Counted from the stretch's first letter, positions 1 through 60,525 are shown. The stretch is DNA of 60,525 nucleotides from Pseudomonadota bacterium (GCA_021778035.1 JAJYCY010000007.1:1-60525); one strand, 5' to 3'. Translations and numbers: made by a program. Notes: generated from the letters alone by a model not told the origin.

Positions 1-1023
1 TACCCACGCCTCGACACGGTCGGCAACGAACCGCGCCTCGTCGATGTCATTGTATGCGGCATAGATGCGGACAGGGTCGCCGCGCGTGCCGCGGGTCCAC
101 AACTCCTTGCCCAGGCGGCCGGCGTTGTTGCGGATGACGCCGTTGGCGGCGTCGAGAATGGTTCCGGTCGACCGATAGTTCTGTTCCAGGCGTATCAGCA
201 CGGTTCCCGGGTGGTCATTTTCGAACCGCAGGATGTTTTCGACCTTGGCGCCCCGCCACCCGTAAATCGACTGGTCGTCGTCACCAACCACGAACAGGTT
301 GCTGTGGGAGCCGGCAAACAGCCCCAGCCAGCGGTACTGGATGGCGTTGGTGTCCTGGAATTCGTCCACAAGGATATGGCTGAACCTGTTCTGATAGTGT
401 GTCCGCAGGCGCTCATCATCGCGCAGCAGTTCGTAGGCGCGCAGCAGCAGCTCGCCGAAATCGACCAGCGCGGCACGCCGGCAGGCATCCTCATAGGCGC
501 CGTAGACGCGCGTCCACTGCCGCGACTGGGGGTCATCGGACTGTTCTACCTGCTGTGGCCGGTGTCCGGCTTCCTTCTGGCTGTTGATGAACCACTGTGC
601 CTGGCGCGGTGGCCAGTAGGCTTCGTCGAGTTCCAGATTCTTGAGTACCCGGCGGATCAGCCGCAGCTGATCGTCGCTGTCGATGATCTGGAAATTCTGC
701 GGCAGCCCGGCTTCCCGGAAGTGTGCCCGCAGGAGCCGGTGGGACAGCCCGTGAAACGTCCCGATCCACATTCCGGACACGGAAAATCCGAGCATCGCCT
801 CGATGCGTCCGCGCATCTCGTGGGCTGCCTTGTTCGTGAATGTCACCGCCAGGACCGCTTGTGGCGAGACGCCCTGCAGCTGTACCAGCCACGCAATGCG
901 GTGGGTCAGGACGCGGGTCTTGCCGCTGCCGGCGCCCGCCAGCACCAGCAGCGGACACGCGCCGGCCGTGACCGCCTGGCGCTGCGCATCATTGAGGTTT
1001 CCGAGAAGTCGCGAGGTGTCCAT
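1..1023 (-). CDS. uvrD: DNA helicase II UvrD, N-terminal part (gene continues beyond left edge)
   Basis: Reverse-strand translation from the ATG at complement 1021-1023 reads MDTSRLLGNLNDAQRQAVTAGACPLLVLAGAGSGKTRVLTHRIAWLV (Walker A GSGKT). Further in I read HILVDEFQDTNAI (complement ~345-380) and NLFVVGDDDQSIYGWRGAKV (complement ~241-300). This is collinear with the E. coli UvrD N-terminus. The ORF is absent from the track because it runs off the window edge. Confidence 0.9.
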   Translation of the reverse strand, partial: MDTSRLLGNLNDAQRQAVTAGACPLLVLAGAGSGKTRVLTHRIAWLVQLQGVSPQAVLAVTFTNKAAHEMRGRIEAMLGFSVSGMWIGTFHGLSHRLLRAHFREAGLPQNFQIIDSDDQLRLIRRVLKNLELDEAYWPPRQAQWFINSQKEAGHRPQQVEQSDDPQSRQWTRVYGAYEDACRRAALVDFGELLLRAYELLRDDERLRTHYQNRFSHILVDEFQDTNAIQYRWLGLFAGSHSNLFVVGDDDQSIYGWRGAKVENILRFENDHPGTVLIRLEQNYRSTGTILDAANGVIRNNAGRLGKELWTRGTRGDPVRIYAAYNDIDEARFVADRVEAWV

Positions 1024-1212
1024 GCGCGCATGATAACAAGCGCCCTGCCCGGGTGCGACGAACGGTCTGCCACTGCCACGCCGCCCTGTGCGGAAGCTGC
1101 CGCAAGGTCAAGAAATCGCAGCCGGCCCAACCTATTGTTATTTCGGAAGCCGGGAGGTACATTTCTTAGAAAAGAAAGACCACCCCCGCTGGTGCCCAGA
1201 GGAGACGGCTTA

Positions 1213-2532
1213 GTGTCAGTCAGCGAATTCGTGTCTGCGGACCCGACTCTGGCAAAGACCCTCTGGCGCCATCTCGAAAGCTTGCAGCGGGCCGGCAATG
1301 GTACCGGGCTTGCCAGGATCCTCGAACACAGTTTCGGCCAGCGCACGGCTGGCCCCGGCGACATCCGGATCAGCGACTCGGCCGTGAGCCGCCTGCATGC
1401 GCAGCTCGGGGTGTATGCCGCTTCCGGTGACAATCCGCCTGCTCTGCGCATCAAGGCACGCATCATCCAGCAGCACCTCACTCCTTATCTCGAACTGGCC
1501 GTGGCAACGCCCAGGCGTCATAACCCGTTTCAGGCCTACATCGATGCGATCAATGGAATTGCCGCTCCGGTGGCGGGGTACGCGACGGTGTACCCGGAAA
1601 CACTGATCACCGCGGCCGGGAACAGCAACGCACCGCCAGCTTCGTGCGCGGCACCGGCGGTGCCCGACGGATCCGTTCCCGCTTCTGCTCTGGCACAGAT
1701 GGTGGATCAGGCCAAGACCGGTGCGAATGCCGGCGAGCTGCGCTATGAATCGCTGCGCAGGTCGGAGCTGGATGCGTGGCGCGCAATCTATGGAGCAATG
1801 AAGGATTTCAGGAGCCTGAAAGAACTCTGGTCAAGCAGTCTCGAGGAGCTGCGGCGCGAGCGCGCCGAACTGGAACAGCAGCTCACGAACGCCGCAGCGC
1901 AGATCCAGTCGGGAGATTCGGAGCGTGCGCAGCTGCGCACGCAGCTAGACGAGGAGCGCCGGCGAAGCATCGGCGCACGGCGGCCAGCCGCCGCGCCACG
2001 TTCGGTCGCCAAACGCGCGCGCCGGCCGGTAACGCTGCCGCGCAGGGAAGCATTCCTGCAGCAGCTGGCGTCGGAGATCGGACGCGTGCGTCGCCATCGC
2101 AGGCCGCTCACGGCGGCGCTGATCGGTCTCGGTGGCCTGGATGATCTGGCCATCCGTTTCGGGGAAGGCACCGAGGCGGCCGTCCTGCGCTGCTATACCG
2201 ATGTCATTCTGGCCGGATTCCGCACGTATGATTTTGTTGCCACTTATGACCGTCACCGGTTTGCAATCCTGTTTCCGGAGACCGGACTGGATGGCGCGGC
2301 ACGTGCGCTGGCCAAGGCGCAAAAGCGTGCCGCCGAAACCCATCTGTCTGTTGGCGCAAACAGCTTTGTACTCCCGGCATTTTCCAGCGCCGCGCTGCTG
2401 CTGGGTGCCGGCGAAGACGCGGTTTCGCTCGTGGGGCGACTGGCACAAACCATGGAAGAAGTGCAGCTGGCGCTGCCGGATGGTACCGGGGACAGTCCGC
2501 ATCCGGTTTCGTCCGGGCTGCTGCCAGAGTAG
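1213..2532 (+). CDS. Coiled-coil protein with C-terminal degenerate GGDEF domain (DRHRF in place of GGDEF, RxxD retained)
   Basis: This is the 3' two-thirds of the 773-aa ORF 211-2532; the 5' third is antisense to uvrD. A GTG at 1213 is preceded by AGAGGAGA (~1197-1204). The C-terminus LRCYTDVILAGFRTYDFVATYDRHRFAILFPETGLDGAARALAKAQKR aligns with the GGDEF-domain core (RxxD...GGDEFaillPeT). The central segment LEELRRERAELEQQLTNAAAQIQSGDSERAQLRTQLDEERRR looks like a coiled coil. The start codon is uncertain. Confidence 0.6.
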   Translation: MSVSEFVSADPTLAKTLWRHLESLQRAGNGTGLARILEHSFGQRTAGPGDIRISDSAVSRLHAQLGVYAASGDNPPALRIKARIIQQHLTPYLELAVATPRRHNPFQAYIDAINGIAAPVAGYATVYPETLITAAGNSNAPPASCAAPAVPDGSVPASALAQMVDQAKTGANAGELRYESLRRSELDAWRAIYGAMKDFRSLKELWSSSLEELRRERAELEQQLTNAAAQIQSGDSERAQLRTQLDEERRRSIGARRPAAAPRSVAKRARRPVTLPRREAFLQQLASEIGRVRRHRRPLTAALIGLGGLDDLAIRFGEGTEAAVLRCYTDVILAGFRTYDFVATYDRHRFAILFPETGLDGAARALAKAQKRAAETHLSVGANSFVLPAFSSAALLLGAGEDAVSLVGRLAQTMEEVQLALPDGTGDSPHPVSSGLLPE

Positions 2533-2571
2533 AATCCACTTATCCTTGGCCGCAGCGGGAGTGTGGTGCCA

Positions 2572-2913
2572 ATGACAACTGAACGTCGCGACACACCCCG
2601 GATTCCGTACGCTCTCGACGCGGTGATGGTCGGCAGCGGCGGACGTGATCCGCTGCCCTGCCGTACCCGCGACATCAGCCTCAACGGGGCATTCGTGCAG
2701 CTTCGTGGCGCCCGGTCTCATCCCGTCGGCACGGTCGAGCTGATGGTGAACATGCCGCTGTCCGCAGACCGGAAGCCGCGACGGTTCCATGCCCAGATCG
2801 TGCATGTCAGCGCGAATGGCGTCGGCCTGTTTTTCGATCGCACGAACAGCGAAGGTTATGTACCGCTGATCAAGCTGGTATTCGCCAAGCGCAAACTTCC
2901 TGAGCTGCTCTGA
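2572..2913 (+). CDS. PilZ-domain protein (putative c-di-GMP receptor)
   Basis: ERRDTPRIP carries the RxxxR motif and TRDISLNGAFV carries the D/NxSxxG motif, at the spacing typical of PilZ. GGGAG lies ~11 nt upstream of the ATG at 2572. The track start at 2563 is a GTG only 2 nt after that RBS. Confidence 0.7.
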   Translation: MTTERRDTPRIPYALDAVMVGSGGRDPLPCRTRDISLNGAFVQLRGARSHPVGTVELMVNMPLSADRKPRRFHAQIVHVSANGVGLFFDRTNSEGYVPLIKLVFAKRKLPELL

Positions 2914-2935
2914 GGCGCGTGCGACCGGGCTCTCG

Positions 2936-2963
2936 CGCCCCCGCCGGAATTCCGGCGGGGGCG
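2936..2963 (+). terminator. Perfect GC-rich palindrome or stem-loop downstream of the PilZ gene (12-bp arms, AATT centre)
   Basis: CGCCCCCGCCGG-AATT-CCGGCGGGGGCG is read directly, 23 nt after the PilZ stop codon. No U-tract follows, so it may be a non-canonical terminator, an RNA-stability hairpin or a REP-like element. Confidence 0.4.
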
Positions 2964-3049
2964 GTGACGGGCGGGGCGCCGTGCCGGACACATCAGGTTA
3001 GGGGAAAACCAGGGCGGCGGCCCTGTGTTGATCCCGGCCGGGAGGGCGC

Positions 3050-3505
3050 ATGACACGACTGACCATCTGGCTGAACGTCCTGCTTTATCTCTGGGTGGAT
3101 ATCGCACTGCTGCACGGTGCCCGCGAGGTCTATGTCGCGCGCCGATGGAATCTGGCGCTTCCCGGAACCCGGCTCGCGTATTCCGGACTGCTGGCGTTTG
3201 CAGCACTCTATACCCTGGCCTGCATCATCGGACTGCTGCGCCGCAGCCGCTGGAGCCGGAGCATGGCATTCTGGTGGAACCTGGCGATGTCCGCAGTCAT
3301 CGGTGCGCTGCCGGCGCTCATCGCGGTGTGGTCGGCCCGGCTGGAGCACGCGGATGTGGCGCAGGCACTGCAATCGGTGGATGTCCTCATGGGGCTGATG
3401 GCCGCCGGGCTGTTTGTCGCGCTGAGTGCTGCCCTTTCCACGCGGACGCTGAAGGATTACTTCGAGCGTCCGGGTGCGGCTAGCGCAGCAGCGCGACGCT
3501 CTTGA
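3050..3505 (+). CDS. Hypothetical small integral membrane protein (about 4 predicted TM segments)
   Basis: The 151-aa ORF has GGGAGGG just upstream of the ATG. It contains several hydrophobic stretches (WLNVLLYLWVDIALL, LLAFAALYTLACIIGLL, WWNLAMSAVIGALPALIAVW, LMGLMAAGLFVALSAAL). I recognise no family. Confidence 0.5.
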   Translation: MTRLTIWLNVLLYLWVDIALLHGAREVYVARRWNLALPGTRLAYSGLLAFAALYTLACIIGLLRRSRWSRSMAFWWNLAMSAVIGALPALIAVWSARLEHADVAQALQSVDVLMGLMAAGLFVALSAALSTRTLKDYFERPGAASAAARRS

Positions 3506-4556
3506 TCTGGGCGAAGACCTCGCTGCCGGGTTCGAGTGCAAGCAGCGACAGCGAGCGGCGTGTCACGCGCGCGAGCAGTATGGTACCGGACGCTTCCAGT
3601 CTGACCGTGGCCTGCGCAGCGCGGTCCTCGGATATTTCCAGTACGCGCACCGGAAAGATGTTAAGGATGCTGGTGTTGCGGTGGTGTTCCAGGCTCAGAC
3701 TCACGTCACGTGCCAGGATGCGTACCCGCACAGCGGTTCCTTCCGGCATGCGGGGCTGGGGGACCGCCAGCTGCCCGCCGGCAAACGCAAGCTGCGCCAG
3801 CTGGAACTTCTCGTCGTATCCGGTGACCACCCCGTCCAGAATGGCCGCTGCCTCGTCGCTGTGGGAGATCGGCAGATCGAGGCGCGTCAGCATGTCACGC
3901 AGCGCGCCATGTGCCACGACCTTTCCGGGCTCGAGACTGACGAGATGATCCGCGAGCCGCGCTACTTCGTCGATGGCGTGGCTGACATAGAGAACCGGGA
4001 TCTGAAGTTCGGCGCGCAGATGCTCCAGGAACGGAAGCAATTGTGACCGCGACCGGGCATCGAGTGCGGAAAGCGGCTCGTCCATGAGCAGCATTACCGG
4101 ATCGCGCAGCAGCGCACGGGCTATTGCCACGCGGCTGCGCTCGCCGCCGGACAGCCCCTGTACCCGGCGGTCAAGGAGCGGACCGATACCGACCGATTCC
4201 ACGGTCCGGGCAAACGCGCCCGGCTTCTGCGGCCGGCCAGCGCGCCGCATCCCGTACTCCAGGTTGCCACGTACGTCCAGATGTCCGAGAAGTCCGGGAT
4301 CCTGGAAGACGTATCCCACGCGCCGGCGGTGCGGGGGGACGAAAATGTGCCGTCCGCTGTCCTGCCAGAATTCGCCGTTTACCTCCAGTCTGCCATGTTC
4401 GGCGGGCTGAAGGCCGGCGATGCAGTTGAGCAGGGTCGATTTGCCGCAACCCGACGGACCCAGCAGGGCGGTAACGCCGGTGGCCGGTGTCCGGAACGAT
4501 GCCTCGAGCAGGAAATCGCCCCGGCGCAGCACGAGGCTCGCGTCGATGCCGCTCAT
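3480..4556 (-). CDS. modC: Molybdate ABC transporter ATP-binding protein ModC (with C-terminal TOBE-like domain)
   Basis: It has Walker A GPSGCGKST, the signature LSGGERSRVAIARAL and Walker B LLMDEPLSALD. The ~120-aa C-terminal extension is typical of ModC. An ATGA overlap joins it to modB upstream. Confidence 0.85.
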   Translation of the reverse strand: MSGIDASLVLRRGDFLLEASFRTPATGVTALLGPSGCGKSTLLNCIAGLQPAEHGRLEVNGEFWQDSGRHIFVPPHRRRVGYVFQDPGLLGHLDVRGNLEYGMRRAGRPQKPGAFARTVESVGIGPLLDRRVQGLSGGERSRVAIARALLRDPVMLLMDEPLSALDARSRSQLLPFLEHLRAELQIPVLYVSHAIDEVARLADHLVSLEPGKVVAHGALRDMLTRLDLPISHSDEAAAILDGVVTGYDEKFQLAQLAFAGGQLAVPQPRMPEGTAVRVRILARDVSLSLEHHRNTSILNIFPVRVLEISEDRAAQATVRLEASGTILLARVTRRSLSLLALEPGSEVFAQIKSVALLR

Positions 4557-5236
4557 GGTCCCTGCGCCTGAAGGCGCCGGTTGTTCAGGTGGACGATGAA
4601 TAGCACGGCAAAGGAAAACAACACCAGTCCGGCGGACAGGATATGCGCACGCGTGTATTCGAGCGCTTCAACGTGGTCGTATATCGATATCGACAGCACC
4701 CGTGTTTTTCCGGGGATGTTGCCGCCGATCATGAGTACGACCCCGAACTCGCCAACGGTATGGGCGAACGCGAGCGTGAGCGCGGTGACCAGGCCACGGC
4801 GCGCCAGCGGCAGGGCGACGGTGAAAAAGCGGTCGACGGGGCCAGCGCCAAGCGTTGCCGCGACCCAAAGGGGACGCTCGCCGATGGCCTCGAACGCGTT
4901 CTGCAGCGGCTGTACCACGAACGGCAGCGAGTACAGCACGGATCCGATCACGAGTCCGGAAAAACTGAAGGCAAGCGAGCCGCCGCCGGCGGCGCGCCAG
5001 ACCCTGCCGATTGGGCCGGCGGGCGCCAGTGCGAGCAACAAATAAAAACCGAGCACGGTCGGCGGAAGCACCAGCGGCAGGGCGACCACTGATTCCACCG
5101 GCAACCTGAGGATCGAACGGGTACGGGCGAGCCACCATGCCAGCGGAGTGCCGATGAACAGCAGGATCGTCGTCGAGACCAGGGCGAGACGCAGGGTGAG
5201 CAGGACCGGAACAAGATCCGTCGCCAGCGTTTTCAT
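4553..5236 (-). CDS. modB: Molybdate ABC transporter permease ModB
   Basis: This is a 227-aa polytopic membrane protein of ModB/CysTW type with an EAA-like loop (FEAIGERPLWVAATLGAGP). It sits between modA and modC. Confidence 0.85.
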   Translation of the reverse strand: MKTLATDLVPVLLTLRLALVSTTILLFIGTPLAWWLARTRSILRLPVESVVALPLVLPPTVLGFYLLLALAPAGPIGRVWRAAGGGSLAFSFSGLVIGSVLYSLPFVVQPLQNAFEAIGERPLWVAATLGAGPVDRFFTVALPLARRGLVTALTLAFAHTVGEFGVVLMIGGNIPGKTRVLSISIYDHVEALEYTRAHILSAGLVLFSFAVLFIVHLNNRRLQAQGP

Positions 5237-5281
5237 GTCCTGCGTCCGGTCCGGATCCGGCGGCGGCCCTCAGCCGGGCCT

Positions 5282-6079
5282 TCAGTCGGTGCCATATCCA
5301 TCCTGGCGGATGATGGTCCTGGCAGCAGCCCCGTGCAGAAACCGCATGAATGCCGCCGCCGCGCGGTTGTGTGCGGCGCGGGTCAGCAGTACCGCCTGCT
5401 GGTTGATGGGAGGATACAGCCGCTGCGGCACGATCCAGTACGATCCGCCAGCGGCATGTCCCGGGTCCTTGATCTGCGCCAGCGCGACGAACGCCAGCGC
5501 GGCATTGCCGCTGGCCGCGAATTCGAATGTCTGGCCGACATCCTCGCCACTGACGATGCGTGGCTGCAGGCGTTGCCACAGCCCGAGGCGGCGCAGTACG
5601 TTGCGTGCCGCCGCTCCGTACGGGGCGGTATCGGGGTCCGCGATGGCGAGATGCCGGAACCTGCCGCTCGCCAGCACGCGTCCGCTGCCATCGACCCGCC
5701 GTGCCGAGCGACTCCAGAGCACCAGCCGGCCGCGCGCATACGTAAACCGGCTGGTGGCTACAGCGAGTTTATCCCGCACCAGACGCAGCGGCGTTGCGGT
5801 ATCTGCCGACAGCAGGATATCAAAGGGTGCGCCGGCGCGGATCTGCGCATACAGTTTGCCGGTCGATCCGGGGGTGATGGCCAGGCGACCTGCTCCGGTG
5901 CGGGCAAACGCCGTACCCAGATGCTCGAGTGTGTGCAGAAAATCGGCAGCAACCGCGACACTGACCACGCCTCCGCCCGCGGCTGGAGCGGGCGGTGCGG
6001 CTTGTGCCGGAAACCGGACCGGCACCAGCAGACAGAGCATGAGTGCAGCAATGCGGATTTGTACTACGCGTCCTGCCAT
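5282..6079 (-). CDS. modA: Molybdate-binding periplasmic protein ModA
   Basis: MAGRVVQIRIAALMLCLLVPVRFPAQA looks like a signal peptide. The mature part resembles ModA (GSTGKLYAQIRAGAPFDILLSAD; ADPDTAPYG). I prefer the internal ATG at 6079 over the ORF-track start at 6136. Confidence 0.8.
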   Translation of the reverse strand: MAGRVVQIRIAALMLCLLVPVRFPAQAAPPAPAAGGGVVSVAVAADFLHTLEHLGTAFARTGAGRLAITPGSTGKLYAQIRAGAPFDILLSADTATPLRLVRDKLAVATSRFTYARGRLVLWSRSARRVDGSGRVLASGRFRHLAIADPDTAPYGAAARNVLRRLGLWQRLQPRIVSGEDVGQTFEFAASGNAALAFVALAQIKDPGHAAGGSYWIVPQRLYPPINQQAVLLTRAAHNRAAAAFMRFLHGAAARTIIRQDGYGTD

Positions 6080-6184
6080 GAACGATAGGCCCCGGGTGTC
6101 CCTTGTCCGATACGCGGCTAATGTACCCCATGCCACGGGAACTCTGCCACGTGCCGGAAACCCGCCGCACCCGGCTATGCCGTT

Positions 6185-6664
6185 TCAGATCATCTCGATA
6201 ACCCAGCGTGTAACGACCGCCGTAGCGCGTGCACACTGGTCGCCGCGCGCCGCGGTGAATGCGGAGTATTCCTCCGGATTCCACAGATCATAAGTGCGAC
6301 CGGCGAACCGCAGCTGAAGTTCCTCACAGGTAATGCCGCCGAATTCCGTGCGAAACCGGTCAACCAGTTCACGGGCCCGCCGGAAATTGTTCATGCCCCG
6401 GCCCTGATGCAGCCGGTCGCGGTCCCGTCCGCGCCGGGCACTGAGGGCCATCAGTCCTCCCGTCAGCGCGCCGCAGGCGCCCTTTCCGCACAGGCCGCCA
6501 CCTCCGGACAGACCATGGCTCGCCTTGATGGTGGCGTCGTCCACGATGCCCACCGTTTCCTGCACGGCCGCAAGAACGCACTGCGGACAGCACCCGTAGT
6601 CGAGTTCATAGCGTAAAGCCTTGGAATAGGCTTCGTCGGCCAGCGCCTGTTTGTCTGACGGCAT
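6185..6664 (-). CDS. C_GCAxxG_C_C family putative redox-active protein
   Basis: The 159-aa ORF contains YGCCPQCVLAAV near the N-terminus and GGGGLCGKGACGALTGGLMAL, the GCAxxG-type core, as in the C_GCAxxG_C_C family. Confidence 0.65.
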   Translation of the reverse strand: MPSDKQALADEAYSKALRYELDYGCCPQCVLAAVQETVGIVDDATIKASHGLSGGGGLCGKGACGALTGGLMALSARRGRDRDRLHQGRGMNNFRRARELVDRFRTEFGGITCEELQLRFAGRTYDLWNPEEYSAFTAARGDQCARATAVVTRWVIEMI

Positions 6665-6684
6665 AGGTGTGTGCCTCCCAGCAT

Positions 6685-6700
6685 ATTAGCAATCGCTAAT
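6685..6700. promoter_or_regulatory. Inverted repeat ATTAGC-N4-GCTAAT in a divergent intergenic region
   Basis: Read directly in an AT-rich patch between the start of the C_GCAxxG_C_C gene (6664) and the next plus-strand gene. It is a possible operator; no cognate regulator is visible. Confidence 0.2.
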
Positions 6701-6808
6701 GGAGATTATAGGTCTCACACGCGACAGCAGCCAATCCTTGAGCAATGGATATGCCCCGTGGTTACCGCTACCATCTTGCCCGTGGCTGAAGCTGCCAGCG
6801 AGGGCACG

Positions 6809-7480
6809 ATGGTGTCAAGGATTTTGACCGGACTGTGTTCCGGGTCCGGCGTGGCGGGCGCGCGCCGCGCGCAGAGTCGGCGTATCCTGGGGCGGGCGGT
6901 GCTGGTGCTGCTGGCTGCCACTGCTCCAGCAGGAAGGTTGCTGGCCGCCAACGCGGCCGCATCTGGTCCGGAAACCGGCCGGACCCGGACCGCCCGGCTG
7001 CTGCTACGCCGGAAAGGACTGTCTCTGCGTCTGGCGCCGCTTCCGGTCACTCTGACCGAGGCTTTTTTCCAGGGTCGCGGATTCACTGCCGCCGCTTCGC
7101 GGCAGATTGCGCAGACCTGTGTCTTCAAGGTGGTCGTACGGAACCGGTCGGCGGCCCGCGTCCTGAAGGTCAATCTCGCTGACTGGCGCGTGTCAGCCGG
7201 CGGTCACCGGCTGCCGCTACGACTGGAATCGGACTGGCGGCGCATCTGGATGCAGCAGCATGTGTCGCGGTCGCTGCAGATCGCCTTCCGCTACTCGCTG
7301 CTTCCCTCTGTGATGCAGCTCGGTCCTGCAGACTGGCTCCAGGGCATGGTGAGCACCGGCCTGGCCCCCGGCCAGCGGTTCAATCTGGATGTATACTGGT
7401 GGTACAGCGGTGTGCCGGAACACGCTTCGATGCACGCCCTGCGCTGTCCGCTACCCGCCCAGGAGATCCCGTCCCGATGA
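6809..7480 (+). CDS. Hypothetical exported protein (possible Tat-like signal), translationally coupled to the TlpA-like gene
   Basis: The first ATG in frame is at 6809. The N-terminus ...RRAQSRRILGRAVLVLLAATAPAGRLLAANAAAS shows twin arginines, a hydrophobic core and AxA. The stop overlaps the next start (ATGA at 7477-7480). I recognise no family. The start is uncertain; a GTG near 6850 is also possible. Confidence 0.45.
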   Translation: MVSRILTGLCSGSGVAGARRAQSRRILGRAVLVLLAATAPAGRLLAANAAASGPETGRTRTARLLLRRKGLSLRLAPLPVTLTEAFFQGRGFTAAASRQIAQTCVFKVVVRNRSAARVLKVNLADWRVSAGGHRLPLRLESDWRRIWMQQHVSRSLQIAFRYSLLPSVMQLGPADWLQGMVSTGLAPGQRFNLDVYWWYSGVPEHASMHALRCPLPAQEIPSR

Positions 7481-8037
7481 AACGCCGGGCTGCATGCACA
7501 ATCCTTGCCTCATTCTTCCTTGCAGCCATGCTGTTCTGGTGCGCCGGGCCAGCCGGCGCCGCGCCGTTGCATGCCGCTCCGGAATTTTCCCTCAAGGATC
7601 TCAACGGCAAGGTACGGCATCTCTCTGATTACCGGGGCAAGCTCGTACTCGTGAATTTCTGGGCCACCTGGTGCCCGCCATGCCGCAAGGAAATTCCCTC
7701 CATGGAACGTCTGTACCGCAAGTTCGGGAACCGCGGATTCGTGATCCTCGGTGTGGAGGAAGGAGAAGGATGGGCCGTGGTTGCGCCAGTGGCCGAGGAG
7801 CTGGGCATTACCTACCCGGTCCTGCTTGATCGTGACGGGTCGGTCAGCCACGAGTGGCATATGATCGGTCTGCCGACCAGTTACCTGGTCGATCCACGCG
7901 GTCGTGTGGTGAAAGAATTTGTCGGTGGCCGGAATTGGCTGGACCCGCAGCTGCAGGCGCAGCTGTTGCGGTTTCTGCCACCGCTTCCGTCGCGCAGGCC
8001 GGTCGCGCACGCTCCTGCGGCTGCTCCGTCGCGCTGA
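7477..8037 (+). CDS. TlpA/ResA-family periplasmic thiol:disulfide oxidoreductase
   Basis: MKRRAACTILASFFLAAMLFWCAGPAGAAP looks like a signal peptide, followed by the thioredoxin fold with FWATWCPPCRKEIP (CxxC). Confidence 0.8.
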   Translation: MKRRAACTILASFFLAAMLFWCAGPAGAAPLHAAPEFSLKDLNGKVRHLSDYRGKLVLVNFWATWCPPCRKEIPSMERLYRKFGNRGFVILGVEEGEGWAVVAPVAEELGITYPVLLDRDGSVSHEWHMIGLPTSYLVDPRGRVVKEFVGGRNWLDPQLQAQLLRFLPPLPSRRPVAHAPAAAPSR

Positions 8038-8158
8038 AGCGGACAGCGGCGACACGCCCCGCCGACGCCTGTCCCTCCGTCGCGCAGCTCCTGCGTGCAT
8101 CGTGCCGGGTTCCCGATGTTCCGCCAGTGGCAGGCCACGCGCATTGCTATAACTATAC

Positions 8159-8168
8159 ATATGCATAT
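8159..8168. promoter_or_regulatory. AT-only 10-bp palindrome ATATGCATAT in the AT-rich island just upstream of the giant ORF
   Basis: Read directly. It is embedded in TTGCTATAACTATACATATGCATATACGGAACAATGAGGAGACATG, i.e. ~20 nt upstream of the ATG at 8187 and next to the RBS GAGGAGA. This is a candidate promoter or operator. Confidence 0.25.
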
Positions 8169-8186
8169 ACGGAACAATGAGGAGAC

Positions 8187-11100
8187 ATGCGAACTTCGCC
8201 AGAAGTCCTCATCGTAGGGGCTGGACCTGCCGGAACTGCGGCGGCGCTGCGGTTGGCCCGCGCTGGCGTACCGGTTATGGTGATCGAAGGCGCAGAGTAC
8301 GCTGGCGCGGAGAACTGGTCGGGCTGCGTCTATCATGCCGACGGCCTGCTGCGTGAAGATGTGCTGGGCCGCGAACTGTGGCAGCAGGCACCGAAGGAGC
8401 GGCGCGTCGTCGTGCGCAGCCTGTTTGTGCATGATGGCATCAATGCCGCAGGTTTCGATGCCCGGGCGCACGGCGGCAATGATTTTGGCGAAGCATGGAC
8501 AGTCCTTCGGCCCAGGCTGGACCGCTGGCTGGCGAGCCGCGCCATTGGTGCCGGCGTCACGCTGATCACCGCCACCACTGTGACCGGTCTGCGCTACCAC
8601 GCGGACCGCGTCGTCGGCGTCAATACTGACCGTGGCCCGGTGAACGCCGGGGTCGTGTTTCTCGCGGAAGGTGACGCGGCGGGCCTGCTTGCGCGTGAGG
8701 GGCTGGAGCGCGCGCCCGCACCTCACTATGCCCAGGGCATCAAGGCGCTGTTCCGCCTGCCGCCGCCGCTGATCGAGCAGCGTTTCCGGCTGAATCCGGG
8801 AGAAGGCGCGGCCCAGGAGTGGCTGCTGCGCAATGGCCAGCTGGCCGGGCGGGTGGTGCCACTCAACATGACCGCCTTTCTCTATACCAACCACGACACC
8901 CTGTCGCTGGGGGTAGTGCTGCCGCTCGACCGCCTGGCAAAGGCCGGCGTGGCCGATCATCCGCACCTTTTCAGGCGTGTGTGCAGCCTGCCGGTCATCG
9001 CCTCCCTGATCGAGGGCGCGCAGCAGATCGCTTATGGTGCCAAGGTGATCCGGTCAGGAGGGCTGGACGAGACCCCGGACTGGGTACGCGACGGTCTGGC
9101 CGTCGGCGGTGGCTGTCTCGGTCTCGGACAGGAAGTCCCCTATCCGAATTTCATCGGTCCGGCGATCACCAGCGCCCTGGCATTTGCCGATGCAGTGCTG
9201 CGTCTGCGCCGCAGCGGTTCCCGCTACACGCGCGAGGATCTGCAACGCGAGTACGCCGATGCCTTGCGGGACACTCCTGATTTCCGCAATGCCAGGCTGA
9301 CGCGGCGCTGGCCGGCCGCCATCCATGGCGGGCCGGCCCTGTTTGACCATCTGCCGGCGTTTCTGGGGCAGATGGTCGACGCCGCCAGTCTGCCGCCGGA
9401 GCAGGGCCGGGCCCAGCGGCGGCGCGCGCTCGGCATGCAGCTCGCGCGTCTGCGCCGTGATCTTCCTCAGGCGCTGCGGCTCGCGCGTGAGCTGCGGCCG
9501 CGTCTGCGCTCGTCCCCGGGGACGCAGCCGCTGCAGGTACAGTTTCTCGAGGCACGGGGCGCAGCGCCACTGGAGCCGATGGTGCTGCGCGACGATCCGC
9601 TGCTGGCACTGGCAGCGACGGCCATCGGCCACTTTTACGGCCGGCGTCTGCCAGATCTGGCTGACCGCATGGCCATGATCTGGCGCAGCATGGCGGGTCT
9701 GCCGCGCGCGCTGCCACGTATCGGTAGTCTGGGGTTCGGGGCTCTCGGTGGCGGAGCGGCGTTGCTCGGTGACCTGACCCGGTACCGCACCGGACGTGTA
9801 ACACTCGGCGATCTGCTTCTTCGCCCCTACTATCGCTACGAGGAACGCGTGCGCCAGTGCCTCGACTGGGGTGTGGCGCACCGCAGCGCCGCGTCGCCCA
9901 CTGCCTGGATCGCACCGCTCGAGCGCTACCGTCCTGATCTCCGGCACGTGACGGTCCCCGTCGATCTTGGCGCCGGTGCCGGGCAGCTGTGCCATGTCTG
10001 TCCCGCTGAGGTCTATGCGCTTGCCGGGCCGCGCGGCGGAGTCGCAAGCCAGCATGAAAACTGCATCAAGTGCGAGTCCTGCCGCGTGACGGTGCCGGGG
10101 GTCGACTGGAACCGCAGCAGCAGCCATCGCTTTGCCTACCGCGTGCCGGGGGACTCCCGCAGCGGCCCGGATTCATCGGTGACCTCCACCCTGGAGGTGG
10201 ACGCGGACCGACTGTTTTCTCTGGATGATGCGCCGCGCTGCGCCTGGCAGCGCCTGTATCAGGCGCTGCACACACGCCCGGCCATGGTGACGGAGGAATG
10301 GCCGCGCACCTGGGCCGGGCTCATGGCGGAGTTGCCCGATGATGCGCTGACGCGCCCCCTCGTCGCGCGCCTGCATGCGTGGCTCGGGAGGCGTGCCTAC
10401 GGCTGGATGGAAACGGAGGTGCGTGCGCTGCTGCAGCAGGCACAGGCGCTGCCGGCCGATGTCCCCGCGGTGCGCGATGCGGCCGCGCAAGCCTTGCAGC
10501 GCGGCAGGGCGGAACGGGAGCACCTGAAAGCGGGGTTCCCGCCGCAGAAACTCGCGGCCCTGGCGCACGCGCCATGGGACCCGTCCGCGCGGGCTGCACT
10601 GTGCAGCTGGATCGCCGCGGCCAGAAGCCGGCGCGCCGAGGCGGTCGAGTGGCTCGCCGGCTGGTCCAGCGCGCTGGCGTGGATAGCCGCTGGCCACTAT
10701 GTCGCCGAGACCTGGGCCGGACATCCGATCGATGAAGTGCTGGCTGCCCCCTTGTGGCGCGAACAGGACGGCAGCTCCGGCTGGCTGTCGGCGGCGGCGC
10801 AGCGCCTGGTCGCACCGGACGGCAGTGTCAGCTCCGCCGGAGTGGTGGTTGCGCATGGCGCCGGACTCGATGCCGCGCAGCCGGTGCGCCGGCGCGTGGA
10901 CGGAACTGTGCAGGAATTTCCGGTGTCAGCCGTATTCGCAGAAATGACTGTTGCGCTGGCCTGCGGCCAGGCATCCGTGCTGCGGCGCCGGGCGCTGGAT
11001 TACGCGGCCACCCGCGTCCAGTTTCATGGTGAGCTGCGCGACTGCGAAGGCCGGGACAGCATCGCAAAATTCGGCATCGTGAAGCAGATGCTTGCCGGTG

Positions 11101-14100
11101 TGGAGCATGCCTGCATGCTGCTCGACCTGGCCCGGGGCTGGTGCGCGCGTGAGCCCGCCCAGGTGCTGCTGCTTGTGCGCGGGTGCATGGGTCCGTGGAT
11201 GGATGCCGTGCCGTGGCTTGCCGGACAGATCTTCGGAGGCATGGCGTACTCCGAGGAAGACATCCTGGCTCCCCGTTACCGTGACGCCATCCAGCTGAGC
11301 CAGTGGCCCGGGTCACGCGAAACCGGTACGGAAGATCCGGAGTTCGGCGCGCAGCTGATTGGCGCGATGCCGCTGCCTGGCCCGGGACGGGTGGTTGCTG
11401 ACGGTCTGCGCGGATTTGCCGAGGGACGCCAACGCATCCGCCGCCTGCGTCCGCCGACGGCGGAACCGCAGGGCCGGCGGATGCGCCCACAGCGTCCGCT
11501 CATCTGGGATGCGCATGCCAGCTTCGCGTACCTGAGCGGCAGTTTCCTGACCGGCCACCTGCTTGCCCCCGACGCACTGCTGGTGCCGGAGCACTTCCGC
11601 AGAGATCCGTCGCTGCGAAGCACGCGCGCCGGAGTCCTGAGACTGCTGCGGCGCGGTTTTCGCAGTCCGGACCGCAACGAACCCTACGGCCGTTATATCG
11701 ATTCGCTGCACGCGATGCCACAGGACGACGTCCAGCTGCTGCGGGAATTCAATGCGTTTGCGACCATCGTGCCCACCGGGCTCGGCGGCAAGGGCTGGAG
11801 CAAGGCGCAGTACTCGGTGCTTACCAATCTGTGCATGGGCGCGAAAGACACGGCCACCGGTCTGCTGATCATGGCGAGCACCAGCATCGGCACCATGCCA
11901 GTGCTGCTCGGGCGCGACAAGGACCTGCCGCGGTTGCGCCGCGAAATCGACATTTGTCTGTCGGACGCGCCGGGCTGGCAGGAGCTGCAGGATGGCATCG
12001 ACGAACTGCTGCGGATGATTGCGCATCCCGAGCCTGCCCGGATGCGCCGGATGCTTGAGCAGCTCGGCGCGGCAGTGCAGCGCATGATGCTTTTTCCCGG
12101 TTCGACGCTCAAGTACCTGGCGCGCGATTTCCTGCTGACAGTACAGCAGGTGGTGGATGCTGCAAAAAGCCATGACCTCGCGGCGCTCACCGGCAAGCTG
12201 CGTCAGTGCCGCGATGGCCTGCCGGCGCTGCGCAGCCGGTTTGCCGAGGAGCGGGACGAGGCCGGTGTCCGTCTGCGCGCGCACGACCGGTTCCTGCAGT
12301 TTCTTGCCTGCGGCCAGATCAGTGCCTTTGCGCTGACCGAACCCGCTGCCGGATCGGACACCGGTGGCATCCAGACGCGTGCGGTCCTGCATGAGGTGGA
12401 GGCGCAGCCCGACGGACCAGGCTTCTACCGGTTTACGGTTCCTGGTACGGCCCGGTCGCGCCTGCTGCTTGATGCCGCAAATCTGGTGTTCGAATCGCGG
12501 CGTGCGCTGTTCCGCATGCCGGATGGCCGCCTCGCCACGCTGGACGACAGCGACTGGGACATGGCGCGCAACAGCGGTGTGCGGCAGATCCGCATCGGTG
12601 ATCGCAGCTGGTCCTACGATGATATCGGTACCGTGGTCGTGCGCGACGGCAGGACGTACTACCGATACTGGGAACTGACCGGAAGCAAGATGTGGATCAC
12701 CAACGGTTCGATCGCCGACCGCTATTGCATCTACGCCCGGACAGCGGCTGGGGAAACCGGATTCATGCTGGAGCGGCGTTCCGAGGGTCTGCGCATCGGT
12801 CCGGACGAGAACAAGCTCGGCCAGCGCGCGTCGCCGACGAATGAGCTCAGGCTGGACCGGGTGCGTGTGAGCGCCGACCAGGTCATCGGCTTCGCCGGCC
12901 ACGGTCAGGTCAATGCGCTCGAGACACTCAGTGTCGGGCGCGGCGGGCTGGTGATGAGCTGCGCGACGCTGGCGGAGCGCGTGCTGCAGGAGTTTCTTCC
13001 GGTGTGGCGCCGCGACCCGCAGCTGCATGCCGTGGCACAGGCGGAGTGCGACCGCCTGCAGACGCTCGCCGCCCGTCTCGTCGGGCTGATGGACCGGGCC
13101 GACCTGGCGCGCGGTGATTTCCGCATCGAGGCGGCGCTGTCAAAGTACCTGGCTTCCGAGGGGGCGCACCGCATACTGGGCTGGCTCGACAGGCTGTATG
13201 GACCGGATGCTGCGGCCCGCGAGGTCATGCTCGAGAAATGGCGGCGCGACATCCGCATCCTGAACATCTATGAAGGCACCAACGAAGTCCAGCGTTTCCT
13301 GGTGCTCAAGGACCTTCCGGGCCTGGTGGGTGCATCCGCCGTCACGGTTGCGGACAATGCCCCGCTCGATGCCGCGCTGCGGACATTCCGGGAATTTGCA
13401 TCCGGACGCGTTGCGGCTTCCGGTTCCAGGGTGTGGCAGGATCCGGATCTTCAGGTCCGCTGGTTTCCTGTGGTTGACTGGGCGGCCGAGCTTTACGGCT
13501 GGGTGGCGCTGCACGAACGGATCCGCCTGCTGAAGTCCCTCGATGACCCTGCGGACCGCGCCGACATCGAGCGGCTGCAGGCCAGCGAAGCGAGCATCGC
13601 GCGCCATGTGCAGGACGTGGCCGCAATGGTGCGTGCCGAGTTCAGTCACACTGACCACGGCGAGGCGTGTTTTGCGGATGCTGCGCTGGTCCTGGCGCGT
13701 GCGGCGCTCCTGGCGCCGCCTGCCACCGAAGACCGGCCGGTCGCGGCAGGTGCGCCGGGCGGCGAATGGGCGGTGGTGCTGCGCAGCCGTTTCGAGCCGG
13801 CCGGTGAAGGACTTGCATGGGCCGGTTGGCATGCCGCGGATCTGGCAGTGCTGGACCGGCTGCTGTCCTGGTCAGACCGGTTTGCGGCGCTGCGGGTGAA
13901 AGTCGCCGCCGTAGGTCCGGACGGAATTGCCGACGCACTGCGCCGGCTGCAGGCGGCGGGGGCCGAAGTGCTGCATGTCGTGCAGCCGGCCGGTGCGGCC
14001 GGCATGGAAGCCGTAGCCCGGATACTCAGGCGTGCCTGGCCGCAGGTGCGGCGCTGGGCTTTCGGCCGTGATCCGGCGAGCCTTGGGGACCAGTGCCATG

Positions 14101-15518
14101 CGGCACATCTGGCGCAGCTGCTTAGTGCCGATCTGCTTGAGAATGCCACCGCGGTCGGACCGGCGACGCGCGGGCTGCGGGTGGAGACCGGGACCGGCAT
14201 CACGAAATTCATTGCCGCGCAGCGCGCCGTCGCATTTGCCTGGGCCTTGCGGGTCGACGGGCGTGCGGACCGGTTCACCATCCGGCAGTGGCTGGAGACA
14301 CTGCATGCACCGCCACCAGCGCACGAAGCCGCCGCCGGACCGGTGCCGGCTGGGGTGCGGATCATGACGCCGCGCAGAGCCGGAGATCTGCCCGAGCGGT
14401 TTGCTGACGCGCAGATGCTGGCTGACTGGCTGAGGGCGCGCTTCGGAGCTGGCGCGGTGCTGGATCGGCCAGCGATGACCCGCGCTGTCGATGCACCGCT
14501 GCCTGGCGGCAATCTCTGGATTACGGTGTCCGACGCACTGTCCGGTGCGAGCCGGTCGCCGGCGCTGCGCGCGATCGCGGGGCTTGAATCCCCTTTCGGT
14601 GTCCTGGCCTGGCACGCCTCCGGCCAGGAGCCCCGGCCGCCTTCGGTCATGCTGGGACAGGCCGGGTTTACGGGACTGTGGCAGCTGCCGCTGCGCGGCG
14701 GCGCCGCGCCGCCGGCAGCACTGGCCGCCGTGCTGGCCGCGCCTGCCGCCGGGCCGCATCGCATCGTCTTCGATGCTGACTATGCCGCGGTGGCTGCGGC
14801 ACTGGCCGCGCGCCTGAGGCTCCCGCTTTTCGAGGACGTGATCCGGATCGGTCCGGATGCCGTGACCAGCATGCGCGATGGCTACGAAGCCGATTATCCG
14901 TTGCCACAATCCGCGCTGCTCGTGATCAGCCGCTCCCTGGATGCTCCATCCCTGGTGACCCCGTCAGCGGCGCCGGTTGCGGTGTGCCATCTGCCAGCCG
15001 GGAGCCCCGCCAGTACGGCGCTCGAACGGTTGGCGGCACGGGCACCGGCCGGCGCCGGACTGTCATCGGCTGGCCTCATCGTCGATGTCGGTCTGGGCGC
15101 AGCGATCCTGCCCGGCCAAGAGCAGCTGGTTTCTTCGCTGTGTACGGCGCTGGCGCGGCTCAGCAACAGGGCCGTGGAAATCGGGGCGACACGCAAAGTG
15201 ACCCAGGAGCTCAAACTGCTGCAGACGGACCGCCAGATCGGACAGACCGGTGTATCGGTGGCGCCCGAGCTGCTGCTGGCGCTGGGCATTTCGGGTGCGC
15301 CCCAGCACATGGGATGGATCGACGCCGGCGCCATCGTGATTGCCATCAACCGCGATCCGGACGCTCCGATTTTCAGTTGGCCGAAGGAACATCCGGGGCC
15401 GCGTGTGATTGCCTGCGTCGGGGATCTGGAGGAATGGATACCGGCGCTGTTGCGGTCACTCGGTGCCGGAAGTGTCGCCGAGCCGGTGCAGCAGTCCACG
15501 CGCCCCGGTGTGGCATGA
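8187..15518 (+). CDS. Giant multidomain flavoprotein fusing FixC/ETF-QO-like, FixX-like ferredoxin, degenerate ACAD-like module, complete acyl-CoA dehydrogenase, ETF-beta-like and ETF-alpha-like domains (2,443 aa)
   Basis: A single ORF with no stop codon runs for 7,332 nt, with RBS GAGGAGA 6 nt before the ATG. Motifs read in frame, in order: (1) VLIVGAGPAGTAAALRLARAGVPVMVIE, a FAD Rossmann fold (aa ~6-34); (2) C602-HV-C605 ... C626-IK-C629-ES-C632, FixX-like (nt 9990-10082); (3) QIFGGMAYSEEDILAPRYRDAIQLSQWPGSRE, ACAD C-terminal-like but lacking the catalytic Glu (nt 11226-11321); (4) ALTEPAAGSDTGG, matching ACAD signature 1 (nt 12330-12368), then WITNGS and NIYEGTNEVQRF with the catalytic Glu (nt 13266-13295); (5) DLAVLDRLL...VKVAAVGPDGIADALRRLQAAGAEVLHVV, ETF-beta-like (from ~nt 13764); (6) ELLLALGISGAPQHMGWIDAGAIVIAINRDPDAPIF, the ETF-alpha FAD-domain signature (~nt 15270-15370). 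Confidence 0.8.
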   Translation: MRTSPEVLIVGAGPAGTAAALRLARAGVPVMVIEGAEYAGAENWSGCVYHADGLLREDVLGRELWQQAPKERRVVVRSLFVHDGINAAGFDARAHGGNDFGEAWTVLRPRLDRWLASRAIGAGVTLITATTVTGLRYHADRVVGVNTDRGPVNAGVVFLAEGDAAGLLAREGLERAPAPHYAQGIKALFRLPPPLIEQRFRLNPGEGAAQEWLLRNGQLAGRVVPLNMTAFLYTNHDTLSLGVVLPLDRLAKAGVADHPHLFRRVCSLPVIASLIEGAQQIAYGAKVIRSGGLDETPDWVRDGLAVGGGCLGLGQEVPYPNFIGPAITSALAFADAVLRLRRSGSRYTREDLQREYADALRDTPDFRNARLTRRWPAAIHGGPALFDHLPAFLGQMVDAASLPPEQGRAQRRRALGMQLARLRRDLPQALRLARELRPRLRSSPGTQPLQVQFLEARGAAPLEPMVLRDDPLLALAATAIGHFYGRRLPDLADRMAMIWRSMAGLPRALPRIGSLGFGALGGGAALLGDLTRYRTGRVTLGDLLLRPYYRYEERVRQCLDWGVAHRSAASPTAWIAPLERYRPDLRHVTVPVDLGAGAGQLCHVCPAEVYALAGPRGGVASQHENCIKCESCRVTVPGVDWNRSSSHRFAYRVPGDSRSGPDSSVTSTLEVDADRLFSLDDAPRCAWQRLYQALHTRPAMVTEEWPRTWAGLMAELPDDALTRPLVARLHAWLGRRAYGWMETEVRALLQQAQALPADVPAVRDAAAQALQRGRAEREHLKAGFPPQKLAALAHAPWDPSARAALCSWIAAARSRRAEAVEWLAGWSSALAWIAAGHYVAETWAGHPIDEVLAAPLWREQDGSSGWLSAAAQRLVAPDGSVSSAGVVVAHGAGLDAAQPVRRRVDGTVQEFPVSAVFAEMTVALACGQASVLRRRALDYAATRVQFHGELRDCEGRDSIAKFGIVKQMLAGVEHACMLLDLARGWCAREPAQVLLLVRGCMGPWMDAVPWLAGQIFGGMAYSEEDILAPRYRDAIQLSQWPGSRETGTEDPEFGAQLIGAMPLPGPGRVVADGLRGFAEGRQRIRRLRPPTAEPQGRRMRPQRPLIWDAHASFAYLSGSFLTGHLLAPDALLVPEHFRRDPSLRSTRAGVLRLLRRGFRSPDRNEPYGRYIDSLHAMPQDDVQLLREFNAFATIVPTGLGGKGWSKAQYSVLTNLCMGAKDTATGLLIMASTSIGTMPVLLGRDKDLPRLRREIDICLSDAPGWQELQDGIDELLRMIAHPEPARMRRMLEQLGAAVQRMMLFPGSTLKYLARDFLLTVQQVVDAAKSHDLAALTGKLRQCRDGLPALRSRFAEERDEAGVRLRAHDRFLQFLACGQISAFALTEPAAGSDTGGIQTRAVLHEVEAQPDGPGFYRFTVPGTARSRLLLDAANLVFESRRALFRMPDGRLATLDDSDWDMARNSGVRQIRIGDRSWSYDDIGTVVVRDGRTYYRYWELTGSKMWITNGSIADRYCIYARTAAGETGFMLERRSEGLRIGPDENKLGQRASPTNELRLDRVRVSADQVIGFAGHGQVNALETLSVGRGGLVMSCATLAERVLQEFLPVWRRDPQLHAVAQAECDRLQTLAARLVGLMDRADLARGDFRIEAALSKYLASEGAHRILGWLDRLYGPDAAAREVMLEKWRRDIRILNIYEGTNEVQRFLVLKDLPGLVGASAVTVADNAPLDAALRTFREFASGRVAASGSRVWQDPDLQVRWFPVVDWAAELYGWVALHERIRLLKSLDDPADRADIERLQASEASIARHVQDVAAMVRAEFSHTDHGEACFADAALVLARAALLAPPATEDRPVAAGAPGGEWAVVLRSRFEPAGEGLAWAGWHAADLAVLDRLLSWSDRFAALRVKVAAVGPDGIADALRRLQAAGAEVLHVVQPAGAAGMEAVARILRRAWPQVRRWAFGRDPASLGDQCHAAHLAQLLSADLLENATAVGPATRGLRVETGTGITKFIAAQRAVAFAWALRVDGRADRFTIRQWLETLHAPPPAHEAAAGPVPAGVRIMTPRRAGDLPERFADAQMLADWLRARFGAGAVLDRPAMTRAVDAPLPGGNLWITVSDALSGASRSPALRAIAGLESPFGVLAWHASGQEPRPPSVMLGQAGFTGLWQLPLRGGAAPPAALAAVLAAPAAGPHRIVFDADYAAVAAALAARLRLPLFEDVIRIGPDAVTSMRDGYEADYPLPQSALLVISRSLDAPSLVTPSAAPVAVCHLPAGSPASTALERLAARAPAGAGLSSAGLIVDVGLGAAILPGQEQLVSSLCTALARLSNRAVEIGATRKVTQELKLLQTDRQIGQTGVSVAPELLLALGISGAPQHMGWIDAGAIVIAINRDPDAPIFSWPKEHPGPRVIACVGDLEEWIPALLRSLGAGSVAEPVQQSTRPGVA

Positions 15519-15555
15519 TACAGCCGCGCAGCCGCAGGATATCGAGGAGACACGC

Positions 15556-16854
15556 ATGTCGGATGAAAAGGTGTTCGTCGTCGACGGGGCACGCACCCCG
15601 TTTCTGAAGGCACGGGGTCGGGCCAATGAGTTCAGCGCCGCCGACCTGGCGGTCGCGGCGGCACGGCCGGTCCTGGCGCGCGCGCCATTCGCACCGCAGC
15701 AGATCGATGAGGTCATCGTTGGCTGCGTGATTCCAGCGCCGGACGAAGCAAACATCGCACGCATCATCAGCCTGCGCCTGGGCTGCGGCAAGGCCGTTCC
15801 GGCCTTCACCGTACAGCGCAACTGTGCTTCCGGGCTGCAGGCGCTGGCAAGCGCGCGTGAACGCATCGCGCAGGGCCGCGCGCATCTGGTGCTGGCTGGT
15901 GGCACCGAGGCCATGAGCCGCGCGCCGATCCAGTGGAATGCGGCCATGAGTGACTGGCTTGCAGCGGTCATGCGGGCCCGCAATCCGGTCGCCCGTCTGC
16001 GCGCCATCGCCGGATTCCGGCCGTCCTTTCTCGTTCCGGTTTATGCGCTGCTGCTCGGGCTCACCGATCCGCTGGTGCAGCTCAACATGGGGCAGACCGC
16101 GGAGATCGTGGCCCACCGGTTCGGCATTGCCCGCGAAGAGCAGGATACCTATGCTCTCGGCAGCCACCAGCGTCTGGCCATGGCCTACAGCTCCGGCCTG
16201 ATGCGGGGGGAAATCGAGCCGATTTACGATTCGCGCGGACGCGTCTATCTCGAGGATACCGGACTGCGCCGTGATACCACCCTGGATCAGCTCGCCGGTC
16301 TGAAGCCGGTGTTCGACCGCAAATACGGTTCCGTGACCTCCGGCAACAGCTCCCAGGTGACCGACGGCGCGGCCATGCTCCTGCTGGCGAGCGAGACCGC
16401 TGTCCGCCGATACGGGCTCACGGTGCTCGGGGAACTGGTGGGCGAAGAGTGGGCCGGAGTCGATCCTGCCCAGATGGGGCTCGGACCGGTCCACGCCGTG
16501 TCGAAGCTGCTGGTCAGGTTCAATCTGCAGATGGGCGATATCAGGCAGATGGAGCTCAACGAGGCGTTCGCAGCCCAGGTGCTGGCATGCCAGTCGGCAT
16601 GGGACAGTCCCGAATACGCGCGTGACGAGCTCGGCATCAATACACCGCACGGCGCGGTGGACCGGTCGCGTCTCAATATGGAAGGCGGCGCGGTCGCGAT
16701 CGGTCACCCTGTCGGCGCGAGCGGGGCACGCCTCGTTTTGCACCTTCTGCGGTCGTTGAAGCACCACGGGGGCGGACTCGGAATAGCGACGTTATGCATC
16801 GGTGGCGGGCAGGGTGGAGCGATGCTGGTACGGGCAGGAGGAGGGCAGGCATGA
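15556..16854 (+). CDS. fadI: 3-ketoacyl-CoA thiolase, FadI-like
   Basis: RBS GAGGAGA precedes the ATG at 15556. Thiolase features are present: the active-site Cys context VQRNCASGLQALA and the C-terminal GGGLGIATLCIGGGQGGAMLV. An insertion (RARNPVARLRAIAGFRPSF...) and the WDSPEYARDELG... segment parallel E. coli FadI rather than FadA. The gene order, thiolase first, is as in fadIJ. Confidence 0.8.
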   Translation: MSDEKVFVVDGARTPFLKARGRANEFSAADLAVAAARPVLARAPFAPQQIDEVIVGCVIPAPDEANIARIISLRLGCGKAVPAFTVQRNCASGLQALASARERIAQGRAHLVLAGGTEAMSRAPIQWNAAMSDWLAAVMRARNPVARLRAIAGFRPSFLVPVYALLLGLTDPLVQLNMGQTAEIVAHRFGIAREEQDTYALGSHQRLAMAYSSGLMRGEIEPIYDSRGRVYLEDTGLRRDTTLDQLAGLKPVFDRKYGSVTSGNSSQVTDGAAMLLLASETAVRRYGLTVLGELVGEEWAGVDPAQMGLGPVHAVSKLLVRFNLQMGDIRQMELNEAFAAQVLACQSAWDSPEYARDELGINTPHGAVDRSRLNMEGGAVAIGHPVGASGARLVLHLLRSLKHHGGGLGIATLCIGGGQGGAMLVRAGGGQA

Positions 16855-18896
16855 GCATGAATCCGGAATTGGCCAACTGGCGCATGGAAGAGATCGATGA
16901 CACGGTCGTGCTTACGCTCGACGTGGCCGGACAAAGCTCCAACACGCTGTCCTCCGCGGTACTCGAGGAGTTCGATCGTGTCCTTGGCCAGATTGAGGGC
17001 CGGCCGCTGAAAGGGATCGTCATCCGGTCGGCGAAAACGAGGAGCTTCATCGTCGGAGCTGACGTTACCCAGTTCCGCACGATCAGTGATGCGATGCAGG
17101 CCACCGGCCTGGCCCGCACCGCGCAGGGTGTGTTCAGCCGCCTGGCACGATTGCCGTTTCCGAGCATTGCGCTGATCCATGGAAACTGCCTGGGGGGCGG
17201 GCTGGAGCTGGCCCTTGCGTGCACCTACCGCATCGCGCGCGAGGATGAAGGCACGCGTCTCGGGCTGCCGGAAGTGCGGCTCGGCATCCATCCCGGTTTT
17301 GCCGGGACGGTGCGGCTCCCGCGACTCGTCGGTGATCTGGCAGCGCTTGATCTCATGCTGACGGGCCGCAGCGTAAGCGCGCGCCAGGCGCTGGCTCTGG
17401 GTCTGGTGGACGAAATCGTCCCGGACCGCCACTTGCTGGATGCGGCGTACGCATTTGCTGCCCGCCACCCCCGTCCGAAGCGTGCCCCGTGGTGGAAGCA
17501 CGTGCCGTCGTGGTCGGTCCTGCGCAAGCCGGTCGTGCGCCTGCTGCAGCGCCCGCTGCGGAAGAAGGTCGATCCCGAGCATTATCCGGCGCCGTACCGG
17601 ATCCTTGATCTGTGGCGGCGTGCAGCCGCGCAGGATGCAGAAGCGCTGTCGCTCGGTGAGATGATGGTCAGCCGCACGAGCCGCAGCCTGGTGGACATTT
17701 TCCTGATCGGAGAGGAACTGAAACGCCGTGGACGCCGCCAGCCTCACGGTGTCACGCATGTGCACGTCATCGGTGCCGGTACCATGGGTGCCGATATCGC
17801 CATCTGGGCCGCGTTCAAGGGCTTCCGCGTGAGTCTCCAGGACCAGAATCAGGAAGCGCTCGCCCGCGCAATCGGCAAGGCGCACGGATTCTACCGGAAG
17901 AAGCTCCGCAAGCGGGCGGCCATCCAGGATGCCATGGACCGGCTGATGCCCGATACGAACGGCAACGGCCTGCGCCGCGCCGACCTTGTCATAGAGGCCA
18001 TCATCGAGAATGCCGATGCCAAGCGCGACCTGCTGAAGTCGGTGGAGGGCATTGTGCGCCCTGACACGCTGCTGGCGACAAACACCTCGAGCATCCCGCT
18101 GGAGATCCTGGGAGAAGCCCTGAAGGATCCATCACGCCTGGTCGGGCTGCATTTTTTCAACCCGGTGGCGCAGATGCAGCTGGTCGAGATCGTGCGCGGC
18201 AGACAGACGGGCGAGGAGGCTCTCGACCGTGCGCGCGCATTTACCGTGGCGATCGATCGTCTGCCGCTCGACGTACAGAGCAGCCCGGGATTTCTCGTCA
18301 ACCGTGTGCTCATGCCCTATCTCATCGAGGCAATGGTGATGGTTGAAGAAGGCGTTGCGATCGAGCAGATCGATCTGGCGGCGACCCGTTTTGGCATGCC
18401 GATGGGACCGGTGCTGCTCGCCGACACGGTAGGTCTCGACATCTGCCTGTCCGTGGCCGAAATGCTTGCCGTACCGCTCGGCATCCAGGTTCCGGAGCGT
18501 TTGCGCGAGACCGTCGCGCGCGGCAATCTGGGCAAAAAGTCGGGACGCGGCTTCTATGTTTTCGACAAGTCGGGGAGGCCGAAACGCAAGGCGGTCCGCA
18601 GGCACAGCGACGTTCCGGTCACGGAACGCATGATCCTGCGTATGCTGAACGGAGCTGTCGCCTGTCTGCGCGAGGGGGTGGTCAGCGACCGGGACGCGGT
18701 GGATGCCGGGATGGTCTACGGTACCGGATTTGCCCCTTACCTCGGCGGACCGATGCGCTACGCCGAAGCGCTGGGGGAAGTCGGCATTGCCAGCAGCCTG
18801 AAGCGGCTGGCGCATGAATACGGATCACGTTTTGATCCGGACGAAGGCTGGAGCCGGCCGGAACTTCTGTCACATCGCATGCTGCCGCAGGACTGA
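16851..18896 (+). CDS. fadJ: Multifunctional enoyl-CoA hydratase / 3-hydroxyacyl-CoA dehydrogenase, FadJ/FadB-like
   Basis: An ATGA overlap joins it to the thiolase stop. The N-terminal crotonase fold shows FIVGADV...HGNCLGGGLELALAC...GLPEVRLGIHPGFAGT. The central NAD-binding site is VHVIGAGTMGADIA, followed by HFFNPV and a C-terminal 3HCDH domain. Confidence 0.85.
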   Translation: MSMNPELANWRMEEIDDTVVLTLDVAGQSSNTLSSAVLEEFDRVLGQIEGRPLKGIVIRSAKTRSFIVGADVTQFRTISDAMQATGLARTAQGVFSRLARLPFPSIALIHGNCLGGGLELALACTYRIAREDEGTRLGLPEVRLGIHPGFAGTVRLPRLVGDLAALDLMLTGRSVSARQALALGLVDEIVPDRHLLDAAYAFAARHPRPKRAPWWKHVPSWSVLRKPVVRLLQRPLRKKVDPEHYPAPYRILDLWRRAAAQDAEALSLGEMMVSRTSRSLVDIFLIGEELKRRGRRQPHGVTHVHVIGAGTMGADIAIWAAFKGFRVSLQDQNQEALARAIGKAHGFYRKKLRKRAAIQDAMDRLMPDTNGNGLRRADLVIEAIIENADAKRDLLKSVEGIVRPDTLLATNTSSIPLEILGEALKDPSRLVGLHFFNPVAQMQLVEIVRGRQTGEEALDRARAFTVAIDRLPLDVQSSPGFLVNRVLMPYLIEAMVMVEEGVAIEQIDLAATRFGMPMGPVLLADTVGLDICLSVAEMLAVPLGIQVPERLRETVARGNLGKKSGRGFYVFDKSGRPKRKAVRRHSDVPVTERMILRMLNGAVACLREGVVSDRDAVDAGMVYGTGFAPYLGGPMRYAEALGEVGIASSLKRLAHEYGSRFDPDEGWSRPELLSHRMLPQD

Positions 18897-18898
18897 CC

Positions 18899-20635
18899 AT
18901 GCGGATCGCCATCGACGAACGGACCACGCTACCCGGGATTTTTCTCGCCCGCATTGAAGCCACGCCGGATTGGCCGGCCTACCGGCAGTTCCATCCCGCT
19001 GATGCCACCGCCGGTGGTCCGGCGCAGGGCGAATGGCGGGATGTGAGCTGGGCTGAAGTCGGACGCATGGCCGGGGTCTGGCGCGCTGCGCTGCGCCGGG
19101 AGGGACTGCAGGCCGGTGATCGTGTGGCGCTCTGCATGCGCAACCGGACTGAGTGGGTGCTGTTCGACCACGCGGCCCTCGGGCTCGGCCTGGTTGTGGT
19201 GCCGCTGTTCTACAACGACAGGCCGGAAAACATGGCCTGGTGCATGAATGATGCCGGCGTGCGCCTGCTGTTGCTCGAGGACGGGCAGCACTGGAGCAGC
19301 CTGCGTGGACAGATTCCGACGCTCGTGCGCGTGGTATGCCTGGGCGGCACGCCCAGTGGCGATGCGCTTGCTGTAGCGGTATCTGCATGGCTGCCGCCGC
19401 AAGGCGAAGCGCTTGATGCCGGCCCGGCGCGCGCCTCCGATCTGGCCACTGTGGTCTACACGTCAGGAACCACCGGGCGGCCCAAGGGCGTCATGCTCAG
19501 CCACCGCAATATCGCAAGCAATGTCAGCGCCTGCCTCGATGCGGTGCCTGTCAGGGGGGCTGGCGATCTGTTCATTTCCTTTCTGCCGCTTTCGCACATG
19601 TTCGAGCGGACCGTCGGCTGTTACCTGTCCCTGTGCGTGGGTGCGCAGACGGTCTTTGCACGGGGCGTCGCGGAACTGCCGGAGGACATCCTGAGCCAGC
19701 GGCCTACGCTGCTGGTCTGCGTGCCGCGGATCTTCGAACGCATTTATGCGCGGCTCCAGGAAAGCCTGTCGCCCGGTTCCTTCAGATGGAAGCTGTTCAC
19801 TCTGGCTGTGGAGGTGGGCTGGAGGCGGTTCTGCGGGCAGACGCGGTTTACGGACCGGCTTCTCTGGCCGCTGCTCGACCTGCTTGTGGCGCGGAAACTC
19901 CGCGCGAGGCTGGGCGGACGCGTCAGGCTGATCGTATCGGGTGCTGCCGCGCTTGCGCCGGATCTGTCGCGCACCTTCGTCGGTCTCGGCCTGCCGCTGG
20001 TTCAGGGCTACGGCCTCACCGAATTTTCACCCGTCGTGAGCTGCAATCGCCCCGGCGACAACGATCCGACCTCCGTCGGGCGCCCGCTCGACGGTGTCGA
20101 AATACGGTTTTCGGACGATGGGGAGCTGCTGGTGCGCGGTCCGGAGATGATGCTCGGCTACTGGAACAATATTGCCGCCACGCGCGCGGCAATCGACGCC
20201 GAGGGCTGGTTGCACACTGGCGACCTGGCGCGAATAAACAACGGCCGGCTTAACATCATAGGGCGTGCCAAAGAGATCATCGTGCTCAGCAATGGCGAAA
20301 AGGTTCCGCCGGCGGATATCGAACAGGCAATCCTGCTGGACCCCATCTTCAGTCAGATAATGCTGGTCGGCGAGGGCCGTCCCCATCTCGGCCTGCTCGT
20401 GGTGAGCGAAGTGTCCGACGTAGGCCTGCTCTGCAGGCACGCCAATGCCCAGCTGCGCACGTTTCCCGGTTACGCGCATATCCGCCATGTGGTATGCGTC
20501 AGCGAGCCGTGGACCATCGAAAACCAGCTGCTCACGCCGACACTCAAGCTGCGGCGCAGCAGGATCGAGGAGCGCTTCACCAGGGAAATCGATGGCATGT
20601 ACCGCGGAGTGGGTCCGGACTGCGGGTCGGACTGA
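18899..20635 (+). CDS. fadD: Long-chain-fatty-acid--CoA ligase (AMP-forming acyl-CoA synthetase)
   Basis: The AMP-binding motif VVYTSGTTGRPKGVMLSHRN is present, plus GYGLTE and WLHTGDLA. It starts 2 nt after the fadJ-like stop. Confidence 0.8.
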   Translation: MRIAIDERTTLPGIFLARIEATPDWPAYRQFHPADATAGGPAQGEWRDVSWAEVGRMAGVWRAALRREGLQAGDRVALCMRNRTEWVLFDHAALGLGLVVVPLFYNDRPENMAWCMNDAGVRLLLLEDGQHWSSLRGQIPTLVRVVCLGGTPSGDALAVAVSAWLPPQGEALDAGPARASDLATVVYTSGTTGRPKGVMLSHRNIASNVSACLDAVPVRGAGDLFISFLPLSHMFERTVGCYLSLCVGAQTVFARGVAELPEDILSQRPTLLVCVPRIFERIYARLQESLSPGSFRWKLFTLAVEVGWRRFCGQTRFTDRLLWPLLDLLVARKLRARLGGRVRLIVSGAAALAPDLSRTFVGLGLPLVQGYGLTEFSPVVSCNRPGDNDPTSVGRPLDGVEIRFSDDGELLVRGPEMMLGYWNNIAATRAAIDAEGWLHTGDLARINNGRLNIIGRAKEIIVLSNGEKVPPADIEQAILLDPIFSQIMLVGEGRPHLGLLVVSEVSDVGLLCRHANAQLRTFPGYAHIRHVVCVSEPWTIENQLLTPTLKLRRSRIEERFTREIDGMYRGVGPDCGSD

Positions 20636-20660
20636 AGCGCATCCGCGCGCGGCGACGTTC

Positions 20661-21611
20661 CTATCCGCCCGCTTCGCTGGCGCAGAATGCATCCAGCACG
20701 GATGCGTGATGCACAAGCTGTTCCCGGTCCAGCAGAAAGACGCTCTCATCACCGCTCTGCGTGCAAAGCCATGTGAAGGGCACACCGGGAAGCCGGCCCT
20801 CCAGCAATTCCCGGCTGTTCCCGACTTCGACGACGAGAATTCCGGCCGCGGTGAGATGCTCCGCCGCCTGCGCGAGAATACGGCTGACTGCCTGCAGCCC
20901 ATCGGTACCCGAGGCAAGCGCAAGTTCCGGTTCATGCCGGTATTCTTCCGGCAGCGACTCGATTTCCCCTGCGGCAACATACGGGGGATTGCTCACGATG
21001 ATGTCGTACCGGCTGCCGGCAAGCGCGCTGAACAGGTCCGAGTGTACCAGGCGGATCCGCGACCCGAGCTCGTGCGCCTCGACATTGATTCGCGCAACGT
21101 CGATGGCGTCAGCCGAGATGTCGGCAGCATCCACGTGCGCCCCCGCAAAGGTCTTCGCCATTGCGACCGCGATGCAGCCGCTGCCCGTGCACAGATCGAG
21201 CACGCGGTGCACAGCTGCCCTGCTGATCCAGGGCTGGAATTCCTCGAGAATGAATTCCCCGATCAAAGAACGGGGCACGATGACGCGTTCATCAACGTAG
21301 AATCTGCTGCCCGCAAACCAGGCCTCGTTGAGCAGGTATGCGGCCGGCTTGCGTGTGCTGATTCGCAGGGCGATGATGCGACGCACCGCCTCGCACTGCG
21401 GTCTGGTCACAACGCGACCGAGTTCACTGTCGAGATCGGCGGGTACCACGCCGATGGTGGACCCCACCAGCCACGCGGCCTCGTCGAGCGCGCTGCTGAC
21501 GCCATGCCCGAAGGCCAGACCGCCGGCGCGCAGCTGCCTTTCGCCCCAGAGCACCAGCTGGCGCACGGTGGTGGACTGCCGACAGGGCCCGGTGCTCATG
21601 ATCGGCGTCAT
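20661..21611 (-). CDS. prmB: Ribosomal protein uL3 glutamine N5-methyltransferase PrmB
   Basis: The sequence is collinear with E. coli PrmB: FGHG..ALDEAAWLV, AYLLNEAWFAGSRFYVDERVIVPRS, LDLCTGSGCIAVA, DIIVSNPPYV, EYRHEPELALASGTDGL, VPFTWL. The start is taken at the internal ATG (MTPIMST); the upstream track extension is unsupported. Confidence 0.8.
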   Translation of the reverse strand: MTPIMSTGPCRQSTTVRQLVLWGERQLRAGGLAFGHGVSSALDEAAWLVGSTIGVVPADLDSELGRVVTRPQCEAVRRIIALRISTRKPAAYLLNEAWFAGSRFYVDERVIVPRSLIGEFILEEFQPWISRAAVHRVLDLCTGSGCIAVAMAKTFAGAHVDAADISADAIDVARINVEAHELGSRIRLVHSDLFSALAGSRYDIIVSNPPYVAAGEIESLPEEYRHEPELALASGTDGLQAVSRILAQAAEHLTAAGILVVEVGNSRELLEGRLPGVPFTWLCTQSGDESVFLLDREQLVHHASVLDAFCASEAGG

Positions 21612-21725
21612 TGTAAGGCATAAAATGCGGCCTTCGCCATTGCGCTGCTGTGCCAAAGCTGATGGAATTCCCGGCATGTCGCCCGGCCAACCGGACCGGG
21701 CGGTGTTCTGTGGAGGGGTTCGGAA

Positions 21726-22793
21726 ATGAGCCGGCTGTTTTCTACCCTGAAGCTGCGCGGACTGGAATTCAGGAACCGCATCTTCGTTTCGCCCATGTGC
21801 CAGTATTCAGCGACGGACGGATTTCCTGCGCCCTGGCATATGGTACATCTGGGCAGCCGCGCGGTCGGCGGCGCGGGACTGGTCATGACGGAGGCGACAG
21901 CGGTCACTCCGGAGGGGCGCATTTCGCCGCAGGATCTCGGGATCTGGTCGGACGCGCATGCGCGTGCCCTGGCTCCGGTTGCGCAGTTCATCGCTGACCA
22001 GGGCGCCGTGCCCGGCATACAGCTGGCACATGCCGGGCGCAAGGCATCGACCGCTGCGCCCTGGCGAGGTGGCCATCCGCTCGCTACCGGTGAGGGCGGC
22101 TGGCGCCCCCTGGCGCCGAGTGCGCTGCCCTTCATGTCCGGTCATCCGCTGCCTGAGGCAGTCGCCGAATCCGACATGGACCGCGTGGTCATGCAGTTCC
22201 GCGATGCGGCACGCCGCAGCCTGGATGCCGGATTCAAGGTGGCGGAACTGCATATGGCGCACGGCTACCTGCTGCACGAATTCCTGTCTCCGCTCAGCAA
22301 CCGGCGCGAGGACCAGTACGGAGGGACCCTGGGGAACCGGATGCGGCTGCCGCTGCGTGTAGCCGCTGCCGTGCGGGACGTGTGGCCCCGCGAGCTGCCG
22401 GTATTCGTGCGGATTTCCGCCAGCGACTGGGTCGACGGCGGATGGGATGTGGCGCAGTCCGTCGAGTTTGTCCGCCACCTGAAAGCCGCCGGCATCGATT
22501 TCATCGACTGTTCCAGCGGCGGACTGGTCCCGGACGCACGCATTGCCGCCGGACCCGGGTTCCAGACGCCCTTCGCGACCCAGGTCCGGCGCGAAGCGGA
22601 CATCCCGACCGGTGCGGTGGGATTCATCACGGCCCCGTTCCAGGCCGAGCAGATCGTGGCAACGGGGCTGGCCGACGCGGTGCTGCTGGCGCGTGAGCTG
22701 CTGCGCGATCCCTACTGGCCGCTGCATGCCGCGCGCGATCTCGGTGCCGATATTCCCTGGCCGGTGCAGTACGACCGTGCCAAACCCCGCTGA
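21726..22793 (+). CDS. NADH:flavin oxidoreductase, Old Yellow Enzyme family (NamA/YqjM-like)
   Basis: The N-terminus is MSRLFSTLKLRGLEFRNRIFVSPMCQYSA...WHMVHLGSRAVGGAGLVMTEATAV. HAGRKAS, HMAHGYLLHEFLSPLSNRR.DQYGG and RISASDW are typical OYE motifs. Confidence 0.85.
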   Translation: MSRLFSTLKLRGLEFRNRIFVSPMCQYSATDGFPAPWHMVHLGSRAVGGAGLVMTEATAVTPEGRISPQDLGIWSDAHARALAPVAQFIADQGAVPGIQLAHAGRKASTAAPWRGGHPLATGEGGWRPLAPSALPFMSGHPLPEAVAESDMDRVVMQFRDAARRSLDAGFKVAELHMAHGYLLHEFLSPLSNRREDQYGGTLGNRMRLPLRVAAAVRDVWPRELPVFVRISASDWVDGGWDVAQSVEFVRHLKAAGIDFIDCSSGGLVPDARIAAGPGFQTPFATQVRREADIPTGAVGFITAPFQAEQIVATGLADAVLLARELLRDPYWPLHAARDLGADIPWPVQYDRAKPR

Positions 22794-22847
22794 ATGGCCA
22801 CCGCCGGGCCAGGCGATGGCCGCTGATAGCCGAAGTGGGGCCGGCCG

Positions 22848-23480
22848 CTATTTGTCCGTCGCCGGCTGCGTTCTCAGCATCGGTGCGAGCACATGCCAGA
22901 CATTGTCGAGGACCGTGGTTTCGCCCGCCGCGCGCGGATGCAGCCCGTCCGCCTGCATGAGACGGGGGTCGAGGGCGACGCCCTGGAGCAAAAACGGCAC
23001 CAGCGGCAGGTGGTGCCGTGCGGCCAGGCTCACGAATACCCGGTGAAATGCATCCGAGTAGACCCGGCCATAATTGACCGGCAGGTACATGCCTACCAGC
23101 ACCACGCGCGCCTGGTAGGCCTGGGCCATGCGGATCATGGCATCAAGGTTGTCGCGCATCTGCGCGAGCGGAAGTCCGCGCAGGCCATCATTGGCTCCCA
23201 GCTCGAGAATGACAATCTGCGGATGATGGCGCGCGAGTTCTCCGGGCAGACGTCCACGGCCGCTGCTCGTCGTGTCCCCGCTGATGCTGGCGTTCACCAC
23301 ACGATAGCCATAGCCCTGGCGCCTTAGCCGCTGCTGCAGCAGATCAGGCCAGGACGAATGCAGCGCGATGCCATAGCCGGCGCTCAGACTGTCGCCCACA
23401 ACCAGTATGACCGGTACCGTCGCCGAGGCTTTGGCAGCCGATAGCAGAAGCAGTGTGAGGATCAGGATCCGCCGAATCAC
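22848..23480 (-). CDS. tesA: SGNH/GDSL arylesterase, acyl-CoA thioesterase I-like (TesA)
   Basis: A signal-like N-terminus is followed by [13 protein letters not shown] (GDSL block I), LGANDGLRG (block III) and DGLHP (block V). It is divergent from ybbA as in E. coli. GTG start. Confidence 0.8.
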
Positions 23481-23494
23481 GGGAGCATTACATC

Positions 23495-24184
23495 ATGTAC
23501 ATGGTGGAGGCGCAAAAACTGTGCAAGCGCGTAGCGAGCCCGGAGGGGCTGCTTACGCTGCTCGACGGAGTGGACCTTGCGGTCGCCGAGGGCGAGACCT
23601 GCGCCATCGTCGGCGCATCCGGTTCAGGAAAATCCACCCTGCTGGGCCTGCTTGCCGGACTTGATGTTCCAACGTCTGGCCGTGTGCTGCTCGACGGCAG
23701 AGACCTCGGCACCCTCGATGAGGATGGGCGCGCGCGGGTGCGGGCGGGGCGCGTTGGATTCGTGTTCCAGTCCTTCCAGCTGCTGCCCGCGCTCACCGCG
23801 CTGGAAAACGTCATGCTGCCGCTGGAGCTCGCTGGCCGTCCCGCCGCGGCGAGCACGGCACGCGAGGTCCTCGTCCGGGTGGGTCTGCAGGACCGGCTGC
23901 AGCACTATCCGAGCCAGCTGTCCGGCGGCGAGCAGCAGCGTGTGGCGATCGCCCGCGCATTCGCGACCGCTCCGCGGATCCTGTTCGCCGATGAGCCGAC
24001 CGGCAATCTGGACCAGGCCACCGGCAGGCGGGTGATCGATCTCATGTTTTCCCTCAACCGCGAGCACGCCACCACGATCCTGCTCGTTACGCACGAACCG
24101 ACCGTGGCTGCATACTGTGACCGGATGCTGAGGCTGGCAGCGGGCCGGCTGGAAGCGGCTGCCGGGACCGGGGTGGCCGTATGA
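23495..24184 (+). CDS. ybbA: ABC transporter ATP-binding protein YbbA-like
   Basis: It has Walker [10 protein letters not shown], the signature [15 protein letters not shown] and Walker [29 protein letters not shown] is nearly identical in pattern to E. coli YbbA. Confidence 0.85.
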
Positions 24185-24206
24185 AACGGGACGGCAGCGG
24201 CAACCC

Positions 24207-26699
24207 ATGCGCATGCTGAGGCTTTCGCTGCGCTGGCTGGCGCGCGACTGGCGTGCCGGAGAACTGCGGGTATTGATGGCGGCGATCGCCATCGCCGTTG
24301 CCAGCACCACGACCGTGGGATTTTTCACCGACCGCGTGGACGCGCTCGTGCAGCGTCAGGCAGCGACACTGCTCGGTGCCGATCTCGTGGTTGATTCGTC
24401 CGGTCCCTGGAATCCGCAGCTTGTCCGCGGCGCACGCGGTCTGGGGCTGACGACTGCCGAGACGGTCAGTTTTCCGAGCGTGGTGCTGGCTGCCGGCAGG
24501 ACCGAACTGCTCGAAGTCAAGGCGGTCGGCCGCGGCTATCCTCTGCGTGGCACGCTGCGCGTGTCTGCGGTGCCCTACGGGCCGCAACGGCCGGTCAGCA
24601 CCATCCCCGTGCCGGGTACAGTATGGCTCGATCCCCGTGCGATCACGCGGCTCGGACTGCAACCCGGGGCCAGGCTGCATCTCGGGTCCACGACGCTGAC
24701 GGTGGCGCACGTACTGAGCTACGAACCGGACCGTGGCGCAGATCCGTTCAGCTTCGCGCCACGGCTGCTCATGAATCTGCGCGACGTCCCGGCCACCCGC
24801 CTGATCGGCCCGGGCAGCCGTGTCACCTATCGCCTGCTGGTTGCGGGCCCTGCGCCGGCGCTGACGAAATTCCGGCGGTGGGCGGAACCGCGGCTTGCGC
24901 CGGGACAGCGGATCGAAGGCGTGCGCGGAGCACGCCCGCAGCTGAAAGAAGTTCTGGACCGGTCGCAGAAATTCCTCGGACTGGCCGCGCTGGCGAGCGT
25001 ACTGCTGGCCGGGGTCGCCATAGCGACCGCGACCAGGCGCTATGCCGCACGCCATCTCGATGGCGCGGCAGTCATGCGCTGTCTCGGTGCAACGCAGGGT
25101 GACATCGTGACGCTGCATCTGCTGCAGATGTTCTGGCTCGGTATGGCTGCCAGTCTGGCCGGCTGCGCCGCCGGATATGTCGCGCAGGAGTTCCTGGCAC
25201 ACCTGCTTGCCAGCCTGATTACCGCACCGCTGCCCGGACCGTCCCTGCTGCCGGTTGCCACCGGCATGCTGACAGGACTGGTGGCACTGTTCGGATTTGC
25301 CCTGCCCCCGGTGCTGCGGATCAGGCATGTTCCGCCGGCGCGCGTACTGAGGCGGGATCTCGGGCGGATGCCGGCAGCGAACTGGGTGGTCTACGCATCG
25401 GCGCTGGCGGTCATTGGGGCGCTTATGCTGTGGCAGGCGCGCGATGTGCGGCTGACGGCCTATCTGCTCGGCGGAACTGCCGCGACGCTTGCCGGCCTGG
25501 CTGCTTCGGCTTATGTCCTCGTACGCCTGCTCACGCCCCTGCGGGCCCGCTCCGGGGGGGTCTGGCGCCTTGGACTTGCCGGTGTTGCGCGCCGGGCTGT
25601 GAGCAGTGTCGTGCAGATCGCTGCATTCGGTATCGGGATCATGCTGATTCTCCTGCTGGCGCTCGTGCGCGGAGATCTGCTGCGCGCATGGCAGCGCAGC
25701 CTTCCGCCTGGCACGCCGAACCAGTTTGTCATCAACGTCCAGCCGGCCCAGGTGACACCGCTGCGGCGCTTTCTTGTCGCACACGGGCTCAGGCGCGCCG
25801 TGCTTTACCCGATGGTGCGGGGCCGGCTGCTTGCCATCAACGGGATACCGGTGCATGCCGCCAGCTATTCCGGCATCCGCGCCCGGCACCTGGTGGAAAG
25901 GGAATTCAATCTGTCCTGGGCCGCCCGCCCGCAGCGCGACAACCGGATTGTCGCCGGACACTGGTGGACGGCAGCGCAGTATGGCCAGCCGCTCGTGTCG
26001 CTGGAACAGGGTATTGCCAGGACGCTCGGAATCGCCGCCGGTGATACGCTCAAGTACCGGGTTGCCGACCGCGATATTTCCCTGCGGGTAGTGAATCTGC
26101 GTCACGTGGACTGGAGTTCGTTCCGGGTGAATTTCTTTGTCGTGACGCCGCCCGGCGTGCTCAACGGCTTTCCCGCGACCTATATCACGAGTTTTTACCT
26201 CCCGCCCCGGCAGCACGGGGTGCTGGAAGACATGGTGCGGCGATTCCCCAATCTGACGGTCATCGGCGTTCAGGCGTTGATGGCGCAAGTCCGCAGCATC
26301 ATGTATCGCGTGAACATGTCGCTGGAGTATGTGTTCCTGTTTGCCCTGCTGGCGGGGCTGGCCGTGCTTTATTCGGCGGTACAGGCAACGCAGGATGAGC
26401 GTACGCGCGAGGCGGCCCTGATGCGCGCCATGGGGGCGACCACGCGCCAGCTGGTCTTGGCCCTGGCGGTGGAATTTACGGCCATAGGCCTGATCGCCGG
26501 ATTTCTTGCCGCCCTCGGCGCAACCGCCTGCGGCTATCTCATCGCAAGCCACCTCCTCCATGTTTCCTACCGGCCTGATCCGTGGCTGTGGCTCGCTGGC
26601 ATGGCCGGTGGCGGGCTTGGTACCGGATGCTTCGGGGTCTGGGGCATGAGACCGGTACTGCGGTATCCGCCACTGCGGGTCCTGCGCGGATTTTCCTGA
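24207..26699 (+). CDS. ybbP: ABC transporter permease YbbP-like (duplicated FtsX-type domains)
   Basis: This is an 830-aa polytopic protein directly downstream of ybbA. Its length and two FtsX-like TM bundles are consistent with YbbP. Confidence 0.75.
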   Translation: MRMLRLSLRWLARDWRAGELRVLMAAIAIAVASTTTVGFFTDRVDALVQRQAATLLGADLVVDSSGPWNPQLVRGARGLGLTTAETVSFPSVVLAAGRTELLEVKAVGRGYPLRGTLRVSAVPYGPQRPVSTIPVPGTVWLDPRAITRLGLQPGARLHLGSTTLTVAHVLSYEPDRGADPFSFAPRLLMNLRDVPATRLIGPGSRVTYRLLVAGPAPALTKFRRWAEPRLAPGQRIEGVRGARPQLKEVLDRSQKFLGLAALASVLLAGVAIATATRRYAARHLDGAAVMRCLGATQGDIVTLHLLQMFWLGMAASLAGCAAGYVAQEFLAHLLASLITAPLPGPSLLPVATGMLTGLVALFGFALPPVLRIRHVPPARVLRRDLGRMPAANWVVYASALAVIGALMLWQARDVRLTAYLLGGTAATLAGLAASAYVLVRLLTPLRARSGGVWRLGLAGVARRAVSSVVQIAAFGIGIMLILLLALVRGDLLRAWQRSLPPGTPNQFVINVQPAQVTPLRRFLVAHGLRRAVLYPMVRGRLLAINGIPVHAASYSGIRARHLVEREFNLSWAARPQRDNRIVAGHWWTAAQYGQPLVSLEQGIARTLGIAAGDTLKYRVADRDISLRVVNLRHVDWSSFRVNFFVVTPPGVLNGFPATYITSFYLPPRQHGVLEDMVRRFPNLTVIGVQALMAQVRSIMYRVNMSLEYVFLFALLAGLAVLYSAVQATQDERTREAALMRAMGATTRQLVLALAVEFTAIGLIAGFLAALGATACGYLIASHLLHVSYRPDPWLWLAGMAGGGLGTGCFGVWGMRPVLRYPPLRVLRGFS

Positions 26700-26851
26700 C
26701 TGCGGGCCGCTTTTTGCTGCGCCGCCCCATGGTGCGGCGTAACCCGTCACGCGCCTGTCACATTGTCCGTCTAGATTCTCCGCCCGGCAGATGCGCCATG
26801 TGCATCGTGCCGGCCGGGAAGCCGGCGCAGACAACCCATGCAGGAGGGACT

Positions 26852-27547
26852 ATGGCTGTCGATACCTTTCTGAAAGCGGCCAGCTCGACGGGCGGCATCG
26901 TCTACATCATGGCGGTGCTGTTGTTCATCGCTCTGGCGCTGGCGCTGGAGCGGACGTGGTATCTCAGGCGTGTACTGATGGCGGGAAACCGTGTCATCGC
27001 AGGCCTGGATTCCGTGATCCGCACGGAGAAACAGCAGCTGCGGGAGCTTGCCGAGGGTTGCGGAAACCTGCCCACGGCCCGGGTACTGGCCGCCGCATTC
27101 CGGGATGATCTGGACCACGATCTCGAACGGCTGTCGAGCCGGATCGAGGAGGCGATCCTGCGCGAAGCTCCGGGGATCGACCGCAATCTCTGGGTGCTCG
27201 ATACCATTGTCACGCTGGCACCGCTGCTCGGCCTGTTGGGCACCATCATCGGCATGTTCACTACCTTCCATGTGCTGTCGAATGCCGCCTCCGCGTCGCC
27301 CCAGGTCACCGGAGGCGTGGCCGAAGCGCTGCTCGCGACCGCATCAGGACTGTTTGTGGCCATCCTGGGGCTGGTTCTGTTCAATGGGCTGCAGAATCGT
27401 GTGCGTTCGATACTCCACCAGCTGGAAATCCTGCGGATCATGATCATGAACCGCATGTATCCCGACCATGTGGTTCCGTTGCAGGCCGGCACGACTGCCC
27501 GCGAGCGGTCCACAGGACCGCGCGCGCTGCGGGCGGGTGAAGCGTGA
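26852..27547 (+). CDS. exbB: MotA/TolQ/ExbB family proton-channel protein
   Basis: RBS AGGAGGGA precedes the ATG at 26852. The characteristic C-terminal TM pair is present: LDTIVTLAPLLGLLGTIIGMF ... GGVAEALLATASGLFVAILGLVLFN. Confidence 0.75.
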   Translation: MAVDTFLKAASSTGGIVYIMAVLLFIALALALERTWYLRRVLMAGNRVIAGLDSVIRTEKQQLRELAEGCGNLPTARVLAAAFRDDLDHDLERLSSRIEEAILREAPGIDRNLWVLDTIVTLAPLLGLLGTIIGMFTTFHVLSNAASASPQVTGGVAEALLATASGLFVAILGLVLFNGLQNRVRSILHQLEILRIMIMNRMYPDHVVPLQAGTTARERSTGPRALRAGEA

Positions 27548-27942
27548 ACAGGTATTATCTCGAGAGGAAGAAGGCCCGCATCGAGATCATTCCGATGATC
27601 GACATCATGTTCTTCCTGCTGGTTTTCTTCATCATGATCACGCTGCGCATGATACCGTCGGAGGGTCTCGTGACGAGTCTCCCGCGCAGTGCCACGGCAA
27701 TCACGCTGCCCCGGCCGCACGTGCTGGTAGCGCTGCATCCTGACGGCCGCATCACTGTTGACGGGCGCACGCTTACTGCGGCGGGGCTGACTGTTTTCCT
27801 GCAGGGCCGCGACCCCACCCGGGCTGCGGTGACCATCGAGGGGGCCAAGCGGGCTTCCATCCAGAACCTGGTCAGGGTCATGGATGCATGCCGGGCTGCC
27901 GGCATCACACATATCGGACTGGCCGCCAGGGCCAGTGGATAG
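27544..27942 (+). CDS. exbD: ExbD/TolR family protein
   Basis: A GTG start overlaps the exbB stop. The N-terminus RKKARIEIIPMIDIMFFLLVFFIMIT is the canonical ExbD/TolR TM helix. Confidence 0.75.
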   Translation: MNRYYLERKKARIEIIPMIDIMFFLLVFFIMITLRMIPSEGLVTSLPRSATAITLPRPHVLVALHPDGRITVDGRTLTAAGLTVFLQGRDPTRAAVTIEGAKRASIQNLVRVMDACRAAGITHIGLAARASG

Positions 27943-27973
27943 CCGCCTCGCGGCTGGAATCCCGGCAAAGGGC

Positions 27974-29218
27974 TCAGGGTCTGACTGCTTCCGGCAGGGC
28001 GGCTTCCGTACGATTGGTGCCGGTGTCCTTGGCGCGTCGCAGCGCCTGGGTGGCGCGCTGCAGCAGATTTTCGGGCTGTTCTCCCGGCAGATACCAGGCG
28101 AGCCCGGAAGAAAACGTCGGTGCAGACAGCTGTTTGCCCTGGTGCTGAAAATGGGCACGGGGTACCTGGCGGCGGGCCTTGGACAGCGCCGATACGGCCT
28201 GCTCGCGGCCGGTGTTGGGCAGCAGCACGGCAAATTCTCCGTTTTCTCCGAAGCGGGCGACCATGTCGTAGGAACGGAAGCTGCTCAGGATCTCGCTGGC
28301 ATAACATCGGACCACTTCCTCCGCGGCGCTGCTGCCAGCCAGGCTGCTGATGTCATCGATCCGGTCTGGATCGAGCATTGCCAGCGCGAGTGGCATGCCG
28401 TAACGCTGCGCGCGCCCGGTTTCTGCCCTCAGGCGGTGCAGGAAGGCGGTACGGTTGGGTATCCCGGTCAGCGCATCGGTCATGGCCGGGTCGCATCCCG
28501 GCGCAGCGGTTTCCCTGAGTCCATCGTGCAGTGACCGGATCTCGCGGGCGCTGTCTGTGGCAGAGTGCAAACGCCCGGCCAGCCGGTCGACGTCGTGGAC
28601 GATCTCGTCCAGGCAGTCGAGCAGTATTTCACGCAGAGCAGTAAATTCCGACACATCGTCAGCCTTTTCCAGCGCGAACCGCGCCGTCCGGGTGTGGGCG
28701 ATCAGGTCCGTTGCCTCGGCCGTCCCGTCGTCGAGATTCCGCCTGAGCGCGACGTAGGCTTCATCGATCCGGCTGCGCCGCATCACGTCACGATGGACGG
28801 TGGTGTCGCGCTCGGACATGTGCTGGCGCATCTGCCTGCGGTCACCGGCCGCGAGATGGTGGGCCGACCAGAGTACTGATGCCACCTGCTGCTCGAAGCC
28901 CTCCCGCATGCTGTCTGCTCCGGCAGAGGGGACCGGATCCCGCTCCAGAAAGGGGATGATGCGCTGCTGGATCAGCGCGGCACGCAGGCGGGTGGCCGAA
29001 TCGTTTCCGGCGCTTCTGCTGTAGCGGCGCAGCATGGCATAAGCAAAGGCAGCAAACGCGTGATCGATGGATTTGCGAATGCTGAGCCGGGTTTCGTTGC
29101 TGAGCTCGATCTGCACATGCAGCGCTTCGCCATCCGGCGTCTGCCTCAGCGTGCTGGCAAGCACCATCAGCGTACGGACCAGATCGGACTCGTCGGAAGG
29201 CGGCGAAAACGCGGACAA
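27974..29218 (-). CDS. GGDEF-domain protein with degenerate active site (ENGEF) and retained RxxD
   Basis: The C-terminal domain reads TDALTGIPNRTAFLHRL...PLALAMLDPDRIDDISSLAGSSAAEEVVRCYASEILSSFRSYDMVARFGENGEFAVLLPNTGREQA. The ~240-aa N-terminal region is unassigned. Confidence 0.7.
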   Translation of the reverse strand: MSAFSPPSDESDLVRTLMVLASTLRQTPDGEALHVQIELSNETRLSIRKSIDHAFAAFAYAMLRRYSRSAGNDSATRLRAALIQQRIIPFLERDPVPSAGADSMREGFEQQVASVLWSAHHLAAGDRRQMRQHMSERDTTVHRDVMRRSRIDEAYVALRRNLDDGTAEATDLIAHTRTARFALEKADDVSEFTALREILLDCLDEIVHDVDRLAGRLHSATDSAREIRSLHDGLRETAAPGCDPAMTDALTGIPNRTAFLHRLRAETGRAQRYGMPLALAMLDPDRIDDISSLAGSSAAEEVVRCYASEILSSFRSYDMVARFGENGEFAVLLPNTGREQAVSALSKARRQVPRAHFQHQGKQLSAPTFSSGLAWYLPGEQPENLLQRATQALRRAKDTGTNRTEAALPEAVRP

Positions 29219-29401
29219 AGTACAAATTCTCCCGGATTTCTCGTGAAATCACTGATATCTGTGATGGAAAATCTACATTCAGGGCGAAAAAATGGCAATC
29301 GGCAGGCCCACTTACAGCTACACAGGCCGTTTCCGGCTGGCCCGACCAGCGTACACTATGAACAAGCTTCAATCACTACCCCGACCCAGGAGACACGCCC
29401 G

Positions 29402-29995
29402 ATGAAAGGCCTGAGCAAGACGTTTCTTACCGGACTGGCGGCAATACTGCCGATCGCGGTCACCTTGTACGTGCTGATCCGGCTTGCCTCATGGGCGGAA
29501 TCGATTCTGGGCTCCGGGATCAAGCTGGTGCTGCCGTCACACCTCTACCATGTCGGGATGGGGATGGCGGCCGGAGTCCTGCTGGTCTTCATGCTGGGGG
29601 TCCTCATGCGGGTCTTCGTTGTGCGCCGCCTGTTCACCTGGGGCGAGAGCGTCCTCGGCCGCATTCCCCTGGTCAAGGTGATCTACGGATCGGTGCGCGA
29701 CCTGATGGGGTTCTTCTCCAGTGGCCAGACCCGGGGGTTCAGCCATGTGGTGCTGGTGACGCTCGGCCAGACGAACATCAGTGCGCTCGGTTTCGTGACA
29801 CGCGAAGACCTTGCCGGATTTGTACCCGGGACGTCGGGTACGGACCTGGTGGCGGTGTATATTCCGCTGAGTTACCAGATCGGCGGGCACATGGTGCTGG
29901 TGCCGCGCACCGCCATTCATCCTCTCGCCATGTCGATGCAGGATGCCATGCGGTTTGCAATCACCGCCGGAATGACCTCGAACCTGCCCTCCTGA
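29402..29995 (+). CDS. DUF502-family membrane protein
   Basis: MKGLSKTFLTGLAAILPIAVTLYVL..., RIPLVKVIYGSVRDL and VAVYIPLSYQIGGHMVLVP fit the DUF502 pattern. The upstream part of the track ORF (29060-) is antisense to the GGDEF gene. Confidence 0.6.
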   Translation: MKGLSKTFLTGLAAILPIAVTLYVLIRLASWAESILGSGIKLVLPSHLYHVGMGMAAGVLLVFMLGVLMRVFVVRRLFTWGESVLGRIPLVKVIYGSVRDLMGFFSSGQTRGFSHVVLVTLGQTNISALGFVTREDLAGFVPGTSGTDLVAVYIPLSYQIGGHMVLVPRTAIHPLAMSMQDAMRFAITAGMTSNLPS

Positions 29996-30005
29996 AAGCG
30001 GTCTC

Positions 30006-30935
30006 TCAGCCTAGCTTCAGTCGCGCCAGATCATTGCGGACATGCTCCGCGGATCGCCTGAACTGGGCGGACTCATCCTCGTCGAGATCGAGCTCCACGA
30101 CCTGCTCGACGCCGCCGCTGCCGAGAATGACCGGTACGCCCATGCATATGCCCTGCTGACCGTATTCGCCCTCCAGTATTGCCACGCACGGCAGAATGCG
30201 CCGTCGACCATGCCGGATGGCATCAACCATCGTCGCCACGGCCGCCGCCGGCGCGTCGTAGGCGCTGCTGGTCTTGCGGAGTGCCAGGATTTCGGCGCCG
30301 CCCTGGCGGGTTCGCTCGACGACACGGCCGATGGCCGCTGCATCGAGAAAGCGCGCAATCGGGATTCCGTTGATACAGGTATAGCGTGGCAAGGGCACCA
30401 TGGTATCCCCGTGTCCGCCGAGCACCATCGCGCTGATGTCCGTGACCGAAACCCCCGTTTCCATGGCGACAAAACTGGCCATGCGTGTTGAATCGAGCAC
30501 CCCGGACAGCCCGAATACGCGGTTGCGGGGCCAGCCACTGCGCTTCCAGGCCACGTAGGTCAGCACATCGACCGGATTGGTCACCATCAGGATCATGGCC
30601 TGCGGCGCCGAACGCACCGCCTCGTCGACCACCGCCGTGACGACCGGAACATTCACATCGAGCACGTCGGACCGGGACATGCCCGGTTTGCGTGGTACGC
30701 CGGCGGTGATGATGATCAGGTCTGATCCGGCCACCGAGCCGAGGTCATTATGCCCGCTCAGCTTCACGTCAAATCCGAAAATCGGCGCAGATTCCTGTAT
30801 GTCCAGGGCGGTCCCCTGGGGCATTCCTTCCTTGATGTCGATCAGCGCGATGTGCCGGCAAAGCTCGGCCTTGGCCAGGTTATGGGCGGTTGATTCTCCC
30901 ACGCGCCCCGCTCCCACGATCGCAATCTTGTCCAT
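30006..30935 (-). CDS. mdh: Malate dehydrogenase (LDH-like family)
   Basis: RBS GAAGGAGA is present upstream. MDKIAIVGAGRVGESTAH is the NAD-binding site. ITAGVPRKPGMSRSDVL has the MDH-type Arg. MVTNPVDV and VLGGHGDTMVPL are also present. Confidence 0.85.
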   Translation of the reverse strand: MDKIAIVGAGRVGESTAHNLAKAELCRHIALIDIKEGMPQGTALDIQESAPIFGFDVKLSGHNDLGSVAGSDLIIITAGVPRKPGMSRSDVLDVNVPVVTAVVDEAVRSAPQAMILMVTNPVDVLTYVAWKRSGWPRNRVFGLSGVLDSTRMASFVAMETGVSVTDISAMVLGGHGDTMVPLPRYTCINGIPIARFLDAAAIGRVVERTRQGGAEILALRKTSSAYDAPAAAVATMVDAIRHGRRRILPCVAILEGEYGQQGICMGVPVILGSGGVEQVVELDLDEDESAQFRRSAEHVRNDLARLKLG

Positions 30936-31065
30936 TTGGCAGTCTCCTTCTGTCCTGGGCAGTCTGGGCTTGATGCAACTTCCAGTATAGTGAAGCGGAC
31001 AGAGCGTTGCCGGCCCGGATTGTGCGGGCGGTTGCGCGGGACGCGCAATCGGCCCCGCAGGAGGT

Positions 31066-32349
31066 TTATCCCGGCCGGCGTGCCGGCCGGCTGCCGGCCA
31101 GCGGATGGCTGTTGTAATGGGCTGGCAGTGGAGCGCGGGCAACGCCCGAATCGATCGCCGCCTGGGCCACAGCCGGCGGCACTACCTCGATCAGTCGCGG
31201 GTCGAGCGGCTTCGGGATGATGTAGTCGGTGCCGAACTCAAGGCTGGTCAGTTTGTAGGCTTCGAGTACCTGCGGCGGAACGGGCCCGTGCGTCAGGGCC
31301 GAAAGCGCCCTGACCGCTGCAATTATCATTTCCTGGTTGATCCTGCGGGCACGGACGTCGAGTGCTCCCCGGAAAATAAACGGGAAACCCAGTACGTTAT
31401 TGATCTGGTTAGGGAAATCCGATCTGCCGGTGGCCATGATCAGGTCACTGCGCACCCCGTGTGCGACTTCGGGTCGGATTTCCGGGTCGGGGTTGGACAG
31501 CGCAAACACGATCGGGCGGCTGGCCATCGATGCCAGCATTTCCGGGCTGACCAGGTTGGCCGCCGATACGCCGATGAATACGTCGGCATCGCACATGGCA
31601 TCGGCGAGGCTGCGCGCGCCGGTCGAACGCGCGAACCGCTGCTTGTACACGTTCAGGTCATCGCGCCCGCTGTGAATCACGCCCTTGCTGTCGACCAGCA
31701 GCATGTTGTCGGCGTTGGCACCCAGAGTCTGCAGTAGACTCATGGATGTCAGGCCGGCGGCGCCTGCTCCCAGGCAGACAATGCGTGCCTCGGACAGTTT
31801 TTTGCCCTGGAGTTCCAGCGCGTTGAGCAGGCCGGCGGCGATGATTACCGCCGTGCCATGCTGATCGTCATGGAAAACCGGGATGTCCAGCAGCCTGATC
31901 AGTGCATCTTCGATGACAAAGCATTCCGGCGCGGCAATGTCTTCGAGGTTGATCCCCCCGAAGGTCGGTGCGATCGACGCCACCGTGCTGATGAACTCTT
32001 CCGTGGTGCGCGCCGCGACCTCGATATCGAACACGTCGATGCCGGCGAAATACTTGAACAGCACCGCCTTGCCTTCGAGCACCGGCTTGGCGGCGGCGGG
32101 GCCGACGTTTCCCAGCCCGAGCACTGCGGTGCCGTCGGTGATGACCGCAACCAGGTTGCCGCGATTGGTGTAGCGGTAGGCCGCTTCCGGGTCGGCCGCG
32201 ATTTCCCGCACGGGTTCCGCCACCCCGGGCGTATAGGCAAGTGACAGGTCGTACTGGGAAACGCAGGGCTTGCTGGGTGTGACGCTCAGCTTTCCGGGTA
32301 CCGGGAACGCGTGATAGTCGAGGGCGGCTTTCTTGAGGTCGTTATCCAT
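31066..32349 (-). CDS. NAD(P)-dependent malic enzyme (short form, no PTA-like domain)
   Basis: The N-terminus is MDNDLKKAALDYHAFPVPGKLSVTPSKP...DLSLAYTPGVA. VITDGTAVLGLGNVGP, FGGINLEDI, FHDDQHGTA and LGAGAAG are typical of MaeB-type malic enzymes. Confidence 0.85.
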   Translation of the reverse strand: MDNDLKKAALDYHAFPVPGKLSVTPSKPCVSQYDLSLAYTPGVAEPVREIAADPEAAYRYTNRGNLVAVITDGTAVLGLGNVGPAAAKPVLEGKAVLFKYFAGIDVFDIEVAARTTEEFISTVASIAPTFGGINLEDIAAPECFVIEDALIRLLDIPVFHDDQHGTAVIIAAGLLNALELQGKKLSEARIVCLGAGAAGLTSMSLLQTLGANADNMLLVDSKGVIHSGRDDLNVYKQRFARSTGARSLADAMCDADVFIGVSAANLVSPEMLASMASRPIVFALSNPDPEIRPEVAHGVRSDLIMATGRSDFPNQINNVLGFPFIFRGALDVRARRINQEMIIAAVRALSALTHGPVPPQVLEAYKLTSLEFGTDYIIPKPLDPRLIEVVPPAVAQAAIDSGVARAPLPAHYNSHPLAGSRPARRPG

Positions 32350-32471
32350 ACGCTTCCGATACGGGCGGCCGGGTTATCGCGGGCAATGTGTCGTGCAGTG
32401 CCATGTGCCGCCCGGGGGTTCCTGCGGCAGCCGTCTTGTTCCACCGCGGGGCAGGCGGGGCGCTCCCCGGG

Positions 32472-32504
32472 TCAAAACAAGAAGGCGCCGTCCGGCGCCT
32501 TCTT
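32472..32504 (-). terminator. Rho-independent terminator of rpmE
   Basis: On the minus strand, AAGAAGGCGCCG-GA-CGGCGCCTTCTT is followed by GTTTTG, about 30 nt after the rpmE stop. Confidence 0.7.
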
Positions 32505-32532
32505 GGGTGTGCCTGCGGCAGCATAGACGCTT

Positions 32533-32745
32533 TCAGCGCTTTGCACCCATCCCGTATTTCTGCCGGAACTTTTCGACGCGTCCCGCACTGTCCACGATTT
32601 TCTGCTTGCCGGTGTAGAAAGGATGGCAGCTCGCGCAGACTTCGACCTGCAGGTCGTGCCCCAGGGTCGAGCGGGTCGCAAACACGTTTCCGCAGGCGCA
32701 GCTGACCTGGATTTCCTTGTATTCAGGATGGATGCCGGTTTTCAT
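32533..32745 (-). CDS. rpmE: 50S ribosomal protein L31
   Basis: [49 protein letters not shown] is the canonical L31 sequence with CxxC...CxxC. Confidence 0.95.
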
Positions 32746-32828
32746 GGGTTTACCTCTGCTCCAGAGGCCGAAAGACCTCCAAGGGGCGTGAATCTTAAGC
32801 AAAACCCGGGTGCCGTGCAAGTCCGGGC

Positions 32829-34085
32829 TCAGCGCCTCATCGAATCAAAGAATTCGGCGTTGTTCTTGGTCGAGCGCATCTTGTCCAGCAGGAATTCCGA
32901 GGCTTCCATGTCGTCCATGGGGTGCAGCAGCTTGCGCAGTATCCACATTTTCTGCAGCTCCGCCGGTTCGATGAGCAGCTCCTCGCGGCGCGTGCCCGAG
33001 CGGTTGATGTTGATGGCAGGATAGACGCGCTTTTCCGACAGCCTGCGGTCGAGATGGATCTCCATGTTGCCCGTACCCTTGAACTCCTCATAGATCACAT
33101 CGTCCATCTTGGAGCCGGTCTCTATGAGCGCAGTCGCCAGGATGGTCAGGCTGCCGCCTTCCTCGATGTTGCGTGCCGCACCGAAAAAGCGCTTTGGACG
33201 CTGCAGGGCATTGGCGTCGACACCGCCCGTAAGCACTTTGCCCGATGCCGGGACCACCGTGTTGTAGGCCCGGGCAAGACGGGTGATCGAATCGAGCAGG
33301 ATAATCACGTCACGCTTGTGTTCCACCAGCCGCTTGGCTTTCTCAATCACCATTTCGGCAACCTGGACGTGACGGGTCGCAGGCTCGTCGAATGTCGAAG
33401 AAATGACTTCCCCGCGTACCGAGCGTTGCATTTCCGTCACTTCTTCCGGCCGCTCGTCGATCAGCAGCACGATCAGCAGGCATTCCGGGTGGTTGGCCGT
33501 GATGGAATGCGCGATATTCTGCAGCATGACCGTTTTGCCGCTCTTGGGCGAGGAAACGATCAGGCCGCGCTGTCCCATACCGATCGGTGCCATCAGATCG
33601 ATGACCCGGCCGGTCAGGTTCTCGGTCGAGGCATTGTCCCGCTCGAGTTTGAGACGCCGGTTCGGGTGCAGCGGTGTCAGGTTCTCGAACAAAACCTTGT
33701 TCTTGGCTTCCTCCGGCGACTGGTAGTTGACCTGGTCCACCTTGAGCAGCGCGAAATAGCGCTCCGACTCCTTGGGCGGCCGGATAGTGCCGGTTACCGT
33801 GTCGCCGGTACGCAGGTTGAATCGCCGGATCTGCGAAGGTGAAACGTAGATGTCGTCGGGGCCCGCCAGATAGGAGCTGTCTGCGGATCTGAGGAATCCG
33901 AACCCGTCCTGAAGGATTTCGACCACACCTTCGCCGGTGATGTCCTCTCCCTTCTTTGCCTGGGCTTTGAGCAGCGCAAAAATCAGGTCCTGCTTGCGCA
34001 GTCGGCTTCCGCCCTCAAGGTCCATGGCGGCTGCCATGTCGACCAGTTCGGTTGCGGGTTTCTTTTTAAGTTCTGAAAGGTTCAT
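32829..34085 (-). CDS. rho: Transcription termination factor Rho
   Basis: [18 protein letters not shown]..., GFGFLRS, Walker A PKSGKT and [13 protein letters not shown] are all present. The gene is full length. Confidence 0.95.
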
Positions 34086-34293
34086 AAGTCTGCGGGTCGG
34101 TTCGGTGGCGGCTGGGTACATAGGGAGGGGAAAGAACGGGCTTGCCCGGAGGCAGCCCTGTAAGTTGAAAAAAAGGGCTTAAACCTGACTGATTGTTGGA
34201 GTTGGAAGACTCGAAACGGGACTGTTCGATTCCTGCACGACTAACATAGCACCTGCGCGGGGCGCCGTCCAGTGCGCATGTCGCACGCCTTTG

Positions 34294-34620
34294 TCACAGG
34301 TTGCCGTCGATGAATGCCGACAGCTGGGATTTCGAAACCGCGCCGACCTTGGTTGCTTCGACGTTGCCGTTCTTGAACAGCATCAGCGTCGGAATGCCGC
34401 GGATGCCGTACTTGGGGGGCGTGGCCGGGTTTTCGTCAATGTTGAGCTTGATGATCTTGAGCTTGCCGGCATACTCCCCGGAGATCTCTTCCAGCACCGG
34501 CGCAATCATCTTGCACGGTCCGCACCACTCCGCCCAGAAATCTACAAGCACCGGACCCGGTGCCTTGAGGACTTCCTGCTCGAAGGAGCTGTCCGTAGTG
34601 TGACCGATGCTTTGACTCAT
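34294..34620 (-). CDS. trxA: Thioredoxin 1
   Basis: It contains [22 protein letters not shown] and the [14 protein letters not shown] motifs. It lies upstream of rho as in E. coli. Confidence 0.95.
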
Positions 34621-34820
34621 GGCTGCTTGTCTCCGAGGTGATTGCAAAAGAGGTCCGGGCAACAAGATGGCCGGGAGTGCCACCATGCCGGGAACCGGTA
34701 TTTTGAGCGGAATTGCCCGGACAATGCAACAATACGGGCATAAAATGCGATTTTGAGGCCGGAACAGACGGTTGCAGTGCCCTTAGGCGGCAATTCCTGA
34801 TATCCTTACGCGGACTATCC

Positions 34821-36257
34821 ATGAGCACACAACACCTTACCGACCGCAGGTTTTCCGATCTGGATCTGCCGGAGCCGCTGCTACACGGTGTCCGGGACCT
34901 CGGATTCGACTACTGTACTCCGATCCAGGCGGCAGCCCTGCCTCTTGCTCTGGCTGGCCACGATGTGGCCGGGCAGGCCCAGACAGGCACGGGCAAGACC
35001 GCTGCCTTCCTGCTGGCGGCATTCAACCACCTGCTGACCCGCCCTGCGGCGCCGGGGCGCCGTCCCGACCAGCCGAGAGTGGTGATCCTCGCCCCCACAC
35101 GCGAACTGGCCATACAGATCCACAAGGACGCCGAAATGCTGGGTGCCCACACGGGCCTGCGCCAGGTCCTGGTCTACGGCGGAACCGGCTATGAATCCCA
35201 GCGGCGCGCCCTGGAGCAGGGGGTCGACGTGCTGGTTGGCACACCCGGTCGCATGATCGATTACTTCAAGCAGCATGTCTTCGGGCTCGACGCGGTCCAG
35301 GTGATGGTGCTCGACGAGGCCGACCGCATGTTTGATCTCGGTTTCATCAAGGACATCCGCTATCTGCTCCGGCGTATGCCGCCTCCTGACCAGAGGCTGG
35401 GCATGCTGTTTTCAGCCACACTTTCATACCGGGTCACCGAGCTCGCGTATGAGCACATGAATAACCCCCAGCTCATCAAGATCGAGTCCGAGCGGATCAC
35501 GGCGGAACGGGTTACCGAGAGGATTTATCACACCGCCAACGAGGAAAAGATCCCGTTGCTCGTCGGACTGCTGCGCCACATGGACCCGAGACGCAGCCTG
35601 GTGTTCACGAACACGAAGGGTGCCGCGGAACGGGTGCGCGCCTGGCTGGCCACAAACGGGTTCAGCGTAGAGGTGCTCTCGGGCGATGTGCCGCAGACCA
35701 AGCGTCAGCACCTGCTGCGCGAGTTCCAGGAGGGGCGCCTGCCGATCCTGGTTGCAACCGACGTTGCGGCCCGGGGCCTGCATATTCCGGACGTGAGCCA
35801 CGTATTCAACTTTGATCTGCCGCAGGATTCCGAGGACTACGTCCATCGCATCGGGCGCACTGCACGCGCGGGCGCAAGCGGTGACGCGATCAGCTTTGCG
35901 TGCGAGGAATACGCATTTTCGCTGATGGATATCGAGCAATATATTGGCCACAAGATTCCGGTCGAGCGACTGGGCGATGACCTGCTGCCGGAACTGCAAC
36001 GGCCTGAAGGACTTGCGGCGTACGGCCGGGGAGGACGCCCTTCCCGCCGTGATGCCCGCCCGCCCGCGCGCCGGCCTGAGCGCGCGCGCCGGCGCCCTGA
36101 AGCCGGAGCGGACAAGGCCGGCCACCAGCCGCCGCCGCCAGCCCCCGTTGCCAGCCCCACAGCTGTGAAGGCTGAATCCGCCCACACCGGGGCGCAGCAG
36201 CCGAAACGCGGTCCGCTGCCCCGATTCAAACACCGGGAGAAGCCGGCTATCGGATAA
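34821..36257 (+). CDS. rhlB: ATP-dependent RNA helicase RhlB (DEAD-box) with Arg-rich C-terminal tail
   Basis: The Q-motif [16 protein letters not shown] (VLDEADRM), SAT and [10 protein letters not shown] are present. It is divergent from trxA as in E. coli. Confidence 0.9.
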
Positions 36258-36569
36258 AGGCCGGTGTGCGGGCCTTCCTCGCAGCAGGTCCCGGGGACGA
36301 CGCTGCCTGTTGCGGGCTCGTTTCCTGTCCCGCCAGCCGGAGAGCTGACCGGGCGCGGAGTCATTATCCCGGGTCCGTGTTGTCCACGCCGCGAGTATCC
36401 GGTGGTGCCGCGCACGATCTGCAGCTGAAAGCAGGACGTCCCCCTGCCGCGCCCTTCTCGGGGTGTCCCGGCCCAGGAGCTGGCACGATATCCTGGTCTG
36501 TGTGCGAGCCGCCATGCCAGTGCCTGCTGGCCTACGGCGCCCGCGCATCACCGTGGCGGCAATGCTGGT

Positions 36570-37943
36570 ATGATGGACTCCATGTCGCGCCCACGCTTTA
36601 CGGTCCTGAGTGTGTTCGTGCTGGTCCTGATGCTGTTCTGCAGGCCGCTGCTGGCATCGGGGCGGATTGTCGTGCAGCTGGATCTGCGCGGCACGATAGG
36701 ACCGGCCGCCAGCGACTATGTCCATGACGGTCTGGCGCGGGCCCGGGCGCTCAATGCGGCACTCGTGGTGCTGCGCATGGATACGCCCGGTGGCCTGGAC
36801 CTTGCCATGCGCCGGATCATCCGCGACATCCTTGCGTCGCCGGTGCCGGTGGCGGGGTTTGTCGCGCCGAGCGGCGCGCGCGCCGCCAGTGCCGGCACCT
36901 ACATCCTCTACGCCTGCAGCATCGCCGCCATGGCGCCCGCCACCAATCTGGGCGCCGCCACACCCGTGGAGATCAGCACACTGCCCGGTACGGGGAGGTC
37001 TGCGGCTCCTGCTGGCGGCAAGGCCGGTGTCGGCACCGCGACCGAAAGCACCGAGACCAGGAAGATGGTCAACGACGCCGCCGCCTATATCCGCGGCCTG
37101 GCCCAGCTGCGCGGACGCAACGCCACATGGGCGGTTGCTGCAGTACGCCGTGCTGCCAGCCTGCCTGCCAGGGAAGCGCTCCGGGCCGGTGTCATCAACC
37201 TGATCGCACGCAGCGTTCCGGACCTGGTGAAGCGGGTCAACGGTCTCAAGGTGGAGCTTGCCGGCAGCACGGTGACCCTGCACACGGCCGGTGCGCGCAT
37301 CGTGCGGATCAGGCCCGGCTGGCGCAATCGCCTGCTGTCAGTCATTGGCGACCCGACCATGGCCTATATCCTCATGCTTCTCGGTATCTATGGCCTGTTT
37401 TTCGAGATGTGGCATCCAGGTCTTCTGTTTCCAGGCATCATCGGCGTGGTATGCCTGCTGCTGGCGCTGTTCGCTTTCCAGTTGCTGCCAGTCAGCTTGG
37501 CCGGAATCGCACTGCTGCTGCTCGGCATCGGGTTGATGGTGGCGGAGGTTTTCCTGCCGACACTGGGTGTGCTGGGTCTCGGCGGCGCTGCGGCGTTTGC
37601 AGCCGGTTCGGTCATGATTCTCGATGCGGCTTCTCCGGGGTACGGCGCTTCCTGGCTGCTTGTCGGTGGCGTCACCGTGCTGAGCGCGGCATTTTTCCTG
37701 ACGGTTGCCAGTCTCGCGCTGCGCGCGCGCCGGCGCCCCGTGGTAAGCGGACGCGAGCAGATGATCGGGGCGAGCGGCGAGGCCCTGGCTGCGTTTGACG
37801 GCGACGGGCGCGTGCATGTGCACGGCGAGGAATGGCAGGCACATGCCAGCAGGCCCGTCACGCGCGGCCAGAAAATCAGGGTAATCGGCATGGAAGGCCT
37901 GGTACTGCAGGTGGAACCCAACGACGACGAGGAGGCGGGATAG
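36570..37943 (+). CDS. NfeD-family membrane-bound ClpP-class serine protease
   Basis: A signal/TM segment is followed by a ClpP-like domain (LDTPGGL..., [17 protein letters not shown]), multiple TM helices and a C-terminal OB-like NfeD domain ([21 protein letters not shown]). It lies directly upstream of an SPFH gene. Confidence 0.8.
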
Positions 37944-37944
37944 C

Positions 37945-38706
37945 ATGGAATCATTGACGCTGGTCGTGCTGGTGCTGGTCGTGCTGGTGCTGCTGCTCTC
38001 GGCGGTACGCATTCTGCGGGAATACGAGCGCGGAGTGATTTTCCTGCTCGGGCGGTACTGGAAAGTCAAAGGGCCAGGCATGGTGCTGGTCATTCCGATC
38101 GTGCAGCAGATGGTAAAGGTGGATCTGCGTACCATCGTGTTTGAGGTGCCGCCGCAGGACGTCATTTCGCGCGACAACGTCTCGGTGAAGGTGAGTGCGG
38201 TCGTCTATTTCCGGGTGATCGAGCCGCAGCGCGCAATCATCCAGGTCGAGGACTACTATGCCGCAACCAGCCAGCTCGCCCAGACCACCCTGCGCAGCGT
38301 GCTCGGCAAGCACGAGCTCGACGAGATGCTGGCGGAGCGCGACAAGCTCAATGTGGACATCCAGAAGATACTCGATTCCGCTACCGATGCCTGGGGTATC
38401 AAGGTGGCGAACGTCGAGATCAAGCACGTCGACATTGACGCAGTCCTGGTGCGTGCGATCTCGCAGCAGGCCGAAGCCGAGCGCCAGCGCCGCGCCAAGA
38501 TCATCAATGCCGAAGGTGAATTCCAGGCGGCGGAAAAGCTGGTGCAGGCGGCGCAGCTGATCAGCCAGAGCCCGCAGGCGCTGCAGCTGCGTTATCTGCA
38601 GACCCTGGTGACCATCGCCGGCGAAAGGACCTCGACCATTGTCTTTCCGCTGCCAGTCGACATCCTTACCACGCTGCGGGACAGTCTGCAGAAAGGGACA
38701 TCCTGA
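37945..38706 (+). CDS. SPFH/Band-7 (stomatin-like, slipin) protein
   Basis: [16 protein letters not shown]..., [18 protein letters not shown] and [23 protein letters not shown] are present. It starts 1 nt after the nfeD stop. Confidence 0.85.
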
Positions 38707-38751
38707 AACCTGCTGCGGCACGATGCCGGGCGCAAAACGCGCCAGTCTTGC

Positions 38752-40223
<1,472 letters not shown>

Positions 40224-40225
40224 GC

Positions 40226-40732
40226 TCAGCCGCCCTGCTTCTGCTGAAGCGCGCGGTCCTTTTCCAGAATCTCCGCCGCATTGGCAGCGCGTTCGTCCAC
40301 CAGTCGCTTGGCAAGGGCCGGATCGCCGGTGGCCAGAATCTGGGCCGCCAGGTAGCCGGCGTTTTTTGCGCCATGCTTGCCGATCGCCACGCAGGCCACG
40401 GGGATGCCGCCAGGCATCTGGACTGTCGAGAGCAGCGCGTCTTTGCCGTTGAGCGGCCCGCCGTCCATGGGTACCCCGATGACCGGTCTGACCGTCAGCG
40501 CCGCAACCGCTCCGGCCAGATGTGCCGCGAGCCCGGCTGCCGCGATAAATATGGCGCAGCCCCGTGCCTCGGCATCTTTCACGTAGGCGCGGGTGGCGTC
40601 CGGCGTCCGGTGTGCCGAGGTGATCTTCATTTCGTACCGCACCCCGAGTTTTTTCAGGACGGCGGCGGTAATCTCCATCGTTGGCAAGTCGGAATCCGAG
40701 CCCATCAGTACCGCTACAAAGGGTGTTGCCAT
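40226..40732 (-). CDS. purE: N5-carboxyaminoimidazole ribonucleotide mutase
   Basis: [30 protein letters not shown] and PVIGVP are present. Confidence 0.9.
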
Positions 40733-40843
40733 CGATGCTTTCTCCGGTTGCTGGCGATGCGGGGATTATACCGTCAAACACCGATTCCGGCGGCCCGGTT
40801 CCGCAACCGGGCGCAGGGACACAAACCCGCGGGATGGGGGCAA

Positions 40844-42124
40844 CTACAGTTTGCGGGCGATCGCGCGATAGCCGATGTCAGTCCGGTACTGAACGCCTTC
40901 CCAGCGGATCTGCCGCGCCAGCTGATAGGCGCGCTTCTGCGCCTCGGACACGGTGTCCCCGAGCGCGGTTGCACACAGCACCCGTCCGCCATGGGTCAGC
41001 ACCTGTCCCTCCGAAAGTACCGTGCCGGCGTGAAATACTTTCTGGTCCGGGCCGGATTCCGCGTCCAGGCCGAGAATCACGTCGCCCTTGCGGTAGGCCT
41101 CCGGGTAGCCCGCGGCAGCCATAACAACGCCCAGCGCTACCCGTGAATCCCAGAGCGCTTCAGCCTGGTCCAGCCGGCCATCGAGGGCCGCCTCCACCAG
41201 ATCAAGCAGATCCGACCGCAGGCGCATCATGATCGGCTGTGTCTCCGGGTCACCAAAGCGGCAGTTGAATTCCAGCACCCGGGGCGTTTCGTCGGCGCCA
41301 ATCATCAGGCCGGCGTAGAGAAATCCGGTATAGGGGCTGCCCTCGGCAGCCATCCCGCGCACGGTCGGCCAGATCACCTCGTCCAGAACCCGATCATGAA
41401 TTCGCGGTGTCACGACCGGTGCCGGTGAATAGGCGCCCATGCCTCCTGTGTTCGGCCCCTGGTCGTGATCCCGCAGGCGCTTGTGGTCCTGCGACGTTGC
41501 CAGTGCAAGCACGTGGCTGCCATCCACCATCACGATGAAGCTTGCTTCCTCCCCGGTCAGGAACTCCTCGATCACTACCCGCTGTCCGGCATCGCCAAAA
41601 CCACCGCCAAGCATGGCGCGGACGGCGGCCAGTGCCTCCTCGATTGTCTGCGCCACAACCACTCCCTTGCCGGCCGCCAGGCCATCTGCCTTCACAACGA
41701 TGGGAGCACCGATCTTTCTTATATACGCTTCCGCTTCCGCCGTCCGCGTGAAACTGCCGTAGCGCGCCGTCGGAATGTGATGACGGGCAAGAAACTCCTT
41801 GGCGAACACTTTCGAGCCTTCCAGCTGTGCCGCCGTGCGGCTCGGACCAAAACAGCGCAGCCCGGCCTCACGGAACCGGTCCACGATGCCGAGTACAAGC
41901 GGCGCTTCGGGGCCGACCAGGGTAAGTCCGACCCCGGAAGCACGCGCAAAGCGCAGGAGTCCATCAACATCGTTTGCCTCCAGCGCCACGTTTTCGCACC
42001 CGGGCTCGCGCGCGGTGCCGGCGTTTCCTGGCGCCACGTACACTTTCTCAGCACGGGGTGACTGCGCCGCCTTCCAGGCGAGCGCGTGCTCGCGGCCGCC
42101 GCCGCCTACGACCAGAACCTTCAT
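40844..42124 (-). CDS. purD: Phosphoribosylamine--glycine ligase
   Basis: [18 protein letters not shown]..., an ATP-grasp core and the C-terminal [11 protein letters not shown] are present. Confidence 0.9.
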
Positions 42125-42552
42125 GGTTGTCTGTCCAAACCGAGCGAAAAATGATGGGCAATGATGTGCATGCCGTGCTTCAGATAGAAGCGGTGGGCAT
42201 CGAATCTCTGGACGCCGGAATCCAGATGCAGTTCGGCACAGCCCTCGGCGGTAGCGTGCCGAATGAGCCAGCCGAACAGCTGTCCGCCGTAGCCTCGGGC
42301 CTGGTGTCGAACGTCAGTGACCAGATCGTCCACGTACATCCGCTTTCCGTGCGACAGTGTTCCGCCAATCCGGAAACCGGCGACCGACATGATATTCCCT
42401 CCGTCCTCCAGACACGCGAGCCGGTAACCGTCCGGATGCTGCTGCCGGATGCGGCGGACAAACTCTTCCTCGGACAGCGCCGTGCGCAGCTGCACCATGA
42501 CCGGAAAGCAGCGGCGGATTTCGGCATCGGCGGTGACCAAAGCGATTTCCAT
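42121..42552 (-). CDS. GNAT-family N-acetyltransferase
   Basis: The 143-aa ORF carries the acetyl-CoA binding motif [12 protein letters not shown] (Q/RxxGxG/A). Its stop overlaps the purD start (ATGA). Confidence 0.65.
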
Positions 42553-42590
42553 TTCAGGCTCGGCGGCGAAGTTTTGTCGGTCAGCGAGGT

Positions 42591-44162
42591 TCAGTGCCGG
42601 AAATGGCGTATGCCGGTAAACACCATGGCGATGTCATGCTGGTCGGCAGCTTCGATCACTTCCGCATCCCGCACCGAGCCGCCCGGCTGAATCACCGCAG
42701 TGACGCCGGCCTCTGCTGCCTGGTCCAGACCGTCCCGGAACGGAAAAAACGCGTCCGACGCCATGACCGAGCCGCGGACCTCGAGGCCGGCATCTGCCGC
42801 CTTGATCGAGGCAATGCGTGCGCTGTACACGCGGCTCATCTGCCCTGCCCCCACCCCCACGGTCCGGCCGGCCTTGGCGTAGACGATGGCGTTGGACTTT
42901 ACGAAGCGAACGACCTCCCAGGCAAACAGGAGATCATCGAGTTCGGTGGCAGCCGGCGCGCGCCGCGTGACGACCTTGAGGGTCGACCGGTCGAGTCTTG
43001 CGATATCGCGGTCCTGCACCAGCAGTCCACCGGTTACGCGCCTGAAGTCGAGTCCGGGCACCGGTCCGTTCTTCCATTCTCCCGACTCGAGAACGCGCAC
43101 GTTCTGCTTGGACGCGAGCACCGTGCGCGCCTCCTTCATCACGGACGGAGCCACGATGACCTCGACAAACTGGCGTTCCACGATTGCGCGTGCCGTCGCT
43201 GCATCCAGCGCGCGGTTGAACGCAATGATGCCGCCAAAAGCAGATGTCGGGTCGGTGATGTAGGCGTGCTGGTAGGCATCGAGCAGTGTGTCGGCCACGG
43301 CAACCCCGCACGGATTGGCGTGTTTGACGATGACGCACGCGGGGTCGGAAAACGACTTCACGCACTCGAGCGCGGCGTCGGTATCAGCGATGTTATTGAA
43401 CGAAAGCTCCTTGCCCTGCAGCTGGGTGGCTGTTGCGACGCAGGCAGCCTCCGGCGCGTACTCGCGGTAGAACGCCGCCTGCTGGTGCGGATTTTCTCCG
43501 TAGCGCATGTCCTGGACCTTGATGAACTGCGAGCTGAAGGTTTGCGGGAAGCGCAAATGTCCGCCGTCAGGCGCAATCGCCCCGAGATAGTTCGCAATCG
43601 CCCCGTCGTAGCGTGCCGTATGCTCGAAGGCCTTCGCTGCCAGGGCGAATCGCGTCGCCCCCGACACCGTGCCGCCCGCAGCCTCCATTTCCGCACGCAC
43701 CCGGGCAAAATCGGCGGCGTCCACCACCACCGTGACAGCAGAATAGTTTTTTGCCGCTGCGCGCAGCAGCGTCGGCCCGCCGATGTCGACGTTCTCGATC
43801 GCCATGTCGAGCGTGCAGTCCGTGCGCGCCACGGTCCGTTCGAACGGATAGAGATTGACGACCACAAGATCGATAGGGAGGATGTGGTGCTCTTCCATGG
43901 CCTGCAGATGGCCCGGCAGATCGCGCCGGCCGAGCACACCGCCATGGATTCGCGGATGCAGGGTCTTCAGCCGCCCATCCAGCATTTCCGGAAAGCCGGT
44001 ATAGTCGGACACTTCGGTAACGCGCACGCCGCTGTCGGAAAGCAGCTTCGCTGTTCCGCCGGTCGAAATGATTTCAACGCCGCGGGACCCGAGAAAGCGG
44101 GCGAATTCGACAATGCCCGTTTTGTCGGAAACACTGATCAGTGCGCGTTTGATGTTCGACAT
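42591..44162 (-). CDS. purH: Bifunctional AICAR transformylase / IMP cyclohydrolase
   Basis: [21 protein letters not shown]..., GGTAKLL, RLKTLHP.IHGG and the C-terminal FTGIRHFRH are present. Confidence 0.95.
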
Positions 44163-44279
44163 GCTGCCTCTTGGCCGGTTGATTGAAATACGGTCACCGC
44201 GGGGTCCGGACGCCAAACGCAGCACGGCAGGATGAGGTACTGCCGGGCGCGTTCCGGAATTCCCGGCGTCAGATGATGG

Positions 44280-44525
44280 TCACTCCAGCCCGTGCAGTTT
44301 GAGTTTCTTGCGCAGCGTATTGCGGTTGATGCCCAGCATCCGGGCCGCCTTGCACTGGTTGCTTTGCGCGTGATGCATGACCGCTTCCAGCAGCGGCAGC
44401 TCGATTTCACTGATGACCATTGCATAAAGGCTGCCGGGCTTCTCGCCGTCCAGCTCGTGAAAATACCGCTCCAGGGCGGCGCGCACGCAGGACGCGAGCG
44501 GGCCCTTGCGGTGAGACGTCTTCAT
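44280..44525 (-). CDS. fis: DNA-binding protein Fis
   Basis: The C-terminal HTH QSNQCKAARMLGINRNTLRKKLKLHGL is present. Its start overlaps the dusB stop, matching the conserved dusB-fis operon. Confidence 0.9.
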   Translation of the reverse strand: MKTSHRKGPLASCVRAALERYFHELDGEKPGSLYAMVISEIELPLLEAVMHHAQSNQCKAARMLGINRNTLRKKLKLHGLE

Positions 44526-45517
44526 GCCGCGATCTCCGCCGGTTTGCCGGCGGCGGCCTGCCGCGCAAAAAACTCCTCGACCATGTCCGTCTGCTCCGCC
44601 ACCGTTTCCGCCTGATTGATGGCGTGGCGGAAGATGCTTCCCCCAACGAAGCCCTTGCTGTACCAGGAAATGTGCTTGCGCGCGATGCGCACGCCCAGAT
44701 GCTCTCCGTAGAATCGGTAGAGTTCGGCAAGGTGGCCCAGCAGGATGGACCGGATCTCTGTTGGCCCCGGGTCGGGAAGCAGCGTGCCCGTACGCAGAAA
44801 GTGTGCGATCTCGCGAAAAATCCAGGGCCGCCCCTGGGCGGCACGCCCGATCATGATGCCGTCGGCGCCGGTGCGATCCAGTACCGCCTTTGCCTTCTGC
44901 GGTGAGTCGATGTCGCCATTGGCGATGACCGGAATGCGTACCGCAGCCTTGATCGCCGCTATGGTGTCGTATTCGACCTCGCCCTGGTAGGCGTCGGCGC
45001 GCGTGCGTCCATGCACGGCCAGTGCGCGTACTCCAGCTGCTTCGGCAATCCTGGCGATCGTCACGCCATTGCGGTGATCACGGTCCCAGCCGGTGCGGAT
45101 CTTGAGGGTGACGGGAATTGCCACGCTGCCCACCACCGCGTCAAGAATGCGGCCGACCAGCGGCTCGTCGCGCAGCAGGGCGGATCCTGCCTGGACATTG
45201 CACACCTTCTTGGCCGGGCATCCCATATTGATATCGATGATCTGGGCGCCACGGTCCATGTTGTGGCGCGCGGCTTCCGCCATCATCGCCGGGTCGGCAC
45301 CGGCGAGCTGCACCGATCTCGGTTCCGGCTCGCCGTCATGGTTTGCGCGCCTCAGCGTTTTCTCGCTGCCCCACAGAAGAGAATTGGAAGAAACCATTTC
45401 TGACACAGCCATGCCGGCTCCAAGCCTGCGGCAGAGCTGGCGGAACGGGCGGTCCGTAACCCCGGCCATGGGCGCAACGACAAGATTGTTCGCTAGCGTG
45501 TAGGGGCCTAGTTGCAT
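44522..45517 (-). CDS. dusB: tRNA-dihydrouridine synthase B
   Basis: VAPMAGVTDRPFR, IDINMGCPAKKV and HGRTRA motifs are present. Confidence 0.9.
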   Translation of the reverse strand: MQLGPYTLANNLVVAPMAGVTDRPFRQLCRRLGAGMAVSEMVSSNSLLWGSEKTLRRANHDGEPEPRSVQLAGADPAMMAEAARHNMDRGAQIIDINMGCPAKKVCNVQAGSALLRDEPLVGRILDAVVGSVAIPVTLKIRTGWDRDHRNGVTIARIAEAAGVRALAVHGRTRADAYQGEVEYDTIAAIKAAVRIPVIANGDIDSPQKAKAVLDRTGADGIMIGRAAQGRPWIFREIAHFLRTGTLLPDPGPTEIRSILLGHLAELYRFYGEHLGVRIARKHISWYSKGFVGGSIFRHAINQAETVAEQTDMVEEFFARQAAAGKPAEIAA

Positions 45518-45648
45518 CGAGGTCTTTTTCGGATTGCAAGGGGAAAGGGCGGCATGATACTCACAAAATACGGGTACAGGGAAGAGGTGGAATCCGGTGC
45601 CAAAGACGGTTCCGGTGTTTCACCCGGCTCTGCGGTACTCGCAGGGCT

Positions 45649-46395
45649 TTACTGCTTCTGGCGGGCGGCAAACAGCCGGATTTCGTACCCGACTGCGCGT
45701 TTTCCCGGATTGAGGACATCGAACGAGACCGTAACCGCGATGTCCGGCAACATGCCGGCACGAGACCGTGCCGCACCCAGGTATTCCTGTGGGTGGAACA
45801 CGCGCCGCGCGATCACTTTGCCGGCGGCACCGCTGAAGGTGACTTCAAGCAGAGGGAAGGGCTGCGTCGTGGTGGCGCGGTTGACCAGAGTCGCCGAAAT
45901 GCGCAATGCGTTCGGGACCCTGGGGCGTACGGCGATCTGGGCGTGTTCCAAATCAATCAGACCGACATCGGCGGTTGTAAACCGGGGCAGTCCGAGCCAG
46001 TTCCTGGTGTATGCCACGATCCGGCCGGCCGGGGGGTACCCTTGCACCAGCGTCTGCCCGTAGAAATACAGCACCTGCGCACCAAGAAGAAGTACCAGCA
46101 GCAGGTTGCCAAGAACCCAGAATGGTGTGCGTGTCCGCGGCCGGCGGACCTGGCCCAGAAGCGGAAATGCCAGGGATGTTTCTGCTGCAGCCGATTCCGG
46201 CGGCGGATAAGCGGCCGCGGCCTTTCCGGCCGTCTCATCGCCGCTTCCGGTTTCCGCGGGCAGTTCCTGGAGCAGCGTGTCACCGCTCTGGAATACGTTG
46301 AGACACCGGCCGCACCGTACCAGGCCGTTGCGCGCCCGATACTCGGTCTCGGAAAGGCTGAAGACGGTATGGCACCGGGGGCAGCGGGTGTACAT
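45649..46395 (-). CDS. Zinc-ribbon (MJ0042-type) plus DUF3426-like membrane protein
   Basis: MYTRCPRCHTVFSLSETEYRARNGLVRCGRCLNVF has CxxC...CxxC. One TM helix (FWVLGNLLLVLLLGAQVLYF) and a beta-rich C-terminal domain follow. Confidence 0.6.
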   Translation of the reverse strand: MYTRCPRCHTVFSLSETEYRARNGLVRCGRCLNVFQSGDTLLQELPAETGSGDETAGKAAAAYPPPESAAAETSLAFPLLGQVRRPRTRTPFWVLGNLLLVLLLGAQVLYFYGQTLVQGYPPAGRIVAYTRNWLGLPRFTTADVGLIDLEHAQIAVRPRVPNALRISATLVNRATTTQPFPLLEVTFSGAAGKVIARRVFHPQEYLGAARSRAGMLPDIAVTVSFDVLNPGKRAVGYEIRLFAARQKQ

Positions 46396-46416
46396 GGCCT
46401 GATCGGGGCCGCGCAT

Positions 46417-47310
46417 TCAGCAGTCCCGCGGAAATTTCCGGCAGACCAGCATGGCCCAGCCGTCGCGGACCCGCGCCTCGATGTCAAAATAGCGGGCGTA
46501 GTGCTGCTCGATTTCGCGCACCTGTCCCGACAGCATTCCGGAAAGCAGCAAAATGCCGCCGGCCCGCGTCAGGCCGCGGAGCCGCGGTGCGAGTTCGACC
46601 AGGGGGTCCGCCAGGATATTGGCCACGACGATGTCGGCATCGATGTCCGGAGGGAGCGAACCGGGATCCGCAATGCGGATCCTGTCGAGCACGGCATTGC
46701 GTTGCGCGTTCTCGCGGGTGACCGACAGTGCGCCGCCATCGATATCGACCGCCCAGGCGCTGCGGGCACCGAGCTTGAGTGCAGCGATTGCAAGAATGCC
46801 GGAGCCGCAGCCGAAATCGAGGACATCCATCTGTGCCCGTGTGCCGGCCGCGAGCCATTCGAGGCACAGCGCGGTCGTGGCATGCGTGCCGGTTCCGAAG
46901 GCCAGTCCGGGATCGAGGGTGACGACTACGGCGGGAGCCGGTGGCGGTTCAAGCCAGCTGGGGGAAACCCAAAGGTTGATCCCGAACCGCATGGCGGTAA
47001 AGCGGTCCATCCATGCCCGTTCCCAGTCCTGGTCCGGCAGGCTGTCTGATTCCCAGGCCGGTGGAGCGTCCAATCCGAGCAGCGCCGCCACTTCAGCGAC
47101 AAACCGCGAGGGTTCCATGTCCTCGGGAAGCAGCGCGCTCAGGCAGGTATGGGCCCATAGGCGCGGTTCCTCGGTGCCCGGGCCGGCGAAGAGGGGCTGG
47201 TCGCCCGCATCTTCCAGCGTCACTGCCAGCGCACCGCACTGCTCCAGGGCATCGCTGACGTTTTCCGCCTGCCCGCAGTCAGCCCTCAGGTGTACGCGCA
47301 GCCAGGACAT
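46417..47310 (-). CDS. prmA: Ribosomal protein L11 methyltransferase
   Basis: MSWLRVHL...NVSDALEQCGALAVTLED aligns with the E. coli PrmA N-terminus. LDPGLAFGTGTHATT and DFGCGSGILAIAALKLGA are present. Confidence 0.9.
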   Translation of the reverse strand: MSWLRVHLRADCGQAENVSDALEQCGALAVTLEDAGDQPLFAGPGTEEPRLWAHTCLSALLPEDMEPSRFVAEVAALLGLDAPPAWESDSLPDQDWERAWMDRFTAMRFGINLWVSPSWLEPPPAPAVVVTLDPGLAFGTGTHATTALCLEWLAAGTRAQMDVLDFGCGSGILAIAALKLGARSAWAVDIDGGALSVTRENAQRNAVLDRIRIADPGSLPPDIDADIVVANILADPLVELAPRLRGLTRAGGILLLSGMLSGQVREIEQHYARYFDIEARVRDGWAMLVCRKFPRDC

Positions 47311-47425
47311 GGGTGCTCTCGCCACGGGATCATTCTGTCAGCGCTGCTGGCGACGTCTGCCATGCATCACCCCTTACCGTCCCTGCCCGTCTGCGGTGCC
47401 ACGAAGGCAGGCCGGAGCCTCTGCA

Positions 47426-48766
47426 TCAGAGCCCGAGCTTCTTTTCGAGATAGTGAATGTTGACTCCGCCAGCCCGGAAGGCGGCATCGTTCATGATGTC
47501 CTGATGCAGGGAAATGTTTGTCCGGATTCCATCAATGACCATCTCGCTCAGCGCGATGCGCATCCTGGCCATGGCGATGGCCCGGTCGGGTCCGTACGCG
47601 ATAAGCTTGCCGATCATTGAATCATAATACGGCGGGACCATGTAGTTGTTGTAGACATGCGAGTCCACGCGGATCCCCGGACCGCCCGGCTGGTGGAACT
47701 GGGTGATGCGTCCCGGCGACGGCATGAAGGTTCGCGGATCCTCGGCGTTGATGCGGCATTCAATGGCATGGCCCTGCCAGACAATGTCCTTCTGGCGATA
47801 GGACAGGCGTTCGCCGGAGGCAATCAGAATCTGCTCGCGGACAATATCGACCCCCGTTACCATTTCTGTGACAGGATGTTCCACCTGCACGCGGGTGTTC
47901 ATTTCAATGAAATAGAATTCGCCGTTTTCATACAGGAACTCGAAGGTCCCGGCGCCGCGATATCCGATCTTGCGGCAGGCATCTGCACAGCGCTCGCCCA
48001 TGCGCTGGCGTACCCGGTCGGAAATGCCGGGTGCCGGGCTTTCCTCCACGACTTTCTGGTGGCGCCGCTGCATGGAGCAGTCGCGTTCGCCGAGATGGAT
48101 GGCGTTTCCGTGTTCGTCCGCCAGCACCTGGAACTCCACGTGACGGGGGGTTTCCAGGTACTTTTCCATGTAGACGACGTCATTGTTAAACGCCGCCTTG
48201 GCTTCGGCGCGAGTGAGCGATATGGCATTGCGCAGCGCCGCTTCGCTGTGGACCACCCGCATCCCCTTGCCGCCGCCACCGCCGGTGGCCTTGATGAGGA
48301 CGGGGTAGCCGATCTCCATGGCCAGTCTGAGATTTTCGTCATCATCGGCCGGCAGCGGTCCGTCGGAACCCGGTACACAGGGTACCCCTGCCTTTTTCAT
48401 GGCACGTATGGCGGAAATCTTGTCACCCATCAGGCGGATAGTTTCGGCACGTGGGCCGATGAAGATGAATCCGCTCTGCTCTACCCGCTCCGCGAAATCC
48501 GCGTTTTCGGACAGGAAGCCGTATCCGGGATGGATTGCGACCGCATCGGTTACCTCGGCCGCGCTGATGACGGCGGGAATGTTCAGGTAGCTGTCGCGGG
48601 CCTGCGGCGGACCGATGCATACCGATTCGTCGGCAAGCTTGACGTATTTCGCATCCCGGTCGGCCTCGGAGTGCAGCGCGACGGTGCGGATTCCCAGCGC
48701 GCGGCACGCACGCTGGATGCGCAGTGCGATTTCGCCACGGTTGGCTATGACCACTTTCTCGATCAT
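47426..48766 (-). CDS. accC: Acetyl-CoA carboxylase biotin carboxylase subunit
   Basis: [17 protein letters not shown]..., GGGGKGMR and [14 protein letters not shown] are present. Confidence 0.95.
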
Positions 48767-48790
48767 GGAATGGCCGGATTGATGGGAGTG

Positions 48791-49234
48791 TTATTCAATG
48801 ACAAACAGCGGTTCGCCATATTCCACAGGCTGGCCATTTTCCTTGAGGATGGCTTTCACAGTTCCAGCCTTGTCGGCCTCAATGGGATTGAGCATCTTCA
48901 TTGCCTCGATGATGCACAGCGTATCGCCGACCTTGACCTGGTTGCCGATTTCCACGAACGGCGCGGCATTGGGCGAGGGGGAGCGGTAAAAGCTGCCCAC
49001 CATCGGAGAGGTGACGATATGGCCCGAAGGAACCGTTGCCGCCGGTTCGGCAGCCGGCGTTGCCGCGGCGGATGCCGGCGGTGGCGCGTGCGCCGGAGCT
49101 GCAGCCATCGCCACTGGCGCCACTGTCATCACGCGGCTCAGGCGGATGGTTTCCTCTCCCTCCCGGATTTCGATTTCCGAGAGGTTGGACTCCTCCAGCA
49201 TCTCAATGAGTTTCTTGATCTTGCGTATGTCCAC
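48791..49234 (-). CDS. accB: Biotin carboxyl carrier protein
   Basis: [23 protein letters not shown] is followed by an Ala/Pro linker and the biotinylation motif EAMKMLN. Confidence 0.95.
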
Positions 49235-49685
49235 AGTTCTTGTCCTGGTTTTCTAGGAAGTGGATGGCTGCCGCAAGCGCCAGTTCGTAGCCCTGGGCGC
49301 CCAGGCCGCTGATGACCCCGCGGGCGAGGTCAGAGAAGTACGAGTGATGCCGGAACGGCTCACGCGCATGAATGTTCGAAAGATGGATCTCGATGAAAGG
49401 AATTGCCGTTGCGGCGATCGCGTCTCTCAGTGCGATGCTCGTGTGGGTGAAAGCAGCCGGATTGAGCAGGATGAACGCGGTTTTCTGCGCCAGCGCCTGG
49501 TGGACACGCTGCACTAGTTCGTGCTCGGCGTTACTCTGGAAGAAACTCAGGCTGTGCCCTGTTCGCGCCACGATCGCAGCCAGTTCCCGGTTAATCGCAT
49601 CGAGACTGGCGGAGCCGTAATAGCGGGGTTCGCGCGTGCCCAGCAGATTCAGGTTCGGTCCGTTGAGTACCAGTATCTCGGCCAT
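49203..49685 (-). CDS. aroQ: Type II 3-dehydroquinate dehydratase
   Basis: [37 protein letters not shown] and [15 protein letters not shown] are present. The 3' end overlaps the accB start by 32 nt. Confidence 0.9.
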
Positions 49686-49852
49686 GGGTCGCTGATTCGG
49701 GGTCCGTGGGCAGATCCCGGACGGGATGCCTGGTGGACGGTCAGTGAATTGACAGGGCTCTGGATGGTACGCAGATGACGGGGAGTTGTCCAGTTTTTAA
49801 GACAAGTTACGGCAAAATCGCCGGAGTTCGGGTCCAGAAGGCCTGTCTGTCG

Positions 49853-50392
49853 TCAGGACGAAGGCGGGAAATAGGGACGCAGTACCCGTTCCAGCCGGGA
49901 TTCACTGAATGCCCCCAGCTGGCTGGCGACGATCCGTCCCTGGCGGTCGAGAACGAGGCTGTAAGGCAGGCCGCCTTCGGCGTCTCCGTATTGTTCCATG
50001 AGCTGCGCGCCTTCCTGTTCCCCCAGCAGTACAGGATAGTTCATTCCCCGTGCCTTGTAGAACGGGATGACGCGCGAAGTACGGTCGACAGCAACGCCGA
50101 TGATCTGCAGTCCGCGGGGTCCGAATTGGCGCTGTGCCTTGATGAATTCCGGAATCTCCTCCCGGCACGGCGGGCACCACGTGGCCCAGAAATTGACGAT
50201 CCGGATCTTGCCGTTCCAGTCCGCGATGCTCCGCTTCTTGCCGTGAATGTCGGGCAGGGAGAAATTGACCGGCTGGCTAACCGCCGTGAGCGGCTGCTGC
50301 GGTGATGCCACGGGATGAAAGCGCTGACCCAGCCACATTCCGGCCAGGCCGGCAAGTATGGCCGCCGCGGCCAGCATGAGAAATCTCTTCAT
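49853..50392 (-). CDS. TlpA/DsbE-family periplasmic thioredoxin
   Basis: A signal peptide is followed by FWATWCPPCREEIPEF. Its start overlaps the dsbD stop (ATGA). It is a paralogue of the gene at 7477-8037. Confidence 0.8.
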   Translation of the reverse strand: MKRFLMLAAAAILAGLAGMWLGQRFHPVASPQQPLTAVSQPVNFSLPDIHGKKRSIADWNGKIRIVNFWATWCPPCREEIPEFIKAQRQFGPRGLQIIGVAVDRTSRVIPFYKARGMNYPVLLGEQEGAQLMEQYGDAEGGLPYSLVLDRQGRIVASQLGAFSESRLERVLRPYFPPSS

Positions 50393-52344
50393 GAAGTTGC
50401 TCCAGGCATCATTGGCGACGGGAGTTTACCGGAAAATGCCGCTTCGGCCCGCCGGATGGTGGCGAGCAGCTGGCGGGTTGACCGGTAACCATAGGAGTCC
50501 AGGTTTTTCAGTTCCCGGCCATCCGGTGCAAACCACAGGATCGCAGGCGGTCCAAGCACACCGAATCGCTGCTTGAGCGCCTGTGTCGCGGCGTCGGTGC
50601 TGCTGACATCGGCCTGCAGGGTGATAAACGGCTGCAGGGCGGCACGTACCTGCGGGTTGGCAAAGGTGCTGCGTTTGAGCAAGGTGCAGTCGACGCACCA
50701 TGTGGCATAGAAATCGATCATGACCGGGCGACCCTCCGCACGTGCCTTGGCCATGGCCGCCTCGATGTCCGCCAGCTGTGTAAACTTCCGGAACAGCGGT
50801 GCCGGAGTCTTTTGTGCGGTGCCTGGCAGCGTTGCGAATCCGCCAACGCCACCCGCCGGCAGGGGGTCGAGGATGTCGCGCCGCCCGTCGAATCCGCCCA
50901 GCAGGGCAACGATACCCCAGATGAGCATCACCGTGCCGATGCCTTTCCACAGGTAGTGCCAGCCGCCCGCCCCCTTGGGCAGGGACTGTGTGGCGCCGAG
51001 ATAGACTCCGGTCACGATAAGCAGTGCTGCCCAAAGCAGCAATACCGGCACCTGCGGCAACGCTCCCAGGACATAGATCGCGATGCCCAGAAGTAACACC
51101 CCGAAGACGTGTTTTACCCGGTCCATCCAGGGCCCGGCCTTCGGCAGCAGCGCGCCGGCGCCGACCCCGATGGCGATCAGCACCGCGCCGGTTCCCATCG
51201 CAATGGAAAACATGATGGCGGCACCCAGCACCGGATTGTGGCTGGTGATCGCAATGCCGAGCGCTGAAACCAGCAACGGCGAGACGCAGGCACCGACGAT
51301 CAGTGCCGATACCAGCCCGAGCGCAAAGGTCCCGAAAAATGCACCGCCCGTGACGCTGCCGCTTTTGCGGTGAATTTCCTGGCCATGACGATGCAGTTGT
51401 GTCTGGATGAAAGCCGGAATCTGCATGTCATAGAATCCGAACATCGAGAGCGCCATGAACACGAATATGGCGCTGAACACGCCGATGGCCACTGGATTCT
51501 GGAAATATGCCTGCAGTTCGGTACCTGTGGCCCCGGCCAGCGCGCCGGCAACAGTATAGGTCGCCGCAGTGCCGAGCACGTAGGACAGCGACAGCCCGGC
51601 CGCGCGCAGCTTGGTGGTGTTACGGTCACCCTGACCGACAATGATGCTTGAAAGAATCGGAATCATCGGCAGCACACAGGGGGTGAAGGCCAGAAGTATT
51701 CCTGTCCCGAATGCTGCCAGCATCGCGATAACATAGGTCCTGAGGTCTGTACCGTGTGATGGACCCGGTGCGGCCGGTCCGCCTGCAGATGCGGCGGTGT
51801 GCGTGCCTCCACCGCTGAAACTGACGTCAACGACCCGGGAGACCGGCGGGTAGCAGATGCCTTTTTCGGCGCAGCCCTGGTATCGGGCCTGGAGCTTCAC
51901 GGCGGTGAGTCCCCGGGTATTGCCCGCCAGCGGCAGCGTGATGGTGACGGGTGTCCGGTAGATCTCGGTGCGCCCGATGAACTGGTCGACTTCGACAAAC
52001 CCGTGCGGCAGGACGAAGGGCGCCAGCTGGATACCCTGGCCGGGCAGCAGCTTGAAATGAACCTTGCTGCGGTACAGATAGTAACCCGGTGCCATGATCA
52101 GGCGCGCGGAAAGCGCATGGGCATTCAGCTGCGTGACCTGCAGACGGAACGCCTGGTCTGGCTGCAGAAATCCGCCATTGCCCAGATCCGCTGTTGCCGC
52201 GGTGCCAGCGCCCGGAGAATCCGACACCAGGGCCACAGGGGTCTGCAGCGACTGCCGGGTGCCGGACAGCAGGCCGGCATGGGCAGCCGGAAAAGCAGCC
52301 AAGGCGGTGCCCGCCAGCACTAGGGAATAAAACAGACGTTTCAT
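50389..52344 (-). CDS. dsbD: Thiol:disulfide interchange protein DsbD
   Basis: The signal peptide is MKRLFYSLVLAGTALAAFPAAHA. An N-terminal periplasmic domain (YQGCAEKGICYPP), a central multi-TM DsbD core (FTPCVLPMIP) and a C-terminal thioredoxin domain (DFYATWCVDC) follow. Its start overlaps the cutA stop. Confidence 0.9.
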   Translation of the reverse strand: MKRLFYSLVLAGTALAAFPAAHAGLLSGTRQSLQTPVALVSDSPGAGTAATADLGNGGFLQPDQAFRLQVTQLNAHALSARLIMAPGYYLYRSKVHFKLLPGQGIQLAPFVLPHGFVEVDQFIGRTEIYRTPVTITLPLAGNTRGLTAVKLQARYQGCAEKGICYPPVSRVVDVSFSGGGTHTAASAGGPAAPGPSHGTDLRTYVIAMLAAFGTGILLAFTPCVLPMIPILSSIIVGQGDRNTTKLRAAGLSLSYVLGTAATYTVAGALAGATGTELQAYFQNPVAIGVFSAIFVFMALSMFGFYDMQIPAFIQTQLHRHGQEIHRKSGSVTGGAFFGTFALGLVSALIVGACVSPLLVSALGIAITSHNPVLGAAIMFSIAMGTGAVLIAIGVGAGALLPKAGPWMDRVKHVFGVLLLGIAIYVLGALPQVPVLLLWAALLIVTGVYLGATQSLPKGAGGWHYLWKGIGTVMLIWGIVALLGGFDGRRDILDPLPAGGVGGFATLPGTAQKTPAPLFRKFTQLADIEAAMAKARAEGRPVMIDFYATWCVDCTLLKRSTFANPQVRAALQPFITLQADVSSTDAATQALKQRFGVLGPPAILWFAPDGRELKNLDSYGYRSTRQLLATIRRAEAAFSGKLPSPMMPGATS

Positions 52345-52670
52345 GGGGTGAGTTCCGGGTTCTGGAGCCATGCCAGGTAGGCAGGGAGGCCGTCCGCGAT
52401 TGGGACCGCGATTATTTCGGGAAGTTCGTAAGGATGCAGGCTCAGGATCCGCTCCTGGATGTCGTGATAGCGCGACGCCGAACATTTGATGACCACCAGG
52501 TGCTCCTGGGCGGTCTCCATCCGGCCTTTCCAGTGATATATGGACTGCATGGATGGCAGGATGTTGATACAGCTGGCCAGCCCGTCCCGGACCAGTGCTT
52601 CGGCGAGCCGCTGCGCCGCCGCGGAATCGGGCAGGGTGGTAAGTACGAGCTGGCAGATATTGTGAGTCAT
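52341..52670 (-). CDS. cutA: Divalent-cation tolerance protein CutA
   Basis: The 109-aa ORF shows CutA-like sequence (LASCINILPSMQSIYHWKG..., YELPEIIAVPI). The cutA-dsbD arrangement is as in E. coli. Confidence 0.85.
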   Translation of the reverse strand: MTHNICQLVLTTLPDSAAAQRLAEALVRDGLASCINILPSMQSIYHWKGRMETAQEHLVVIKCSASRYHDIQERILSLHPYELPEIIAVPIADGLPAYLAWLQNPELTP

Positions 52671-52771
52671 AGTGGAACTCCGGCTGGCAACCGACCGTCA
52701 GAAGTTATTGTCCGGCGTGTGTGTCTGTGGGCCGCTTCCGGACTCTTCCTTGTGCCAAATCAGTGTGGTTA

Positions 52772-52808
52772 GGGTGACATAACTCTGGGTCATGTCGCCC
52801 TTTTTTTT
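52772..52808 (+). terminator. Orphan intrinsic-terminator-like hairpin plus T8 on the plus strand
   Basis: GGGTGACAT-(11 nt)-ATGTCGCCC forms a 9-bp stem with one G-U pair, followed immediately by TTTTTTTT. No plus-strand gene ends upstream of it; cutA is on the other strand. Confidence 0.45.
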
Positions 52809-53337
52809 CGCGCAGAGCTTTCCAGCGGGGACCGTTCGTTCGCGACACAGGGGGCTGATTGTCATGGATTCTCTAGGAAATTCAGAAAGATATCATAATT
52901 CCTGCCTGCCGGCGCCCAGACCTCTGCCGGACTGTGCAGCGCCGCTTGTCGGCACCGGGCCATGCCCGGGTGGGCGTCTTTGCCGGTGACGGCTTGGTAG
53001 GGACGGTCGCCCGCGAGCAGATATTCCGCAGGAATGAGACCTTGGCCGGCAGCGGCTGGACCGCCCGACCGACTCTCTTTGGCGGACTGCGGGGACATGG
53101 TCTGAAAGCCGTGTCACTGCTTCAAGTGTGTCGGACACTGCGGATTGCCGTTAACCCGCCGTCCTGGTGCCTGAACCATCACGCCGCATACCGGATTGCA
53201 GGATGCAGGGAACGGGTTGCGAACTCTTCGCCGCAAACTTTGAACCCCTCCCGCAGGGGATTGTCTGAGACCAATTCTAAGGTGGCGGACGGGGGAGAGT
53301 CTGCCAACTCTATTGGCGTGCGACCGCTTCGGCGGGC

Positions 53338-53365
53338 TTGACATCGAGATGATAAGCCCTATCAT
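53338..53365 (+). promoter_or_regulatory. Sigma70-type promoter of groES-groEL
   Basis: TTGACA (53338-53343), a 16-nt spacer, then TATCAT (53360-53365). It abuts the CIRCE element. Confidence 0.6.
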
Positions 53366-53391
53366 TGGCACTCACTTGAGGCGAGTGCTAA
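53365..53391 (+). promoter_or_regulatory. CIRCE operator (HrcA binding site)
   Basis: TTGGCACTC-N9-GAGTGCTAA has one mismatch to the consensus TTAGCACTC-N9-GAGTGCTAA. It lies ~100 nt upstream of groES. Confidence 0.85.
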
Positions 53392-53489
53392 TAACCAGTG
53401 TGCACCGCCTGCAGGTCAGATCCGTCAGTGGCCAATCAGGAGGACAGGCAATGACTGCTCAATCCGCTAAGAAAACAGGAGAAGCATCA

Positions 53490-53783
53490 GTGAAAATTCG
53501 TCCACTTCATGACCGTGTTATCGTGCGCCGTCTGGAAGAAGAGCGCAAAAGCGCGGGTGGCATTGTTATCCCGGACACGGCCAAGGAAAAGCCGATCCAG
53601 GGTGAAGTTGTTGCCGCAGGCAAGGGCAAGATTCTCGAGAACGGGCAGGTCCGTCCGCTCGACGTGAAGGTCGGCGACAAGGTGCTGTTCGGAAAATACT
53701 CCGGCACCGAGGTCAAGGTCGGCGACGAGGAACTGCTTGTGATGCGCGAGGAAGACATCATGGGTGTGGTTGAAGGCAAGTAA
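53490..53783 (+). CDS. groES: Co-chaperonin GroES
   Basis: A GTG at 53490 is preceded by AGGAGA. (V/M)[17 protein letters not shown]...[13 protein letters not shown] matches the canonical GroES N-terminus. An upstream ATG at 53451 with RBS AGGAGGA would add 13 aa. Confidence 0.85.
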
Positions 53784-53825
53784 CATTGCATTCGCCCTGC
53801 CCGGCAAAATCTACGGAATCAGTGA

Positions 53826-55487
<1,662 letters not shown>

Positions 55488-55511
55488 CCATCCCGCTGAC
55501 CCGGGTATGCG

Positions 55512-55542
55512 AAAGGCCCCGCCCATGGCGGGGCCTTTTCGT
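55512..55542 (+). terminator. Rho-independent terminator of groESL
   Basis: AAAGGCCCCGCC-CAT-GGCGGGGCCTTT is followed by T/C-rich sequence, 25 nt after the groEL stop. Confidence 0.75.
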
Positions 55543-55591
55543 CTGGGGCGCCCGCAGGCGAAATAATTTCTCCCCGCAAAATTGGCGGCTG

Positions 55592-56233
55592 TCAGCGCTT
55601 CCTTGCGAGCATCACCCCGTCCCGCACTGACAGCATCACGTTCTCGACCCGGGGGTCGAGCTGTACATGGGTATTGAACGCCACGATGGCGTGGTCGCTC
55701 TGCTGCTGCGGATGAAGGACCGCGCCGGACCACAGCACATTGTCGGCAATCACCAGTCCTCCGGGCCGCAGCCGCGGCAGAACCGCGTCGTAGTAGGCGA
55801 TGTAGTTTTCCTTGTCAGCATCCATGAATACCAGGTCGAACTCGCGTCCGCTTTCCAGCGCGGCAAGCGTATCGAGCGCCGGACCCAGACGTATCTCTAT
55901 TTTTCCTCCATGCGGGCTGCGGTCGAAAAATGACCGGGCGATGGCTGTGGTCTGCGGGTCGACGTCGCAGGACAGGATCTTGCCGTCTGCAGGAAGCGCC
56001 TCAGCCATGCTCAGGGCCGAATAGCCGGTGAACATTCCAAGCTCCAGGATGCGACGCGCACCGGTCAGCTGCACCAGCAGGCGAAGCAGTGCGCCTTCCA
56101 CGGGTCCGGTAAGCATCTGGGATTGAGCGCAATGGGCAATCGTGTATGCTTCCAGTTCCTGGAGCAGCGCGGAGGGTGCAGTGGAATGTTCCCTGCAGTA
56201 CTGTTCAATTGGCGCTTCAACCAGCGGTATCAT
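55592..56233 (-). CDS. Class I SAM-dependent O-methyltransferase (caffeoyl-CoA OMT-like, family 3)
   Basis: ILELGMFTGYSALSMAEAL is the SAM motif I. FDLVFMDADKENY and GGLVIADNVLWSG are also present. The start is taken at the internal ATG at 56233. Confidence 0.75.
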   Translation of the reverse strand: MIPLVEAPIEQYCREHSTAPSALLQELEAYTIAHCAQSQMLTGPVEGALLRLLVQLTGARRILELGMFTGYSALSMAEALPADGKILSCDVDPQTTAIARSFFDRSPHGGKIEIRLGPALDTLAALESGREFDLVFMDADKENYIAYYDAVLPRLRPGGLVIADNVLWSGAVLHPQQQSDHAIVAFNTHVQLDPRVENVMLSVRDGVMLARKR

Positions 56234-56327
56234 GGTTCGTCTCCTGCAGGCCCGGATTCTGCCCAAGCCGGAAATCGGCGCCGGGCCGTAGTCTCTGCCG
56301 CAGCCAGTATATAAGTACGGGCCGGCG

Positions 56328-59261
56328 ATGGTCGATGTACCAGATGCCTTCGAACCGGGACTGGCCGGGTTTGACGTGCCCACCCGCTCGCGTATCCAGA
56401 CCCTGTGGGCGGACTATTGTCTTGCCGCGGGCCTGGACCGCTCCGCGGCGGAAGCGGTAGCGGCCCGCCTCCCGTCACTCCCGCGCGTCTGGGCGGCAAG
56501 CGACTTTGTCGCCCGCGTCTCAATTGCCCATCCCGCGCTCGTGGAAGACCTCGTGGCGAGCGGAGACCTTTTCCGCACCTATGCCAGCCAGGATCTCGCC
56601 GTACGTCTGGATACGCTGGTCTCGGAGACGGCGGATGAAGCTTCGCTCAAGTCGGCGCTGCGCCGCGTGCGCCGCCGGGAGATGCTGCGGATTGCCTGGC
56701 GCGATCTCGCCGGCTGGGCCGAACTCGACGAGGTGATGGCCGAGCTGTCGGCGTTCGCCGGTGCCTGTCTCGAAGCCGCGCTGTCACGCCTGTTCGCCTG
56801 GTCGGCGGTGCGCCATGGTCATCCCCTGGCGCCAGACGGAAGCGCAGCCTCCCTGGTCGTGCTCGGCATGGGCAAGCTGGGAGGGGAAGAGCTCAATTTT
56901 TCGTCTGACATCGACCTGGTTTTTGCCTACACCTCGGACGGCGGGACGTCGGGCGGAGAGTCGCTCAGCAACGGAGAATTTTTCGAGCAACTGGGGCGCA
57001 GGCTGATCGGTGTCCTTGGTGACACCACGGCGGAGGGAATCGTGTTCCGGGTGGACATGCGCCTGCGTCCTTTCGGTGCGAGCGGACCGCTCGCCATGTC
57101 ATTCGGGGCCATGGAGCAGTATTACCAGTCCCATGGTCGCGAATGGGAGCGTTACGCGCTTATCAAGGCGCGCCAGGTTGCGGGTGACCGCGCGGCCGGA
57201 TCCGCCCTGCTGAAGCGGCTGCAGCCATTTGTGTACCGGCGTTATCTCGATTACAGCACATTCGACTCGATCCGGTCGCTCAAGGGCATGATTGAAAGCG
57301 AACTGCTGCGCAAGGGAATCGAGCACAACATCAAGCTGGGCCCCGGAGGAATCAGGGAGGTCGAGTTCATCGGCCAGGCGTTCCAGCTGGTGCGCGGCGG
57401 CCGTGAGACGGCGCTGAGGGACCGTTCCATCAGGAAGATCCTGGCAGTGCTCGGACGGCGGGGCGATCTCAGTCCGCAGGCGGTGGCCGATCTCGATGCC
57501 GCCTACGTGTTTCTGCGTCGCAGCGAGAACCGCCTGCAGATGGCTGATGACCGCCAGACGCACGTGTTGCCGGAACATGCGCCAGCGCAGCTGCGTCTGG
57601 CAGCTGCCATGGGATTCGGCGGGTGGGACGATTTCCACGCGGCACTGCAGCGCCATATGCGCGCGGTGCACGGATATTTCCAGGAAATATTTGCTGCTCC
57701 CGGTGACGCAGGGGGGCAGGATGGCCAGGACATGGCGGAGGTGTGGCTTGCGGCGGCCGATGACAGTGCCGCCACGCAGCGTCTGTCCGACGGCGGCTTC
57801 CGTGACCCGGCCGCCGTGCTTGAGATTCTGCGCGGTTTTCGCGATAGCCGGCAGCTCGTGGAGCTATCGGCAGAGGGTCGTGCGCGCATGGACCGGCTGA
57901 TGCCGCAGATGCTGCACGCGGCCGGCCTCAGTGCTGACCCCGAGACGACGCTGGCACGGGTGGTGGGGCTCATCGAATCCATCGCACGCCGTCCGGCCTA
58001 TCTGTCGCTGCTGATCGAAAACCCGGCGGCACGTATGCAGCTCGTCAGTCTGTGCGCTGCCAGTGCCTGGATCGCGGGCTGGATCAGCCAGCACCCCATC
58101 CTTCTCGACGAGCTCATTGATCCGGCAAGTCTGTATGCGCTGCCCGCGCCCGCACAAATGCGTGCTGCGCTGCAGGCACGCCTGGCGGAGCGTGCCGCGG
58201 ACGACCTCGAGGGGCAGATGAATGTCCTGCGGGAATTCCATCACAGTCTGGTGCTGCGCGTGGCCGCGGCGGATATGGGGCCGGGGCTGGGAGTCGAAGT
58301 GGTAAGTGCGCGTCTTGCGGATATCGCCGAATGCGTCATCAGTGAAGCGCTGCTGCTCGCTGGCGCAAGCCTTGCCGTGCGGCACGGCCACCCGGTATGC
58401 CCCGGTGCCAACACCGTGATGCACCCGGGATTCGCGGCGATCGCGTATGGCAAGCTCGGCAGCCGCGAGCTTGGTTACGGTTCCGACCTCGATCTGGTAT
58501 TTCTTTACGAAGCCTGCGAGGACGGGGCCATGACCGACGGTGACCGGCCGCTGGCCAACGAGGTCTATTTCATGCGCCTCACCCAGCGGCTGATCCATAT
58601 GATATCCACCCGCACTTCATCCGGAATCGTGTACCCGATCGACGTGCGCCTGCGTCCGAGCGGAGGCAGCGGCCTGCTCGTAACCAATCTGGATGCCTAT
58701 CGGCACTATCAGCTTGACGAGGCGTGGACCTGGGAACACCAGGCGCTGGTGCGCGCGCGTCCCGTGGCCGGCGACGAGCAGGTCTGCCGGGCTTTCGAGG
58801 CCGTACGTCGGGATGTGCTGTGCATGAAACGCGATCCTGCCAGCCTGCGGGAGGAAATCGTGGCCATGCGTACCCGTATGCGTGAGTCCACAACAAAGGA
58901 TGCGGAAGGCCGGTTCGAACTGAAACAGGACCCGGGCGGTATGATTGATATAGAATTTATGGTGCAATACTGGGTCCTCTGGCGGGCGCACGACGTTCCC
59001 GGACTGGTTGCTTACCGGGACAACATCCGTCTGCTGGAGGCCCTGGCCAGTGCCGGTGTGGTTGCCGTGCGCGACGCAAAGGTGTTGGCCACAGCCTATG
59101 GCCGCTACCTCTCCGCCGAGCACCGCCTCAAGCTTCTGGAGCGCAAGGCCCTGGTTGCGCCCAGCGAAGTCGGGGATTTCCCGGAACAGGTTGCGCGGCT
59201 ATGGCGTGCCACGATGGAATCCGGTCCATCGTCCGGCCAGCCGCGCCCGGTGGTTGTCTAG
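56328..59261 (+). CDS. glnE: Bifunctional glutamine synthetase adenylyltransferase / adenylyl-removing enzyme
   Basis: The 977-aa protein has two nucleotidyltransferase repeats: GMGKLGGEELNFSSDIDLVF and AYGKLGSRELGYGSDLDLVFLY. Confidence 0.9.
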   Translation: MVDVPDAFEPGLAGFDVPTRSRIQTLWADYCLAAGLDRSAAEAVAARLPSLPRVWAASDFVARVSIAHPALVEDLVASGDLFRTYASQDLAVRLDTLVSETADEASLKSALRRVRRREMLRIAWRDLAGWAELDEVMAELSAFAGACLEAALSRLFAWSAVRHGHPLAPDGSAASLVVLGMGKLGGEELNFSSDIDLVFAYTSDGGTSGGESLSNGEFFEQLGRRLIGVLGDTTAEGIVFRVDMRLRPFGASGPLAMSFGAMEQYYQSHGREWERYALIKARQVAGDRAAGSALLKRLQPFVYRRYLDYSTFDSIRSLKGMIESELLRKGIEHNIKLGPGGIREVEFIGQAFQLVRGGRETALRDRSIRKILAVLGRRGDLSPQAVADLDAAYVFLRRSENRLQMADDRQTHVLPEHAPAQLRLAAAMGFGGWDDFHAALQRHMRAVHGYFQEIFAAPGDAGGQDGQDMAEVWLAAADDSAATQRLSDGGFRDPAAVLEILRGFRDSRQLVELSAEGRARMDRLMPQMLHAAGLSADPETTLARVVGLIESIARRPAYLSLLIENPAARMQLVSLCAASAWIAGWISQHPILLDELIDPASLYALPAPAQMRAALQARLAERAADDLEGQMNVLREFHHSLVLRVAAADMGPGLGVEVVSARLADIAECVISEALLLAGASLAVRHGHPVCPGANTVMHPGFAAIAYGKLGSRELGYGSDLDLVFLYEACEDGAMTDGDRPLANEVYFMRLTQRLIHMISTRTSSGIVYPIDVRLRPSGGSGLLVTNLDAYRHYQLDEAWTWEHQALVRARPVAGDEQVCRAFEAVRRDVLCMKRDPASLREEIVAMRTRMRESTTKDAEGRFELKQDPGGMIDIEFMVQYWVLWRAHDVPGLVAYRDNIRLLEALASAGVVAVRDAKVLATAYGRYLSAEHRLKLLERKALVAPSEVGDFPEQVARLWRATMESGPSSGQPRPVVV

Positions 59262-59283
59262 ATCTGGAAGGAGAAAGAATCAG

Positions 59284-60210
59284 ATGTCCATGGCTGACCG
59301 TGATGGCGTCATCTGGTATGACGGCAAACTCGTGCCCTGGCGCGAGGCGACAACCCACGTGCTGACCCATACCCTGCACTACGGCATGGGCATATTCGAG
59401 GGAATACGGGCCTACAAGACTGCGCGCGGAACCGCCGTCTTCCGTCTTGATGCGCACATAGACCGCCTGTTCCGCTCTGCCCACATCCTCGCCATGACCA
59501 TGCCCTATGACCGGTCCGCGCTCAACTCCGCGGTGCGCGCCGTGGTGCGGGAGAATCATCTCGAGTCAGCCTATATACGTCCGATGTGCTTTTACGGATC
59601 GGAGGGAATGGGGCTGCGCGCTGACAATCTGCGGGTGCATGTGATCGTCGCTGCCTGGACGTGGGGAGCCTACCTCGGAGACGAAGGACAGAAAAAGGGC
59701 ATCAAGGTCCGCACATCTTCCTATAACCGCCATCACGTGAACATCGCCATGTGCCGTGCCAAGGCCAATGGCAACTATATGAATTCCATGCTGGCGCTGC
59801 GGGAAGCAATTTCTTCAGGTGCCGACGAAGCGCTGCTCCTGGATACCGAAGGCTTTGTATCGGAAGGCAGTGGCGAAAATGTGTTCATAGTTCGGGATGG
59901 GGCGCTGTTCACGCCGGAACTGACGTCTGCCCTCGATGGCATCACGCGCGACACGATCATCAGGCTTGCCGCAGAAATAGGCGTGCCGGTGCGGGAAAAA
60001 CGCATCACGCGTGATGAAGTGTACATTGCGGATGAGGCTTTTTTCACGGGCACTGCCGCCGAGGTCACGCCTATCCGCGAACTTGATGGCCGCGCTATCG
60101 GTTCCGGAAGCCGCGGTCCGGTCACCGAGCGGCTGCAGGCGCTTTATTTCGATCAGGTGCACGGGCGACGCGCAGCCTTCCCGGAATGGCAGGCGGTCGT
60201 GGATGGCTGA
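59284..60210 (+). CDS. ilvE: Branched-chain amino acid aminotransferase
   Basis: RBS GGAAGGAGA is present upstream. IWYDGKLVPWREATTHVLTHTLHYGMGIFEGIRAY..., the active-site Lys context RAKANGNYMNS and EGSGENVF are present. Confidence 0.9.
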   Translation: MSMADRDGVIWYDGKLVPWREATTHVLTHTLHYGMGIFEGIRAYKTARGTAVFRLDAHIDRLFRSAHILAMTMPYDRSALNSAVRAVVRENHLESAYIRPMCFYGSEGMGLRADNLRVHVIVAAWTWGAYLGDEGQKKGIKVRTSSYNRHHVNIAMCRAKANGNYMNSMLALREAISSGADEALLLDTEGFVSEGSGENVFIVRDGALFTPELTSALDGITRDTIIRLAAEIGVPVREKRITRDEVYIADEAFFTGTAAEVTPIRELDGRAIGSGSRGPVTERLQALYFDQVHGRRAAFPEWQAVVDG

Positions 60211-60454
60211 GGGCAGAACGATGGCGGAAATGCATGGTGCCGGTGCCGCACGCAGGGTAACTGGCCCTAAGGAAATCCTGGCCAATGCGCAGAGCCGCTA
60301 TGAGGTCACCCGGGCTGACTTGCCCATGCATTGTCCGATGGACGGCATGAGTCTGTGGAATTCGCACCCGCGGATATATCTTCCACTCGAAGAAAGCCGC
60401 GAAGCCCGCTGCCCGTACTGTGGGGCGGTGTATGTTCTCAAGTCGGATGAATGA
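60203..60454 (+). CDS. Small zinc-finger (zf-CHCC-like) protein
   Basis: The C-terminal half reads MHCPMDG...WNSHPRIYLPLEESREARCPYCGAVYVLK (C...H...CxxC). The start is ambiguous (ATG 60203 overlapping the ilvE stop, or ATG 60221). Confidence 0.55.
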   Translation: MAEGRTMAEMHGAGAARRVTGPKEILANAQSRYEVTRADLPMHCPMDGMSLWNSHPRIYLPLEESREARCPYCGAVYVLKSDE

Positions 60455-60525
60455 CCGGCGGCGACAGTAGCGCGACTGCCGGGTTGTGGTGCCCGGCAGC
60501 CGGGAGGCAGCGGATCGCCAGGGAG

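Follow-up and report, generated by a model that had tools for sequence, protein, structure and literature searches.

One polypeptide uniting FixC-FixX, acyl-CoA dehydrogenase and ETF modules: a candidate acyl-CoA:quinone oxidoreductase of uncultured bacteria

Electron transfer between acyl-CoA dehydrogenase (ACAD), ETF and ETF-QO via transient complexes and a swinging flavin domain is textbook knowledge. Acyl-CoA dehydrogenase, the ETF subunits and the quinone reductase are normally four or five separate proteins. Among described variants, the bifurcating ETF of Sulfolobus acidocaldarius (SaETF), which holds two FAD, fuses the ETF subunits only, and no fusion to ACAD or FixCX was described there; ACAD, ETF-QO or FixCX genes neighbour such fused ETFs (PMC12042025). 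In the solved α2β2 ACADs, the α subunit accommodates the substrate and the isoalloxazine ring and contributes the catalytic Glu, leaving the ADP-ribose of FAD to be bound by the β subunit (PMC11153573).

The window, i.e., the whole stretch of 60,525 nucleotides from a Pseudomonadota bacterium analyzed here, carries a giant ORF (8187..15518, plus strand, 2,443 aa, ATG start, as deduced from the ORF listing of the window), the translation of which contains a sole stop codon at its end. From the N- to the C-terminus, it encodes a FixC-type flavoprotein, a FixX/ETF-QO [4Fe-4S] module, a degenerate ACAD-like module ('pseudo-ACAD'), a VLCAD-like ACAD, ETF-beta and ETF-alpha. If the interpretation developed below is true, the whole substrate-to-quinone electron path lies within one molecule. 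An earlier interpretation of the DNA alone (the sequence-only reading) knew of no described example, and the literature search revealed neither a description nor a biochemical characterization of the complete fusion. The following features were assigned:

8144..8176, plus strand: AT-rich conserved element TTGCTATAACTA...TATACGGAACAAT, candidate operon promoter or operator
8179..8184, plus strand: Shine-Dalgarno sequence GAGGAG, 2 nt upstream of the giant-ORF ATG
8187..15518, plus strand: whole ORF, 2,443 aa, fused FixC-FixX / pseudo-ACAD / ACAD / EtfB-EtfA
8187..9386, plus strand: FixC/ETF-QO-type FAD flavoprotein with putative quinone site, aa 1-400 (NCBIfam, AF2, Foldseek)
9387..9932, plus strand: family-specific helical insertion between FixC and FixX, aa 401-582 (long helices in AF2)
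9720-9776, plus strand: hydrophobic Gly/Ala-rich helix, putative monotopic membrane anchor, aa 512-530
9933..10151, plus strand: FixX/ETF-QO-type ferredoxin module, one predicted [4Fe-4S] site (C605, C626, C629, C632; profile vs. PDB)
10227..11441, plus strand: degenerate ACAD-like module (pseudo-ACAD), aa ~681-1085 (profile vs. PDB, AF2)
11607..13328, plus strand: catalytic ACAD, VLCAD/ACAD9-like, aa ~1141-1714 (Pfam dh_M, dh_1; PDB profile)
13359..13709, plus strand: helical extension after the ACAD core, aa ~1725-1841 (AF2 helices 1058-1174 of the model)
13752..14516, plus strand: ETF beta-subunit module with degenerate nucleotide-binding loop, aa ~1856-2110 (profile vs. PDB)
14544..15476, plus strand: ETF alpha-subunit module, aa ~2120-2430 (Pfam, NCBIfam, profile vs. 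PDB)
15060-15374, plus strand: ETF-alpha FAD domain, aa 2292-2396

The AT-rich motif is also located directly 5' of the orthologue in three further loci (L001, L004, L009). The sequence-only reading had claimed one stop-free ORF of 7,332 nt with a ribosome-binding site and six modules in one frame; both statements were borne out, all six modules being recovered in the order given by profile or structure searches. Profile-HMM searches, suggested at that time as a check, recovered the ETF, ACAD and FixC/X domains, with Pfam matches to Acyl-CoA_dh_M, Acyl-CoA_dh_1, ETF_alpha and FAD Rossmann families. Moreover, every motif quoted previously was found in its place, namely the Rossmann motif (aa 10-34), CHVC (602-605), CIKCESC (626-632), the ACAD motifs ALTEPAAGSDTGG (1382-1394) and IYEGTNEVQ (1694-1702), and the ETF-alpha motifs LALGISGAPQHMGW (2364-2377) and AINRDPDAPIF (2386-2396).

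An ORF of this size could also represent an artefact, i.e., an assembly or frameshift error that merged distinct genes, or a chance stop-free frame in GC-rich DNA, and the GC content of 68-69% over the ORF indeed lengthens spurious frames on other strands. However, the chance of a stop-free run of 2,443 codons is approximately 4e-29 based on the base composition of the window, in which the runner-up stop-to-stop frame comprises 989 codons, and GC fractions of 0.75/0.53/0.77 at codon positions 1/2/3 are typical of a coding frame. Furthermore, independent assemblies covering six or more phyla yielded 53 colinear full-length ORFs, and two further assemblies of near-identical strains carry the same giant protein, with 15 ORF positions differing from the window. 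Compared with the sister strain, 14 of these 15 differences, spread from nt 8873 to 15410, are located at third codon positions, indicating purifying selection on the ORF, and 14 of the 15 are synonymous. Full-length conservation of the fusion together with near-identical strains differing almost only synonymously excludes a frameshift or open-frame artefact. The artefact reading, of negligible probability, is ruled out by these comparative data: the fusion is real and is neither an assembly nor a GC artefact, which strengthens the earlier view that a GC-driven origin is unlikely.

The homologue search, likewise suggested beforehand, returned full-length fusions from dozens of assemblies. Colinear proteins of 2,250-3,010 aa are encoded in MAGs of Acidiferrobacterales, Nitrospirota/Leptospirillia, Verrucomicrobiota, Acidobacteriota, Planctomycetota and Gemmatimonadota, the family belonging to uncultured bacteria of at least six phyla. 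None of the homologues retrieved from the databases bears a functional name; their names are generic only. Many hosts represent lithoautotroph-like lineages, in which it is not obvious what role fatty-acid oxidation would have. Invariance of residues, as referred to below, was judged across 24-30 family sequences that are 28-70% identical.

According to NCBIfam, AF2 and Foldseek, the N-terminal module is a FAD flavoprotein of the FixC/ETF-QO fold. It matched the NCBIfam models FixC (PRK10157; aa 7-391, 2e-44) and YdiS-type PRK10015 (2e-43). Its AF2 model (pLDDT 84.8, pTM 0.86) showed FixC of the Thermotoga FixABCX complex as top Foldseek match (7koe_C; TM 0.82, E 2e-26), followed by ETF-QO 2gmh (E 7e-20; 731 alignment columns with an rmsd >10 Å). 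GxGxxG and many more FixC residues are invariant in the family. Scores stayed well short of the NCBIfam equivalog/subfamily cut-offs for FixC (152 vs. 610 bits) and PRK10015 (149 vs. 466) or those of the FixB/YdiR models PRK11916 (47 vs. 528 bits) and PRK03363 (45 vs. 549), and the giant protein is therefore a relative, not an orthologue, of FixC/YdiS and FixB/YdiR. Since the Pfam ETFQO_UQ-bd match at aa 230-288 is weak (E 0.054) and the FixC scores are far under the equivalog cut-offs, it is the fold that points to a quinone as acceptor.

The helical insertion between FixC and FixX with its hydrophobic helix represents an additional feature that the earlier reading had not mentioned. In most members, across phyla, the protein-wide hydrophobicity maximum falls on the aligned insertion position (Kyte-Doolittle, KD, 2.0-2.8); hydrophobicity is weaker in the window's clade (KD 1.3-1.9; window itself 1.29). 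A function of this helix as membrane anchor is considered putative. The subsequent FixX module aligned to FixX 7koe_D (6.6e-6) and ETF-QO 2gmh (7e-3) on CPAxVY...NCxxCxxC. Its cysteines C605, C626, C629 and C632 are conserved without exception in sets of 30 and 24 sequences, and the four-Cys ferredoxin-like module is predicted to bind one [4Fe-4S] cluster, as in ETF-QO. Of the CxxC plus CxxCxxC cluster proposed initially, these four residues were retained, and C602 proved not to be invariant.

The catalytic ACAD features the three-domain α/β/α fold as deduced from Pfam, AF2 secondary-structure order and Foldseek. Pfam dh_M and dh_1 were above their cut-offs and dh_N was weak; the profile search against PDB revealed VLCAD (4e-61), and the best Foldseek matches were VLCAD/ACAD9 with TM 0.67-0.70 (normalised to target length), the alignments of ~770-800 columns spanning whole VLCAD/ACAD9 chains of 550-590 residues. 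Glu1696 in IYEGTNEVQ, the predicted catalytic base, aligns with VLCAD IFEGTNDIL and is invariant in 30 sequences, in line with the complete ACAD claimed before. The cis FAD motifs TEPxAGSD and WITNG are also invariant. Two family-specific insertions interrupt the module, one helical (aa ~1243-1365, ~120 aa) and one beta-rich (~1401-1492, ~90 aa), and the helical extension following the core, with invariant F1760 and R1778, matches the extra C-terminal domain of VLCAD-type enzymes.

The upstream module, previously called 'ACAD C-terminal-like', is indeed ACAD-like; its extent had to be revised, as profile searches against PDB and AF2 indicated a whole degenerate module of α-β-α order. Profile matches comprised VLCAD (2.4e-9), Thermus ACAD 2z1q (8.5e-9) and Bcd (1buc, 1.3e-7), with the second ACAD-like module placed at aa ~880-1160 by profile against PDB sequences; hhalign against the true-ACAD family profile was not significant (probability 0.8, E 0.067). 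The module, found only in giant fused proteins, contains invariant residues and keeps R943-x-Q945-F946 and Q1014-x-x-G1017-G1018, the RVQF and GQIFGG of which align with VLCAD RTQF and IQIMGG, and lacks the catalytic Glu motif: 'SQWPGS' (consensus not conserved) occupies the position of VLCAD IFEGAND. As its similarity is significant and the Glu motif is replaced, it appears to be derived from an ACAD and not to act as a dehydrogenase. A further observation, absent from the earlier reading, is that the motifs of the two ACAD modules are complementary. The catalytic ACAD keeps YEGTNE and has unconserved sequence at both trans FAD-contact motifs (R-x-Q/T-F, Q-x-x-G-G), which occur in the pseudo-ACAD instead. 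AF2 of aa 668-1865 yielded a pTM of 0.80, consistent with defined multi-domain packing. Motif complementarity and this pTM suggest that the two modules may resemble a mycobacterial α-β ACAD heterodimer in one chain.

The C-terminal region shows the ETF domain order beta-then-alpha in profile searches against PDB. With the profile of aa 1710-2443, ETF-beta chains aligned at profile positions 156-400 (1e-22 to 1e-10) and ETF-alpha chains at 425-781 (~3e-35). The ETF-beta module matched 4kpu_B (4e-23) and 1efv_B (1e-16), and the ETF-alpha module 7koe_B and 1efv_A (~3e-35). Pfam ETF_alpha was detected with 4e-14 and 52.8 bits, above the 27-bit cut-off, and NCBIfam EtfA-type models matched aa 2173-2425. 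R2336, QIGQTG (2350-2355) and SGAPQH (2369-2374) are invariant in ETF-alpha and correspond to a predicted FAD site (QxGQTG...GISGAxQH plus Arg), the invariant Arg being presumably the equivalent of human αR249. These profile matches and FAD motifs agree with the ETF-beta-like N-domain and ETF-alpha FAD domain assigned earlier. The state of the ETF-beta nucleotide loop had not been noted at that time: where 4kpu_B has RQAIDGDTAQVG, the window has FGRDPA-SLGDQCH. The loop is degenerate in the window's clade and deleted in the L005 clade, and in several distant members from Acidobacteriota and Planctomycetota part of it persists as D-T-x-Q-G. Hence, the ETF-beta site for AMP, or for the second FAD of bifurcating ETF, was not recovered in the window, and family alignments contain no invariant residue between aa 1778 and 2300. 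The degenerate loop in the window's clade favours simple rather than bifurcating electron transfer.

In the window and in Acidiferrobacterales relatives, the giant gene is the first of a tight operon, in which it is followed by three genes:

15556..16854, plus strand: thiolase of 432 aa with its own GAGGAG RBS, separated by 37 nt from the giant-ORF stop (Pfam Thiolase_N/C)
16851..18896, plus strand: FadJ/FadB-type enoyl-CoA hydratase / 3-hydroxyacyl-CoA dehydrogenase (Pfam ECH_1, 3HCDH_N, 3HCDH)
18899..20635, plus strand: fatty-acid-CoA ligase (AMP-binding), 2 nt after the FadJ-like stop (Pfam AMP-binding, 3e-76)

The thiolase is FadI-like (NCBIfam PRK08170, 647 bits, above cut-off). The start of the FadJ/FadB-type gene overlaps the thiolase stop (ATGA), and its NCBIfam FadJ match (6e-163) is below the cut-off, as are all matches of the ligase to NCBIfam FadD-type ligases. 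Together with the giant gene, the three genes are predicted to provide a full beta-oxidation cycle. The gene order is retained in Acidiferrobacterales loci with 42-70% identity, which further supports an ACAD → ETF → ETF-QO type of function. Thiolase/FadB genes also adjoin the giant gene in four other loci (L023, L024, L068, L072). In most non-Acidiferrobacterales genomes the giant gene stands alone, without beta-oxidation neighbours, and the physiological substrate is therefore less constrained there.

Based on the observed domain identities, their order and conservation, the motif pattern and the operon, the giant protein is probably a self-contained, membrane-associated acyl-CoA:quinone oxidoreductase catalyzing the first oxidative step of fatty-acid beta-oxidation. 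The electron path proposed is modelled on the separate-subunit systems. A fatty acyl-CoA, probably of medium to long chain, would bind to the VLCAD-like module (aa ~1141-1714), where Glu1696 would take the α-proton and a hydride would pass to the ACAD FAD. The pseudo-ACAD (aa ~681-1085) would serve as partner subunit of the ACAD dimer, providing its Arg-x-Gln-Phe and Gln-x-x-Gly-Gly contacts in cis to the ADP part of this FAD. Electrons would then move singly to the FAD of the fused EtfB-EtfA module, and from there via the FixX-like [4Fe-4S] cluster and the N-terminal FixC-like FAD to quinone at the membrane surface, where the hydrophobic helix of the insertion may hold the enzyme. Three FAD and one [4Fe-4S] would be expected per chain. 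Thiolase, FadJ/FadB-like enzyme and acyl-CoA ligase would finish the cycle. Several of the above findings count against this interpretation, namely the solitary gene in most genomes outside Acidiferrobacterales, the lithoautotroph-like character of many hosts, the weak ubiquinone-binding match, the non-significant hhalign comparison of the two ACAD modules and the weak hydrophobic segment in the window.

The same electron path might act on an unusual substrate, such as a bulky, branched, hydroxylated or carrier-linked acyl thioester, with insertions and pseudo-ACAD shaping a special site as in steroid side-chain α-β ACADs. The two family-specific ACAD insertions, the solitary giant gene in most phyla and a heterodimer-like design otherwise seen in ACADs of steroid degradation, the pockets of which are enlarged (PMC11153573), are in accordance with such a specialization. 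However, it appears rather unlikely, given generic FadI/FadJ/FadD-type neighbours in the window and its relatives instead of steroid, aromatic or amino-acid catabolic genes, and VLCAD/ACAD9 and butyryl-CoA dehydrogenases as top ACAD matches. A reversed direction is less likely and on the whole improbable; in this case, a (mena)quinol-dependent enoyl-CoA reductase would act in reverse beta-oxidation or in lipid/PHA-related synthesis, and both thiolase and FadJ-like enzyme would run in the condensing/reducing sense. Every ACAD-ETF-ETF-QO step is reversible in principle, the thiolase's top model is 'acetyl-CoA C-acetyltransferase', many hosts look like autotrophs, and E. coli ydiO/ydiQRST homologues were put to use in reversed beta-oxidation (PMC10318755). 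On the other hand, the last gene of the operon encodes a fatty-acid-CoA ligase, an enzyme by which free fatty acids are activated prior to their degradation, and Pfam and NCBIfam revealed no NAD(P)H or ferredoxin module in the giant protein to drive the reaction. Moreover, ubiquinone is the normal quinone of Gammaproteobacteria of this type, and ubiquinol (~+90 mV) is unable to reduce enoyl-CoA (~-10 mV) without energy input.

A Fix/EtfABCX-like bifurcating or confurcating enzyme was also considered, in which a second, bifurcating FAD in the ETF module would couple acyl-CoA/enoyl-CoA chemistry and quinone reduction to ferredoxin, flavodoxin or NADH. The nearest relatives of three modules originate from bifurcating systems (FixC and FixX of 7koe; EtfB of 4kpu, CarD), several host lineages are lithoautotrophs in need of low-potential reductant, and the EtfB-loop remnants of Acidobacteriota and Planctomycetota fit as well; whether these deep-branching members might still bifurcate electrons is a matter of speculation. 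This coupling is nevertheless highly improbable in view of the degenerate or deleted EtfB loop, the stretch from aa 1778 to 2300 devoid of invariant residues, FixX Cys ligands for one cluster only, as in non-bifurcating ETF-QO, and no ferredoxin, flavodoxin or NADH-binding partner encoded nearby.

Returning to the acyl-CoA:quinone oxidoreductase, the balance tilts slightly towards an undescribed class of respiratory dehydrogenases. Such an enzyme would combine three FAD with one [4Fe-4S] on one polypeptide, pair two ACAD units like a heterodimer within that chain, carry its own membrane anchor and, among uncultured bacteria from six or more phyla, take the place of the diffusible ACAD/ETF/ETF-QO relay. 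With all its links covalently joined, the chain would offer a stoichiometrically defined single particle for cryo-EM and for the kinetics of electron transfer from ACAD via ETF, Fe-S and FAD to quinone, and, as a 'Rosetta stone', would link FixCX-type proteins functionally to acyl-CoA oxidation. The family also suggests duplication and fusion as a route to asymmetric (α-β type) ACADs. Annotation would be corrected for hundreds of proteins of 2.3-3.0 kaa that bear no label beyond 'FAD-binding protein' or 'acyl-CoA dehydrogenase family protein'. Furthermore, fatty-acid electrons could enter the quinone pool in Acidiferrobacterales, Nitrospirota, Leptospirillia and other lineages usually deemed lithoautotrophs, and a one-gene acyl-CoA:quinone (or reverse) module could serve pathway engineering.

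Compared with the mitochondrial/bacterial ACAD → EtfAB → ETF-QO chain (1efv/2a1t for ETF and MCAD:ETF, 2gmh for ETF-QO), the giant protein possesses the same redox modules and presumably the same path, sharing the catalytic Glu in YEGT, the ETF-alpha FAD motif plus Arg and, with 2gmh, a single [4Fe-4S] predicted to be ligated by CPA...CxxCxxC. In contrast to these separate proteins, it is a single chain that begins with the quinone reductase, continues with the ACADs and finishes with the ETF; the quinone reductase resembles FixC+FixX more closely than ETF-QO and is interrupted by a helical insertion of ~180-240 aa, and its ETF-beta nucleotide site is degenerate, unlike that of separate-subunit ETF. 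The catalytic ACAD is closest in sequence and fold to VLCAD/ACAD9 and bacterial VLCAD-like ACADs (3b96, 8phf, 3owa, 2z1q), including the extra C-terminal helical domain, but it contains two large insertions, has lost the trans FAD-contact motifs and is fused at either end.

E. coli YdiO + YdiQRST (with FadK, FadI/FadJ) and CaiA + FixABCX present the same parts list (ACAD, EtfB-, EtfA-, FixC- and FixX-like), and, like YdiO/YdiQRST, the giant gene is associated with FadI/FadJ-type enzymes and an acyl-CoA ligase. However, the E. coli systems are encoded by five separate genes, whereas the giant protein has a VLCAD-like ACAD with an added pseudo-ACAD and one Fe-S cluster site only. Thermotoga maritima Fix/EtfABCX (7koe) provides the best structural match of the N-terminal module (7koe_C), the best sequence match of FixX (7koe_D) and one of the top ETF-alpha matches (7koe_B); it is a four-subunit bifurcating NADH:quinone/ferredoxin enzyme without ACAD, whereas the giant protein has ACAD modules and no conserved EtfB nucleotide loop. 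The EtfB-EtfA fusion is shared with the monomeric SaETF. Finally, the division of labour in mycobacterial α2β2 ACADs (ChsE4-ChsE5 = FadE26-FadE27; ChsE1-ChsE2) matches the motif pattern of the giant protein (PMC11153573). Those enzymes consist of separate subunits, act on steroid side chains and use free ETF, whereas the giant protein carries both ACAD units in one chain, the non-catalytic one first, where they would pair in cis.

The open reading frame at 8187..15518 (+), which the sequence-only reading had described as one uninterrupted gene with its own ribosome-binding site, was recovered as such: ORF listing and translation yielded an ATG start, 2,443 codons and a sole, terminal stop codon. 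Likewise, all sequence motifs quoted by that reading were found at the residues stated. An origin of the frame by chance or as an artefact of high GC content, already deemed unlikely from the sequence alone, is ruled out by three lines of evidence, namely the probability of a stop-free run of this length (~4e-29, computed from the base composition of the window), its conservation in other genomes and the nature of differences between assemblies. The runner-up open frame within the 60.5 kb window comprises 989 codons, and GC contents at codon positions 1/2/3 of the giant ORF amount to 0.75/0.53/0.77. Features of the giant gene, its product and the genes downstream of it are as follows.

8187..15518 (+): giant gene encoding the fusion protein
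2 nt 5' of the giant ORF ATG (+): Shine-Dalgarno motif GAGGAG
aa 1-400: FixC/ETF-QO-type flavoprotein (NCBIfam FixC, 2e-44; YdiS-type model, 2e-43)
aa ~401-582: family-specific insertion of long helices (AF2)
aa ~583-655: FixX/ETF-QO ferredoxin module (family profile)
aa ~681-1085: degenerate ACAD-like module, termed pseudo-ACAD (profile search of aa 660-1165)
aa ~1141-1714: catalytic ACAD (profile and residue alignment to VLCAD)
aa ~1725-1841: helical extension after the ACAD (AF2 and structure alignment)
aa ~1856-2110: ETF-beta module (profile)
aa ~2120-2430: ETF-alpha module (profile)
start 15556 (+), 37 nt past the giant ORF stop: thiolase, preceded by the same GAGGAG ribosome-binding site
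start 16851 (+): FadJ/FadB-type hydratase/dehydrogenase, ATGA overlap with the thiolase stop at 16851-16854
2 nt after the FadJ-like stop (+): fatty-acid-CoA ligase

Full-length homologues, whose existence and taxonomic spread had been left to database searches, occur in several phyla. At least 278 relatives of the giant protein were obtained from 5.8 billion protein clusters; among the best 120 of these, almost all are 2,260-2,800 aa long with the same Pfam set, and the closer ones cover 98-100% of the query. Scanning of GTDB species representatives revealed 75 loci, hosted by Acidiferrobacterales and other Gammaproteobacteria, one Alcaligenaceae MAG, Verrucomicrobiota, Nitrospirota including Leptospirillia, Acidobacteriota, Planctomycetota (Gemmataceae) and Gemmatimonadota. 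Of these loci, 53 carry an uninterrupted ORF of full length (2,250-3,010 aa) in which all seven segments are colinear; marked length variation (413-797 aa) is confined to the segment matching window aa 660-1160. Furthermore, the window protein is encoded on an ENA contig (98.7 kb) and a Logan contig (7.8 kb), which differ from the window within the ORF at 15 and 7 positions, respectively. These differences are scattered over nt 8873-15410, and 14/15 and 6/7 of them affect the third codon position, showing that the giant frame is under purifying selection across every junction. The exception, common to both assemblies, is nt 9973 (second position of codon 596), the sole non-synonymous difference, and the protein-search relative P0001, reported as 100% identical, therefore apparently deviates from it in a single residue of the protein encoded by the window.

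Profile and structure searches also bore out the domain composition proposed from the sequence alone. The FixC-type N-terminus was recovered by the NCBIfam FixC model and by a structural match to the Thermotoga FixC chain 7koe_C; the supposed ACAD C-terminal-like module retained its ACAD likeness in profile searches and was delimited to the pseudo-ACAD extent; the complete ACAD with the motif IYEGTNEVQ matched VLCAD in a profile search (4e-61); and both the ETF-beta-like domain (4e-23 by itself) and the ETF-alpha FAD domain (~3e-35) were retrieved. Regarding the FixX-type Cys cluster, the module and C605, C626, C629 and C632 held, but C602 is not conserved in the family. The observation of the fusion is thus confirmed and its interpretation supported.

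Within the N-terminal part, scores for the FixC and YdiS-type NCBIfam models are both far under the equivalog cut-offs. For aa 5-700, AF2 yielded a confident model (pLDDT 84.8, pTM 0.86), whose best PDB match is 7koe_C of Thermotoga FixABCX (E 2e-26, TM 0.82, rmsd 2.7 A), the other top match being porcine ETF-QO 2gmh with 731 aligned columns. Searched against the PDB, the FixX-module profile matched 7koe FixX (6.6e-6) and the ETF-QO Fe-S domain (7e-3), aligned on CPAxVY...NCxxCxxC. The four cysteines named are the only invariant ones in this module, so that one cluster is predicted, as in ETF-QO. In most family members, the protein-wide peak of the 19-residue Kyte-Doolittle (KD) window (2.0-2.8) is located at aligned position ~aa 520-550, i.e., within the insertion between FixC and FixX. 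Strongly hydrophobic 19-residue segments with KD values of 2.3-2.8 were observed there in orthologues from the GTDB loci L013, L016, L022, L027, L029, L045, L050, L053 and others, and examples such as IVLPAFGALLVLLALVTAL and FLDLLLVLPALVLIGFLLV are far more transmembrane-like than the corresponding segment of the window protein. Within the window clade, this segment is Gly/Ala-rich and weaker (IGSLGFGALGGGAALLGDL, KD 1.29). Transmembrane anchoring of the window protein was rejected, as a hydrophobicity scan revealed no convincing transmembrane segment, the maximum (KD 1.74) lying within a Rossmann strand; it is the family-wide comparison only that indicates the insertion as a hydrophobic site. 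Since a membrane-spanning helix at this site would place FixC and FixX on opposite membrane sides, a putative monotopic or re-entrant membrane anchor is proposed for the insertion.

The two ACAD-fold modules following FixX are complementary in their motifs. For the pseudo-ACAD, homology to ACADs is suggested by the PDB profile search of aa 660-1165, which matched VLCAD (2.4e-9), residues 137-501 of a Thermus VLCAD-like ACAD (8.5e-9) and butyryl-CoA dehydrogenase (1.3e-7). In the AF2 model, this module is ordered as helices, a short sheet and helices. Its invariant motifs R943-V-Q-F and G-Q1014-I-F-G-G align to RTQF and IQIMGG of VLCAD, whereas the catalytic-base position is occupied by an unconserved 'SQWPGS' as compared to IFEGAND in VLCAD. 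A single-sequence search of 1.84 billion representatives retrieved 64 matches, nearly all of them giant proteins or fragments, so the module is restricted to the giants; neither new relatives nor functional names were among these matches. Comparison of the pseudo-ACAD with the true-ACAD family profile by hhalign, addressing internal duplication, was not significant. Best sequence matches of the catalytic ACAD are VLCAD, CarC, ACAD9 and Bcd. Relative to VLCAD it carries two insertions (aa ~1243-1365 and ~1401-1492), Glu1696 of its IYEGTNEVQ motif aligns with VLCAD IFEGTNDIL, and TEPxAGSD, WITNG and YEGTNE are invariant; conversely, it is unconserved at both motifs retained by the pseudo-ACAD. 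In solved alpha2beta2 ACADs, one subunit accommodates both flavin ring and substrate and provides the catalytic Glu, while the other binds only the FAD ADP-ribose (PMC11153573). This division between subunits is matched by the reciprocal motif pattern of the giant protein, on which basis pseudo-ACAD and catalytic ACAD are proposed to form a heterodimer in cis. In such an arrangement, a single ACAD active site would be paired with each ETF and each quinone reductase. An AF2 model covering aa 668-1865 (pLDDT 83.1, pTM 0.80) can be aligned over ~770-800 columns to entire chains of VLCAD, ACAD9, 3owa and 2z1q (the latter two VLCAD-like ACADs), with their extra C-terminal domain included, and its high pTM is compatible with a fixed position of both modules relative to each other.

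In the profile of the C-terminal part (aa 1710-2443), positions 156-400 matched ETF beta chains, and positions 425-781 matched alpha chains. The ETF-alpha FAD site is invariant (R2336, QIGQTG, SGAPQH), and aa 1778 to 2300 are devoid of any invariant residue. The ETF-beta nucleotide loop (RQAIDGDTAQVG in the ETF-beta chain 4kpu_B) is degenerate in the window clade and deleted in a sister clade; D-T-x-Q-G of this loop is still present in some family members from Acidobacteriota and Planctomycetota.

Downstream of the giant gene, the FadI-like thiolase scored over the cut-off of NCBIfam PRK08170, and the ATGA overlap together with the 2-nt spacing of the ligase suggests translational coupling along the operon. 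The four-gene order is kept in ten loci of Acidiferrobacterales type with giant proteins of 42-70% identity, and thiolase and/or FadB genes adjoin the giant gene in four distant loci. Among the loci compared, no conserved neighbours were found outside Acidiferrobacterales, where the gene mostly stands alone; in Nitrospirota, Verrucomicrobiota and Leptospirillia examples it lies among unrelated genes. Directly 5' of the giant gene's ribosome-binding site, an AT-rich element (TTGCTATAACTATACATATGCATATACGGAACAAT, 8144-8176) is located in a region of ~68% GC. Its flanks TTGCTATAACTA and TATACGGAACAAT are kept 5' of the orthologues in the GTDB loci L001, L004 and L009, with a spacer differing by ~6 nt, and the window copy holds the palindrome TATGCATA; the element is a candidate promoter or operator.

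Based on these data, the best-supported reading is that the protein acts as a self-contained acyl-CoA:quinone oxidoreductase. The substrate would be oxidised by the VLCAD-like ACAD, in which Glu1696 would serve as the base, and electrons would then pass via the ETF-alpha FAD, the single [4Fe-4S] cluster and the FixC FAD to quinone at the membrane. Fix-type electron bifurcation would be an alternative; for the window protein, three features argue against it, namely the degeneracy of the EtfB nucleotide loop, the presence of just one Fe-S site and the lack of NAD(P)H and ferredoxin modules according to Pfam and NCBIfam. For the proposed acyl-CoA:quinone oxidoreductase, a degradative direction is favoured because the operon includes an acyl-CoA ligase.

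The remainder of the window carries common housekeeping genes of the chromosome (rho, purD, purH, dusB, hemF, mdh, malic enzyme). Just 3' of the operon, genes for the L3 Gln methyltransferase PrmB (20661-21677, -) and a NamA-like Old-Yellow-Enzyme NADPH dehydrogenase (21726-22793, +), also resembling FadH-type dienoyl-CoA reductases in their N-terminal part, show the same synteny in L001, L004 and L009; an auxiliary role of the latter in unsaturated fatty-acid oxidation is possible. Immediately 5' of the giant gene, a TlpA/ResA-like thiol:disulfide oxidoreductase is encoded (7399-8037, +; 69-75% identity in relatives), preceded by an ORF (6671-7480, +) without Pfam or NCBIfam match that is conserved at 50-59% identity in the closest relatives. 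Moreover, a GDSL lipase/thioesterase gene (-) is divergent from genes for an ABC ATPase and an FtsX-type permease (+) at 22848-26699, which is the tesA-ybbA-ybbP arrangement of E. coli. Further genes encode a ModC/ModB-like molybdate or sulfate-type importer (3480-5236, -; ABC ATPase with TOBE domain and permease), the usual NfeD-stomatin pair (36570-38706, +; NfeD membrane protease-like protein, then SPFH/Band-7 protein), a 773-aa protein with a weak and partial GGDEF match (211-2532, +) and a protein with a full diguanylate cyclase (GGDEF) domain (27974-29218, -).

The relatives bear unspecific source annotations, namely 'FAD-binding protein', 'acyl-CoA dehydrogenase family protein' or, from JGI, 'electron transfer flavoprotein-quinone oxidoreductase', and NCBIfam contains no dedicated model for the giant protein. 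No published description of the full fusion was found in open-access papers and bioRxiv. The components and their chemistry are already known; as far as can be told from open-access text, the features that are undescribed comprise the covalent joining of the complete set, the asymmetric ACAD pair within one chain, the insertion that bears a hydrophobic helix and the broad distribution among uncultured phyla. The parts list is the same as that of mitochondrial or bacterial ACAD, EtfAB and ETF-QO, and even closer to that of E. coli YdiO and YdiQRST with FadI/FadJ/FadK (PMC10318755) or CaiA and FixABCX. Every module remains well under orthologue cut-offs in its score. The only comparable published fusion found, the monomeric EtfB-EtfA of Sulfolobus (PMC12042025), shares the beta-then-alpha order of the giant protein, whereas its ACAD, FixCX or ETF-QO partners are encoded unfused by neighbouring genes.
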